A stretch of 64,000 nt of DNA from Mytilus trossulus (lineage: Eukaryota), in the NCBI RefSeq assembly GCF_036588685.1, contig NC_086379.1, forward strand, positions 36,394,001 through 36,458,000. Direction: 5' to 3'. Positions within the stretch are counted from its first letter, which is position 1. The number at the start of each line of letters is the position of its first letter. The notes under the pieces were generated by a model that did not search any database, was not told where the DNA came from, and saw only the letters and a program-made list of their open reading frames with translations. A program made the position numbers and the translations under genes. Positions 1 through 64,000 of the stretch are shown in pieces.

Positions 1-65
1 AAGGGTTAATTGGTGTCATGTATGATTATGATATTGGTTGCACTTACATTCATGAAGTAACCTAC

Positions 66-292
66 CAATGGTGGACCCACAGATAAAGAAATGGTGGACC
101 CACACAATGATGAAATGGTGGACCCACAAAATGATGAAATGGTGGACCCACAACATGATGAAATGGTGGACCCACACAATGATGAAATGGTGGACCCACA
201 AATGATGAAATGGTGGACCCACAAAATGATGAAATGGTGGACCCAAAAATGATGAAATGGTTGACCCACAAAATGATGAAATGGTGGATCCT
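66..292. repeat. Minisatellite, about 9 copies of a 24-bp unit (AATGATGAAATGGTGGACCCACAA)
   Basis: Directly visible tandem unit with occasional 23-bp variants; explains the three overlapping repetitive ORFs at 6-333. Confidence 0.95.
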
Positions 293-1298
293 AAAAGTGA
301 CCATATTGTGCTTTTAAAAGTTAATGAAGACAAACAATGATGGACATATAATATTTTATCTAGTGAAAATTTATTTAATATTATAGGAACTAATTAGCAG
401 AAATTTGTGATATATATAATATATATATAGTGACATTTTTATAACCGTACATGAATAGTAATGAAGATTAAGAGACAATAAAGTTAAAACTTGAACCAGA
501 AATATATAAACATTAATCCGTAAAAACTATCAACTATGTGTTTCCCCAAAAATGATGTTAACATGGAATATGACGATTGTGCTCAAGAACAAATATATTG
601 CCTATATATATGTATTGAATATGTTTTAAACAAAAACAAAAAAAAACAAACAGTTATTATTGCTTATTGATATGTTTGCTTATGATATAATGGATATTGT
701 TTTGTGTTTCAGTTATATTAATTAGATAATTACATACTTATGGGTTAGGCATAAAGTAATTTTATTTTTTAAGAATAATATTTATGATATGATTACTAAT
801 ATTTTTTAACTTGTAGCTGATGACCGATATGGATAAATCATTGATAATCTTATATTTCAGCTGTATTGTTTATATTGCTATTTTTATGCCCCCTTATGCA
901 CCCAGAAATACATCATGAAGTATGCAATGAGCTCATTGTCATTAATTATGTGAGAGTTGGACTTGTCAATATTAGTGAACTTCAGAGAACTTCCCTGATA
1001 TGGACAATCTAAACTTGACCATTCCCCATCCGTGTAAATATATAATTTAGTAATGTTTTATTACAGGAATCAGTCAATTTATTAATGTTTTCACAATATT
1101 TTTTTTTATATATATGTAACATATTATTGACAGGAATCAGTGATTCTATTGTTTCACAAAATATTGTAATATTCATTGACAGAAATCAGTATTTCAATTA
1201 TTGCTATACGATGTGTGTATAATATTATTTTTTTTTATGATGTATGTTGTATTTTAATTTAAGATTGCAGGAGCAATCTTGGCGACAAAGGGAAGGGT

Positions 1299-1883
1299 AT
1301 AACCAGTATATTTTAGATGTCAGAATGTTAAAATGTGGAATTCAAAGATTTGTTATAATTTTGTATTAGTAAAGATATTTAGCACTAGCTTAAGAAATAA
1401 TTGACTTGATAAAAAGTTAATATAAATCTTCACAATTTTAGATAAGTGTAAAGCAAATTATTATGTAATCCTCTGAGGGCTAAATTGACAATAGAGAATT
1501 AAGGATTAAAGAAGTGTTATATATACAAAGGGATTTCTTACTTTTTAAGATGATTTAAGTTATGTCACAAAGACTTGATATTTGGGAATATAGATAAATA
1601 AGCATTATTATGTAAATTAGCTATTTGAGTATTAATGTTATGTTAATTGAATAATGAAATAAGATATATTAGTTGACCATGTAGTAAGGGACAGTTAGTA
1701 TTGACACTTGCTTTATAGTCACGTATTGGACACGGGTGTTATAGACTTGGATTTATATTAGACATGCTGTTTTATTATGTCTCATGAACTTATGTGATTA
1801 TTGTGATTATTGTGATTGATAACTATATTGAATGCTGATTAATAAACATTATATATTGAACATTGAATCTGTGTTACGTTAAC
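1299..1883 (+). mobile_element. Possible 3' LTR of a decayed LTR retrotransposon
   Basis: Purine tract AAAGGGAAGGG directly before TATAACC (TGTAAC-like start); AATAAA near 1841 and end ...GTTAACA at 1883. No partner LTR in the window. Confidence 0.3.
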
Positions 1884-1999
1884 ATGTATTCATACAAAAG
1901 CTACCAGCTAGTTCCCCCAACCCAATAAGATGAATAACCAGGTCAGGAACGAACATAGTACTGGCCTTGGTTATAGAACTCCAAGATGAAAAAAATAAC

Positions 2000-2341
2000 T
2001 ATAAACAGGCTATTATTTGAACTTGGAATTATTTTTAGTTATCGAATTTGCTTGATTTCTTGTTATAGAAATTTTTAATAAATTACATGTTTATTCTGTA
2101 CTGAAATGTTCTGTGCTGTGCACAACACTTTCTATTACAAAGAAAATAGTATATTTCCAATAGAATGTACTGTGCTGTGCACAACACTATCTAACCAAAA
2201 TACATTGTATTGAAAGTGTTATTTTAACCGCTCAAAAGGTACCAAATAAACATGGAATTAATTAAAAAAATTTAAACACAAGAAATTCTGCAAATTCCAT
2301 AATTAAAAATAATTCCAAATTCAAATAATAGCCTGTTTATA
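2000..2341. mobile_element. Palindromic non-autonomous element (MITE/Crypton-like hairpin)
   Basis: TATAAACAGGCTATTATTTGAA...TTCAAATAATAGCCTGTTTATA terminal inverted repeats of more than 35 bp with an internal direct repeat. Confidence 0.7.
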
Positions 2342-4051
2342 TAATAAAAACAATGCTATGCAAACAATACTATAATACAGAAAACACAAAAACATTAATA
2401 CATGCACTGGTTACATGTATCATAAACCTGACAAAATTTGGGGTAAAACCCAGTTGCTCATATTAAACGGGTAGAAATCAGTCAGGGCTTCTAGTGATAT
2501 TAAAGTCAAAGCATGTAATAAAGGTAGTTATCTTTGATATAGATACATTCTATGATCATAATAATGGTCAAAGAGTTTATGGTAAGGCGTTTTATTCATG
2601 AGTTAAATGGTTACTGGTAAGTGATGAGTTTTGTGTAAAAAGGTTCACTTCTTTATTTCATGTGCTTTCATGTGATCTTGAATCCCTAGTCAAACTCGTA
2701 AATCAAGGTAAAAAAATGTTCAAGACTATTTCTATATTATGATAATTTTGCAAACTAATTAAGAAGCTTTTATGATATTTGAATTGAATATTTGTTGTCA
2801 ACCATGAGAAGAATAACATCCGACTCCTTTTCCAAAAGAGCCTGTACCTGGTCATTCCAATTTAACAAAAGCATTGATTTGAAATATTAAATGATCTTTG
2901 TTCATTGTCATGATTGTTGTTGTGATAGAAGAATATTTTCTTTTTTTTAGTGGGTCAATCTTTTAAAAAAATCCAGTCCATAGTCAAACAAATAGTTTCA
3001 CTTTCAGTGTATAATCTATCATGTCTATAGGAGAGGGGTTGGTCCTGATTTGGAAATCATGGGATTAAAAACATGTTTGGATGGAGAGTTGACTCATTGG
3101 CACTCACACCACATCTTCCTATATCTATAAAATCCGGCAGGTCCCGTATTTAAAGTAATTTAAATAAATCCCAACATGATCCTGAAATTCAAAAAAATAA
3201 TTCCTGAATTTGAAAGGGTCAATCCCAGAATCCGGAGCTTAAAAAAAAACCCGATCCCGACTTCCTGGAAAAGGTCCTGCACCCCCTGGTAATAACTGGT
3301 CAATATAAAATCCCCCCTGGTAATACCTGATATAAAATAGAGATAATTAAAACTACATGTATGAAATATAGACAAGGGTAGTGAAGGGGGGGGGGGAGGG
3401 GTGCTTGCACGAAAAAAATGTGAAACAAGACATAATTTCACGTTGAACATGAAAAAGTTTCTGTAATGAATGTTGCACGAAAAATAAATACTTTTATGTG
3501 AACCTTTTGTGACTGAGTCATTGTCTTCTTGTATATATTAACCCTTTGTTTTACTTGATATTCCCGATTTAGTATAAACATTTATAATACAATAGACATA
3601 TTTACACTTGTATGCAAATTTGTCCACCATTACGTAAAATCACATAGGTTCCCATAAACTTTGACATAACAATTCAAAATAATCCGGTGGTGAAATTCGG
3701 CTAAATACCAAAAGTGTAAATACATTTATTGGTTTACGATTGTTAAAAAAGTATTTCTTGACAATCCCTGTCAAGTGTTGAATTTTATTTGAAAAATACC
3801 GAGCACGCAAAATAAGACTCTGAAAATGACGATGCACGTGAAATTAAATAAGCAGAACACGTTGAACGAGGCACCTGTCTTATAGGACTGAACGTCAAAT
3901 AAAAAAAACAAGACGTTGAATGTGAAATAAAAAACGGCGATCACGTTGCACGAAAATAACCCTTTACCACCCTCATTGACATATAATACACAATGTTTAA
4001 AATGTATTATGTATCTATTAAACATCATCTTTTGTATTTTTATCAGTTTAA

Positions 4052-4639
4052 GGTTCATCATAAGGAATTGAAAAATATGGCCGTGTTTACACCCCAAAAA
4101 TTACTATGAGTACAGACAAACTGGTACATCCGGGAAAGTTTTAAGGCATGGCAGGAACTAGATATATAAAAGTTATATGAAGTCTATGTTTCAGAAAATC
4201 AAAAACTTACCTGGATTTTGATGTCCATTTTTTTCCAGTCTGTAGAAGATAGCAAAATAAACAAACACCCGAGATTCATTTGATACGGTCCACTCAGTTA
4301 CACAGTTAAAACCTGTTAAATCACCTATTGTTTACAGGTGTCTATTGTCCATCTATTGTCCATTTAAATCAATACTACTCACAACATTGATTATATGAGG
4401 GGAGCTTCTCAATCGTTTTCACTACTTAGTTAATTTTTGCACCTTCTGCAGGAACGAAAAAAAATGATAGCAAAATCTAGAAAAGTTTATAATTTTCTGA
4501 AACAAAAAATGCATTTAAAATTTATATATCTAGTTCCTGCCATCCCTTAAAACTGTTGCAGGTGTATAGGTTAGTCTGTACTCAGAGTAAAATTTGGGGT
4601 GTAAATACGGCCATTTTAGCCGAAAGGTTATGATGAACC
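4052..4639. mobile_element. TTAA-target fold-back MITE (Kolobok-like)
   Basis: TTAA|GGTTCATCATAA...TTATGATGAACC|TTAA with long imperfect inverted arms (about 150 bp). GG..CC ends plus TTAA TSD are Kolobok hallmarks. Confidence 0.8.
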
Positions 4640-4643
4640 TTAA

Positions 4644-5245
4644 GGGCATACAATACAGTTACAGGGAATGTCATGACGTTGCTAACGTAATTTGTTATTT
4701 TTGCGACGTCAAACTGTGACATATCAGGAAAAGATGCATTTTTCGACTGATTTAATTTGAAAACGAGTTCATGGACCCCTATTTTTCAAAACAGCATTTG
4801 GTTTCATTTTGCAGGGAGATTATGTGACCGAAATTTTTATAAAACTGTATATAGAGGATTTTTTTTAATTTTGATAAACATGCAGTAAAAAATGACGTGT
4901 TTTCCTCATTTCATGAACATTTGATAAATATGAGTTATTTCTGAATAAAAAATTGCATATTTTTTTATGATATTTATAAAATAAACAAATTACCGATTAT
5001 TTAACAGAAAACAATTTGTGTTTATCTTTAATAACAAAAAAGTTATGTCTTTCTTTCGAAAACGAAATTACGGCCACAAATCTGAATTTTGAGCAAATAT
5101 ACAAAATTTCGACCTCATTTTACTCAAAAAGTAGCACATGAAGGTATATTTTTTATTACATATTTCATTAAATCAGGTAGAAAATAGCCTATATGCAAAT
5201 TTTCATGAACTTGTAAATACAGGATCAAAACTGTATCGTATGCCC
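4644..5245. mobile_element. Second TTAA-target element (Kolobok-like, short TIRs)
   Basis: TTAA|GGGCATACAATACAGTT...AACTGTATCGTATGCCC|TTAA; shares the TTAA at 4640-4643 with the preceding element. Confidence 0.8.
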
Positions 5246-6273
5246 TTAATGCCATTATCATGATTATAGGGGGAAACATAGTTTTGCCTTTGGAGATGCA
5301 CGTTCGTCCTGGATTTTGACATTTATGGCAAATCCTCAATTTCATTGGAATAGGAAAAGGACAGAGCTGCCTTGTAATGTCACAAATTACCCAAATGTTG
5401 TACACATGCAGCGAAAGTCGCTTGTCTGTAAAATTTTCGTCATGAGTTATCTACCGTTTGGTGGCAAAATATAATAGATCTATTGACCAACAAGATAGAC
5501 ACTCAACAACGTAAAGCAACATACATTTCATTGACTAGGTAATAAGTAAAAACCTTGTTGTTATAAATATATTAATATTTGTATATAACAGTTACATATA
5601 TATATATATAGAATAACAATAAGTCCGAGATAATTCCATACATCTTCAAGTTCATGAACATGTATGAACTATTTGTCACTGGACATAAAGCAAATATCAA
5701 TCAATCATGCATGGCATTACGGTAGATGTTCCTCTTAAATGTTTTTCATTGACTAGTTCATCGGTGCAAAATAAGGCCTTTCCTACTCACATGATAACTT
5801 TTGTGAATACAAATGTTATCCGGGAACTAAAGGAAAGAAAAGTCCGTTGTGGCATTGACAATTGAACAATGGCATTTTGTATCGGCATCACTGATAACGG
5901 CATTTGGACAACCGATAGATATAAGCTACAACTGAACACAATAAGACATTTCATTCACAATAAGTTCGTTGACTTCGTTCTTATATATATTTTAAGCCAG
6001 ATATCTTTTTGGGTAAAGTCTTTCTTTAAATATATGAAGGTTAATGACTTAAGGCTTTTTTTTGTAGTTTTTGCAATTTTTACATTGACTAACCCTAAAT
6101 AATTACATTAGATGTATGTTTCATTATAATACGTTTTTCTGATTGGCTAATTGCACATCACATGTTATTCCGTAAGCAATTGCATGAGACAATAACATTT
6201 CATTCATTATGACACAAGGTCCCACAATAAAGTGCACAGGTGAATTTTTATAATCCTAGCTAAAACAATGTAA

Positions 6274-6438
6274 TTATAAGTATTGAATGCTTCTTTTTGT
6301 AACTTTATAGGGTTGTAAAAGCGTTGACCGTGCGTACATTTTTAGAATGAAGCGCTTCCGCGCTTCATACAAAATGTACTTCGGTCAACGCTTTTACACC
6401 CCAATAAATTTACAAAAATAAGCATTCCGTTCTTAAAT
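6274..6438. repeat. Hairpin (palindromic) interspersed repeat
   Basis: GTAAAAGCGTTGACCG...TGAAGCGCTTCCGCGCTTCA...CGGTCAACGCTTTTAC forms a long imperfect stem-loop. Confidence 0.7.
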
Positions 6439-7053
6439 GAAGAAGTTTGAGACCTGAGGCAAAAAAAAAGACACAATATAAAAAAATGGGAATACTGAAT
6501 CAAATATACATTTTGTAACATAATGAACATCTGAAATATGTTATTTGGTATATTAAGTATAGTTTTTACAATTGATTTTCGAATTTAATGCCCCCAAAGT
6601 GACCTTATCATATCTTCTACTTTACTATAATAATTTTCATTACGTGATTAGAACAGAACAGCACTTCGAAATTATAGCATTGCTCCAAAGTCGGTAAAGA
6701 TTGTATTTTTTGTCTTCTGCCGTAATCGGCAATTTAGTTTTCTGCTTCACATTTTGTTATACCCTTGACCTTTTGTAGCGTGCATCTTACGCCGTATAAT
6801 TGTGTTTCCTCATTGTTAGACCTGTAGTTGATCGACTTTTGTTAATAGCTGTCTCATTGGCAATTATACCAGTCCACATTGCCTAGCTTTCATTTGCATG
6901 TTTTAAAAACACACAAAAATATCTTAAAAAATCCATTAATTGTTATATTGCATGACACAACTGTTGCTTCAATGTTAAAGGCCTCAAATTACAGTAGTTA
7001 TAAAATGAAAGAAAGGTCAGCATTTGGTAAACTATCACAAGGCACTCTTGGCA

Positions 7054-8672
7054 ATGTTGGAAATGCTGTTCTATATTTTTCTTTTCTTGTTTCACGTTGT
7101 GGTACCTTGTCAGATAACCATTACTGGAAACAATAATTTGAGCAGTTGTTGCACTGAGTTGGAGAAGAAGGTCAGAGAGCTTGAGTACAAAGTCCAAAGC
7201 AATGCATTGAAGGCAAAGGTTGAAGCACTGGAAGGGCGTATTGAAATGTTGGAACATGGACAAAGTGGTATGTGCAAAATTTAATTTACCAAACTTAATG
7301 ATATTGATTCACAATCTTGGACATTCTTGTCTTCTACTTTTATTAGCATTGTAATGAAAAGGTCAGATAATAATGTTTTGACTAACCTTTGACGTAGTAA
7401 AAAAAGTTTTAAACAATAAATCTTCTAAAAAATATCTCAAAAAGGGTAAACAATTTTGTATACCATTTTTTTTATCCTTCAACAAATAGTCTAATCACAC
7501 TTTATCATAGAAGTAAATTGAACAAAAAAGTGATTTTACACTTTCTTTTTAACCAGGATTGTGTGGTAAGAAGAATCTAGCATTGAATAAAAAGTGCGGA
7601 CAGAGTTCATATGGTAAAGGACATCCTTCGTGTGGTATTGGTAATAATGGGAATCTCAATACCTATATGCACACAATATTCTACTGGAAGAATGGTTTTT
7701 GGCACGGCGAAAGTAACCCGTATTGGTGGGTTGATTTGGAAAACAGTTGTCTGATAAAACAAATCAGAATATACAACAGGAAAGACTGCTGTGGTAACTT
7801 ATCTATACTTGTAATTGCATTCACCAGAATTTCTGGCAATAATCATGACAAACGATTGCAAATTTAAGCAGGAACTTTCTGTTCTATAGTAAAGAAAGTC
7901 CCTGATTTAACAGAAAAAAATTACACATTTAGTGTAGGGGAGAAATAATGTTTGACGTATGCAACAGTAATATCATACTTACAAACATGAATGTTACCCC
8001 AAACACACCACACCGATTTATGTTTTTTCTTTACAAGAAATTCAGGTGAATGTGGTTAACATTGTAGAAGAAATATTGTTATGTATTTTGTTAGAGTAGG
8101 GTTTTGATATATTGTCTATGTATCTGAAGCGACAAAAATGTACTGATTTTGTGTTATGGATGATTACACCACATTCTTTGCTTTTAAGAATACGAATTTT
8201 TAAAACAACTGTTCGTGATCTGTAGTACATTAAACAAGAGCATTAGCGTTAGGGTATACAAATGAGCACACTTTTCTAAACATTGAGACCTAACAATGAA
8301 ATCAATGACGACTAGAATCAAGTATATAAGATGTAATCTGTGTCATCTCAAACAGAATCACACAACTGTAAAGTACACACAATTAGAGAGAAAAAAGCAA
8401 TTCATATTTGTTATTTGTTTGAATATACCTTTGGTACCTTTCGCCTCTCTATTATAGGCTTTAGACTCCGCGATGTGGAAGTTACCGTCGGACATTCATT
8501 ATCTAATATGAAATTGTGTGGTTTCTATAAAGGTCCAGCTGCAGACGGAGAAATTGTAAACATATCCTGCAAATTACCAAGGGTAGCACGTTACGTCAAG
8601 GTGATGATAAAAGAGGAAAATACAAAAGACACGTTCATCCATGTTAATGAAATTGAAGTTTACTCTCAGTAA
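7054..8672 (+). CDS. F-type lectin (fucolectin) 1: secreted, signal peptide + coiled coil + FTP domain; exons 7054-7267, 7557-7793, 8458-8672
   Basis: GT-AG phase-1 introns join an open frame: hydrophobic leader MLEMLFYIFLFLFHVVVPC, heptad segment ELEKKVRELEYKV, then NLALNKKCGQSS...HT...NPYWWVDL...IYNRKDCCGFRL...ARYVKV...EIEVY (F-type lectin His/Arg/Arg fucose motif). AATAAA overlaps the stop. Confidence 0.92.
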
Positions 8673-8763
8673 ATAAAAGAAGAGTTATTTAGTACTTGTG
8701 GTTTTTTTTTATGAGGACTTATTAGTCTTTTGTATTTATTTGGCTTTTTAACTATTTTGATCT

Positions 8764-8808
8764 GAGCGTCACTGATGAGTCTTATGTAGACGAAACGCGC
8801 GTCTGGCT
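8764..8808 (+). ncRNA. Type I hammerhead ribozyme (partial retrozyme copy, about 8725-8835)
   Basis: GCGTCA-CTGATGA-GTCT(TATGT)AGAC-GAAA-C(GCGC)G-TC^TGGC; intact core, predicted cleavage after 8803. Confidence 0.85.
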
Positions 8809-9439
8809 TATAAAATTATAATCCTGGTACTATTTGCTTATAGATTAAACAATGACACAATTTATTTTTCATCAATTAAAGCCAAATACATATGTGTTTA
8901 CTATTGCTAACCGAATATAGTTCTTCCTGGTTTGAATGAGGACGTTAAATTAGATTTTTCGTGTACCACTCTCTTCGAAAAGAACCTTTGCAAGCACTCT
9001 TTAAGAGATCTGTAGATTTTATGCGGTTTTTTTCACAATGAAGCAGAATAGGAATTGGTTATCACTTTACTATATATAGAAATGTTGTTAATTATGAATC
9101 AATATCTCCACTTTTATAAAAAGTAATCAATGTTGTTTTTAATCGTCTTCCTTTTATTTAAGAAAATGAGAATCATCGTGCTCATCCTTTGGTGCATGAT
9201 TGGCAAATAAAAATATTTGATTTTTGTATGTTTAAAATCTGGCCATTTTTTAACTGACATCTTTTACATGTTTATTGCACTAAATTCCTCTTAAAAATTA
9301 CTCAAAAGAATATAGCATTGATTTTTTTAAAAGCAATAACTTAATGATGTTATTTAAAAGAAAACACACTCCAGCTTCCTCAACCAATACAAACTGACCA
9401 CCAAGAAATAGCGCAAACACGGTGAAAGTTGCGTTAAAC

Positions 9440-10735
9440 ACAACTTTATTCTCATAAAGCCAATGCATAACATCAGTACAGAGATAACAACAATAATTAT
9501 TTACAATATATACAAAACAAGGAGAGAGGTTACAGAAGTCTCTAGCCAGGAGGACAAACACAAGTATTAATATGTTTTATAAATAAACAAAGTTTCTTCA
9601 GGACTGGTTTTCGTGTACTCGACATAAGTTCCAAAAATTTAAATGTATTATGTCGTTGCACAAAATAGGAGGATAAATACTCTGTACGTTTTTGATCGAA
9701 AAAAGTACATTCCAATAGATAGTGATATTCGTCACCAATTTGTCGATTTTTACATAGATGACAAACACGGTTTTCTCTCAGTACTTTTTGCCACCTTCCT
9801 GTTTCAATCGGCAATTTGTTATTGGTCGTTCGAAATCGACAAAGAACAACGGCATCTTTAAAGTTCAAAATGTTAAAATATTCCTCAAATTCCCAGTTTT
9901 TCTTAAAATTTTGTAGTTAATAGCTTTTGGCGAATTTTGAATTAGCGAATTCCAGTTCTGAAGAAACTGTTCCAACAGTCTTTGCTTTATTACAGTTTTT
10001 AACCAATCTTTTTCTATAAAATTTTGTGTTTCCCATATATATGAGAAACCACAATCTTGAAATATTTTTTGACAAAAAGAATCCATTTAGTCTGCATGTT
10101 AAAATGAACATTCATATGGCGAGAAAGTTGATACAATATACAGGAAAACTTTGCTTGTTTGCCGGATATCAAATTTGCCCAAAATAATACTGCTCGAATT
10201 TTTATATCTATGTCAACCGGATGGCGACCTAGTTCCCCGTAAACCATATAGTTTGGTGTTGAGGATTTTAGATTTAAAAGTAATTTACAGAATTTCAAAT
10301 GTATCTTTTCTAATACCTCAGTATTACTAAAACCCCATACTTCAGACCCATACAACAATATGGGCTTGACAAATTTGTCAAAAAGATCTAGCTGACATTT
10401 TATGGAGAGCTGATACATCCTTCCCATTTTCAGGACTTCGTACATGGCTTTTAAGGCCTTATCTTATAAATGTTTTTTTTTGTCATATTAAAGTTCCCCG
10501 TTTTAGTAAAAATAATTCCCAAATAGTTACACTGCTTTACTATCTCAATGTTAGTGTTATTGTAAGAAAATTTGAGATTTTTGGGCAAACGTCCAAAACC
10601 AAACACTAAAGCTTTGGTTTTGTAACGTTTACTTTCAATTTCCAAACCTTACAATATTCATGAAAGGCATTGAGTTGAGTCTGCAGGTCCTGTGCTGTTT
10701 CGGCCAGCAATACCGTGTCATCTGCGTACAAAATT
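9440..10735 (-). mobile_element. 5'-truncated, frameshifted non-LTR retrotransposon (LINE, CR1/L2-group RT C-terminal half)
   Basis: LYADDTVLLAE at about 10700-10730; YLGIIF; KPILLYGSEVWG; YGELGRHP; C-terminal CHLC..IGDEYHYLLEC knuckle; AATAAA near 9445. Spread over ORFs 10451-10645, 10014-10445, 9865-10086 and 9542-9868. Confidence 0.9.
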
Positions 10736-12779
10736 ATAAAAAAAACTCAATCAATTGAAGAAAACACGACAAATGAAACGAAAAATCTCCGTTTTAAGGT
10801 AATTAGAAAACAACACAATCCTAATAGACATGTTACGAAAAGGTATATTCACGACGCTGAGGTTGACAATTTACACTTTAAATGTGGGGACTGTGTCACA
10901 ATTCGAAAGAGATTACCTGTGTTTACATTGTATTTTATTTAAAAACTGCAATGATCCTTTCGCAGGCAATTCCGTATGGAACGAATATTCCATAACATTT
11001 ATACGATTAGAAATATAAGAAATAGATATTAATAATTTAAAACTATAATAATACTGCAAAAAAAAATGGGGGAGGGGACGTTCTTGTTAATGCAGTAGAT
11101 GTGCGCGGCAACGGAGATACGGGATACATACGTGTGTGAAATCTTTGGCGAGCCCTTAATATATCTTGCAAATAGTCTTAAGTATTATAATCTGTTGTAT
11201 ACCTACTCGTGAATATATATGTAACGATCATTTTTATATAGTTTAAAAAAACAACCTAATTTTTTATCTAACGGGGTCTGTTTTAATCAACTCAAACACG
11301 ATTTCAACTTGAGGCATGTTGCACTATATAGAGAAATTTCGCGGCCCGGTCACATAGCTTCGAAGACATGTATTTTCTATCTTTATTTCCTTCCAACTTT
11401 GTCTCAATTTCAAAAGTTTCAGCTCATTTTGTATTTTCTGTATAATAGTTTGTGATTGATTGCTTGTTGGTTGCTTAACGTTCAGTGGCAAATATTTCAT
11501 GTAGGTTTAGAACGAGAAGAGGTTTGTGTAAAATATGACTCGCTACTCATCGGTTGAACAACCCTGCAGAGTGCCAAAAGCATTGCATAATGACTTAAGT
11601 TTGCATTTACATCTTAAAACCACCTCATGCAGATGTTTTGTATTTCATAAATTCCTAAAACATTTGAGGAAATTCGCCAACCGATTCATAAGAAAATGAG
11701 AATATGAAAAAAAAGTGACACCGATGACCGATGGGTCTTTCTAGCTAGGAGTTTATCTTACACAAATATTTTTTTTTTATTAAATCTGTTGAATGGGTAC
11801 CTATTACTACCCTACGGAGGTACCAGTTGGGTTTTTTTAGGGAGAGAGGGACTAGGATTAAATTTGAAAAAGGCAGGACGGGAGTTTTGTATGAGTAACT
11901 TGGCCAAACAAAACCTAAAAATTTAATTTGCTCACTTTGTATAGTATTAAAAATCTAGCATTGAATGAACTTGTATAACCCTCAGCCCCCCCTTTTTCTA
12001 GACCATCCCCTTTTACGCGCGTACACCTTTTATGTCTTATGACAGGTTTTAGCCAGCAATGATATCACAAAAGCAATTGTCGTATAAGATGTTAAATACA
12101 TAATGACGTTCTAGATAAATGTCATTTGAATTAACCAAGACGCACAGGATTTAAATTTTACCTATTTAAATCTATAACCAATGTTTTGACACCGTCCCCA
12201 AATTTTAAGTCTAATTTGTCAACCTCAGCGTCGAGAATATACCTTTTCGTAATAGACAAGAGTGAGTAAATATATATATTTTGTATTTATATACGTTCAT
12301 ATTTCATGTGTGGGTGTGTTGACAGTTCATTGATTTCACGTGAATAGGGTAGTTAACACTTATTATTATTCATTTGCACATTTTTAAATCATTAAAAGTG
12401 AATATTTTGATAGAATAGCAAATAATTAGAATGAAAAATCATGCAAAATAACAACATGTTTTTTCATAAAAGTTAAACTGCAAGAAATACAAATTAAAAA
12501 TACCACAACGTACAAAATTTATTTCGAAATAAAATCTGTTCTCTTTATACGCTATGAATTTGCACTCTTACCTAATGAAGTTAGCTGAAGGAAAGAGTGC
12601 CAAGCTTTCCTATAAAATGGTAGGCAGTGATGTTCTCCCCAATGAAATGTCTAATTGTATTTCCTCAATGGTGGAAAACACTAATGCTGGCTTAGCCATA
12701 CCTCATAACGTTGTTAGGGGTGTATATTTTTGTGGGCTTATTATAGCTGAGAAGAAGATATTAGGAAAGCTAAAATTCT

Positions 12780-13420
12780 GAGTACGACTTTTTCTCTTCT
12801 CGCTCTCATTTCAATCAATTCTTTCACTTTCTTTTCTCTTTTCAGGTGTTCTTTTCTTTTGGTTTCTTTTCTCTTATCTTCTCAATATCTAACTTCCTTT
12901 CCTCTCATTCACTTTCTTCTTTCTTGCCTTTTCGCTTCATTTTGTTTTACTCTCCTTTCTTTCTCTCTTTAGCGATTGTGAGACAGCGAGAGTGAGAGTG
13001 AGAGTAAGAGGGTGTGACAGTGAGGGTGTGAGAGTGAGAGTGAGAGGATGTGAGAATGAGAAAGTGAGGGTGTGACAGAGGGAGTGAGAGAGACAGTGAA
13101 AGTGGTAGTAGTGAGAGTGTGTGAGAGGGAGTGCTGTGTGAGGGTGTAAGAGTGACAAGAGTGAGTGAGAGAAAGAGTGAGTGAGAGGGTGTGGTGACAA
13201 TCAGAGGGTGTGGCAGTGGTGATAGGCAGGGTATGAGAGGGAGTGGTGTGTGAGAGAGAAAGAGCGAGTGAGAGGGTTTGAGAGAGAGTGAGAGGGTTTG
13301 AGAGAGAGTGAGGTGTGAGAGAGTGACATGGTGTGAGAGTGAGAGAGAAAGAGTTAGTGAGAGGGTTTGAGAGAGAATGAGAGGGTGCCTGAGACAGAAG
13401 TAACAGTGGTGAGATAGATG
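12780..13420. repeat. Low-complexity tract: CT-rich followed by (GA/GT)n degenerate microsatellite
   Basis: Directly visible; accounts for the spurious HSLT-rich ORF 12937-13200. Confidence 0.9.
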
Positions 13421-14859
13421 AAAATTATATGAATATGTTCATAATCTTGTACATTTTTCCTGATTGTAACGTACCGAATTCGACTTACAAAGTATTACCT
13501 TGACTAATAGCACGAAGTTAATAATAAATAACCATACATCATCGGATATACGCGCTTTGTATTAATCTTGATGTTCATATAAACCCACTATGACGGCTAT
13601 TTTAATCTTCAGCTATCCAAAAATGAATTTTATTCCACATTAGCTCTCATATTTGAAAAATCCACAGGGGCCAAAATGCAAAACTACACATCTTACTGTG
13701 CAGTGCTACATAAACTATCTTTAAAAACATTTCAGATGGTTAAATAAATGATACGAGAAATCAGCATCATACAGATGTCTTTTGGTCTGAGGTTTCAGAT
13801 TAGCAAAGTCCAATTTTCATGAACTACATTCCTATGTTATAATTACCTTTCGAAATATTTTATTCTACTTTAAAATGTTGAATTATTCAAATAACTATGT
13901 TAGTTTTTTTACCGCCTCCCGCTTTACAATTTATCATTAGCCATATTTGATCAACTTTTAAGAATGCATGAGTTTTAACTTCTCTTCAACTCCGTATTTT
14001 GGAATGGTCTTTCAACTTTTTTTAAGACGAGTGCCTTTATATTGGTCATCGAAATGATTACTAGTATTTGACGCATAAAATTATAAGACTGTTAATCGTG
14101 ATCCCATTGTAATGGTTCATTGATTAATTATTCAAATTAAGACCTTGAATTTTAATTTGCATCATGTTCACGTCGTCTATAAACTAAAATGTATTTATAT
14201 AGAAATATTAAGGAGGTGTAATGTGTTTGAAATTGAAAGAATTATCTTTATCCATGAGATATTAATTGAAGTAGATGTGAACATTATAGATTAAGGCTTT
14301 CAATAATGAGCAAAAACCAATTTCACGTGGCTAGTTATAAAAGGCACTGTCATGACAAAATATAAATAATTTCAAACGAGAAAACTGGCATCACGAAGTA
14401 TGCATGTTAGAATAAAATAAAACAAACAAACATCAAACAACGACAACCAGTGAATCAAAGGCTCCTAATGTATGTTTTTAAAATAATTTTACACTCAAAA
14501 TGCCGTTTATATATATTTATTTTTTTAAAGTGAATGAAATAAACTTTTTTTTTAAATGTAGTGTTTCCCTATGTTCTTTCAACTTGGCTCCGTGTACTGG
14601 TGGTCATTGTGTAACTCATCATAATGATTGTCTGGTGATCTCATTCCGATTTCATCATACTCACTGTGAAAAAAACCCAACATAGACTTTGATCATCGCA
14701 TTATTTGAATATTCATATTTTACATAGCCTCAGAGGTTGTTTGACAAAATTACTTTTGGGATTGTAAATTATATGTTATCTGAGTTATTGTATATTAACC
14801 ATTACTTGAGATATAGTATGTTATCAATTACCGTGATGATTGTATATAATAAGTTGCAT

Positions 14860-15756
14860 GAGCGATTACATTGTATATTGTACATAAACTGAATGATTGT
14901 AAGTAATACATAACCTGAGTGCTTGTATATTATATATTATCTGAGTGATTGTATATTATACATTGCCTGATTGATTGTACATTATATATTATCTGAGTGA
15001 TTGTATATTATACATAATATGAGTGATTGTATATTATACATAGCCTGATTGATTGTACATTATATATTATCTGAGTGATTGTATATTATACATTATATGA
15101 GTAATTGTATATTATACATAGCCTGATTGATTGTACATTATATATTATCTGAGTGATTGTATATTATAGATTATCTAAGTGATAGTATATTATATATTTT
15201 CTGAGTGATTGTTTGTTAAACATTACCTGAGTGATTGCTATTATACATAACCTGAGTGATTGTTTATTAAAGATTATTTGAGTGATTGTATATTGTACAT
15301 AACCTGAGTGATTGTATATTATACATAACCTGAGTGATTGTATATTATACATAACCTGAGTGATTGTATATTATACATAGCCTGAGTGATTGTATATTAA
15401 ACATAACCTGAGTGATTGTATATTATACATAGCCTGAGTGATTATATATTATACATAGCCTGAGTGATTGTATATTATACATAGCCTGAGTGATTGTATT
15501 TTATACATAGCCTGAGTGATTGTATATATACATAACCTGAGTGATTGTATATTATATATAGCCTGAGTGATTGTATATTATATATAGCCTGAGTGATTGT
15601 ATATTAAACATTACCTGAGTGATTGTATATTATACATAGCCTGAGTGATTGTATATTAAACATAACCTGAGTGATTGTATATTTTACTATCTGAGTGATT
15701 TTTTTTTTACATTACACGTACCTTGATGGTTGTATATATTTACACTACCTGAGTGA
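14860..15756. repeat. Minisatellite, more than 30 copies of a 26-bp unit (ACATAACCTGAGTGATTGTATATTAT)
   Basis: Directly visible tandem array without spacers; most homogeneous at 15290-15690. Confidence 0.95.
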
Positions 15757-16978
15757 TTTTTTTTGTATACGAGTCAACAAAAGAAACGATACACGATTTT
15801 TTTTCGAATTCAAGATGCAGTTCTCATTATATACGATCAATATTCAAGATGGTAATACCGAACGACAACGGAACTATAAATCCGTTTTGCCAAAAACTAT
15901 GTTTTGCTTCCAGGACTTCATTCAGCGAAATTAGTTTTTTTGGACAAAATTTACAAAAGCCTATTGCATATTTTTTAAATAGATTTTTTTTTAGTATTTT
16001 GAAAATTGTGTGTTTTGATTTAAGCCAATGTTCTGCAAAAATGATTTGAATCCTGCGATTTACGCGGAATTTAGTTTCCTTCCGACAGGTTTTGATTTTC
16101 ATAAACATATGTACATACATGGCAAATGATTTTTTTTTAAATAGTGCATCTCATTCTGTTTTATATTTAATACTTTTTGATCAATTTGATTCCAAAGTCA
16201 CGTATCACTTCTTTTGTTGAGTAGTTTACGTTACCGGAGTGGTTGTATTGTATACATAACCTGCGTGATTGTATATTATAAATTACCTGGATGATTGTCT
16301 GCTTTCAACTGTATGTCCAGGAGAAAGTCCTAAAAGAACCAAATATACTCAAAAGTTGTTAGAACGGAGAGAACGAGAGAGGTTAGGCTGACAAAATCCA
16401 TTTTAATTGAAAGTAAAAAAAAAAAAAAAAAAACCACTCCTGAAATTATAGCAATAAGTTTTTACAACCCTATAAAACTTTAAAAGAAGAAGGAAAATCT
16501 TAAAATTACATGCATGTTTGTGATACCACCATGAAATTAAAGAGTTATATCTAGCTTTTCGTCTTTTTGGATGCATTATTTTATCATCTTCATGGATAGC
16601 ATGTGTACTCATGGTAGCTGTTTTATTTCATTTGGAAATAAAATATAACATTGGATTGTCACGATTGTTGGCAGTCAATTATGACAAAATGACGTTTTAA
16701 TAATTTCAAAAATGCAATTAATCATATTATATTCCTGAAAACACAATATTTATTTCAGAAAATCTATGTAAGTGATATGATATGCCTTCGCAAGGATGGT
16801 AGTCTATGCAGGACAGGAGAAGTTTGTCCGCCGATTCTCCCGGGTTTGCTCTATTTTGAGTGCATACTGTTCCCACAATTTCAATATCTTTATTTGTATC
16901 GTCATAAAAGATTTATTAGATTGGAATAATTCAGTTTAAAAAAACCTGACATAACTATATCTTCATTTTGGAACTTAC

Positions 16979-19900
16979 CATTATTTTGCTGCACGGGAGA
17001 CTGTTTTTCTTTAGTGCAGCCTATAACAAAAAGTATATACAAAAAGATGAATTTACCACTAGGCACAATAAAAACATAAAAAATTAAGAAGGAGGTGTAA
17101 AACTATGGCAAAACAACTATTCTTAAATAACACGTACTTGATCCAACCAAATATCCTGGTATTAAGGTTATCCGAAAACGGAACTTTGCTATAAGTTGGA
17201 CACTTCTTAATTGCACATTACAAATTCTAATTATATAGCAAGACAAAACAACATAACCTGATAAATATTTGTGTATTTGTTTGAATGTGTACATATACCG
17301 TAACCAACTGATTTTCTCGATATTTTATGTTCGCGCCTTTCGCGAGTCGCAAAATAACGCAAATATAAATTATCTCGAATATGTGAAACTTGGATCTTTT
17401 CTTATTTAACTACTTAAAATAGATATTAACATCACGAATTTAAATCGCAGTCGGAAATTGGCCAGGGAAGACAAAACGTTAAATAAAGTATCCGCGAAAT
17501 TTTTATTATCTTTCGAAGAATCAGTGTATTTAGATTATTACAAGGGGAACATACAGTTACTTGATTTTTCATTTTTTGTTTTTCATTTAATGAAATTCGT
17601 ATTGTGTTTCTTATCTTTCATGTGACGTTCACGTTGTATTGTTGTTTTTGTTATGATTATGATAATGTTCAAATTGGCGGCAAAACGATTTTTCTTGTGT
17701 CCTTGAATACATTTTACCTTGGTTTCTTAGTTTCATGATGAGAATCACAAGGATTGTGATAACAATAGCCAACAGAATGCCTAAAACAGCTCCCACGATT
17801 GAGGCAACATTACTGCATGATTTCATTGTATTCACGTTATCTAAACGCAAATCAAATAAAGGTTAAGAGATGTTCATCACAACCACAGGTTAAATCCTCA
17901 AAATAAAGTTAGTAATATTCATGTGTCTTTCCCTCTTACATGTATAACAACCCTAGTAGCCGTTTTATATAACAAATGTTATATATCGACCTGGGACGGT
18001 TTAAGGATCTGGAAATATTGTGGTCGCCGGTTATCGTTGAATACTTTTATAGATTTGTTTATTTATTTTCAAAATCTCCTTCTATCAATATTCTATATTG
18101 ACAATAACATTATTATTTTCAATGCCCTTTAATCTTTCGCTCTCAAACCTTAAAGTTTCTAGTTGAATGTTTATGAGGAAAATTTTTCCATACTTATACA
18201 ATACAATCTTTATATATCTAATTTATATAATTTCACATTAGTTTTCGTTTTGCATAGACAAAATTAAAAAAAAAAAATATCTCTGGTTATAATTATGTTC
18301 TTCATTATTATGGTAGATAATACACAAAGCTGCATAACAATGAAATAGAAAATGAGACTAGATCTGATATATATTTAGGTTAAACGACAGAACATTACCT
18401 TTCTCAAGGCAAGAACTATTTGATGGATAAATTTCTACGTCAACTACAGCTCGACTGAAAAGTCTGTTGTCTGTCAACTCGGTAGCCTGTAAACAAAAGT
18501 AGCGAGTAGCAATGGGTATTGAAAAGAACATACAAGTTAGCGACAAAATCGTGGAAATTACATAAACATTGAACATAGAAATTACGTGTAGTGGTGGACA
18601 TTTCGGCTCTTATGTAATTACCTGCCACAGAGGTGTTTATTCTGTACTGGCATTGTGTTATCGAAATTTGCTGTTTTATATTTTGGACATTATTCTAAAT
18701 TACGGATTATACCCCCCTCCTATAAAGCTTGTACTTTATACTTTTGGTCCTTAATAGCCCTATCATATCGTCTTCGTCTAATAAGTAAATTATTGATCAT
18801 TGTTTTCATATTCGTCGCTATGCAATACTAACCGAACCCATACAAATATTCGCTCGGTGCATACTCGTAACCAGGTGGTAGGGGGTTTGGACGACCCCCT
18901 TGAAAACAAATAAGCACTGTTGAAGTCAATTTTCTGTTCGAACTGTTACTGTTAAACTCGAATTAGTGAGTCCAGATCCCCCTTTCGCAAATTCCTGGCT
19001 ACGGATCTGCGTCGAATTCATAATTGTTATTAAGGTAGATGTCTTCACAAAAATAACAACTTCGACTGAAAAAAACTATAAAAGATGAAGACCTTTGACC
19101 TCTTTCTCGGCTTACATCTTCATTATATACGAATATTTCCATCAATTCAGCGATTCTCCTGACTTCTCTTACCTTAATAATGATTTTCAATATATTAACT
19201 TCACTGCTACCTAGAGGTTCAATCTGCAATACCGCTACACTGGAAGATGTTCCGCTGTTTGTCGTATTTATCAGGGTAAACTTGTCTTTATATCCTGAGG
19301 GCAAGGCTAAATGAAAATAAATACTTGAAGAAATTGTGTTGAAGGTCGAATTTATACTATGTTTTGATCTGCTTACCAGTATAAAAAAAATAAGATACAA
19401 CTATCGAATGTTTAATGTGACACCTATGTCGTACCTTAAACAAATCATGTTATAAATCATCAGCCTACTAGCGAATACTTCAGTACTACCAGACATAAAA
19501 TACGGATATTGTTTTGTTAAAAGTGGCTGCTACAAAATTTTGGAAATAATTTTAATTAAAGAATACATCTCCCATCGTGCTAACCTCTCATTCCTTACCT
19601 GGCTTAGAATATAATCTTTTTTCTTTTGTGTAAGCACTTATTTTTTTTTTTAACTTTTACATATTTTATTATCGAACTTCGCTGAAGGCATATGTATGGT
19701 CGAAGTGCTTATCGGGTGTATGCACATTGTTATAGTAATGTTATTACTACAACTGTCGTTACCTCTGATAGTAAACTGTTTAACCCGTTGATATAAACAG
19801 ACAAGTAGTCAGAACTTTGATTCTGGTACGAAAATACGGATATTGCGATAAAAGTATCTAAGTTTGCCTTTACAAAATTTTTTAAATTATTTACATCATA

Positions 19901-22900
19901 CTTTTTGTCGTTTTTAGTTCATGAGCTGTTAATTATTTTAAATGAGTTTTGAATTTTTAAATATGTTTGAACGTATTTAGGCATCGATCATCATTGAAGA
20001 GATATTTATTGTCGAATTGTGCATCTAATGCAGACAAATTGGTACCGTTACGGCTATCATCTTTGCGCCGTATACACACACAAAAAACGTAGATCGTGTG
20101 TTTTTGCGTCTGGTGTTGTTTGTGACTTATGCAGTTCAATTTTGTTTGCGTTCGTAATTTGAGTTTAATAGTTTTGTACAATGATGCAAATAATTAAGAC
20201 ATGAAATGTCCGGTAGAATTTATTTGTCGGCATATTGTCTACCTAGAATAAAGGGAACACGATAAAACATTCTGATACGGTAAGTAATTTCTACATAGCA
20301 GGAATCTTCCATGATTCAGGATATACCTTAAAAGTTGTTTCCCTAATTATATTATTTCAATACTTACTTTCTACAATGCTCAATTGTATACGTGCATTTA
20401 AAGTGTCCTGGTCTCTTGCTATTATGGAATTTATTAAACTCTGGTTTTCAGCTCCTCTTAGAATTAGTTGTGCTGTCTGGGGAAAATGACTGTTATTAAA
20501 TTCAAAGGAACAGTACACATTTATGTTTCCCTTGGTAATTTTCTGCTTTGATATCATATTTAAAAAAGCGTTTTTGACGTATTGCATATGCAAAAGAGTA
20601 TCCCATTTCAGCATCACTTTCACATAAGTGATTAATAGTGTATTGCAAGAAATTGTTAAGTGAAGTTTAAAATTAGATTAAATGTAGTGAATGAGTTTCA
20701 TTTTTTATGTTTTTAGTACTCCTTTTCTCATTTTTTTTTATAATTGTATCAATACTTGCAGTTGAAAGACGTGATATTTCCGACATATAGGTTGGATTGA
20801 AACACACACCATCCACTTGGAAGCAGCCATTGTAGACAAAAACTGGACCAAGGTCATCTCCATCTGACACGTCAATAGTCATAGTGACAGTGCTTGTATG
20901 TCTTAGAGAACTATTTGTTGCTTGGTCCTAAGTTTAAAACGTAAATCGATCGATGTAGACATTTGACATTGAATTCGATATTAAATCAAAAAGGACAAAT
21001 CTTTAAAAAAGCATCCAATTTCAATTATGTTTATTACATGGGAAGTTGCTGGACATGGACTTTTACACAATTCTGTTTATAACAATATATATTCATTCAA
21101 GGTTGACATAGCATTTTGAAATGACTACCATGTTATTTACCTTTACCTTTTAGACCAGGTTTAACCAACAATTATTCTCTCTCAGAACATTCCTATTCAG
21201 AAATATCGCATTTATTTTTCAATTGTTCTCTGACTTAAAGCTTTTGACTTTGTCAGTTTTATAGACTTCCCCTTTTTGAATTCGCCGTTTCAGAATATAA
21301 TGCATTCTGGGTAATATTTTCAAAAATGTACACCGAAACGTCGTGATTGGTTGAAAACGTCCAAAACAACCGAAATTCAACCAATGACGTAACATTATTT
21401 TCACTTTGGGGTACGGACAATGAAATTACCCATGATGCTTTAGATTCTGAAACGGCCAATTTGTCTTAGTGTTCGATGTTTTTCAAACTAAAGGAGAAAG
21501 TTTGATAAGACCCTGAAATTCCCCCCCCCCCCTTTTTAGCTTCAGTTACAAATTAGGATTTATTGACAAATATTACAATGAATTATAGCTAAGACAGTCA
21601 CTTGATAGGAAATAACCCTCATGTTGAAAAATAAAGTACCTGCGTTTTATTCATCACACCACAAGTAGTACTTATTTAAATTCAAACAGGAAACCATTGG
21701 TCTAATCTATATAAAAACGAGACGAGAAACAACATGTTTAATCTTATAACATTTACCTTTATGATTGAGGCCAAATATTGCCCTTACCGAACTTACTCCT
21801 TCAACTTCGAGGATGGACATATATTGAATAAACTCAATATAGAGGTAAAATCCAGTTTTTCTCAAGATTTAATGAAACATACAAAGTCCAATGTTCAGAA
21901 TTAATATAAAGAAAATATCGTCAATCTGCTGTTATGAAACTGGTCACAAGGAATTTAATGCAATCAGAAAAAAATAATGGACAATTACATTTAACATATA
22001 CTTACTGTCGCAGAAATTCGAAAAACATATTTTTTTACTTTTTCAAAATCCAACGTAGACTTAATTGTAATATCTCCTAGCCTTGGTGTTGCTATTTCAA
22101 ATTTGTCAGTTGCATCATGAATACCTGTAGTAGGTAGTGTCTACAATTAAAAAAAACCCCACCTCTTGTTATTAGCTTAATATGGAATCTTAATATCTAA
22201 ATAACAAGGAGAACTTTTAAAGTAATCAACATACTGAACTGATGTTTGCTATTTTTCTTCTATGGCCTATGATGGACTCACAGGCACTTGTCTCAAAAAA
22301 AAAATTCCTATATACCTTAATATAACACAAGGTACTTAACTAAATTTTTTGAAAAATGACACCCAGTCCCGAATTCACGTTATTTTTTTATTTCTCGGTT
22401 GTCAAACCTACTTAAAGTTAATATGCCGTAAATCTAAATTGATTTATCTACACAATGGTATATGACACGACTATCATTGTTGTCGGGATCATTGGTAGCA
22501 GGCCTCAGAAGTCGGTCAACGGGATGTTTTTTGCATTCGTCTCAAATTTTGGCAACACCCAGCCCGCAGTGATTGAATTATTATAAAAAAATATTAAAAT
22601 AAAAACTGTTAGCTTCCCTCTGACTATGAATTATTACCTTTATTGTAAATTCTTTACAGATTATGTGAAACAAACCCAAATAACTTTGTTATGAAACACA
22701 CGTGTACACAACGACAATAATGTAGAGTTATAAATTGACCAAAATTTCCCACATTTATTTTTAGCCAGACGATTGACCAATGAGAAACCAGTATAAAATT
22801 ACATGCGGACCGGGTGTTGCCAAAAATTGAGACGAATGCAAAAAAACATCCCGTTGACCGACTTCTGAGGCCTGCTACTAATGATCCCGACAACAGTGAT

Positions 22901-25900
22901 AGTCGTGTCATATACCATTGTGTAGATAAATCAATTTAGATTTACGGCATATTAACTTTAAGTAGGTTTGACAACCGAGAAATAAAAAAATAACGTGAAT
23001 TCGGGACTGGGTGTCATTTTTCAAAAAATTTAGTTAAGTACCTTGTGTTATATTAAATAAGGTATATAGGAAATTTTTTTTTGAGACAAGTGCCTGTGGA
23101 TGGACTGTCGTTTAAAAAAACGTAATCTCATGCAGATGTTATACTGTTTTATATTTAAGTAGTTTCAAACTATGCATATGCACTTTAAACCAATATTTGA
23201 AATACGTAAAGCTTCCTTGTTTGACCAATATGTGTAATATATGAAAATAACCCTGATCTCTTGGATTTGTATTTCCCTAGGAAAGGAGATTTTTGTCATA
23301 ATCAAACTTGCGTTTACTCTACATTAGTGCACTCACTACTCCATCACCAGACATAATGCCAAAATTTATATCTTTGTTCGTATCAGCATCCAAGTCATAC
23401 GCAGCTATTCCTCTAAATATTGTTGTTCCTATGGGTGTCAACTGAAAAATGATATAATGAGTTGATATTATATATCATCAAATACCTATATACGTACTTT
23501 ACATTGTGACATTGATAATGATATCGTCGGGAGACGATAAGCATCCATGACATGGGTTACCCATTGTACGTCGTAGAATTTGTCTGCACTCCTGAATCAT
23601 ATGAATGTATGATTGAACAGCTTTGATCAATTCAGATAAAATGTTAAGTTTTAATACATCTTGTTAATCCCATGTTCTGGCAGATTGCTCAACCACATCC
23701 ACAAATAACCTAATTAATCATCACCGGATGAGCAGGGAATTCAATGTTTCAGGGTTTAATTCTTAACAGTCTAATATTTTGTTAATGTGAATACCTCCAG
23801 TTATAACACGACAGCGGACTATAATTGTAAAAGAATATTGAACAAAAGAAAGGCATTCGTTTACATCATTTAGAGTAAAAGTCTCCCTCTTGTAAGTGAT
23901 AATCTTGGATGCAATTGCTGTTGAGCAGGTTTTGAAATTACAGGTGTAGTTTTGTAGAGTTAATCCTAAATTGTTTTCTGAACTGTTTTTGGTTTAAAAT
24001 AATGTTAATAATGATGGAATCGAAATCCTTTCAGCGAGTTCTACATCATGAAATAAAAACTACTTATCCTCATCAGAAGTTTTTTACGGGTTTGAACAGC
24101 CTTCGAATAGCAATATTGTATGCCTAATTCTCGAGTCTTCAAAATGGAAAGAAAATATTTGGATGATAATTAATATGATAATTTAAACTTATTAAGAAAA
24201 AAACCTTCAATATTTCACTTATATATTATTTTTCTGAATACCTTTATTAAAACTTCTTAACGTAATGAATAAAAATTAATGTTTATTTTTTTCTGAAAAT
24301 CTTATACCCGTGAGCCTCCTTAAGCTATATATATATATTGATATATTTCATACTAAATCTTAAAGTTTGTTCTTGTGGTGTTCTGTCACACCACTTCGTG
24401 TTCGGGGTAAGGTAAAGCGGCCTGAAACATGTCTAGATCCGACACATTACTTATGGTCCTGTTCCAAATTAGGATCATGTAATTAAATGTTTGTTATTGT
24501 TTGCTGTTTTTTAAATTAGTTTTTAGTATATTTTCTCAGCTACAAATCCGTTCAAATCACACCTCTTACATTTGATGTGTTTCACTCAGTTTAATCGTGT
24601 TACCCAGATTAATTTTGTCTTTTTCTCAATTGATTTATGAATTTCAAACAGCGGTATACTACTGTTGCATTTATTTAGACAATTATGTGAGTTGCAATCA
24701 TATACTATAGCAAATTATAATGTAATAAGAAAATATCAGTTATAGTTTTTAGTCAATATTATTCACGGATGGTCAATCAGAGAAAGCAATCAAACATAAC
24801 AATATCACAATCTTTTCAAGCTTCTTATATGATACTCCAGAAAACAGGCCTTGTCTTGTTAGCGCTGATTAGTTAATCATAGAATATCAGATAAGAACTT
24901 GTAAGTACGATTAAAATAGAAACGATTTAGTTGATATATATATATATATATATATATATAATGTCACAGGTACATTGGCTAGCTGATCAATAGACACGAA
25001 ACTAATTCAAATACAACTTTGATTAAACATATTAATTTATAGTGGACTGGGAAACAAGTATTGCAACTTATATTAACCCCTTTCCCCTTTCCGAGTGCGG
25101 CCTTGTAGTAGCATTAGCCTACTCTTTTTCGAAATTTACAAGGGTGTCTTTAACGTGCAAGAGATATGATTCTCTCTTAACACGCGTCAGACATTTATCG
25201 TCCCCTTCAGACGGACTGTCATCGTTTCCTCAATATCATACTCGCAAATGGTGTCAAGGGAGAGCCGAAAATTGAGTTCCTGAAAGATAGAGTTGAGATT
25301 AAACAGGAAACAGACTTACCTCATTCACACTGACGTAATATGGGGTACCAGAGAAAATCGGACTGTTGTCATTGATGTCTTGTACATCTACTGTTATCAA
25401 GAAAAATGTAGAAGATGTCGAACCCTAAAATAATATATGTTTACTTTTGTTACCTTGTGTTTTCTTTAAATCAGGATTTGTTGACTAACTTTATAACTAC
25501 AACAAATAGTTTTTTTGTCAGATTTTGTCAATCATTGTTCATAGTTATACAGAACAAATAACCTGTTAATACTGCTCTCCAACGTGAAATCTTAAAATTT
25601 ACCGTCAAAAAAAGTTAATGAAGATTTGAAATTTGCAGGTAGAGATTTAACATAGATATTTATTGTTCGTACTCTAAAACAAATAATCGTCACGTAATTG
25701 TTTGAACTTCCATTGTTAGATTTGTTTTTAAACAATTACAACGATGAAAATATTACCGATAATGCATAAGGTTATAAAACGGCAATTTATCAACAGTATT
25801 ATAACAATATATGCTTTTTTTGGCTTTATCTCTATTTGTATTTTATACTTGTGATACATTAACAACGACAGTAACTCACCACTCGTGTACATTTGACTTG

Positions 25901-28900
25901 CATTTCAATAACATCTGTATCATCAAATGTAGTTGCTGTCTGACCCTGTGAAATTTATAAGTTCTGAAGATAATGCAAGTAAAGTTTTGGTAGATTTGCC
26001 ACTGCTGGAGGACGTTTCGTCCCCGAGGGTATCACCGACCCAGTAGTCAGCACTTCGGTGAATATCAATTATATGGTAATTTTTATAAATTTTCTGGTTA
26101 CAAAACATTTAATTTTTCGAAAAACTAAGGATTTTCTTACCCCTCGGAATAGATTACCTTAGCCCTATTTGGCACAACTTTTTGGAATTTTGGGTCCTAA
26201 ATGCTCTTCAACTTTGTATTTGTTTGGCTTTTTAACTGTTTTGATATGAGCGTCACTGATGAGTCTTATGTAGACGAAACACGCGTCTGGCGTATTAAAT
26301 TATAATCCTGGTACCTTTTCTAACTATCTATGATTATCTAATAAGTTAAAATCATTCCATAAATAGTGCTTTTATTGATGAATTGGGTATTAAAATTTGT
26401 TGAGCAAAATACGTTTGTCAACTTTTATTTACGGTTATAAATCAATAAACCAATAACTGGTTTTGTTGTTTCAATAACTGTTGGTCAATAAACTACTAAT
26501 AAGACATCTTTATACATATTTATGCAAATACATTTACTGCATGTCCAGTAATAAATGGTTGAATAAGAATTAGAAAACTATGATCTGCGTAAATATTACT
26601 CGTTTCGAAATTTTGGGTCATCCGTGCTTTTCAATTTCGAACATATTTGGTAATTTTCACGTATTTGTTTCTCGCATCTCTAATGATTCTTTTGTAGAGA
26701 AAACGCGCGTTCGGCGTACATAAATCTAAGCCTTGTATTAATAATGAGTTTGTTTGTCTCATAAAGTTGTTTATTAGGTAACTAGATTTGAACTTACATC
26801 CCTATTCAATGGCTGAATAAGACGGAGAAAAGCTCTCTCTGAAAAGGTATTCTCTGGTGGTGAAATGGCACGTGACTCTATTGAGAACTGAGTTGTGACG
26901 GTTATATTAAAAGGTGTACCAGAAGATCGTGACATTTCTAGTATTATACCAGAAGAGCTACTGCTTCCACCAAGTATACCATTGATTTTTGTGTCAGCAA
27001 TATAATTGTCTGGATTTGTTGCTAGATCTGAAAAAAAATATAAAAAGTTAAAGAAGCATACATTATTAACGTTCACGGAATTTTTGTTGAAATACCAGCT
27101 ATAAAAACTATCTGTATTTTTGTATTTGGGTTTAATGACAGAAAGTTGATCACATTTATTGATATAGTATTGACATATTAGAGCAAATGTAGCATTGAGA
27201 CAGGGTGCGTCCACCAGGCTTCTGTTGTTACGATTCATCGTCTAGCATCTCAATTAAAAGTATATTAATGTCACAGTTCAGAATGATTTCCAGTTATACG
27301 TGTACAAAACATACATGTCAAATAACTTGAATTATTTACATTTAAATCTTACTGCTAATAACCGCATTAAAACTTCTGAAAGCAAAGTAACATGGGTAAG
27401 TCGTAATAAAAGAGGAAACAACAGTGTAAAAATAAGATTTCAGGCAGATCAAATAAAGAACTACAGGAAATATGTATAAGGCAAAAATATAAGACTAGAA
27501 TACAAAACAAGATATCAAAGCAAATTAACACAATGGCGGGATTTAAAAGTAACGAGCCACGTCAAAAATGCAGTAAACAGAAAAAGTTAATAATTTACAC
27601 AGACTAAGAAAAAGAGCGCTATAACACACAGTTAAGATGAGAAATAAAGTTATTACTTGGATTATTTGTGAAGTTAATACTGAATATTTATCAACAAGTT
27701 CTAAGTACACCCTGATGATTTTTTTTTAGAAAAAATAGACTTTCTTTGACATAACCCTTGTTCATCAACTTTTTGCTCAGACACTGGTTTCGTTGAAGCA
27801 GCTGCAAGCTTTGAATACCGAATGAGATGTTGTCAATGATTATTTAATACGCAGGTGAAGTCGGTTTATTGCTACTGGGTAGGTAAAATTGATAATTCCA
27901 AAATCAAAATCGTTTCGTTTGTTACATATTTTGGTACTCAGATGACAACTTTTGTCATGGTCGAGGCACAATATGAAAAATTATGCAGATTGTTGGTTTT
28001 TTAATTTCAAGTTCTGAAAAAATATACTAATTGGAATCCAATCAGAACAGTAAATCGAAAGAACATCATCAACATATTTGAATGTGAAATTAAATGATCT
28101 GGTTTCTGTGTCCCTTGTTGTTGACAGTCGTCTGATTAGAAGGACGGTGACCAAATATACTAAATACCTATTGCACTTGCTTCGGTCAGTGAAACAACAA
28201 TGGTGGGTGTTCCTCCAGAGTTACCTGATACAGCTGTTGATTCGCATGCTAAAATGAGAATGATAAATAATGCTGTGATTCCAAATTCTAAATTTCCTTC
28301 CTGGTATCTATGATGCATTCTGTAAAGTACTAAGTTAGACCAAAATATCCGTTTGGGGCTACACGATTGTTCATTTTCTGTTTTTGTTTTGTTTTAAATA
28401 ACTGTAGCTTCAAGTATTGTGTTGTTGGTGTAACTTTTTGCTTTATCCATTTTTATCTTATTGATGGTATATCGGCCCAGTAACGTACATTTGTTTGTAG
28501 ATAGTAGATGTTTTTGTGTTCTGTTAAATTTATTCCTTTTAAAATTGTTATACGATGATGACTGATGTATCCATTTTATGACTATTTCATTGATTGTGGT
28601 TGTTTATCTAACGCATCAATGTAAATATAACGGAATTTGATGAGACTGTCATTAAGATGAGAGGTTTAGCGCTATAGAACCAGGTTTAATCCACCATTTT
28701 CTACATTTGAAAATGCCTGTACCAAGTCGGGAATAAGACAGTTCTTGTCCATTCGTTTTTAATGCGTTTTGTTATTTGATTTGGCCATTGATTCTCCTTA
28801 CTTTTTATATACTGTTTTAATATGCAAATATTTTTACCTCAAGCATTCACTGACGAGATGACGATTGTCGAGACGTAAATTTTGGGTAGAACATTAGGTA

Positions 28901-29153
28901 GTGGTAATGTCATTTAGTATGTAATCTTTCGTTGTATAAGCTTTACAAACACAAAAGAAATATACATGTTAATATAACAATATCATATAAATAATTTCAC
29001 TGATATCGCAATCTTTAAAATTGCAAAAAAAAAATACCCATTACCTATTGGGAGCAATTAGAATTTTAGAGACTTTTGATACTTACGGGCAGTCTGAGAA
29101 TCTGTGTATTCAAACACAAGTATTAGAAAACGAAAACATTGCAACGTTTTCAT
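16979..29153 (-). CDS. Short cadherin-related type I membrane protein (about 3 EC repeats; PCDH15/Cad99C/CDHR5-like). Exons 29153-29087, 28248-28168, 27027-26798, 25945-25880, 25424-25320, 23441-23337, 22140-22006, 20927-20760, 20476-20368, 19306-19173, 18486-18399, 17840-17718, 17020-16979; last exon uncertain (possibly from 16617)
   Basis: Phase-compatible exons give leader MKTLQCFRFLILVFEYTDSQ, LNRD, VDVQDINDNSPIF, VSVNE, AYDLDAD, LDFE, VSDGDDLGPVF, ARDQD and TM IVGAVLGILLAIVITILVILIM followed by KLR. These are canonical cadherin Ca-binding motifs. Confidence 0.88.
22279..23098. mobile_element. Young fold-back MITE with about 280-bp near-perfect TIRs and 8-bp TSD (hAT/P-type)
   Basis: GATGGACT|CACAGGCACTTGTCTC...GAGACAAGTGCCTGTG|GATGGACT; lies in a cadherin intron. 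Confidence 0.93.
25996..26327 (+). mobile_element. Near-complete retrozyme monomer with hammerhead at 26248-26293
   Basis: Reverse-complement match to the 358-bp unit at 47004-48085; CTGATGA/GAAA/GTC core intact, stem III loop ACGC. Antisense to the cadherin pre-mRNA. Confidence 0.9.
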
Positions 29154-30599
29154 TGCTGTCGTTTGGATGTTGGAGGTTGTTATCTACTCAACTTTATACC
29201 TAAAATGATGTATCAGGTAATTAGGATAATTTACAAGAAAACTCTGGGCTAGTATTTTTTTTGTCTGATATCAACAAATGCCTACCCTTATTTTATAAAC
29301 CTATTCCTTTTTTTTAATCTGCAGAAATTTCGGAACGTCTATTCACTGAATGTAGAGAAAAATCAGAATTGTTTGTTTTTATATTTATAATGATAATCAT
29401 AAAAAACAGATTTGGATAGTAGTGCATTACTTCTGCAAAGTTTATTCAGTTTACTAAACCAGGTTCAGTTCATAAGATTTTCAAGACTTTTGAAATGACT
29501 AAATGAAGTGCAATCTATTTTTTTTGCAGCCGACCCACATATAACAGTTAACTCACCATTTCTTCGTCTTTTTAAATTACCCTTATCTTTATTCCTAAAA
29601 AGCTATAAATATTTAGACATGTTGGAGTCTGAGTTAAGTATTAACCAAAATTGATACAAGAAACCGCAGTTTTTTGCTTTTATTCATTGTGTGTGTGCAG
29701 CGCGGCTGTTAGCAACACTTGTGTCCCTTTGAATTATTCTAGCTGTTCAGCTTTTATATTCGGTTTTGGTTTTCAAATATGTTGGTCTAGACCAAGTTTG
29801 AAAAAAGTATTAACAAAAAAACAATACACCAATGTTAATTTAAAAAAAGAGCAATCCATCTTTTTGCGTATTAAAAATAGAGTTTTCTTTTAATGAGATT
29901 GATTACTAGTGAATATAAAATAACGAAAATATCACAAATCATCAGGACACCATTTTAATTGATCTTGAGGGTATAGGATTTGAGGTTACGAAATCTGCAT
30001 GGGTTATGGTACTACTATCCGAGGTCCTTTACTGTGTTATATAAAGAATAAAAAAAACACTATTAAGTTGTGGAACATTTGATACCCCCTCCCTTGATTC
30101 CATCGACAGTCATATGAAACATGTACGCACTGGTTACTTTCATAATTGAAGAAATAACTCATTAAATAAAAAAAATAGATAATATAAATAAAAACAATTA
30201 CGTTAACATTATATAGTATGGTAACATTCCCTGTGCATAAATAATCATTCTCAGTGTACCATTATCAGTTGTAAATATTCAGTACGATATGACTTCATTG
30301 TATTATGAATATTGTTAAAACAATAAATGAATCATTTTGAAAGCTTTCACATTTACACATTACATGAATTATAGATAATTCATACCAAAGTAAGTATTAT
30401 ACAAATGTGGTGGATTACCAAAAATATGGAATAACATGGGCAGGAATACATAATATGACCCAACATTTTTAAAGGAAGAGTTACAACTGTTAAATGTTCA
30501 AAGATACCAGGCTTATGATTTTTTGCGGCAGACGTTAGTGGCATCTACATAAGAATTATCAGTGATGCTCAAATAAAAACATTTTGGAAGCTAAATCCA

Positions 30600-30920
30600 A
30601 TACGTTCCTATAACGCTCCTGTATAAAGTCATACTCATCTGAATTCAGGAACAAGTCGACAATAAGTTGACCAAAGTTGGATTCCATTGGAAGACCAATT
30701 GTTTGTTTTTTAAATACGTCTCCTTTACGTAAAACATATGTTGTCAATCAAGAAATCAGGCATATGGATAATGTGTCAGTTTCAGGAAATTTTTACTTGG
30801 TTCAGAGTGTTTGTTAACAAAAGTACGATGTATCTGACGCAAGATACTTGTATTGTCTTTGATCATCCTTTTTATGAAGCAAAGCAGGACCATCATTTCA
30901 AATTGTCTTTTAGTGTGGAA
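30600..30920 (-). pseudogene. Penelope-like element RT fragment
   Basis: QTIGLPMESNFGQLIVDLFLNSDEYDFIQ resembles the PLE RT motif QxxGIPMGxxxAPxxADLFL; homologous to the region near 63400-63620. Confidence 0.7.
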
Positions 30921-33900
30921 AAGGAAATTCGCATATGAAGTGTAGAAGAGAGGTAAAGAATACCAAAGGGACATTTAAACTCATTAGTTAGAAATAAACA
31001 ATGCCATTGCCAACCAAAAAAAAAGACAAAAAGACAAGCAACAATATACAAAACACAGAATAGAAAGTTAAACCCTCAGCAACACAAACCTCATAAAAAA
31101 ATTGGGTAGGTCAGATTCGGGGAAAAGAGGACGGGACTAGAACATGTCCGTAGTCATCTGTGAAACGGGTATTTCTGAGCGGTCAACCAGCTCGTGGTAG
31201 CGTACATAAAATTTACGAAGGGACGATTTCTTCCAAAAGTTCTGAACTAGATACCCCAATGATGAGTGTTGCCAAGTTTTGTTAAATTTGGTCTAGTTGT
31301 TTCAGAGATGAAGATTTTTGTAAAAGTAAACAGACGACGTCGGACGGCGGACGCTTAGTGATGAGAAAAGATCACTTTGCCCTTTAGGCCAGGTGATCTA
31401 AAAAAATGGGTCAAATGTTGTAATAAAATTGAGAATGGAAGAGACAACAACCTGAGCATAGAGCAGACAAAAGCAGAATGTCATCAAAAGGTCTTCAACG
31501 CAACGAGATCTTCCCGCACTCGGAGGCGTCCTCCAACTGGCCCATAAACAAATATATACTAGTTTAGTGAGAATGAACCCCATACTCAACTCTAAATTGT
31601 ACAAAAGAAACTAAAAGTTAAAAAAACATACAAGACTAACTAAGGCCAGAGTATATATGTGTTAAACATTGCTTACATTTAAAGTTTAAAATCTAATACA
31701 ATATTAAAGACCAATTTCTTTTTAATTGTCATGATCAGTTGTTTCGGGTTACATTGATTAAAACAATAAAGTTTGTTTTGTATGCGAAATAGTGATAATG
31801 TCGGGTGTTCAATTGGATAGTCTTAAAAGAAAATAAACATAAACTTTTTAACATTTGAAACAGAATGTTTTGATAAATAGAATACATTTAAATTTGATAG
31901 TTAAAACTTACCAGAAAAACAAACATAGGAAATATATTCAAAGCATTACAACGCACTTTTTCTGTTGTCAAATCCCTTTTCTGGATTAAGGGGATCTTTT
32001 ACTAACTTTGATATTACACTGATACAAATGTCAAATACATGTCAAATTAAAAAAATCTTCCGAATTCCATATCGTATGATTTGGCTACCATAACGTTAAG
32101 GAAGGAAATTCTTTTTGTATTAAGTTTTTGTGACATGTTTCACTTGAATAGATGTCGGTATTTAATTGACTTTAGTAAGTGTATTTTCACACAATTAGTA
32201 AACATCATTTTTTAAGCTTTTACATTGACTGCGATTGATCATGCGTGTAATTCACTTTGACAAATCTGTAAACATATTCTATTGGTAGAACTAACACATT
32301 GTTTTAAAACTAGTGTTATCATCTGAAATCTAACATTTAACAACCAAACACGCTATCAAAACGAAACAACACAGAACAATAGAGAAAATTGATGATGTTT
32401 CTGGTATCAGTAGTTTACAGATGCTCAAACTCCGTGATAATATTTAGATACAAACCAAGGTAAAATACAAAAAAACTGCTGAAATTGCAGGAACTCCTTA
32501 AAGATGTAGACCGGGTACTTAGACAGGGTTAACATCTTCTGGTATCTCCCATTCCCGAATCGCCAACCATAATGCGAACTAGAATCTACTCCAGGTTAAA
32601 ATGTGCCTGTCAAGATACATCTAGGTACAATCGGTAGAAATACAGATCTGACAGGGAAAACTCTTAAGTCTATACAGTGTGAACACTGTAAAAAAAGATA
32701 TTGCTTAAGATATTTAACGCTAAACGATAGGAAAAATAGTGGTTGAATTCATAAATTACTTGAAGATGCCTGCGGGATCGCGGTACAATTGGGCAAGTGT
32801 CGAAACAAAGCGTCTGGACACAGTAAAACGGTGGACACAACAATAAGATGGACACAGTCAGGATTTGGACACAGTTAAAACATGTCATGCTGTTCTTTTT
32901 AAAGTGATTATAATAATGAACATAAAAAGTGCCGATTCATCTCGTTTGGAAAATACCAATAAGTACTTCACGAAAAGTGTGGTAGTGTTTGATTTTCAGT
33001 ATATTTCTCCATTGTAACCCAATAACAGTATGAGCTACTTACAATTCGTTGATATTACCAAAAGGAATCAAAATGAGCAAAACAATCGAAAAAAAAAAAT
33101 CATCTTAATTGCATGAAAAAAATTTAATCTAAAGCACTATATCAGGAATCAACCTCTCTTGTATCTCAGAAACCGTTGACGCTACTACAAATACTTGAAA
33201 CACTCAAATTGCAGAATCCTATTAGCTATACAAAAAAAATCAATTTAAATATGTTGAAAATAACAAATCTGTATATTCAAATATGCACTGAACATGAGCG
33301 AGTTGTTTAAGAGAAGGATCGACAACGGTCTCCAAATTTTGATATTTTCTAATGAAAATGCCATTTTCTGTAGAAAAAATATTGTTTCAAAAACAAATTT
33401 AGGAAGTACAAAGCACTACATTTATACGTCATACAACACTTGTTTCCGACTCTGTATGGGACGGAGGAGTTTCGGCTCAATGAAATCGCTCGAACAGATT
33501 TTTCTATATGAAAACAATATTTTTAATTTCAAAAAAATAATCTTGTCTAAGTATATCTTTGACGTTCACTTTAAAGATTGATATTTAATGGTAGATAAGT
33601 AGACGTCATCTCTTAAATTTCCATAATGTATACAATACCAAGGTGTTTACTGTCAATCCTATTTCCATAATCAAACAGATTTTCAGAATTTCTCATTGCA
33701 AACATTTAATCATCTACATATAAAGGACTGTGTGTAATTACAAATTTTGATTTTTTTGAATTTCATTTATTATGGCGTTTCATTATCCAAATTTCGACTA
33801 GATATGTGCTATGTTTGTCAGCTTTAAATGTTTCAACAGTTTACGGTTAAATAAAGCCAAGTTCCACAGCACTGCAATTTTTTTTTTTGTTTCTCTGATT

Positions 33901-34457
33901 TTTGTGATTTACACATTTCCTGAGCGGTGTGAGTAAAAATGTTTCTGGTGAAATATCTGTTCTCAGCAAATGATTAGTAGAAATATTTTGACGTCACTTT
34001 TTCTTGGTATCGACAAGTCTCCCGATTTAAATATTTGAATTTAACTGTTTCAAATGGAGAAATATCGTAACACATTGCAGTGTTGAAATTCATATTTTCA
34101 TTTGCCCTCATGACTCGTGGAAACAAATGAAAAATATTACAGTAATATCCTCCTACAACATAGCTGTTACAATCAGATGATGTTTTCAAATAAATTTTAA
34201 TCAATGCCATATCAAACAATGTAGGGAGAAAACAAACTTTCGAGTTGATGTCGTTATGATTAGAGAAGAGAGGAAGGAATATTTTAAAGTAAAAATTTCC
34301 CATTCTGTAAGTAGACAAATGTAACTTCACATCAATATGACAAATCATTAGTATATTTTTAATATTGCATGATGCAGCTGTTAGAGGAATCATTTCAGGC
34401 GACAAATTACAGAAGTTAGAAAATAAAACGAACAACTGCATCTTTCCAACTATTACA

Positions 34458-37244
34458 ATGTCGACAATGCCGTTCTTCATTTTACTTTGCTTGTTTCACG
34501 TCGGACTAACGTGCCAGATAATAATTACTGGAAACAATACCGTAAGTTGTTGCACTGAACTGGAGAGGAAGGTTACAGAGCTCGGGACAAAAATCCAAAA
34601 CAATGCATTGAAGACTGAGGTTGAGGAGTTAAAAAATCGTACTGAGGTTATAGAAAATCAAAATAAAGGTAAGTAAAATATGGGCATAATTATTACACTT
34701 ATTTGAAGTCATTGGATACTATTTTAATCAAATGAGGAGTGTCTGATCCTTTTCCGAATAAAAGTAATGTAGGCCTCTAAACTATTCATTACAATGATTT
34801 ATTTGACCAAAATGACCGTTCAACATAGAAAAAATGACAAAAGGATATAATTTATTTCGAAAAATGGGAAATTTTGTATACCGTTATTTACAATTAGACC
34901 ATATCAATACAACTCAAAACAGATGTGCTGACTACACTCTGAGAGACAAACTCCACCAGCAGTGGCAAAAATTATTGGTTTTGACTAAACGCATCATTTG
35001 ATAACCATTTTGTTTACAAAAGATAAATATGACAAAAATGTAAATATTCTTCTATAAGAATCTGAGGGTAGAATTTATTTTCATCGGTATCTTTTGATAA
35101 CCACACAGAAAATAACGAATTTTGTTTTAAACCAAGCAGCCTTGGAGATAAAGGTTAGAGAGTTTGAGCGAAAAGTCAAAAGCAATGCTTTGATGGCAAA
35201 GGTTGATGAACCGAAGGAAAGTACTGACGTGAAACAAATTTGGAATAAAGGTGAGTAAAGTATGAGCATAATTTTAAATTAAGTTGAAGGCATTTAATAC
35301 ACATGTACTAATGTTATAACATACGGATTTTCCCCTAATAAATAGTAATGTTAGTCATTTTGAATACTAGTTATAATGTTCTATCTGACCAAACTGCACA
35401 TTAAAAGACGTGAATAACAGCTTTGTCTCTAAAGACTTGTCACTTTCAACATCATTTAAGGTTGCCTTAGGTTGTAACTTACTTATATTATCTAATAATG
35501 TTAAGCATATCATATATATGAGTGAGATTTAATGGATTTTTCTTTTTTTTTTTAAAGTGTTTTTCAAAAATACTACTTTTTAAACCTTCTGAGTGAATGT
35601 ATTTCAACATGTGTAGAATTAATATGAGAAAAACAGAACACTGTATTTTTCTAAACCAGTAGATATAGACAAAATATTGACTATTTATTCCTTTTCATTT
35701 GAGTACTGAACTTAATGTTAATTGATACATACCTACATTGTTAAATAGGATCGTGTGGTAAGAAGAATCTAGCGTTACATAAGACATGTAGACAAAGTTC
35801 ATATCACGAACACCATAAATGTGATAAGGCTGTCGATGGAGACCTCAGTAACTTTATACACACACAAATTACAATGAAAAATGGTACTTGGCACGGTGAA
35901 AGTTATCCGTATTTCTGGGTTGATCTGAACAACAGTTGTTTAATCAAACTAATCAAAATATACAACAGGAAAGAATGTTGTGGTAAGATTTCTATTAAAT
36001 ACAATTAAAGGATATTTATGTTATTTTATACAATATTAAACCAATTAGGAGAAATTTATATTCATGTTTGAGTGTGCATTTTTATAAATATGTAGGATCC
36101 TTTACTATAGATAATTTAGCTGATCTGTAACAATAACATCTTCATGCCTTATATATCATGTACTGTAGTACGCCGCTAGATTAAAACTGACGTGGAAAGG
36201 TAACACATGCCCACCGATAGCTCTTTTTATGAGAGCCCAGGTGGTCGTGTGGTCTAGCGGGACGGCTGCAGTGCAGGCGATTTGGTGTCACGATATCACA
36301 GTAGCATGGGTTCGAATCCCGGCGAGGGAAGAACCAAAAATTTGCGAAAGCAAATTTACAGATCTAACATTGTTGGGTTGATGTTTAGACGAGTTATATA
36401 TATTTATATATATATAAACGAGTCTAAATTGAAAACTATATATATAAATGCTTTCAAGTTTCATATTAATTACCTCTTGTTTTGATTAACAAGAATATTA
36501 AATCTCAATTTTACCTTAGCCATATTTGCCATAACATTGGACTTTGAGGTCTTCGATGCTTTCCAACTAAGTACTTTTTTGGTTTTATAATCGTTTTGAT
36601 ATGAGCGTCACTGATGAGTCTTATGTAGATGAAACGCGCGTCTAACGTATTGAATTATAAACCTGGTACCTTTGATAACTGTTTACTGTCCTATTCCTTA
36701 CTTGTTACAGGATATTTAAAGAAAAAACTGGTGGGTTAAACAGTTTTTTTCAAACAAATAAAATTGAGAATGAAAATGGGGAATGCATCAAAGAGACAAC
36801 ACGTCGACCACAGAGTAAAAAAAAAACACAAGTTAGCAAATACATACTTACTTTATTTATAAATCACTTAAAATACATTAAGAAAAAATCATAAAATGTT
36901 TCACATTTAGAATCAACAGAACTATTTTACGAATCCATAAATAAAATCGTAATAAGTAATCACACAATCATGTTATTCTTTAATGGAGCAATACTTCAAT
37001 GGTTTGTGTAGTTTACGTTTATTTTGTAGGCGATAGACTCCGCAATGTGGAAGTTACTATTGGACATTCATTATCTAATATGAAGTTATGTGGTTTCTAT
37101 AAAGGTCCAGCTGCAGACGGAGAAATTGTAAACATATATTGCAAAGTACCAATGGTAGCACGTTACGTCAAGGTGATGCTTAAGGAAAATAAAATAGAAG
37201 AAACAGTGATTAATTTTGCTGAAGTCGAAGTATTCGCTAAATAA
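34458..37244 (+). CDS. F-type lectin 2: secreted; exons 34458-34668, (35140-35250 extra coiled-coil exon), 35749-35982, 37030-37244
   Basis: Paralogous to lectin 1 exon by exon: MSTMPFFILLCLFHVGLTC leader, coiled coil, NLALHKTCRQSS...AVDG...HT...PYFWVDL...YNRKECCGDRL...EVEVF. Phase-1 GT-AG introns; AATAAA at the stop. Confidence 0.92.
36232..36400 (+). mobile_element. tRNA-derived SINE-like repeat
   Basis: Pol III A-box TGGTCGTGTGG and B-box GGTTCGAATCC with extended spacing, followed by a non-tRNA body and (TA)n. Confidence 0.65.
36603..36648 (+). ncRNA. Type I hammerhead ribozyme in last intron of lectin 2 (retrozyme remnant about 36510-36682)
   Basis: GCGTCA-CTGATGA-GTCT..AGAT-GAAA-CGCGCG-TC^TAACGT; core intact, stem I weakened. 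Confidence 0.7.
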
Positions 37245-37699
37245 AATAAAATAGAATGTGGTTTGTTTCTTTTATGTTTTTTTGTTATTTTTTCATTGAC
37301 AATCACTGTTTGTGATGTTGATCATTCCTGGTAACGCTTACGTTTTTTTTAGTATGTGGAAAAAAGAGGGACGAAAGATACCAAAGAGACAGTCAAACTC
37401 ATAAATCCAAAACAAAATGACAATGCCATGGCTAAAAATAAAAAAAGACAAAAAGACAAACAATATTACACAGGACACAACATAGAAAACTAAAGAATAA
37501 ACAACACGAACCCCACCAAAAACTAGGGGTGATCTCGGGTGCTCCGGCAGGGGACCCTTGTGTACTCTCGTATATTTATTGGAGGTGTCTGTTGTTATTC
37601 TGCGGTTTATATATTGTAATGTACTGTAACAACATTCATTGTGTATTTTTCTGTGCTATGTTTACTTACGTTTGTTTGTACTGTTTTCTTGTCGCGTAT

Positions 37700-38060
37700 T
37701 GGTGGTGGACCGTTAGTCTCCGAGGGTATCACCAGCCCAGCAGCCAGTACTTGGGTGCTTCGGTACTGGCATGAAAATACGGATTTTTATGTGTGGTTAA
37801 AATTTGCTGTTACCAAATTTTAGAAATTATTATAAATTAAGGAATGTATCTCCCTCATGCAAAGATCTGATTCTTTTCACGAATTTGGCTCTACTTTTTA
37901 GACCTTTTTGATTATAGCTCTTCATCTTGTATATGAGTATCACTGAAGAGACATATATTGTCGAAATGCGTATCTGGTGCAGGAAAATTGGTACCGTTAA
38001 TGTTATTTCTACCACTGGGTCGATGCCTTTGCTGGTGGATTGTTAGTCCACGAGGATATT
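37700..38060 (+). mobile_element. Second-family retrozyme unit with hammerhead at 37935-37980
   Basis: GTATCA-CTGAAGA-GACA(TATAT)TGTC-GAAA-T(GCGT)A-TC^TGGTGC; the GGTGGA..CCGAGGGTATC module appears at both ends, i.e. one full permuted unit. Duplicated at 39767-40050 (core 39928-39973). Confidence 0.8.
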
Positions 38061-38497
38061 AAGCGACCAACTATTAATCTATTCGAGGAAAACAATTAAA
38101 TTATTTGTTTTCCATAATGTGAATTCGGCACAAAGGAAAATCAACAGGATTTATTCAGCTCTAATTCGTTAACAGACTCCGTCGCCACATATAGGGTAAG
38201 AGTTGTTTCGTCACAATCTCTTGACTGTTAATGACGTCTTAAACTAAATCGGATAATCCAATGGATTCTTTATGTGTTCTGCTTGATTATTTGGTCTTAG
38301 ATGCATGATTTTTTTGGGTTGGTATTGACTTTGAACTAGCTGTCAGTAACTGCGAGTACACCCAGATCTGCACTCAATGCCTTTTTGTTATTGGCACTGG
38401 CTACGGTTACATGGAAATGAAACAATAATAAAATTATTATTGCTATATTGTTACATTGGAGACTAAATGCCGGAATGCATGGTTTGGTAAGGACCGG

Positions 38498-41400
38498 TGT
38501 CATATGGTATTTTGAACCCCCTAAAAATTGAACCCGGGTTCAAAATACCATGCGATAAAATGACCCCGGGGTCATGCGAGTACTCCCAGATCTGCACTCA
38601 ATGCCTTTTTGTAAAGTAAAATTTTCAAAATATCTTTTCCAGTATGTTAAATACATACAAACTACTTGTTGGAGTATAATAACTATGTTAAGAAGTTTAA
38701 ATAGCTAGAATTTTTGAAATTCAAGGTCTATAGTAGGGGTTCAAAATACCGCAGGGGGGTCAAAATACCATGGATATATTTTTTTTCAAAATGTCTTTTC
38801 CAGCATGTTAAATACATACAAACTACTTATAGGAGTATTATTACTATGTTAAGGAGTTAGAAAAACATGATTTTTTGAAATTTAAGGTCTATGGTAGGGG
38901 GTTCAATTTACCGCAGGGGGGTCAAAATACCATGGAAATTATTTTTTTTCAAAATATCTTTTCCAGCATGTTAAAAACATACAAACTACTTATAGGAGTA
39001 TTATTACTATTCAAAGGAGTCAGAATAACATGAATTTTTGAAATTTAAGGTCTATGGTAGGGGGTTCAATATACCGCAGGGGGGGGGGGTCAAAATACCA
39101 TGGCTAAGTAAAATTTTCAAAATATCTTTTTCCTTTTTATCTAACTCCTTAACATAGTTATTATACTCTGATAAGTAGTTTGTATGTATTTCACATACTG
39201 GAAAAGATATTTTGATAATTTTATTTTGCAATGGTATTTTGACCCCCTGCGGTATATTGAACCCCCTCCCATAGACCTTAAAGTTCAAAAATTCTTGCTA
39301 TTCTAACTCTGTAACATAGTTGTAATACTCTAATTTGTAGTTTGAATGCATTTAACTTGCTTGAAAAGATATTTTGAAGAAAAAAAAATCCATTGTATTT
39401 TGACCCCTCCCCCTTCCATGGTATATTGAACCCCATCCTATAGATCTTCAATTTAACAAAATCCACCTATTCTCAATCCCTTAAATAGTAATAATACTCC
39501 AATTAGTAGTTTGTATTCATGTATTTAAAACTGGGAAAGATATATTGAAAAAAAATAATTTCCATGGTATTTTGACCCCACTGCGGTATATTGAACCCCC
39601 TACTTTAGACCTTTCATTTTAAAAGATCCAGATATTCTTAATCCTTAACATAGTTATAATACTCCAATAAGTAGTTTGTATGCATTAAACATGCTGGAAT
39701 AGATATTTTGAAGAACCAAAAAATGGTATTTTGACCCCACTGCGGTATATTGAACCCCCTACTATATTTGCTGTTACCAAATTTTAGAAATTATTATAAA
39801 TTAAGGAATGTATCTCCCTCATGCAAAGATCTGATTCTTTTCACGAATTTGGCTCTACTTTTTAGACCTTTTTGATTATAGCTCTTCATCTTGTATATAA
39901 GTTTTGGATTTCAAATATTTTGGCCACGAGTATCACTGAAGAGACATATATTGTCGAAATGCGTATCTGGTGCAGGAAAATTGGTACCGTTAATGTTATT
40001 TCTACCACTGGGTCGATGCCTTTGCTGGTGGATTGTTAGTCCACGAGGATATTAAGCGACCAACTATTAATCTATTCGAGGAAAACAATTAAATTATTTG
40101 TTTTCCATAATGTGAATTCGGAACAAAGGAAAATCATCAGGATTTATTCAGCTCTAATTCGTTAACAGACTCCGTCGCCACATATAGGGTAAGAGTTGTT
40201 TCGTCACAATCTCTTGACTGTTAATGACGTCTTAAACTAAATCGGATAATCCAATGGATTCTTTATGTGTTCTGCTTGATTATTTGGTCTTAGATGCATG
40301 ATTTTTTTTGGTTGGTATTGACTTTGAACTAGCTGTCAGTAACTGCGAGTACACCCAGATCTGCACTCAATGCCTTTTTGTTATTGGCACTGGCTACGGT
40401 TACATGGAAATGAAACAATAATAAAATTATTATTAATAAATGGCTAAGTAAAATGTTCAAAATATCTTTTTCCTTTTTATCTAACTCCTTAACATAGTTA
40501 TTATACTCTGATAAGTAGTTTGTATGTATTTCACATACTGGAAAAGATATTTTGATAATTTTATTTTGCAATGGTATTTTGACCCCCTGCGGTATATTGA
40601 ACCCCCTCCCATAGACCTTAAAGTTCAAAAATTCTTGCTATTCTAACTCTGTAACATAGTTGTAATACTCTAATTTGTAGTTTGAATGCATTTAACTTGC
40701 TTGAAAAGATATTTTGAAGAAAAAAAATTCCATTGTATTTTGACCCCTCCCCCTTCCATGGTATATTGAACCCCATCCTATAGATCTTCAATTTAACAAA
40801 ATCCACCTATTCTCAATCCCTTAAATAGTAATAATACTCCAATTAGTAGTTTGTATTCATGTATTTAAAACTGGGAAAGATATATTGAAAAAAAATAATT
40901 TCCATGGTATTTTGACCCCACTGCGGTATATTGAACCCCCCTACTTTAGACCTTTAATTTTAAAAGATCCAGATATTCTTAATCCTTAACATAGTTATAA
41001 TACTCCAATAAGTAGTTTGTATGCATTAAACATGCTGGAATAGATATTTTGAAGAACAAAAAAATGGTATTTTGACCCCACTGCGGTATATTGAACCCCC
41101 TACTATAGAACTTGAATTTCAAAAATTCAAGCTATTCTAACTCCTTAACATAGTTATTATACTCCAACAAGAAGTTTGTGTGTATTTCACATACTGGAAA
41201 AGATATTCTGATAATTATACTTAGCCATGGTATTTTGACCCCCCTGCGGTATATTGAACCCCCTACTATAGACCTTGAATTTCAAAAGTTCAAGCTATTC
41301 TAACTCCTTCACAAAGTTAAAATACTCCAATAAGTAGTTTGTATGTATTAAGCATACTGGAAAAGATATTTTGCTAAATTTTACATAGCCATGGTATTTT

Positions 41401-42811
41401 GACCCCCCTGCGGTATATTGAACCCCCTACCATAGACCTTAAAGTTCAAAAACTCTTGCTTTTCTAACTCCGTAACATAGTTGTTATACTCTAATTTGTA
41501 GTTTGAATGCATTTAACTTGCTTGAAAAGATATTTGAAGAAAACAAAATTCCATTGTATTTTTACCCCCTCCCCCTTCCATGGTATATTGAACCCCCTCC
41601 TATAGACCGTCAATTTAACAAAATCCACCTATTCTCAATCCTTAACATAGTAACAATACTCCAAGAAGTAGTTGGTATGCATGTATCTAACTTGCTTGAA
41701 AAGATATTTTGAAAAAAAAATTAAATTCCGTGGTATTTTGACCCCCTGCGGTATATTGAACCCCCTACTAGAGTATAGACCTTGAATTTAAAAATTCAAG
41801 CTGCTCTTACTCCTTAACATAGAAATTATACTCTTATAAGTAATTTGTATGTTTTTCACATACCGGAAAAGACATTTTGATAATTTTATTTTGCCATGGT
41901 AATTGACCCCCTGCGGTATATTGAACCCCCTACCATAGACCTTAAAGTTGAAAAATTCTTGCTATTCTAACTCTGTAACATAGTTGTAATACTCCAATTT
42001 GTAGTTTGAAAGCATTTTTAAACTTGCTTGAAAAGATATTTTGAAGAAGAAAAAAAAAATCATTGTATTTTGACCCCCTCCCCCTTCCATGGTATATTGA
42101 ACCCCCTCCTATGGACCTTGAATTTTAAAAATCCAAGTTTTTCTAACTCCTTAACATAGTTTTGATACTTCAATAAGTAGTTTGTATGTATTTAACATGC
42201 TGGAAATTTTACTTAGTCATGTTATTTTGAACCCCCTATTATACATAAAGACCTTTAATGTTAAAATATCTTGCTACTGTAACTCCTTTACATATTTATT
42301 ATACTCCAATAAGTAGTTTGTATTCATTTTATTAGCTTGAAAAGATGTTATGAAAATTTTACTTTTTAGATTAACTGAGCAATGGTAATTTGACCCCCTC
42401 CCCCTTTTTTACCATGGAGAATTGAAACTTAAGTCTACCATTCTATATGAATATTTTGAATTTCAAAGAATGTAAGTGTCCAAGCTACATGGTCTATTTA
42501 TAATGCTTTAAGAAGTTTTTTGAATGAAATGTTGGTTAAGACTTCAGAGCACTTATACCAAGCAAATATTTTTCTTTTGACCAATCATTAAAAATTGACC
42601 TCCCCCTCTTGTATCAATGATTTTTAATATCTGATTAGCTTTTATATAATGTTAATTGTTTAATTAATCATCTAGAATGAAAAAAACTGGGGGTTCAATT
42701 TACCAGGGGGGGAGGGGGGGGTCAATTTACCATGGGTGGGGGTTCCATTTACCATAGCGGTATTTTGACCCCGGGTTCATTTTACCATGGGGTTCAAAAT
42801 ACCATATGAAA
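38498..42811. mobile_element. Ginger-like fold-back element filled with about 120-bp tandem repeats
   Basis: CCGG|TGTCATATGGTATTTTGAACCCC...GGGGTTCAAAATACCATATGAAA|CCGG (TGT..ACA-type ends, 4-bp CCGG TSD). Internal units contain ATGGTATTTTGACCCC-TGCGGTATATTGAACCCC and flip orientation near 39120. Confidence 0.75.
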
Positions 42812-44025
42812 CCGGTTTAATTACGAATGTAACAATAATTATTGAGGCTACGGTTACATTGCGTTATTGTTACATGAAAAAAGCAATGTACGATGGGACT
42901 AATAATATGTACTAAATAATAAAAGTTGAGGACATTTATAACATACATTTATAACATACATTTATAACATACAATTTATTTACTGTAATTTTTTATTTAC
43001 AATGACAATTTCTACAAATCCAGTAAGTTGTTTTCATGTCCGACACATTTTTTATGAACGAAATTACGTCCTCCACGGATACGTGTACATACATAATTTC
43101 TTAGTATTTAAGTTACAGTTAGCAAAGTTATAAAGCTGTATGAAATGTATGTCTTGATATTGTTTAAGTTTCGTTTAAAACGCATCCCAAGTTTTTTTTT
43201 CTCACCATAAACAAAATTGGTCTAAAGTACAATGACAGTAATAAGAGTAAGTGCGCAGTTAAATACTTTAAAAAGGTGAAACCATTGAACTATATTGTTC
43301 GCCTTTGACAGTCACACTCCTAATCTTGAGTAGTATCTTTAAGAACATCAAAAGACAAAACCATTAATACGCAGTAAAACTATTCAAGTTGTACACTTGT
43401 TGAATAATAATATTTAATTATTTATCAGTATTAAATTACAAGTATTGTTTAGTACATATAAAAGAATGAAGCAATACAATTATAAAAGATTTAAGTTTAA
43501 TCAATCTAGCGTACATTAATGTTTTTCATGTAACAATAACGTAATGTAACCGTAGCCTCAGTAATTATTGTTACATTTGTAATTAATCGGTTCCTCATCC
43601 AACTTTGCATTCCGGCAATAAGTCTCCAATGTTACAATAATATTTTTATTATTGTTGTAGTAGTAGTTGGGTCTCAAAGTTCAAGTCCAATAAATTCTTA
43701 TTGTTTATTGTTATAAAACGCATGAATGTATAATACACAATACAATAGACTGCATAGTGTCGCAGGTACCCTCGTACTTGGTTCGAAGTTTACGTGAAAA
43801 CTACAAAGAAAAATGAAAACAACCTTAGTAAAACAGTCAAAATAAACAGAAATTATATTCGAATGACATATGAATCAAGCACAATATCCGCACAATACAA
43901 AAACACAACAAATTTACCTCTTTGGGCCAATTACACACTGATCTAGTTCGCATATTTCGTTCGTTTACTGACAAGGGAGATAACAATGTATAATCCTGTT
44001 ATTCGTATGGCTCCTCATCAGGGAA

Positions 44026-47000
44026 TTATTCGGTCTCCTGGAGTAAGACCATCTTATGGATTGGTCGTTCTAGCTCGGTGAGTTTTGACTTACGGACGCC
44101 TCTACGATCCAAATTCGTTGATCCTACTGCGAGTCTTACTTTTCGGACTAAATTATCATCATCAACGAATGTTTTGCAAATTCGACCTAGTTTCCACATG
44201 TTTCGCACTAAATTGTCATCCTTAATCATAACAATGTCACCAACAGATAAATTTCGCTTCGGAGCGATCCATTTTTGCCTAGACTGAATATTTGAAAGAA
44301 ACTCTTTCCTCCAACGACTCCAAAATTCATTTGCAAGAAACTGAACCCGTCTCCAGCGCTTTCTGGAATATACGTCGTTTTTCATGAAGTTTCCAGGTGG
44401 TGGTAGAAAAACTTTACTTTTCATAGTCAATAAATGATTTGGTGTCAACGGTTCAACGGAAAGCGGATCGTTCAGGTTTTCCAACGTAAGTGGTCGACTA
44501 TTCACTATAGCTGTTGCTTCAGACATTAAAGTTCTCAACGACTCATCATCAAGCTGAGTTCCTAGCTGACATAGTAAAGTTGAAAGAATGTTTCGGACAG
44601 AACGTATCTGTCTTTCCCAAACGCCACCCATGTGACTAGCAGACGGAACGTTCATCTTAAATTGTACGAAATCCAATTTGTTCAAGTAGATATTGACGGA
44701 TTCGGTCAAAATCCAATTCAGACATTGCCTTAGTATATTCTCCTTCGGCTCCAACAAAGTTAGTTCCTTGATCACACCGAAGATGCCTTACGGGTCCGCG
44801 GATAGACACAAATATTCTCAATGCATTAATGAAAGAGCTCGTATCTAAAGAGTTAGCAGTTTCGATATGAATTGATCTCGATGACAAACAGGTAAATAAA
44901 ACTCCATACCGCTTAAGTTCATTGCGGCCCTCCTTAATTAACCAAGGTCCAAACAGATCAACACCACAGTACGTGAATGGAGGCATAGTCTCTAGTCGGT
45001 CTACCGGTAAATCAGCCATTTTCTGTACCTGAGTTTGGCTACGCAATTTTCGACATGTAACACATTTAGACAAAAGGTTCGAAACAGCAGAACTACATCC
45101 GATTATCCAATATCCATGTGAACGTATTGTGTTCGTAGTAATTCCACGTCCTTGGTGAAATGATTTTTCGTGAAAATAGCGCATGATAAGCTCGGTCACG
45201 TGAGAATGTCTAGGTAATATAATAGGATGCTTCAAATCAATGCTCAGATCAGCACGTCGGATGCGGCCACCAACTCGGATGATGCCGTCCTGGTCGAGAA
45301 AGGGGTCAAGTTTATACAAAGACGATTTCTTTTTCATAGTATTGTTTCGCACTTTAGCTGAGTCGTTGGCTTCAAACGGTCCTTCAGAATCAAATGAACG
45401 CAATATGAGTAATTCTTCCTTGAAGAAAGTGTCTTGAACCCTTTTGACAATTTCAAGTTCAGCTTGTCGCATGTCTTCCATGTTAACGGATAAACAGGTT
45501 CCCTTCGGACGTTTTGCTAGCAACGCATTTCTCAGGTTCAAGCAAAGAGCTGTCGCATGTTTAGCTCTGTTCCAATCTGAAAAGTATTCTAAACGTTCAA
45601 GTATGGACGCAGGAGGAGGTAAACAAGTACTTGTAGACATTACTTTAACTTTTCTGACTTCCGGGTCATTCAATAACGGTTTAGACGTATCCGATAATTC
45701 CTTTCTGACTACGTGTTCCGCATTCCATAAGAAATCTGGTCCCGTAAACCACTTTGATTCTCTTAATTTGATCGGTGTAGCTCCACGAGAAGCAATGTCG
45801 GCTGGGTTTTCGGCAGAACTGACATAATTCCACTGAAATGGTTCGGTGTTGTCGCGAATCTGTTGTACTCTGTTAGCCACATGAAAACGCCTGGAATCAT
45901 TCGCAATATAACCTAGTACTACGTTACTATCGGTCCAGAAATACTCAGTGACATTTTTATCGGAATACTCAAGTTCATCTCTAAAAATTGCACTGACTTT
46001 CACGGAGATTACTGCAGCCGTAAGCTCTAACCTGGGAATCGTAATGGGCTTTAACGGAACTACTCGAGATTTACCAATAACCAGAGCACAATGTACTTGT
46101 TGTTTAAAGTTGAAAAGGCGAACGTACGAACACTGACCGTAACCATTTGAACTAGCATCTGAAAAATGATGAAATTCTATGAATTTTACTTCGCCAAAGT
46201 CAACCGGTTTGAAGCAACGATTGATTTTCAATAATTCAAGGTCTATTAAGTCTTGCTTCCACCTTTCCCATTTGTTCTGGATATCTTCCGGTAACGGGGT
46301 ATCCCAATCGGTTTGATCCTTACATAAATCTTGCAAGAGCTGTTTCCCAACAAGAATGATGGGTGAGATAATACCTAGCGGATCATATACTGCGCTTAAT
46401 GTAGACAGCATTCCACGCCTTGTAGGCGGCTTGTTGTTGAGCGTGATACGAAATTGAAACACATCTAATTCAATACACTATTCAATTCCTAATGTCTTTG
46501 TCGTTGGAAGTTCATCATGTGATAAGTTTAAATTCAACTCTTTGGCACGATCCTTTTCTGGTATGTGCGCTAAAACATCCTTAGAATTTGACAAAAATTT
46601 GTGCAACCGAAGACCACGCTTATTGCACATTTCTACACTACCATGTATAAGGTTCACTGCTTCTGTAACGTTTGACACAGATTTAAGACCATCATCAACG
46701 TAAAAATCACGTCTAATAAAGTTCGATACTTTGGAACCAAAATCGGCTTCATAATCATTAGCAAGTTGTTTAAGTCCGAAATTGGCACATCCAGGGGATG
46801 ATGCGGCCCCAAAAAAATGGACGTTCATCCTGTATTCGCACGGTTCTTTCGAAAGATCTTCATAATTGTCCCACCACAAAAATCGTAAATAATCTTGGTG
46901 TTCAGTTCTCACTTTGAACTGTAAAAACATTTGTTCAATATCGCAGACTACTGCAATTGGTTCTTGACGAAATCTACAAAGCACTCCTACCAACGAGTTC

Positions 47001-50000
47001 GTTAATAGTTATCAAAGGTACCAGGATTATAATTTGATACGCCAGACGCGCGTTTCGTCTACATAAGACTCATCAGTGACGCTCAGATCAAAACAGTTAA
47101 AAAGCCAAACAAATACAAAGTTGAAGAGCATTGAGGACCCAAAAATTCCAAAAAGTTGTGCCAAATACGGCTAAGGTAATCTACTCCTGGGCGTAAGAAA
47201 ATCCTTAGTTTTTCGAAAAATTCAAAGTTTTGTAAACAGAAAATTTATAAAAATGACCATATAATTGATATTCATGTCAACACCCGAAGTGCTGACTACT
47301 GGGCTGGTGATACCCTCGGGGACGAAACGTCCACCAGCAGTGGCATCGACCCAGTGGTGTAAATAGTTATCAAAGGTACCAGGATTATAATTTGATACGC
47401 CAGACGCGCGTTTCGTCTACATAAGACTCATCAGTGACGCTCCGATCAAAACAGTTAAAAAGCCAAACAAATACAAAGTTGAAGAGCATTGAGGACCCAA
47501 AAATTCCAAAAAGTTGTGCCAAATACGGCTAAGGTAATCTACTCCTGGGCGTAAGAAAATCCTTAGTTTTTCGAAAAATTCAAAGTTTTGTAAACAGAAA
47601 ATTTATAAAAATGACCATATAATTGATAGTCATGTCAACACCCGAAGTGCTGACTACTGGGCTGGTGATACCCTCGGGGACGAAACGTCCACCAGCAGTG
47701 GCATCGACCTAGTGGTGTAAATAGTTATCAAAGGTACCAGGATTATAATTTGATACGCCAGACGCGCGTTTCGTCTACATAAGACTCATCAGTGACGCTC
47801 AGATCAAAACAGTTAAAAAGCCAAACAAATACAAAGTTGAAGAGCATTGAGGACCCACAAATTCCAAAAAGTTGTGCCAAATACGGCTAAGGTAATCTAC
47901 TCCTGGGCGTAAGAAAATCCTTAGTTTTTCGAAAAATTCAAAGTTTTGTAAACAGAAAATTTATAAAAATGACCATATAATTGATATTCATGTCAACACC
48001 CGAAGTGCTGACTACTGGGCTGGTGATACCCTCGGGGACGAAACGTCCACCAGCAGTGGCATCGACCCAGTGGTGTAAATAGTTAAGTCTGGGCCTTGCA
48101 GCAAGTAATCGTTTAGTGATTCACCTTTGTATCTAGAACTACAATCAAACACAACACGGACTTTTTCGGGCTTCTGAGGATGATATACTCCGTGATGTGG
48201 TATGTACCAAACATGTCCTTCGTTATCGGATTGAGACGGTTTAACTTTCTCCGCAAATTCCTTTGTTATTAAGTCATCCATACTCTTAAAATAGTCATTT
48301 CGGTATCGAGCATCATTGCGTAAACGCTTTCGAAGATGATTGAATCTCTGAATGGCTTGAGACTTGTTGTTCGGTAATATCGGTTCGGATCCTTTAAAGG
48401 TCAAGGGCATTTCATAATGTCCATCATTTACTCTGATTCCGCTTTCAAGAATGTTCAAAAAACGTTTGTCATCAAATGACATAGACTGTTTGTCATGAGT
48501 TCGTTCGGAAAAATCGAGTTCCATCATTCGCGCTACTTCAACGGGACTTACTAATTTTGTAAAATTTCTAATAGTAAATAATACATGGCTTTCAAACGCT
48601 ATCATTCTGTGAGAATGTGTAGTTAATGCATTATCAATGCAGCTCGGATCCACAATACCAACTATACCCCATCCGAGGTCTGTTTTCTGTGCGTAAGGTC
48701 CATCATCAGTTGTCGGAATCACCTCTCTAGGAGTCAATGCACGGGCGCAATTATAACCTATAAGTAGTCCGAATTCGCAATCACTTACTGGCATCAACTG
48801 ACTGGCAATCTTCTCTAACTGCGGCCATTTTCTCGCCATATCACAAGTAGGTATATGTGCTCTATTTGCCGGTAAGATGTCGCGGGCAAATGTAGACGGT
48901 AACGTTATCTTCATGTCGCTATCGTAAGCCCTTACTATTTATCCATCTATCTTACAGCTATCGACTATTGAATTCTGTGAATGCATGGTTGATAATGACA
49001 GCTTCACGTCGGCACCAGAAAGTCCAATAGTTTGACGTGTATTGTCCAAATTGAACGTAGTATCAGACTGAGTATCTAAGAGTGCGTACACTAGTATTTC
49101 ATGTTGTTGGTTATCAATATGAGAGCGATAAACAGGAACAATCATCGAGCTTTTTCCACATGACTCGGTTATGCTCATTAAAACCGCACCAGTTTGAGAC
49201 TTATAAAGTTCCTTTTCCTCATTACAAGGTGTAGGTTGTTTTAAATTGTTCGGAAATTGTTTTACTACATCTCCATGAAAGGCTGTCGGATGTCGTTTTG
49301 TGCAAATGCTGCACGTTGCGCGTTTGTTACACTGTTTCGATAAATGTCCAGAGCCTAAACAAGCAAAGCACAACCCTGTTCTCTTAGCAAATTCTTTACG
49401 CTCTTGTACAGATTTTGCAAGGTAGTTTCTACATGAATCAAGTATGTGTCCAGCCTTGTGACAGAACAAACAATTCTTATTAGCACCGGAGTTACTTTCT
49501 TTGGTCCTATCATAACTAGTCGACTTTGTCTCCGTTGCAAATGCATTTCTGCGTGGTGTATCACGGTCATTTTTAACACTTCGAAAGTTTGTGTCCGTAT
49601 TTCGTGGTGTACTTTCTGTTTTAAGAGAGTTGAGAGAAGTAACAGGATCGTTCGCAATCGTTGATTCTCGTTCAATAAACACAGAAAAAGTCTGAAATGA
49701 GGGAAATGTATGATGATCACTTTTATGTTGAGCGACAATTCGTCCCCATCGTGTAACTATCCAGTCGGGAAATTTTGATAAAAGTTTTCGGTTCTCACGA
49801 TCATCATTAAGAACGTTCAGATTCTTGATCGTTTTCATTGCGGAAAGACACTGTTTAATATAATCTGAAAATTTTCTCAATCCTTAGCTATCACGAGACG
49901 CTATCTTAGGCCACTTTTCTAGTCGGTCACGAAAAGCATTACCAACGATAAACGGGTCACCATACCTTTGGTCTAACAGTTTTTTAGCATCAAAATAAGA

Positions 50001-51245
50001 GTCATCTGTTGCAATAAGGAAAAAGTTTTCGATTACTTCACGAACGGAGTCTCCAACATACCTACGTAAGTAATGGATCTGCTCTAAAGGTGGTATGTTC
50101 CTTCGCTCAATAAGGGTCTCAAAAGCTACTTTCCATGACGCATATTTTAATGGATCGCCATTAAATATCGGAGGTTCAGGCAGAGGAAGTCTATTCAAGT
50201 TAACTTGGTCAGCAAAAGATTTGGCTAAGTCAGTAACCACATCTGAGCTTATTGTTTTTGACATAATTGGCATTTCGGTTTTCGGTAAATCCACATGCAC
50301 AGAATCGGTTTGTACGTGATCCATCGCTCTGAAACTACTTGTTTCTCTTTGAATCGGAACAAATTCATTTACTTCCGGATTTAGACCTGAGGAGCTAACA
50401 AAAGGTGCGACAACTGGTTGATTTTGGTTTATCGCATAGTCAACATTTGTATCACTAGTAAAAGGCACAGAAGACGATAAAATGTTAGGTACACTTGAGT
50501 TTTTGTTTTGATCATGTGAAGCACTTACAGTCTTTAAGAAGATTGTCAATATATCGGCTTGTGGTAAATATTTTTTTGCATCATCAAGCACTGAGCCACC
50601 CTGACTTACTCCTTCGAGTATTTCTAACTTTACTTCTGCAGTTTCTAACTCACGCCTAGTTTGAATTTTATCAAGTTCTAATTTTGCTTTCGATTCAGCT
50701 TCAATATATTTCAATTTTGTTTTTAGTTCAGCGGCTCTTGCAGCAGTTTCAGATAATTTAGACGCATTTGATATTCGAGACGAAACATGTGACCTTTCAG
50801 ACACCAAACGGTTCGATCGACTAGAACGCCTAGATGACCTTTCACTTTTTATCTCATCAATACATTGTATGCGTTTAGCAATCTCTTTTAAAATAGTAGC
50901 AGTATCTGTTTCACACTGTTCAAATTTCTGAGAAATATCAGTTCCGATTTCGCGAGCTGATTGAGAATGTTCCGATGAAGAGCCTACTTCGCTTAGCAAA
51001 CGACATAAATGTTTTTAAATGTCCTCAATTTGACTCATACATTTTACTAATGAGTCTCTAGTGGCACGTTTTTCTGCTAAATCATCACTGTCACTCAAGA
51101 GAATACTTAACTTATTGTGTTTCGAGTGCCAAGCTGATATAGCTTTTTTTAAATTTTGCTGAAGAGTGTCTAATTGCCAGAATAAACCCTTTTCAGTCAT
51201 TTTGCGGTGTCTCGTAACGCGTGGTTCCTCACAAGGACTAGACAT
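44026..51245 (-). pseudogene. BEL/Pao gag-pol polyprotein interrupted by stops, frameshifts and a 1.08-kb insertion
   Basis: Three Zn knuckles (CLFCHKAGH, CFACLGSGH, CSICTKRH), protease ALLDTQSD, RT YVDD, RNase H FSDAS/PRLEL, integrase H..H..CVTC plus GVDLFGP, CDQGTNF and GGVWER. Broken into seven ORFs. Confidence 0.95.
47004..48085 (-). mobile_element. Tandem trimer (3 x 358 bp) of a hammerhead-ribozyme retrozyme inserted in the BEL/Pao RT region
   Basis: Unit starts at 47004, 47362, 47720 (and terminal 48078). Each unit has, on -, GAGCGTCA-CTGATGA-GTCT(TATGT)AGAC-GAAA-CGCGCG-TC^TGGCGT with cleavage at 47045, 47403 and 47761. Removing it restores LLQGPDLTNSLVGVL; GTTAA is present on both sides. 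Confidence 0.95.
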
Positions 51246-52077
51246 GAATAATTATAATACATTATGATATATACAGAATCAAAATGCACATAATTCAAAT
51301 AAATCAACATTCAAAACCTATGCATCAATATGACAAAATAATAAGCAATAAAAAATGACAAATTCACGTAGGCAAAATATCAATATGACTTGCTATGACA
51401 AGTTTATAAAAAATGCAATAATATTCAAAGGTATTACCAAAATTCATCAAACTACACAAAAATCTTAAAATGCATCAATGGCGCAATGAAATTTCAAGTT
51501 TGTCAATTATGCTAAATCAATAGTCATATTAATAATATCAATTTATTTCTGTAAATAATAGAAGGCTATGTCCCAGTCTTGACAGCTTCCACTGTTCTTC
51601 TTCTGTTGTAACCGCAATTTCTATGAAGAATAAATGTAACAAACACTTTGGATTCGTTTATGATTGTTTTTGTACAAATGTTCACTGTTACGTAAGTTAT
51701 GTGTCAATAGCCACTGCCAAATCACACGTGTTAAATTAACGCATCACATCAGGTATGAAACTGTGTAGAGAGTTTTCACTGTAGTAGTAGTTGGGTCTCA
51801 AAGTTCAAGTCCAAATAATTTCTTATTGTTTATTGTTATAAAACGCATGAATGTATAATACACAATACAATAGACTGCATAGTGTCGCAGGTACCCTCGT
51901 ACTTGGTTCGAAGTTTACGTGAAAACTACAAAGAAAAATGAAAACAACCTTAGTAAAACAGTCAAAATAAACAGAAATTATATTCGAATGACATATGAAT
52001 CAAGCACAATATCCGCGCAATACAAAAACAAAACAAATTTACCTCTTTGGGCCACTGATCTAGTTCGTATATTTCGT

Positions 52078-52785
52078 TAGTCTCGATCATCCAGACGCTC
52101 CATATCCTATATGTAGAGTCTGGATTCAATTGCATTGAATAATTGTTAAGTTGGGGCGTGACAAAATATGCAAATGAGCTAGTTTTAATTTTTCGGAAAG
52201 TTTCAAGATTTATCTTCTATTCATGTTAACACTAGATAAAACCGAACAGAGGAAATGGACTATCAATGGACGTGGCATCCAAATCAGCTGAGTCTATCTC
52301 AAGTTTATACATTTCTCACTCAGTTGTGCCAAACACATCTCTATGTGTTTCTTGTTCAACAGTTGGTTCAAGAAAGTATCTCATATTATCTAAAAGTGGC
52401 TCTGTTGGTTCCGCATTCGAAAACTGTTGTAAATTTTATGAAACTAATCTACAGTGCAAAGAGAACTTTGGCAGTTACGTTTGTCATCAATGTAAATGGT
52501 ATGTACGAGAGAAGCTCTCCTGTGATAGTGTAGTTCAACTTTTACAGACCCCCAAATTGATAGAATTTCTGATTCCTGTGATTATAGGCGGAGTTTTAGC
52601 TGTAACTTCAGGGTACCCAAAGATGGGTGTGTTTATAATAATATCATCCAATCCCGTAATAAGAAAAAATTGTTGGGAATCCAACAAGAGGCTCATGAAT
52701 AATTGAATATTTACATCAACTTCAACAATCGCAACCAGACGTTATAGTTCGCAGTAAGAACGATAACTCTGGTGTAACGAGACTA
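52078..52785. mobile_element. Non-autonomous DNA transposon in the 5' LTR (9-bp TSD, TAG..CTA ends; Academ/AcademH-like)
   Basis: ATATTTCGT|TAGTCTCG...CGAGACTA|ATATTTCGT; absent from the other LTR, which has a single ATATTTCGT. Confidence 0.85.
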
Positions 52786-53183
52786 ATATTTCGTTCGTTT
52801 ACTGACAAGGGAGATAACTGAAAAACAATGTATAAAACCTAAAACCTAAAACCTAGGGCGCATCTCCGCGTCCGTTACAATTGTTACATTTCCATGACCG
52901 TAGCCAGTGCCGTTGTTATTTGGATGTACAAGTACCAAGCCACGCCCACTCTGTATTTTTTTTAGATGTACATTGTATTTCTATTTGCATCCATCTGCTG
53001 ATTTAAGCCTTTTTCAACTGGTTTTTATATTTTTTTCTTATTTGACCACTGTCCGAGGTTATTGGAGGGTTGGAATCTCGCAAACATGTTAAAACCCGCC
53101 ACAGTACAATGTGTGTATAAGTCAGGAGCCTGTTATTCAGTGGTTGTCGTGTGTTAATGTGTTGAATATTTGTTTTTCTCTCA

Positions 53184-53649
53184 TTTTTATGCTCCACCTA
53201 CGATAGAAGAGGGGCATTATGTTTTCTGGTCTGTGCTTCTGTCCGTCCGTCCGTCTGTCCGTGCGCCCGTTGGATTCAGGTTAAAGTTTTGGGTCAAGGT
53301 AGTTTTTGATGAAGTTGAAGTCCAATCAACTTGAAACTTAGTACACATGTTCCCCATGATATGATCTTTCTAATTTTAATGCCTAATTATAGTTTTGATC
53401 CCAATTTCATGGTCCCCTGAACATAGAAAATGATAGTGCGAATTTCAGATTAAAGTTTTTGGTCAAAGTAGTTTTTAATGAAGTTAAAGTTACATCAACT
53501 TGAAACTTAGTACACCACATGTTCCTTATGATATGATCTTTCTAATTTTAATTCCAAAATAAAGTTTTGACCCAAATTTTACGGTCCACTGAGCATAGAA
53601 AATGATAGTGCGAGTGGGGCATCCGTGTACTATGAACACATTCTTGTTT
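53184..53649 (+). mobile_element. Helentron-associated non-autonomous element (HINE/DINE-1/pearl-like)
   Basis: T-run start TTTTTATGCTCCACC, (GTCC)n microsatellite, two about 155-bp tandem units, 3' hairpin GTGT..ACAC then TTCTTGTTT. Confidence 0.7.
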
Positions 53650-56463
53650 GTACATATATGAAGCTGTTAGTTCTCCCGATTAAATTGTTTTACATTTGTC
53701 CTTTCTGGGTTTTTTCCTGACTATGTGGTCTGGGCTTTGCTCATTGTTGAAGGCCGTACAATGACATATAGATGATTATTTCTGTGTCATTTGGTCTCTT
53801 GTGAAGAGTTGTCCCATTGGCAATCAAACCACATTTTATTTTTATATATGACGTTGGTTTTCTAGTTTTCTCAATTCAATACTTCACATTTTTTTTCATA
53901 TCAGTGACTTTTAAAGCCGACTGACTATATGGTATGAGTTTTTCTCATTATTGAAGGCTTTATGGTATACTATAATTACTCGCACCAATTTCATTTGAAC
54001 TTTGGTGAATAGTTGTCACATTGGCAATCATATATCACATCTGCCTATTTCCATATTAGAAACAACAGGCAACTATTTGAAATAACTACACAAAACAAAG
54101 GACCATGGACAGCATACAACCTCGAAGGATAGCGCAAAAATATTACTAAAATAACGCAAGTACCACCACACTAACAACTACAGTCTACTGAATTATCTCA
54201 TGGAATAGTAAGCATCGAACGATGTAACAATCATCCAATCAAAAGACAGAGGACTACGACGAACAAACAAAAGAATTTTTATAAATATCTCAACCTATAA
54301 ACCAGAGATTTCTCTTACTTATCCAAACTGATCGTTTAAAACGTAAAAAAAACCCAGATTATGGAGTCAGTTTTCCACTTAGTTTCATTTTCTGTGTAAA
54401 TCGCTTATATCAATGCAAAGTGCTGCCGAGAAAAACTTTATTGGAAAAGAATTTTTTTAGAGATATAAGAAGATATGGTATGAGTGCCAATGAGACAACT
54501 CTCCATCCAAGTAACAATTTATAAAAGTAAACCATTATAGGTCAAGGTACGACCTTCAACACGGAGCATTGGCTAACACCGAATAGCAAGCTATATTAAA
54601 ATAGCCCCAAAATTTCTAGTGTAAAACCACTCAAATGGGAAAACCAACGGGCCAATCTATATATCAACGAGAAACACGTCACGTATGAACTACATAAACA
54701 GACGCCAACCACTGTACATCAGGTTCCTGACTTAGGACAGGTGCACACATTTGAAGCGGGATTAAACGTTTTAATCAAACTGTCTCCCTTTTCTGAAACA
54801 ATGGTATAACATCACAATATAGAAAGAAACACTATAAAATATCAATTGAAAGGCTTAACTAAGAATATAAAATGGAACGGGGAATGCGTCAAAGAGACAA
54901 TTAAAGAGCAGAAAACAACCCAATGATCTTCAGTCCAGCCAGAAAATCCCACAACAAGGGCTATATTCAGCTGACCCCTGAACAATAATTTACAAGTATA
55001 CTGCTTCAATGAAATGGATATCACTCTTAACTCCGAAAAATACCGGTATATAAAATTTATACTAGTATATATATTTACAGCAGAGCATTTGAACCGAGCG
55101 AGCGTGTTGCTTTCTCCAAGTTGCAACATGTTTGCTGATAACTCATAATCAATTCGCCTTCAGATTTTAAAGGACTTTGTGTTATTTAACTGTTTGTGCA
55201 TTATAATAAGAATAAAGTTTCGTGTACGCTTTCGAAAATATTACACAGAATGTTTTAGATTCTGAAACGGTAAATTGAACACCAGATTTTAAGTGGTATT
55301 CGTTAAAGTTGAAGTCATGCCTTCGAATGTTTAACGAACTGTTTCTCATAATTTGATTTACCAATATGGAATATCTGTGTCATAGATACAATATAAATTC
55401 CTCTCGTCCGAGCTACAATTGATGGCCCTTTTTTTGCGATTGTGTTTTTAGGGAATGTGACTTATCACCAAAATGAACTTGCCCTTAACAGAAAGGGTGC
55501 CAATAGTTGGAACTGCTTATCTGTACGTAAGAGCTGATTTCATCCCAAGGTTTTGTGAGGTTCTTGTTGCTCCCTGTTCAGTTTTCTGTTTAATATTGGT
55601 TTGTTTTTGTTTGCCTATACATTTGTTTTTGAATGAGAAGCACTAGAAAATGAAACCAAGTTACAACCGATCATCTATAAACCCTCATGCAGCTTGACAT
55701 ACGAATTTTAAAACATTACACTGCAAATCAAATTTTTACAAAAGAGTAGGTGACCACCATGCACTTGAAATGCACTTTCATAAGAATAGTAGAATAGAAT
55801 GATATACAAATGGATAAAAAATATATATGCATATATCAATATAATATATAACAATAAACCAGTTTATACTGATTTGTATCACTACAATATAACAGTTATT
55901 GCGGTGAGGTTGAATTTACAGTAATTTATTCATCTTCCACGCACGAGCTTGTCTCATAAAAAATTATATCTCTGTACATTACCCTCAGTTTCAGGTATAT
56001 AGATGGTTTTTATTCTGAAACAAGTGCTTTTGACCATTCACAAGAACTTGCGATCATCCGATGTTCAGTACTTCAGTACTTTGATTTGCACTTAACAATA
56101 CATATGTGTAAATTATATAGAAATGCTTAAATAGTAGAATTAATGTTACGATGGCATTTCTCTTGTAATATTATAATAAATCATTGCATTTCATGTTTTT
56201 TACGAATATGAGCAGTATGTTATTATAAATACAATTAGTACAATTTTGAATTGTCGGTTTAAGTACCACTCAAAGAATATGATATTACCATCAAAATAAA
56301 CAGGAAGACACAATTTACATATTACTCTGGCTACAAGTACAACATGCAATAAACTAGTTATAATTTTCACTTCTGAACTATTGAATATAATATTCTACAG
56401 ACCACTCAGCAAGAAGGCTGTAATTTACAATTTATCCAAACAAACGAAGAGAAAATAAATAAG

Positions 56464-59400
56464 ATGAAGTTTGGTACAGCATTTTTTCAAACCAAACCTG
56501 TGGAAAAGTTATTATGCATTGGTATAAGTGTTGGAATACTTATAATATTGGTCTTCTTCTTAGCAATAGGAATAGTGATATACAATTCTGGGAGATGTCA
56601 TGGTACTGCGTTGACAGATACTCAACTGAAGCAGTTGATGGAAGCGCTCAACCAGGAGCCGTCTGATAATTCCGACAGAAAAATTGTCGGTAAGCTTATT
56701 GTCATTTTGTACGAGAAATGAAATCAATTAAATAATATCTGAACAGAAAATAATGAAAATGAGACACAAAAAAAATATAACCAAAAAATAAACCTGTGAT
56801 AATACTGCTTCTATTTGTACCAGGATGCTTAAAATCAATCCAAAATATATTTTTTTTAAATGTACTTTTATTTACAACATACATGAACAGCTAAAAATCT
56901 CAAGTGACAAATTGTAATTGATCAAGACGAATCCTTCAATAAGATGTATTGCCTCCTACTGTAGGGTTTATCATTTACAAATTAGGCCATATTATATCAT
57001 ATTCCCTAAAAAATAAACAAGTCAATCAAACCCCTTGAGGACCTTAATTGACTGAGGGGTGGACAGGGGTAAGGAGACAGGGGAATGAGGGATCAGAGAA
57101 AAGGGAGTATCTTGGAAATATATTTCGTCATTTTTATTTTGTCTTGGAGCAAGGAGATGGAAGTATTGAGTAAGGGGCCGGGGGGGGGGGGGGGGGTGAT
57201 TTTAGGGTAAAAAGGGAAGGGAAATATACTTGGGGCTAAGGAGTAGAAACTGTTCAGAAGAAAGTTATTGGGTACCCCACTTGAGTACCCCACATACATA
57301 TGACCATAAATTGGCTTTGAAATTAGATATTACAAATGATGATTAAAAAAGACTTATTAATTGACACTAACGGTATCGTAAAAATGACAGTTGTGGTGCT
57401 TCATAGTCATTGATAGTAGATGTCATCCCTTCCTCTTCGGACATTTTTCAAAACTGGCCAGATATGTTTAATACAACTTGTCTGTAAAGGGTAAAATAAA
57501 CACATAAATAAGATACCAGCTATAACGATCTATAACATTAAACATGGAACAGAAATTGAACCCGTGCAAGGTTTCAGCCGCAGTGGTTTTCAACAGTAGC
57601 GAGTATTTTGAGACAACCCCCAAGTTTGTATTTTTCGTTATACTGATAACACTTGGCTGCCTAATACTGTAAACCAACTTATTTTCGCGGATACTTTATT
57701 TCGCGTTTTACCCTTTCTAGGCCACTTCGCGGCTATTTAATTTCGCTATTTTCGGATTTACTTGATGAAGTTTAATAAGGAAAGATCCAAGGTTTACATA
57801 TTCGCGACAATTTATATTCGCGTTATTTTTCTACTCGCGAAAGTCGGGAAAATAAATCGCTCGCGAAAATAAGTTGGTTTACAGTATATCGAAATCTATG
57901 TTTTCTTACGTAATAACTCTACCTTCATCGTTGTATATTCGCCACAATGTCTGTTATGCATGTACATGGTCGTATTTATCAATATAGTATGCTGCTCGGC
58001 AATGGCGACCTTGAAATTCCTCTGGTCCGATAATGGCGCTAAATTAGAGGGAAGCAACTGGCGCGATCAATCAAAATTTCGCTTTTTGATAACAAACATA
58101 ATACGATAACCACATTTATATTCAGCCATCGTTTATTGATATAATTAAAAACAATAATTTATTAAAGCCATCAATAAAGAATTCAAAATTAAGTAATTAA
58201 TTAGTGCATTGAAATCATACCTTATGGGACAGAGGGGTTAAACAAAAGCCCTTAACTTTTTTTAAAAGCCTGGTGACCCTATTTTATTTTACCTTAAAAT
58301 GTCCGAAAAGTTCATAGCTTTGACATATCTGTTTTTAAAAAAAAATCTACAGGGAAAATTTTACGAAAAATCGTTTAAACTAATATTGTTTGCCTTAAAC
58401 TGAAATTAGAAAATGTAAAATTTAGACATTAATCTGAAAATAAAAGGATTTTTAAGTCAAAAACAGCCAAGGGAAAGGTTTACATTTCAAATTCTAATGG
58501 TTTTTTTTTTTACATAAAAATCAAACTGACTTGGTTTTAAAAGTCTTTGAATTTGATGTTACCGTTATTGTTGAAAGGGTGGGCATGTTTGGAAATAGGA
58601 TCAAAATCGCACATTTCGCTTCAATTTGAGGGGAAACGAGCCTGGTGACCACCCTTTTTTCTTTGCATTTTTTGATTCAACATAAAAAAATCTACAGAAT
58701 ACGCAAAAATAAAAAAAAACTATCGGGGGTCATTATTAGGGTGAGCCACCTTAAGATAATAGTTTTTTTTTTTAAATTTGCGCCTTTTATGAGCTAATGG
58801 TTAAAAATATGCGCATTACATGCATTAAACATATAAAATCATATTTCCCTATTTCTCAATGGTAAGTTTGTTCCTTATGTTTACAGAAAATAAATAGTAT
58901 AAAATTAAAATATATCAAATGTGAAACTGAAAAATAATGTGATTGATATTTTGAGCGTTAGGAGAGCAAATGCAAAAATGATAAAATGCAATCTTTCCAA
59001 CGAACGGGTTAACATGTTTTGTATTTGATGTTAGATATATTATGAATATAATTTGTAGCTTTACCTGTCTATCAAACAATGTGATGATTTATTAGATTTA
59101 TGTTTAAAATGAACGAACAATAACTTCTGGTTCTTTTAAATTTCTATGTCATTTGGTCTTTTCATACTCAATCTTCTATAACTCTTCAAATATGCCTATG
59201 CGATCCTCGAAAACCGTTATTGGTACTATTTATAAAAAATTAAATGTGAAAAACATCACTCAAAATAAACGTACCATACACTCTAAATTGAGTACTAAAC
59301 TCACTGTAAGCTAACAATATATATCTAAACATTTTATTTTTATTTCAAGGATCATGTGGTAAGAAGAATTTAGCATTTCAAAAGAAATGTGGACAAAGTT

Positions 59401-60796
59401 CATATATGGATGGATATGAATGTGGTTTGGCTGTTGATGGGAATTTCAGTAATTATATACACACAAAATTTTTCTGGAAGAATAATGCTTATCACGGAGA
59501 AAGCAACCCGAATTGGTGGGTTGATTTGGAAAGTAGTTGTATGATTAAACTAATCAAAATATACAACCGAAAAGATTGTTGTGGTAAGTTTTCTATAAGA
59601 AGCAACTATTTGGTGCGTTTGACCTTGTATGATAAATCTCGATATGAAAGTACCCCTTAATGAATTCAAATTCATGATGTCATAGGTACGCTTCCGGCGT
59701 CAAACAAAAACACCAGTCGTACACGGTTCATGTACACTTAAGAAAATTGACAAAAAGGAGACTAAAAGGTGAAAAAGTGATTTATTTGTTTCTACATGTA
59801 TTGAAGAAATCGCATGTCAATACACTCTGGAATTCAAAGTATTCGCTTCACTTAGTTACACATTACAGGAAGGTAAATTTAGAATCGTACGCTGATCATC
59901 ATCCAATCAGAACCATACATACAAAATAAATAGCATTATTATCCCATACCTTTGGCAATCCAAATGGTGAAGTTGAAATCATCCATCGTAATTTTTCGGA
60001 CGACACCACGAGTTGGTTGACTGTTATGGAGTTACCGTTTCACAGATGATATCGGATATGTTCCTTATGTCGTGACTAAAACCCATTACCTTTTTCACCA
60101 CGAATATGACTTACCGAATAAAACTATTTACTGGGTTTGTTATAGCATTATCAACACGACGGATGCCATATGTGGAGCAGGATCTGCTTACCATTTCGGA
60201 GCACCTGAGTTCACTCCCAACTTTTGGTGGAGTTCGTGTAGTTTATAGTTAGTTTTCTATGTTTTGTCTTTTGTACTATTATTTGTCTGTCTGTTTGTTT
60301 TTTATTTATTTTTTTAGCCATGGTGTTGTCAGTTTATTTTTGTTATCTTTCGCCCCTCCTTCATATCTCAAATGTACACACTTAAATTCGGGAAACTAAA
60401 TTTCAAGCATATTTAAAAAATAACAAACAACTGCATGCATGCACTTTATTATCAGTGATCATAACAGTAATACGCATGCATGTATAGAGGAAGCGAAACT
60501 ACCCTAAGAAAAACATGAAACCGTGGCAATTTTGAATCCTCGTATTAATTTTGATAAAGAATTTGTGTGAATATATTTTCATAGGTACAAGATTCCGCAA
60601 CGTTGAAGTTACCATCGGAAACTCATTATCAAGCATGAAGGTTTGTGGGTTTTATCATGGCTCAGCTGCAAAAGGAGAAATAATATCTATATCTTGCAGA
60701 GAACCAATGGTAGCACGTTACGTCAAGTTGGCGATTAAGGACCAGAATACAGAAGAAGCAATATTAAACTTTGCTGAAATTCAAGTGTTCTCTTAG
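56464..60796 (+). CDS. F-type lectin 3: type II membrane-anchored; exons 56464(or acceptor 56401)-56689, 59350-59583, 60585-60796
   Basis: Internal hydrophobic helix LLCIGISVGILIILVFFLAIGIVIY joined by a phase-1 intron to GSCGKKNLAFQKKCGQSS...AVDG...HT...NPNWWVDL...YNRKDCCGTRF...EIQVF; AATAAA after the stop. Assignment of the first exon is inferred. Confidence 0.85.
57667..57884. mobile_element. TA-target MITE (Tc1/mariner-type)
   Basis: TA|CTGTAAACCAACTTATTTTCGCG...CGCGAAAATAAGTTGGTTTACAG|TA; a decayed relative lies at about 17296-17500. Confidence 0.85.
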
Positions 60797-62106
60797 AAAA
60801 TAAAAAAAGTATTTTCGTTTCTGTGTGTGTTACATTTTAATGTTGTGTTTCTGTTGTGTCGTAGTTCTCCTCTTGTATTTTATGTGTTTTCCTCAGTTTT
60901 AGTTTGTAACTCGGATTTTTTTTTCATTCGATTTATGAATTTTGAACAGCGGTATACTACTGTTTCCTTTATTTAGACATCTAAATTTGATTTTGGTTCT
61001 TTGTGTATTTTGTTTCATTGACAATTATTCAATAATTTTAATACTCATGACTTCTGTTTATGGTTCCTGAAAGCATTTCTGAATCATACAGTAATTGCTT
61101 TGTTTGTTCTTATTTCCTTCCATCTATCGAACGATAACTCAAGTACCCCTGGTTTGTTGGACATATATCGTTTACAGATGGAATGTATAAAGAAAATGGA
61201 AAGTCGATTTTCTATAATTAAGATCAATAGGTCAGATGTCAAATAAGAATGGAGCATATTTACAAGAAATGGTGTCCGGATGTTAACTTGAGTTTCTCAT
61301 ATTTGATTAGGTTAAAACTTAATCAGATGACAGTTAACGTTATCAGGCAGGAAAAATGACCTATTGAATATTGGGTCAAGGGGTTAGAGGTCATTGTTAT
61401 TGATACTAAAAATTGAAAACATCTATAACAATTTGAATTTGTATGTTTATCTGAGTTTCCCCTGAATGACTGGAGTTCCACTTGTGTAGATAGACGATAT
61501 AAAGAAGGGAATTAAACTTAATAAATTTGGCGTCAACGAGTAAAAGGTCAACGTCACTGTTAGACAGATTTTTTCTACAAAAGATGGTTTCCAAATGGTA
61601 ACTTGTGCCTTCTTGGATTCATTTGATAAAACTTGTAAAGGTGATGAATTTTGCGTAAATGGATTGAAGATCAATTTCATTTTTAATTAATATCCAGACT
61701 TTAAGAGATAAGAACATCAGTAAACATCGGCTGCCTAAAACTGCTTACATCCACCTCATTTGAACTATGATGAATAGTTGTCTCACTGGCAATCATACCA
61801 CATCGCCTTTTTTTTATATCTACGGTGGCCTCCTAATTTTCTATTTTTACATAAATTATCAAATGAATCTAATATACCACATGACTAACAATCCGCAACT
61901 TGCAACACATCTCTGTAGACAAAAAGAAGTATACTGGATTCGAAAATGGGTCGCTTCATCCTCTGAATTACTTATGTTTGGAAACCACTGTAACTAACCA
62001 TCATTCAAATCAATACTAACCTACAGCTATCAGTTCGGATATTGCAATTCACAGACTTTCCAACCAGTTTGCATTGGAAAAGATGAAAGGAGAAAAGATC
62101 CGTTCT

Positions 62107-62281
62107 TAGTTATCAAAAGTACCAGGATTACAATTTTATACGCCAGACGCGCGTTTCGTCTACATAAGACTCATCAGTGACGCTCATATCAAAATAGTAA
62201 AAAAGCCAAATAAATACAAAGTTGAAGAGCATTGATGACCCAAAATTGCAAAAAGTTGTGCCAAATACGGCTAAGGTTATT
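62107..62281 (-). ncRNA. 5'-truncated retrozyme copy with intact hammerhead (62140-62185)
   Basis: High identity to the first half of the 358-bp unit; perfect core and GCGC loop. Confidence 0.9.
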
Positions 62282-63815
62282 TAAACTTTTCTTTGCGAAC
62301 ACAGGTATTGTTATCATCAACTTCGGCAATATCCTTCAGCATTATTCAGATAATTCAAAAATACCTCCCTATTTTATAGACCAGTCTGTACCTATCATTT
62401 TGTATATCTTCTGGTATACCAAACCAATTGCAACTTCTAGTATATATATTTTTTTATTACAAACACGTGTTGCAGATTCTCAATATTAACGACTTTTAAC
62501 CCTATTAAACCTACTGATTGAACCTGTGCTAGTTCCCCATTCACATATAATCCAGCTGGCCACGTTATAACCGGTAACTTTAAACTTGACAATAACACAA
62601 ATTTGTTATCCAAAATCCTAGAATATCGTAAACCTAAATCCATCAATTAGAATCACAACTTATGTGATTATACCAGGCAATGAGCTAAACACGAAAATGA
62701 AGACGTAAATACCCTTCCTGAATGGATTTAGGCTGTGAGGTAACACAAATAAGAATTAAGAAACTGAATGGGTCTATTAATACCCATGCTACATTTATCT
62801 TTAAAGACCCACATAGTGCTTTTAAAGCACTTGTCCTACCTCCAGGAAAAATATGTTGTTGTCTCCGCAGATAAAGCCCCAAACAACATATTTTTGTGTG
62901 TAAATCACATTATATAAATTTCTTGATAAATGAATAAGATATTTACAATTCACTTGGAAACTCAACATATACCCCCACGACACTCACTAAAAGAAATCCT
63001 GGATAATCATAGGTCTGTGTTCCTTTGGAATTTCGACCAGAGATGGAGACCTGTTTATTCACTGAATTAGATTCACAAATTACATGTGTGTTCTTATGTA
63101 CAATGGTATATTTCTGGGTATTTTTAATGTTCCACGAAACCTCAATCTAAATGATAAACATCAATATGATCAAAAATCAAAGCCGGGCTTCAAATATATT
63201 GTGAAACTACATACTTCTAGAGGTGGCGTTAATCAGATGGAGATACTAAAAAGATCTTTTCAATAACCACTTATCAAAGACACTTTCACCTTGCAATAGC
63301 ATAAACGCATTTGAATTTTCTACACCTGACACAAGTAATCCCCATTCCAAACTGAAAGACAAATTGAAAAAATTGATCCTGCTTTGTTGCATTAAAATGA
63401 ATGGCCAACGTAGATACAAGTATCTTGTCTTAGGGAGAGATACAACCTCATTTGTTAGAAAATCACTCTGATTCAAACAACAGTTTTTTTTTTGATCTGA
63501 CATTATCAAGATTGTTGATTTATCGATTGCAGGACGTTTTTTCAACAAATGATCGGCATTCCCATGGAGAAAACTGTGTCTCTCTTCTTGCCGACTAGTT
63601 CCTTTATTCATATAAGGTCGATTTCACTTAGAAACTTATTAGGTAGAAAGAAAAGAAGATAACAGTATCTTTAAATCCTAAATCTTTACCTTCGGCTATG
63701 TAGATAATGTGCTCTCACTAAATAATTCAAAATGTGGTTACTTTATATGTTAAACGAACCTATCACATCGAACTGGAGATAAAGGAAACAACAGTTACTG
63801 TTGAGTCTTATCATA
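62282..63815 (+). pseudogene. Decayed Penelope-like element ORF (N-terminal region + RT)
   Basis: Frameshifted segments IPPYF.DQSVPII, YNPAGHVITG, VVVSADKAPN (PLE DKG/DKA motif), GVNQM.ILK, QMIGIPM, F.YVDNVLSLNN (YxDD-derived). Confidence 0.75.
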
Positions 63816-64000
63816 TCTTGACTTATCCTTCCCGAGCTCCTTCTATCAACCCTAGGTTTTGGTTAGGTTCGTTCTGCTCAGTCTTTGGGTTTCTATGTTG
63901 TGATTTGTGCACTTTAATTGTTTGTCTGTTAGTCTTTTTCATTTTTTAGTCATGGCATTGGTTTTTTTTCTCGACTTATTAGTTTGAATGTCCCTTCAGT

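What the first reader, a model, noticed from the sequence alone, without database searches (positions are those of the whole stretch)
47001..47045. Retrozyme insertions share one 3' boundary about 40 nt downstream of the cleavage site
Independent family A copies end at the same point (...GGTACCTTTGATAACTAT): 47004, about 26327, about 36682, 62107 and, with a small deletion, about 8835. The 5' ends vary (truncated). The trimer both begins and ends at TAACTAT and matches the target over GTTAA. Inference: cDNA synthesis starts at a fixed site that is not the ribozyme-cut end. This fits target-primed reverse transcription initiated internally on a circular template and rolling round to give exact multimers, aided by microhomology to AT-rich targets.
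Basis: partly seen in the sequence, partly recalled or inferred. Interest (0 to 1): 0.7.

Follow-up and report, generated by a model that had tools for sequence, protein, structure and literature searches.

The report
Retrozyme start site shared with Naiads
Copies of this self-cutting RNA repeat nearly all end about 40 bases past the ribozyme cut, just before a predicted RNA stem-loop that the genome's Naiad jumping genes share and also stop in front of, so the Naiad copying enzyme likely docks there and starts copying the repeat into the genome; a circular template and exact multimers are not shown.

Summary
The fixed 3' end is real. In samples not selected on it, 111 of 123 family-A ends fall 36-48 nt past the hammerhead cut and none at the cut. 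5' ends are spread evenly round the 358-nt unit. The trimer is not an exact multimer: empty copies of its BEL/Pao host show 1081 nt added (3x358+7) with a 5-bp target duplication, and its 5' TAAC is target sequence. Targets start with TT at +40/+41, with 4-8-bp duplications and short primer-template matches. A predicted stem-loop at +47..+104 is shared with two ribozyme-free Naiad Penelope-like families (55 of 63 nt identical to Naiad-2; compensatory changes in Naiad-1). Those Naiads and sister retrozymes end in the same register. Best reading: Naiad-driven target-primed reverse transcription with internal initiation, as shown in vitro for Poseidon (PMC11167929). A circular template is plausible but unproven. 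Mussel-type retrozymes and a PLE helper are already proposed in print; five searches found no named helper or start signal. This scan reported the same link earlier on other DNA of this genome.

The parts
47006..48081 (-). Retrozyme family A trimer, three 358-nt units plus 2 nt; 3' end at 47006 (+39), ambiguous to 47004 (+41)
   Evidence: Tandem Repeats Finder, period 358; empty-site comparison
47001..47005 (+). 3' copy of the 5-bp target-site duplication (GTTAA on +, TTAAC in element sense); its TT also matches element +40/+41
   Evidence: Present once in 3 of 3 close empty host copies L062-L064; 1081-nt skip with 5 ambiguous letters in 4 of 4 DNA runs
48082..48086 (+). 5' copy of the target-site duplication; 4 of its bases (TAAC) are also element sequence, a 5' microhomology
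47039..47082 (-). Type I hammerhead of the 3'-most unit: 6-bp stem I, CUGAUGA core, palindromic stem III; predicted cut 47045|47044
   Evidence: Motif scan, stem I pairs 6 of 6; no Rfam hit at gathering score; cleavage not tested
47397..47440 (-). Hammerhead of the middle unit; predicted cut 47403|47402
47755..47798 (-). Hammerhead of the 5'-most unit; predicted cut 47761|47760
47006..47044 (-). 39-nt stretch between the ribozyme cut and the fixed 3' end (the finding's coordinates)
   Evidence: Match to the element 92-99% at +30..+38, 86% at +39, 82% at +40/+41, 55% at +42, background from +47 in 148 termini
48014..48071 (-). Predicted bulged stem-loop (+47..+104) shared with Naiad-1 and Naiad-2; candidate RT docking and start signal (first copy)
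   Evidence: Folding; 55 of 63 nt identical to the Naiad-2 junction; 6 pairs with change on both sides, 95% of cells paired
47656..47713 (-). Same stem-loop, second copy (one private G-to-A change in the basal helix)
47298..47355 (-). Same stem-loop, third copy
25997..26326 (+). 5'-truncated family A copy ending at +39 (alignment runs to +43)
36511..36686 (+). Older 5'-truncated family A copy ending at +38 to +44
62107..62283 (-). 5'-truncated family A copy ending at +39, inserted in an old Naiad fragment
8729..8835 (+). 5'-truncated family A copy; matches to +27, then either a 10-nt deletion to the common end or an earlier end
43689..52054 (-). Host BEL/Pao LTR retrotransposon copy interrupted in its RT region by the trimer; terminal repeats 99% identical
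   Evidence: Repeat D17; PF05380 at E 1.5e-45 and a weak RVT_1 match; three close copies without the insertion

Best explanation
These are copies of a non-coding hammerhead retrozyme that all end 39-42 nt past the ribozyme cut, just before a predicted stem-loop shared with Naiad Penelope-like elements, and they were likely written into the genome by the Naiad protein through target-primed reverse transcription that would start at that fixed internal site. Inferred steps: (1) the Naiad protein binds the stem-loop at +47..+104 of retrozyme RNA; (2) its GIY-YIG endonuclease nicks T-rich DNA so that the primer ends in AA; (3) the primer pairs with the U run at +40..+42, often with further partial pairing to +46; (4) synthesis starts opposite +39 or +40 and runs back through the uncut or re-ligated ribozyme junction for a variable distance, on a circle or an uncut multimer; (5) the 5' end is joined at a random point, often through 1-4 nt of microhomology, leaving a 4-8-bp duplication or a small deletion. 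Shown directly: the end positions, the duplications, the shared sequence and the shared register. Naiad-2 is the best candidate helper; Naiad-1 is a second one.
For: Fixed 3' end in 111 of 123 and none at the cut; uniform 5' ends. Duplications of 5 nt or more in 43 of 140 (200 shuffles: mean 12.3, maximum 22) and of 6 nt or more in 23 (mean 3.4, maximum 9). Of 14 insertions with an empty site at 78% identity or more, 8 could be traced to the junction; all 8 targets begin with TT at +40 or +41, 7 with a 4-8-bp duplication and 1 with a 7-bp deletion. After a mismatch at +40..+42 the flank still has C at +44 and +46 in 21 and 23 of 70 cases against 11 expected (p 0.002 and 0.0003). The Naiad-2 tandem junction matches retrozyme +45..+107 at 55 of 63 nt (score 96, shuffle maximum 35.5); Naiad-1 scores 48.5 (maximum 28.5) with three compensatory pairs in the basal helix; Naiad-3 does not match (14) and four C-terminal-endonuclease PLE families score 27 or less against 43. 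Same register relative to the G of GTCGATG: family A +41 equals -12; Naiad-1 27 of 28 ends at -13..-5, mode -12; Naiad-2 31 of 42 rows lose the match at -14..-10; sister retrozymes A2 (27 termini) and B (9) end at about -13/-12. Both Naiads have long open frames with N-terminal GIY-YIG, CxC, DKA and YIDD. RNA reads in 3 of 3 raw-read runs are deep, biased to the element strand and show no pile of molecule ends at the cut or at +41. Internal initiation downstream of the ribozyme on AT-rich targets is shown in vitro for Poseidon_Ac (PMC11167929).
Against: No binding or enzymatic test. Only 3 Naiad and 4 other PLE families were examined; the Naiad-like fragment in L031 was not followed up (one search failed) and a closer helper may exist. 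The stem-loop could instead be a promoter or other 5' element inherited from a Naiad ancestor. The covariation rests on 9 related sequences, and 26 of 500 shuffles reached the observed number of doubly changed pairs. [quoted passage not shown] 6 of 14 empty sites were too diverged to read. 12 of 123 ends lie elsewhere; several are internal deletions that reach the same end, others are unexplained. RNA libraries are fragmented and come from other individuals, so they show molecule ends poorly.
Confidence: 0.75

Rival explanations
1. One reading: the template is the circular monomer, and the RT rolls round it to give exact multimers.
For: All 127 closed copies of 60 nt or more cross the cut site and 62 of them exceed 400 nt; 5' ends are not enriched at the cut (8 of 129 against 5.0; only 3 lie within 3 nt of it). 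Unit length is nearly constant within most arrays. 3 of the trimer's 4 internal differences were found in no other sampled locus. Circles are the dominant RNA form in mussels (PMC7229834).
Against: Multimers are not exact. Within-array differences (median 2 per 178 nt) are close to nearest between-array differences (median 3) in 51 arrays. Long arrays of dozens of units exist and could supply uncut linear RNA. Naiads make tandem copies with the same fixed end and no ribozyme core was found in the parts scanned. Reads that 'go back 358' fit tandem DNA as well as circles. The circular-template part alone is put at about 0.55.
Confidence: 0.15
2. Ordinary 3'-end priming: a linear transcript simply ends at +39..+42 (terminator or processing site) and a LINE-type or PLE RT starts at its 3' end.
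For: A short T run at the end and 5' truncation are also what LINE and SINE insertions show (established knowledge). A at +40 in 22 of 148 termini and in none of the internal junctions listed resembles untemplated addition.
Against: No pile of RNA ends at +41, and loose read ends continue into the next unit. No poly(A) or simple-repeat tail. The conserved structure lies downstream of the end, so an RNA ending at +41 would lack it in its last unit. The same register holds in five families with different upstream sequence.
Confidence: 0.1
3. DNA-level spread: circular DNA or tandem arrays integrate or recombine at a short AT-rich homology, without reverse transcription.
For: Short matches to the target at both junctions of the trimer; long arrays exist; one 1055-nt composite array looks like a local tandem duplication of a copy with its flank.
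Against: Circle integration would add whole units, but 1081 = 3x358+7. It predicts no polarity, yet 3' ends are fixed and 5' ends random. Target duplications are enriched.
Confidence: 0.04

Closest known systems
Metazoan non-LTR retrozymes, mussel 350-390-bp repeats (Cervera and de la Pena 2020, PMC7229834; review PMC7761336)
   Same: Type I hammerhead in a tandem non-coding unit of 354-358 nt, thousands of copies, highly expressed; target-primed copying of a circle by a PLE was proposed there as one option.
   Different: In the parts read, no insertion boundary or start site is mapped, and the review says the repeats show no conserved motif that points to the helper. The published sequences (supplements) were not seen, so identity with the published family was not tested.
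Internal initiation by Poseidon_Ac (Frangieh et al. 2024, PMC11167929)
   Same: Reverse transcription starts inside the RNA, downstream of the ribozyme cut, on AT-rich targets; genomic ends match the start sites; sequence downstream of the start is needed; uncut RNA is the substrate.
   Different: That is an autonomous C-terminal-endonuclease PLE with two start sites about 85-90 nt past the cut and no homology to the cleaved DNA. Here there is one start zone at +39/+40, a non-coding passenger, and a 2-5-nt match to the target.
Naiad PLEs (Craig et al. 2021, PMC8557442)
   Same: The candidate helpers have N-terminal GIY-YIG, CxC and DKA motifs, tandem copies, 5' truncation and no canonical hammerhead core in the parts scanned; Naiads are abundant in bivalves; the paper suggests that ribozymes may parasitize PLEs.
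   Different: The passages read describe no 5' stem-loop and no Naiad-retrozyme link, and give (TA)n microsatellites as preferred targets, whereas targets here are mostly non-repetitive TT sites.
Retrozymes as non-autonomous PLE derivatives (Li et al. 2026, bioRxiv 10.64898/2026.07.22.740005)
   Same: Retrozymes share sequence with PLE termini and co-occur with PLEs.
   Different: That evidence is from Xenopus pLTRs and proposes local amplification from a pLTR. It maps no ends or duplications and names no Naiad helper. Here the shared part is the stem-loop, and the helper lacks the ribozyme.

Membership tests
Non-LTR retrozyme | Type I hammerhead motif in every unit | tested here: met
   Core and 6-bp stem I in 3 of 3 units; Rfam gave no hit at gathering score
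Non-LTR retrozyme | Tandem non-coding unit of 150-450 bp, dispersed, without LTRs | tested here: met
   Period 358; no frame of 150 aa inside the trimer; 11,823 exact cores genome-wide
Non-LTR retrozyme | Abundant transcription | tested here: met
   Depth about 800-3300 on the major strand against 0-4 in the host flank, 3 of 3 raw-read runs; reads come from the whole family
Non-LTR retrozyme | Self-cleavage and accumulation as circular RNA | not testable with these tools
   Short reads cannot tell circles from tandem transcripts; shown for mussel retrozymes in PMC7229834
Non-LTR retrozyme | Target duplications, when present, longer than 4 bp | tested here: met
   4-8 bp in 7 of 8 readable empty sites; excess at 5-9 nt over shuffles
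PLE-type internally initiated TPRT | Fixed 3' end downstream of the ribozyme cut with 5' truncation | tested here: met
PLE-type internally initiated TPRT | AT-rich target | tested here: met
   TT at the nick in 8 of 8 readable empty sites
PLE-type internally initiated TPRT | [quoted passage not shown] | tested here: not met
   2-5-nt match between target and RNA +40..+45; whether this is pairing or nicking preference is open
PLE-type internally initiated TPRT | Optional 30-40-nt tail from a second start site | tested here: not met
   One start zone; of 148 termini only 1 matched past +46 and no second peak among off-peak ends
PLE-type internally initiated TPRT | RT initiation at the site in vitro | not testable with these tools
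   Needs purified protein
Naiad PLE (candidate helpers) | N-terminal GIY-YIG before the RT, with CxC and DKA motifs | tested here: met
   Naiad-1: PF01541 at aa 183-273 of 1056, motifs read in the translation. Naiad-2: same order and motifs read in L360; not scanned against Pfam
Naiad PLE (candidate helpers) | Partial tandem arrangement with pseudo-LTR | tested here: met
   Tandem copies 4277 nt (Naiad-1) and 3370 nt (Naiad-2) apart
Naiad PLE (candidate helpers) | No canonical hammerhead | tested here: met
   No CUGANGA..GAAA core in the flanking regions of Naiad-1 ORFs or in the sense strand of L360; variant cores were not sought
Naiad PLE (candidate helpers) | Placement in the Naiad clade by RT phylogeny | not tested
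   No tree built; reference Naiad sequences (supplement of PMC8557442) not seen

The most novel reading that the evidence does not exclude
Mussel-type retrozymes are circular RNA parasites that pair a hammerhead with a docking stem-loop taken from ribozyme-free Naiad retroelements. The stem-loop positions the telomerase-related Naiad RT about 6 nt upstream of its base, the nicked DNA pairs with a short U run, and the RT copies the circle for a random number of turns. This would name the helper of an animal retrozyme and define a roughly 60-nt signal that makes a circular RNA a substrate for genomic insertion.
Probability: 0.45. Interest if true: 0.75.

Novelty: new variant of a known kind. Interest (0 to 1): 0.6.

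Why it matters
Which enzyme spreads animal retrozymes, and how a circle without a 3' end is primed, are stated as open in PMC7229834 and PMC7761336. A mapped start site, a target signature and a stem-loop shared with intact, abundant Naiads make both questions directly testable with the assay already used for Poseidon. It also bears on the idea that hammerheads parasitize PLEs and are not needed by them (PMC8557442), and suggests that primer-template pairing, reported absent for Poseidon, may occur in Naiads.

Tried and rejected
One search used a query ending at the proposed boundary; its loci (28 of 31 at the peak) were left out of the 111-of-123 count as biased, but 29 of them are among the 148 termini used for base composition. 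The window's own 4 ends were also left out of that count. Ends below 85% identity were dropped from it: in the random set 23 of all 46 ends are at +36..+48, and many others belong to sister families whose alignment to family A breaks early. A 29-nt match to the retrozyme tail upstream of three Naiad-1 copies lies in the Naiad-1 3' repeat region and was not used as evidence. A genome-wide count of tails that continue into the next unit failed because the spacer was one base short (43 hits, uninformative), so the 12,058 exact tails cannot be split into terminal and internal. Within-array versus between-array divergence did not separate circle from linear template. Rfam found nothing. Naiad-3 and four C-terminal-endonuclease PLE families lack the stem-loop. 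Inverted 5' segments are rare (3 loci among 140 upstream flanks). The empty form in public DNA runs differs from the window flank by 5-8 letters and may be a paralogous host copy, so it is not evidence of polymorphism at this locus.

Full report
What the element is. The cited stretch is the 3' end of a minus-strand trimer of a 358-nt unit. Each unit holds a type I hammerhead with a 6-bp stem I and a palindromic stem III; the predicted cut in the last unit is 47045|47044. Rfam gave no match at gathering score. The 1.3-Gb genome holds 11,823 exact copies of the 32-nt core. Unit size and copy number fit the mussel non-LTR retrozymes of PMC7229834; the published sequences were not seen. Positions below are counted from the cut (+1 = 47044).

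The observation. In the window the trimer and the copies at 25997-26326, 36511-36686 and 62107-62283 end at +39 to +44; the copy at 8729-8835 matches to +27 and is ambiguous. To avoid selecting on the end, I sampled loci with queries that stop at the cut, a mid-unit query, the core pattern and 80 evenly spaced 10-kb stretches. Among closed ends at 85% identity or more, 28 of 31, 27 of 28, 25 of 29, 13 of 14 and 18 of 21 lie at +36..+48: 111 of 123 in all, and none at the cut. In 148 termini the match to the element is 92-99% at +30..+38, 86% at +39, 82% at +40 and +41, 55% at +42, and background from +47. Genome-wide, 10,054 of 11,823 cores continue exactly for 7 bases across the cut. 5' ends of 129 copies are even around the unit (chi-square p 0.51); 8 lie at -10..+3 against 5.0 expected (p 0.13) and 4 at +32..+45 against about 5.

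The trimer is not an exact multimer. It sits in a BEL/Pao element with 99% identical terminal repeats. Three close copies of that element lack it, and contigs in 4 of 4 public DNA runs skip exactly 1081 nt with 5 ambiguous letters. So 3x358+7 nt were added, with TTAAC duplicated. The TAAC that seems to open the trimer is target sequence that also matches the element, a 5' microhomology; the last TT is shared at the 3' end.

Target signature. Across 140 insertions closed at both ends, a repeat of 5 nt or more that starts at +40/+41 and recurs at the 5' junction is seen in 43 (200 shuffles: mean 12.3, maximum 22), and of 6 nt or more in 23 (mean 3.4, maximum 9). Of 14 insertions with an empty homologue at 78% identity or more, 8 could be walked back to the junction. 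All 8 targets begin with TT at +40 or +41; 7 have a 4-8-bp duplication and 1 a 7-bp deletion; 6 were too diverged. Among 70 termini that already mismatch at +40..+42, C recurs at +44 in 21 and at +46 in 23, against 11 expected. This fits a primer that pairs loosely with the RNA just past the start, but nicking preference is not excluded. A at +40 occurs in 22 of 148 termini and in none of the internal junctions listed, and is absent from the target in 2 of 2 testable cases, which suggests an untemplated or stuttered first base.

The helper. A GIY-YIG search led to a young PLE with a 1056-aa frame, endonuclease first, with CxC, DKA and YIDD: the Naiad features of PMC8557442 (Naiad-1). A second family, Naiad-2, has 1000-aa frames and 25,224 first-look candidates, a number that includes relatives. 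At its tandem junction Naiad-2 matches retrozyme +45..+107 at 55 of 63 nt (score 96, shuffle maximum 35.5); Naiad-1 scores 48.5 (maximum 28.5); Naiad-3 does not match; four C-terminal-endonuclease families score 27 or less. The shared stretch folds into the same bulged stem-loop in family A, family B, Naiad-1 and Naiad-2. On 9 sequences 95% of cells pair and 6 pairs change on both sides, 3 of them in the basal helix between retrozymes and Naiad-1; slid controls pair at 40-53%. Relatedness and small numbers limit this test. Relative to the G of GTCGATG, family A +41 is -12; Naiad-1 ends fall at -13..-5 in 27 of 28 (mode -12); Naiad-2 rows lose the match at -14..-10 in 31 of 42; sister retrozymes A2 (27 termini) and B (9, one doubtful) end at about -13/-12 although their upstream sequence differs. 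The end is thus tied to the downstream structure, not to the ribozyme, and no ribozyme core was found in the Naiad parts scanned.

RNA. Three raw-read runs from the species label of a best DNA holder give depth of about 800-3300 on the strand expected for element-sense RNA, against 0-4 in the host flank. No pile of molecule starts or ends appears at the cut or at +41, and loose ends continue into the next unit. The boundary therefore does not look like an RNA 3' end, though fragmented libraries show ends poorly.

Mechanism. Shown: fixed 3' end, random 5' end, TT targets, duplications, shared stem-loop sequence and register. Inferred: Naiad protein docks on the stem-loop, nicks T-rich DNA, primes at the U run and copies back through the ribozyme junction. 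A cut linear monomer would offer only about 40 nt of template from this start, so the template must be a circle or an uncut multimer: all 127 closed copies of 60 nt or more cross the cut and 62 exceed 400 nt. The two could not be separated: in 51 arrays neighbouring units differ by a median of 2 per 178 nt and the nearest other array by 3. I put Naiad-driven internal initiation at 0.75 and a circular template at about 0.55.

What is known. Papers seen: bioRxiv 10.64898/2026.07.22.740005, parts 1-3 of 5; PMC11167929, parts 1-2 of 4; PMC7229834, passages, parts 2-3 of 6 and the Discussion; PMC4209133, part 1 of 4; PMC8557442, PMC3846280 and PMC7761336, passages only. No supplements were read; those of PMC8557442 and PMC7229834 may hold the same Naiad and retrozyme sequences. 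Internal initiation is known for Poseidon; 5' microhomology and 8-10-bp duplications are known for Penelope elements; a PLE helper and circular templates are proposed for retrozymes. Five searches returned no paper that maps retrozyme ends or names a Naiad helper, and PMC7761336 states that no motif pointing to the helper was known. After this reading was reached, earlier notes of this scan turned out to report the same link on other DNA of this genome; they are not independent support.

Verdict. The boundary is real and family-wide; 'exact multimers' is wrong; the circle is open. The added value is the target signature and a named, testable helper with its signal. New variant of a known kind; interest 0.6.

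Noticed in passing
L020 (G000:C7:36532962-36536078): A Naiad-2 3' end, short of its last 7 nt, is joined directly to the 5' end of a 426-nt family A copy. It may be a template switch from retrozyme to Naiad RNA or an insertion into a Naiad end; it is the only such direct join among 140 upstream flanks.
   Followed up: partly
L149, about 1440-1480: A different hammerhead family (B2) runs directly into a family A array that begins at +41, another possible template switch near the start site.
   Followed up: no
L003, L031, L081, L163, L195, L205, L217, L268: Several 5' ends fall 5-14 nt upstream of the cut, in or beside the palindromic stem III; possibly RT stalling at the ribozyme. The count near the cut was not significant.
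   Followed up: partly
L369-L371, L374-L375 (Naiad-3): A third abundant Naiad-like family (period about 4021 nt) has its RT frame limited to 480 aa in most of the 150 listed copies, with a frame change upstream in 2 of 3 loci read; possibly a programmed frameshift. It has its own fixed T-rich end and a different downstream structure.
   Followed up: partly
L208 (G000:C1:158000-167000): A 1055-nt tandem unit made of a 1.3-unit retrozyme copy plus about 590 nt of flank, 4 copies at 96-97% identity; looks like local DNA duplication.
   Followed up: partly
window 37700-38059, 39844-40052, 19662-19745, 19974-20057: Family B retrozyme copies with a different hammerhead but the same stem-loop; two lie in a 1993-nt-spaced duplication.
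   Followed up: partly
window 26603-26745 and 30498-30603: Old, diverged retrozyme remnants (70-76% identity) that also end near the common boundary.
   Followed up: no
window 27657-28106 and around 62000-62430: Decayed Naiad-like RT fragments; the second is interrupted by the 62107-62283 retrozyme copy.
   Followed up: no
window 14736-15812, 38616-42384, 67-288: Satellite arrays with 26-bp, 163-165-bp (both orientations) and 24-bp units.
   Followed up: no
L302 243-273 and 548-578 (also L297, L298): A 29-nt match to the retrozyme stretch +13..+41 lies inside the repeated 3' region of one Naiad-1 subfamily; it may be an old short insertion carried along by the Naiad.
   Followed up: no
G000:C1:113382-118375 and 269288-295525: Long retrozyme arrays (about 15 and over 70 units of 354-355 nt) near the start of the largest contig; they end at the same +42/+43 boundary.
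   Followed up: partly

What the first reader, a model, noticed from the sequence alone, without database searches (positions are those of the whole stretch)
47004..48085. Tandem hammerhead-ribozyme retrozyme trimer inserted in sense into a BEL/Pao pol gene: a likely circRNA-producing parasite of a retrotransposon
Seen: three 358-bp units differing at only about 4 positions by eye, each with a perfect type I hammerhead on the - strand, exactly 358 nt apart. Stem III is minimal with a palindromic GCGC loop. The trimer splits the conserved QGPDLTNSL motif and has the same orientation as the LTR element. Established: metazoan non-LTR retrozymes, described from Mytilus among other animals, are non-coding tandem hammerhead repeats processed to monomeric linear and circular RNAs; minimal-stem-III hammerheads cleave as dimers. 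Inference: read-through from the LTR promoter would cut the BEL RNA three times and release two 358-nt monomers, so the insertion both disables the host element and borrows its promoter. The class is known; this nested arrangement is the unusual part.
Basis: partly seen in the sequence, partly recalled or inferred. Interest (0 to 1): 0.9.

Follow-up and report, generated by a model that had tools for sequence, protein, structure and literature searches.

The report
Mussel retrozyme copy inside a BEL retrotransposon
This is one ordinary copy of the already described mussel hammerhead "retrozyme" repeat, which is present in thousands of places in this genome and happened to land inside one decaying BEL/Pao retrotransposon; nothing shows that the two work together.

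Summary
Window 47004-48085 carries three 358-bp units that differ at 4 columns. Each has a type I hammerhead on the - strand (Rfam RF00163, 33.0 bits, E 6e-6, one bit under the gathering score). The array splits QGPDLT|NSL in the RT of a BEL/Pao element of the same orientation.

The repeat is the known Mytilus-type non-LTR retrozyme of Cervera & de la Pena 2020. It gives at least 3177 first-look candidates across the chromosomes and abundant strand-biased RNA.

Three paralogous BEL copies have the empty site CCCAGACTTAACGAACTCG. So this is a single later insertion with a 5-bp TTAAC duplication, and the composite has not spread.

In four RNA runs no read joins BEL to retrozyme. The sparse BEL reads have the opposite orientation and carry mismatches. 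This BEL copy also has other in-frame stops.

22 arrays end within the same 8-nt stretch, 39-45 nt past the cleavage site, and their 5' starts are scattered. That is a target-primed, Penelope-like insertion signature. The scan noted the shared 3' boundary separately (s1-818567).

Verdict: a known class and an incidental nesting, of low interest.

The parts
47006..48081 (-). Inserted retrozyme DNA, 1076 nt = 3.006 units. It runs from unit position 5 of the first unit to position 6 of a fourth. The exact ends are ambiguous by a few nt because the unit's own TAAC/TT overlaps the duplicated target.
   Evidence: Filled site compared with three empty paralogous sites; TRF.
47728..48085 (-). Unit A (5'-most). 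It differs from the majority at column 228.
47370..47727 (-). Unit B (middle). It differs at columns 18, 99 and 285.
47012..47369 (-). Unit C (3'-most), identical to the majority sequence.
47755..47798 (-). Type I hammerhead of unit A; cleavage 3' of C at 47761.
   Evidence: RF00163, 33.0 bits, E 6.2e-6; triplet position.
47397..47440 (-). Type I hammerhead of unit B; cleavage 3' of C at 47403.
47039..47082 (-). Type I hammerhead of unit C; cleavage 3' of C at 47045.
47004..47044 (-). 3' tail of the array, from the last cleavage site to the family's common 3' boundary (...CCTGGTACCTTTGATAACTA[TT]).
   Evidence: 22 arrays end at unit positions 363-370.
48082..48086 (-). Upstream copy of the duplicated target TTAAC.
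   Evidence: Empty sites read CCCAGACTTAACGAACTCG; coordinates.
47001..47005 (-). Downstream copy of the duplicated target TTAAC.
47276..47355 (-). Stable hairpin domain just past the 3' boundary (unit positions 15-94, shown here for unit C). By eye, its sequence blocks also occur in the published sister-family clone.
   Evidence: Fold of unit positions 1-108: -40.3 kcal/mol, z -3.6, 0 of 200 shuffles as stable; published Mg353 sequence.
43656..52081 (-). Host BEL/Pao LTR retrotransposon. The 5' LTR is 51780-52081 and the 3' LTR is 43656-43964. The gag-pol frame is interrupted by the retrozyme and by further stops.

Best explanation
This is one copy of the abundant, already described mussel non-LTR retrozyme: a non-coding 358-nt unit with a type I hammerhead that is transcribed, self-cleaved and ligated into a small circular RNA. 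It inserted as a three-unit array into the RT-coding region of one resident BEL/Pao copy, after that element had integrated. Shown: the insertion carries a 5-bp TTAAC target duplication and has the family's constant 3' end. Inferred: reverse transcription was primed by the nicked target at ...UAACUAUU, 39-45 nt downstream of the cleavage site. It therefore ran on a circular or multimeric RNA, went about three times round, and was probably done by a Penelope-like element enzyme. The sense orientation and the BEL host are incidental. The insertion truncates the RT of a copy that also carries other lesions. The abundant retrozyme RNA in the animal comes from the family as a whole, not detectably from this locus or from the BEL promoter.
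For: Family identity: a 358-bp tandem unit, 40% GC, with no ORF of 80 aa or more lying wholly inside the array. The hammerhead matches RF00163. Cervera & de la Pena 2020 report about 5000 type I hammerheads in 350-390-bp repeats in M. galloprovincialis, with abundant circRNA and self-cleavage at about 0.1 per min. Their clone Mg353 shares the hammerhead and several sequence blocks by eye.

Abundance: 3177 first-look candidates. The full-length unit matches scored are 94-100% identical and lie on most large contigs. There are 7 pieces in this window.

Single late insertion: three paralogous BEL copies (96-99% identical) have the uninterrupted site CCCAGACTTAACGAACTCG. The units differ by 1-4 of 358 positions, against 5 mismatches plus 2 indels in about 302 nt between the LTRs.

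Insertion signature: 22 arrays of 0.3 to 6.8 units end at unit positions 363-370 and start at scattered positions. Short, variable duplications of 5-8 bp are visible in several.

Expression: depth is 500-2000 in one orientation against 90-190 in the other in three stranded runs. Between 94 and 1174 reads per run cross the unit junction.

No read-through: in the retrozyme's dominant orientation, depth falls to 0-1.5 in the first full BEL bin. The BEL reads present are in the opposite orientation.

Hammerhead under constraint: 59 of 63 full units keep a perfect core, and hammerhead columns vary 4 times less than the rest.
Against: The RNA runs are from other individuals, which may lack this insertion, and only 6-18% of each run was read. 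Rare LTR-driven chimeric transcripts therefore cannot be excluded. The library strand convention is assumed, not verified on a known gene. The enzyme that made the insertion is not identified. The sampled GIY-YIG elements carry no hammerhead of their own. The only sequence link to a Penelope-like element is a 27/29-nt module that is internal, not terminal, in that element. The three units could also have arisen from fewer units by unequal crossing-over after insertion.
Confidence: 0.85

Rival explanations
1. One reading: the nesting is functional. The retrozyme exploits the BEL LTR promoter, so sense read-through is cut three times and yields two 358-nt monomers that circularise. In this view the retrozyme is a parasite of the retrotransposon and may even use its RT.
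For: Same orientation and three intact hammerheads. The LTRs are still about 98% alike at aligned bases. None of 18 other sampled arrays lies in a recognisable retroelement ORF, so the arrangement is not the common case.
Against: The site is empty in all three other BEL copies and the composite has not spread. There are no junction reads and no BEL coverage in the retrozyme's dominant orientation in four RNA runs. Arrays with no LTR element in their 1.5-kb flanks exist in large numbers and the family is highly expressed. The insertion anatomy is non-LTR or Penelope-like: 5' truncation, a fixed 3' end, and none of the LTR, PBS or PPT features that Cervera & de la Pena 2020 report as absent from animal retrozymes.
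Confidence: 0.06
2. Satellite-type origin: a single unit or a dimer inserted, or was captured by repair, and grew to three units by unequal crossing-over or replication slippage. On this view the array size says nothing about rolling-circle reverse transcription.
For: Units in tandem at 99% identity are what unequal exchange gives. Very long arrays of more than 9 units exist on C1.
Against: Arrays across the genome have non-integer lengths, with a 5'-truncated first unit and the same 3' end. That points to the insertion event, not later exchange. Here both ends sit at TAAC microhomology with a clean 5-bp duplication.
Confidence: 0.06
3. Assembly artefact: the array, or its copy number, was misplaced or miscounted by the assembler in a repeat-rich region.
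For: The repeat is very abundant.
Against: Both junctions are precise and show a target duplication that matches the empty paralogous sites. The three units carry four unit-specific differences. Several public runs hold 73-78% of the sampled words of the 1.7-kb stretch including the flanks.
Confidence: 0.03

Closest known systems
Mytilus galloprovincialis non-LTR retrozymes (Cervera & de la Pena, Nucleic Acids Res 2020, PMC7229834; clone Mg353, hammerhead families A and B)
   Same: Tandem non-coding units of 350-390 bp, low GC, with a type I hammerhead that has a 2-bp helix III and a tetraloop. Thousands of genomic copies and very abundant RNA. By eye, the hammerhead of the published clone differs from this one by one loop-2 base. 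Blocks such as CCACTGGGTCGATGCCACTGCTGGTGGA and GAGGGTATCACCAGCCCAGTAGTCAGC are shared.
   Different: This unit belongs to the sister sub-family. The roughly 50 nt between the cleavage site and CCACTGGG, which is the 3' tail where insertions end, is unrelated to that of Mg353.
Penelope-like elements and their non-autonomous derivatives (Craig et al. 2021, PMC8557442; Li, Clavereau & Pollet 2026 preprint, 10.64898/2026.07.22.740005)
   Same: Strong 5' truncation, head-to-tail partial tandems, a constant 3' end and short variable target duplications. A Naiad-type element in this genome (L066) has a 27/29-nt match to the retrozyme's last 29 nt in its pseudo-LTR.
   Different: There is no coding capacity. 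In the Naiad-type element the shared module is internal, 416 nt before its own 3' end. None of the 30 GIY-YIG loci had a hammerhead of its own by pattern search, and the Rfam scan of 20 of them agreed. The partner is therefore not established.
Newt and axolotl satellite-2 hammerhead repeats
   Same: Type I hammerhead in a tandem repeat of about 330-350 bp, transcribed to monomeric and circular RNA, with a palindromic helix III region that would allow double-hammerhead pairing.
   Different: The amphibian HHR_Amex1 type has a single base pair in helix III and needs dimers. This one has two base pairs plus a tetraloop, like other invertebrate hammerheads that cleave as single motifs.
Nested transposon insertions in general (an abundant SINE-like element landing in an LTR retrotransposon)
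   Same: A single copy-specific insertion with a target duplication, an empty site in paralogous copies, and a host ORF that is interrupted.
   Different: The inserted element carries a self-cleaving ribozyme, so a sense host transcript would be cut. This is a consequence of the insertion, not evidence of a function.

Membership tests
Hammerhead ribozyme, type I (Rfam RF00163) | Conserved catalytic core: C3-U-G-A-N-G-A9, G12-A-A14, the A15.1-U16.1 pair and a cleavage triplet NUH | tested here: met
   CUGAUGA, GAAA and GUC are all present in the three copies.
Hammerhead ribozyme, type I (Rfam RF00163) | Three helices around the core, with helix I open (type I topology) | tested here: met
   The full-length model alignment covers positions 1-45. 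Helix I has 6 pairs, helix II is GUC/GAC extended to GUCU/AGAC, and helix III is AC/GU plus a GCGC loop.
Hammerhead ribozyme, type I (Rfam RF00163) | Score at or above the curated gathering threshold (a curation cut-off, not a biological feature) | tested here: inconclusive
   33.0 bits against 34; E 6.2e-6 locally and 2.4e-4 for the whole window.
Hammerhead ribozyme, type I (Rfam RF00163) | Self-cleavage at the predicted site | not testable with these tools
   Published for the sister clone Mg353, about 0.1 per min (PMC7229834). The RNA reads show no pile-up of ends at 47761/47760, meaning under a fifth of the depth. That fits mostly circular or uncut RNA.
Metazoan non-LTR retrozyme | Short tandem repeat (150-450 bp) carrying a type I hammerhead in each unit | tested here: met
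Metazoan non-LTR retrozyme | Non-coding and low GC | tested here: met
   40% GC. No ORF of 80 aa or more lies wholly inside the array; one BEL frame (48012-48914) runs 74 nt into it before a stop. The junctions are plain, with a 5-bp duplication. LTR, PBS and PPT features were not looked for in the unit; their absence from animal retrozymes is taken from PMC7229834.
Metazoan non-LTR retrozyme | Dispersed multicopy family | tested here: met
   3177 first-look candidates; full-length unit matches at 94-100% on most large contigs.
Metazoan non-LTR retrozyme | Abundant RNA of hammerhead polarity, monomeric and circular | tested here: inconclusive
   Abundant strand-biased RNA and junction-spanning reads are shown at family level. 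Short reads cannot tell a circle from a multimer, and the strand convention is assumed.
BEL/Pao LTR retrotransposon (the host element) | LTRs flanking gag-pol with a Pao-type aspartic protease, RT and integrase | tested here: met
   LTRs. Peptidase_A17 at 1.5e-45, DUF1759, Integrase_H2C2 and DUF5641. RT motif QGPDLTNSL in the empty copies.
Non-autonomous derivative of a Penelope-like element | 5'-truncated head-to-tail insertions with a constant 3' end | tested here: met
   22 arrays.
Non-autonomous derivative of a Penelope-like element | Sequence homology of the unit to the pseudo-LTR or 3' end of an autonomous element in the same genome | tested here: inconclusive
   Only a 27/29-nt module is shared with a Naiad-type pseudo-LTR: local alignment score 48 against a shuffle maximum of 33. 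It is internal in that element.

The most novel reading that the evidence does not exclude
The array is a clean footprint of how animal retrozymes move. The empty paralogous sites prove a 5-bp duplication. The family-wide 3' end lies 39-45 nt beyond the ribozyme cut, so the template cannot be the cleaved linear monomer. It must be the circle or a multimer, with reverse transcription primed by the nicked target on ...UAACUAUU(U) and running round the circle. A 29-nt module ending at that point is shared with the pseudo-LTR of a Naiad-type Penelope-like element, which would name the enzyme. If so, the start site of retrozyme reverse transcription is mapped to the nucleotide in a mollusc. It would also follow that the two mussel sub-families, which differ in exactly this tail, use different partners.
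Probability: 0.35. Interest if true: 0.5.

Novelty: already known. Interest (0 to 1): 0.17.

Why it matters
As submitted, it matters little. Retrozymes of this kind, in this kind of animal, were described in 2020, and a nested copy in a dead retrotransposon is what a family of thousands of insertions is expected to produce. The locus is still useful as a worked example. Because the host is itself a repeat, the pre-insertion site can be read from paralogous copies. That gives an unambiguous target duplication and exact insert ends, which is rarely possible for these elements. Together with the constant 3' end seen in 22 arrays, this supports the proposed target-primed, rolling-circle, Penelope-like route of mobilisation.

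Tried and rejected
(1) The Rfam search at gathering thresholds found nothing. The hammerheads sit one bit under the cut-off and appear only with E-value thresholds.

(2) Folding the whole monomer: -84.1 kcal/mol, z -0.57, no more stable than shuffles. The isolated 54-nt hammerhead does not fold to the hammerhead shape as its minimum-energy structure. Neither result is informative.

(3) No tRNA-like structure that could act as an internal promoter was found by ARAGORN.

(4) Apparent enrichment of retrozyme pieces near GIY-YIG loci (4 of 30 loci). I rejected this after finding 7 retrozyme pieces in the 64-kb window itself, which means the background density is just as high.

(5) Fragments resembling the 3' end of the Naiad-type element lie near 6 of 18 retrozyme arrays, and one is head-to-head with a retrozyme 5' end in L018. 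This is suggestive of twin priming, but it cannot be separated from the general density of these fragments.

(6) No hammerhead belonging to a Penelope-like element was found: a pattern search covered all 30 GIY-YIG loci and an Rfam scan covered 20 of them. The autonomous partner therefore remains unidentified.

(7) The stem-loop said to be shared with a Naiad leader (note s1-829899) was not seen in the L066 family: z +1.15 and -1.9, against -3.6 for the retrozyme.

I did not try another route.

The comparison is by eye.
Full report
OBSERVATION. Tandem Repeats Finder reports one array at 47004-48085, with period 358, 3.0 copies, 99% matches and no indels. The three units differ at four columns in register (18, 99, 228, 285). 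The middle unit carries three of these changes and the 5' unit carries one.

Rfam at gathering thresholds reports nothing in the window. With E-value thresholds, Hammerhead_1 (RF00163) matches full length three times on the - strand, at 47755-47798, 47397-47440 and 47039-47082. Each match scores 33.0 bits against a gathering score of 34, with E 6.2e-6 on the local stretch and 2.4e-4 on the whole window. The catalytic core is intact. The cleavage-site C lies at 47761, 47403 and 47045. Helix III is two base pairs capped by GCGC, inside the palindrome ACGCGCGU.

HOST ELEMENT. The surrounding element is a BEL/Pao LTR retrotransposon on the - strand. Its LTRs lie at 51780-52081 and 43656-43964, with 5 mismatches and 2 indels over about 302 aligned nt. 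The Pfam hits are DUF1759, Peptidase_A17 (1.5e-45), Integrase_H2C2 and DUF5641. The flanks of the array translate to ...LLQGPDLT and NSLVGVLCRFRQEP.... So the array splits the RT and has the same orientation as the element.

WHAT THE REPEAT IS. A search of the window's own genome (1.30 Gb, 541 contigs) with one unit gave 3177 first-look candidates. Only 40 were scored, and the full-length unit matches among them are 94-100% identical on most large contigs. The window itself holds six further pieces, at 8729-8830, 25997-26318, 30498-30603, 36511-36675, 37700-37757 and 62113-62283. Two of them have hammerheads that Rfam detects.

The unit has 40% GC, and no ORF of 80 aa or more lies wholly inside the array. 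This matches the metazoan non-LTR retrozymes of Cervera & de la Pena 2020 (PMC7229834). They report about 5000 type I hammerheads in repeats of 350-390 bp in Mytilus galloprovincialis. They also report circular RNA at high levels in several tissues, co-transcriptional self-cleavage at about 0.1 per min, and circularisation by RtcB ligase.

Their cloned genomic unit Mg353 is printed in the supplement. By eye, its hammerhead differs from the one here by a single loop-2 base, and several long blocks are shared. The stretch between the cleavage site and CCACTGGG is unrelated.

Among 63 full-length genomic units, 59 keep a perfect hammerhead core. Hammerhead columns vary four times less than the rest of the unit.

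IS THE NESTING A RELATIONSHIP? The BEL family is small. The 415 nt upstream of the array find only four other places in the genome. Three of these contain both flanks, and all three read CCCAGACTTAACGAACTCG without interruption. The filled site reads CCCAGAC-TTAAC-[1076 nt]-TTAAC-GAACTCG. This is therefore one insertion into one resident copy, with a 5-bp duplication, and the composite has not transposed.

Pairwise differences between the units (1-4 per 358) are smaller than those between the LTRs. This fits insertion after the BEL element integrated. This BEL copy also has in-frame stops at 49884, 48939 and 46478 and a frame change near 44700, so the retrozyme is not its only lesion. The paralogous copies differ in how many stops they carry, and I make no further use of that.

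Of 18 other sampled arrays, none lies in a recognisable retroelement ORF. Nesting in an LTR element is thus the minority case, as expected from how little of the genome such ORFs occupy.

RNA. I laid four raw RNA-seq runs of the same species label on 47728-52200. That stretch holds one unit, the upstream BEL region and the 5' LTR. In the three stranded runs, depth over the unit is 518-2057 with the first mate on + and 81-189 in the other orientation. Under the usual convention, this means RNA of the - strand, the hammerhead polarity.

Between 94 and 1174 reads per run cross the unit end and re-enter at its start. This fits circles or multimers equally well. No pile-up of molecule ends was reported at the cleavage site, so fewer than a fifth of molecules end there. 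This agrees with the published predominance of circles.

Most reads are only 95-99% alike, so they come from other copies. In the retrozyme's dominant orientation, depth falls to 0-1.5 in the first full BEL bin. Every loose end reported at 48085 continues into another retrozyme unit, not into BEL.

The sparse BEL coverage (0-12) lies almost wholly in the opposite orientation and carries mismatches, and the unstranded run has none. Whatever the library convention, the abundant retrozyme RNA and the BEL-region RNA have opposite polarity. Read-through from the LTR promoter is therefore not seen.

Three limits apply. The runs come from other individuals, only 6-18% of each was read, and the strand convention was not checked on a known gene.

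HOW IT GOT THERE. The sampled arrays run from 0.3 to 6.8 units. All 22 that retain a 3' end stop at unit positions 363-370, that is ...CCTTTGATAACTA followed by zero to six further unit bases, and a few C1 arrays run on beyond their loci. This is 39-45 nt beyond the cleavage site. Their 5' ends are scattered over the unit. Several show short duplications of 5-8 bp.

A constant 3' end with 5' truncation is the signature of target-primed reverse transcription. Partial head-to-tail tandems are typical of Penelope-like elements (Craig et al. 2021, PMC8557442). Because the constant end is not the ribozyme cut, the template must have been circular or multimeric RNA. This is an inference.

At this locus both junctions sit on TAAC microhomology. 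That explains why the insert is almost exactly three units (3.006).

Penelope-like elements were proposed as mobilisers in 2020. A 2026 preprint shows homology between retrozymes and pseudo-LTRs in Xenopus (10.64898/2026.07.22.740005).

SEARCH FOR THE PARTNER. The genome has at least 615 GIY-YIG candidates. None of the 30 sampled loci has a hammerhead of its own by pattern search, and the Rfam scan of 20 of them agrees.

One Naiad-type element, L066, has a GIY-YIG ORF followed by an RT ORF. Its pseudo-LTRs lie at 3961-4790 and 8288-9122. These contain sub-repeats of about 272 nt. The last 29 nt of a sub-repeat match the last 29 nt of the retrozyme at 27 positions (local alignment score 48, against a maximum of 33 in 200 shuffles). 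In that element the module is followed by 416 nt before the ORF and before the element's own end.

The link is therefore real homology of a short module, not proof of partnership.

VERDICT. The class is known and the family is already published for mussels. The nested, sense arrangement is best explained as one incidental insertion among thousands. RNA data give no support for a borrowed promoter.

It does not apply to this 2-bp type.

The most useful by-product is the exact definition of the insert ends and the target duplication from the empty paralogous sites. Combined with the family-wide 3' boundary, this supports a target-primed, rolling-circle route of mobilisation.

Noticed in passing
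window 25997-26318 (+), 62113-62283 (-), 8729-8830 (+), 36511-36675 (+), 30498-30603 (-), 37700-37757 (+): Six further pieces of the same or a related retrozyme lie in the window, all single and 5'-truncated. The copies at 26250-26293 and 62140-62183 still have hammerheads (29.3 and 33.0 bits). The copy at 62113-62283 ends at TAACTA, and the one at 25997-26318 ends at a diverged form of the same boundary (...TCTAACTAT).
   Followed up: partly
window 37800-42400: A large block of tandem repeats of about 160-170 bp (60-99% alike), with higher-order spacings of 1340 and 1993 bp. It lies next to the retrozyme-like piece at 37700. Its nature was not examined.
   Followed up: no
L066 (G000:C4:16014000-16023999) 3319-9141: A Naiad-type Penelope-like element: a GIY-YIG ORF at 4763-6142 followed by an RT ORF at 6146-7921, with pseudo-LTRs at 3961-4790 and 8288-9122. 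The pseudo-LTRs hold sub-repeats of about 272 nt. Each sub-repeat ends in a 29-nt module that matches 27 of the retrozyme's last 29 nt. This sub-repeat gives 1223 first-look candidates in the genome.
   Followed up: partly
L018 2322-2414 (G000:C14:81010743-81014099): A 5'-truncated fragment resembling the 3' end of the Naiad-type element (...GTGATTTTACTTTT) lies head-to-head against the 5'-truncated end of a retrozyme array. This resembles the inverted 5'-truncated copies typical of Penelope-like insertions, but it could also be a secondary insertion.
   Followed up: partly
L039 minus strand, about 456-700 (G000:C10:12724269-12727550): A retrozyme copy with an internal deletion. Unit position 175 is joined directly to the terminal TTTGATAACTATT, so the canonical 3' end is kept although half the unit is missing.
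   Followed up: no
window 48178-52081: The few RNA reads on the BEL element (depth 0-12) lie almost wholly in the orientation opposite to the retrozyme's dominant RNA. Under the usual library convention they are antisense to the BEL ORFs. They carry mismatches, so they probably come from other copies.
   Followed up: no
window 47276-47355 (unit positions 15-94) and its equivalents in the other units: The segment just past the insertion boundary folds into a markedly stable branched hairpin (-40.3 kcal/mol, z -3.6). By eye, its sequence blocks are also present in the published sister-family clone. It may be a protein-binding or priming module.
   Followed up: partly
window 47753-47800 (RNA reads): About 100 reads per run match only the hammerhead core and diverge on both sides. 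Their loose ends match the tail of the published clone Mg353. So the sister retrozyme family, with nearly the same ribozyme, is co-expressed.
   Followed up: partly
window 28488-28793: A fragment 87% identical to the 416-nt segment that precedes the ORF in the Naiad-type element L066.
   Followed up: no
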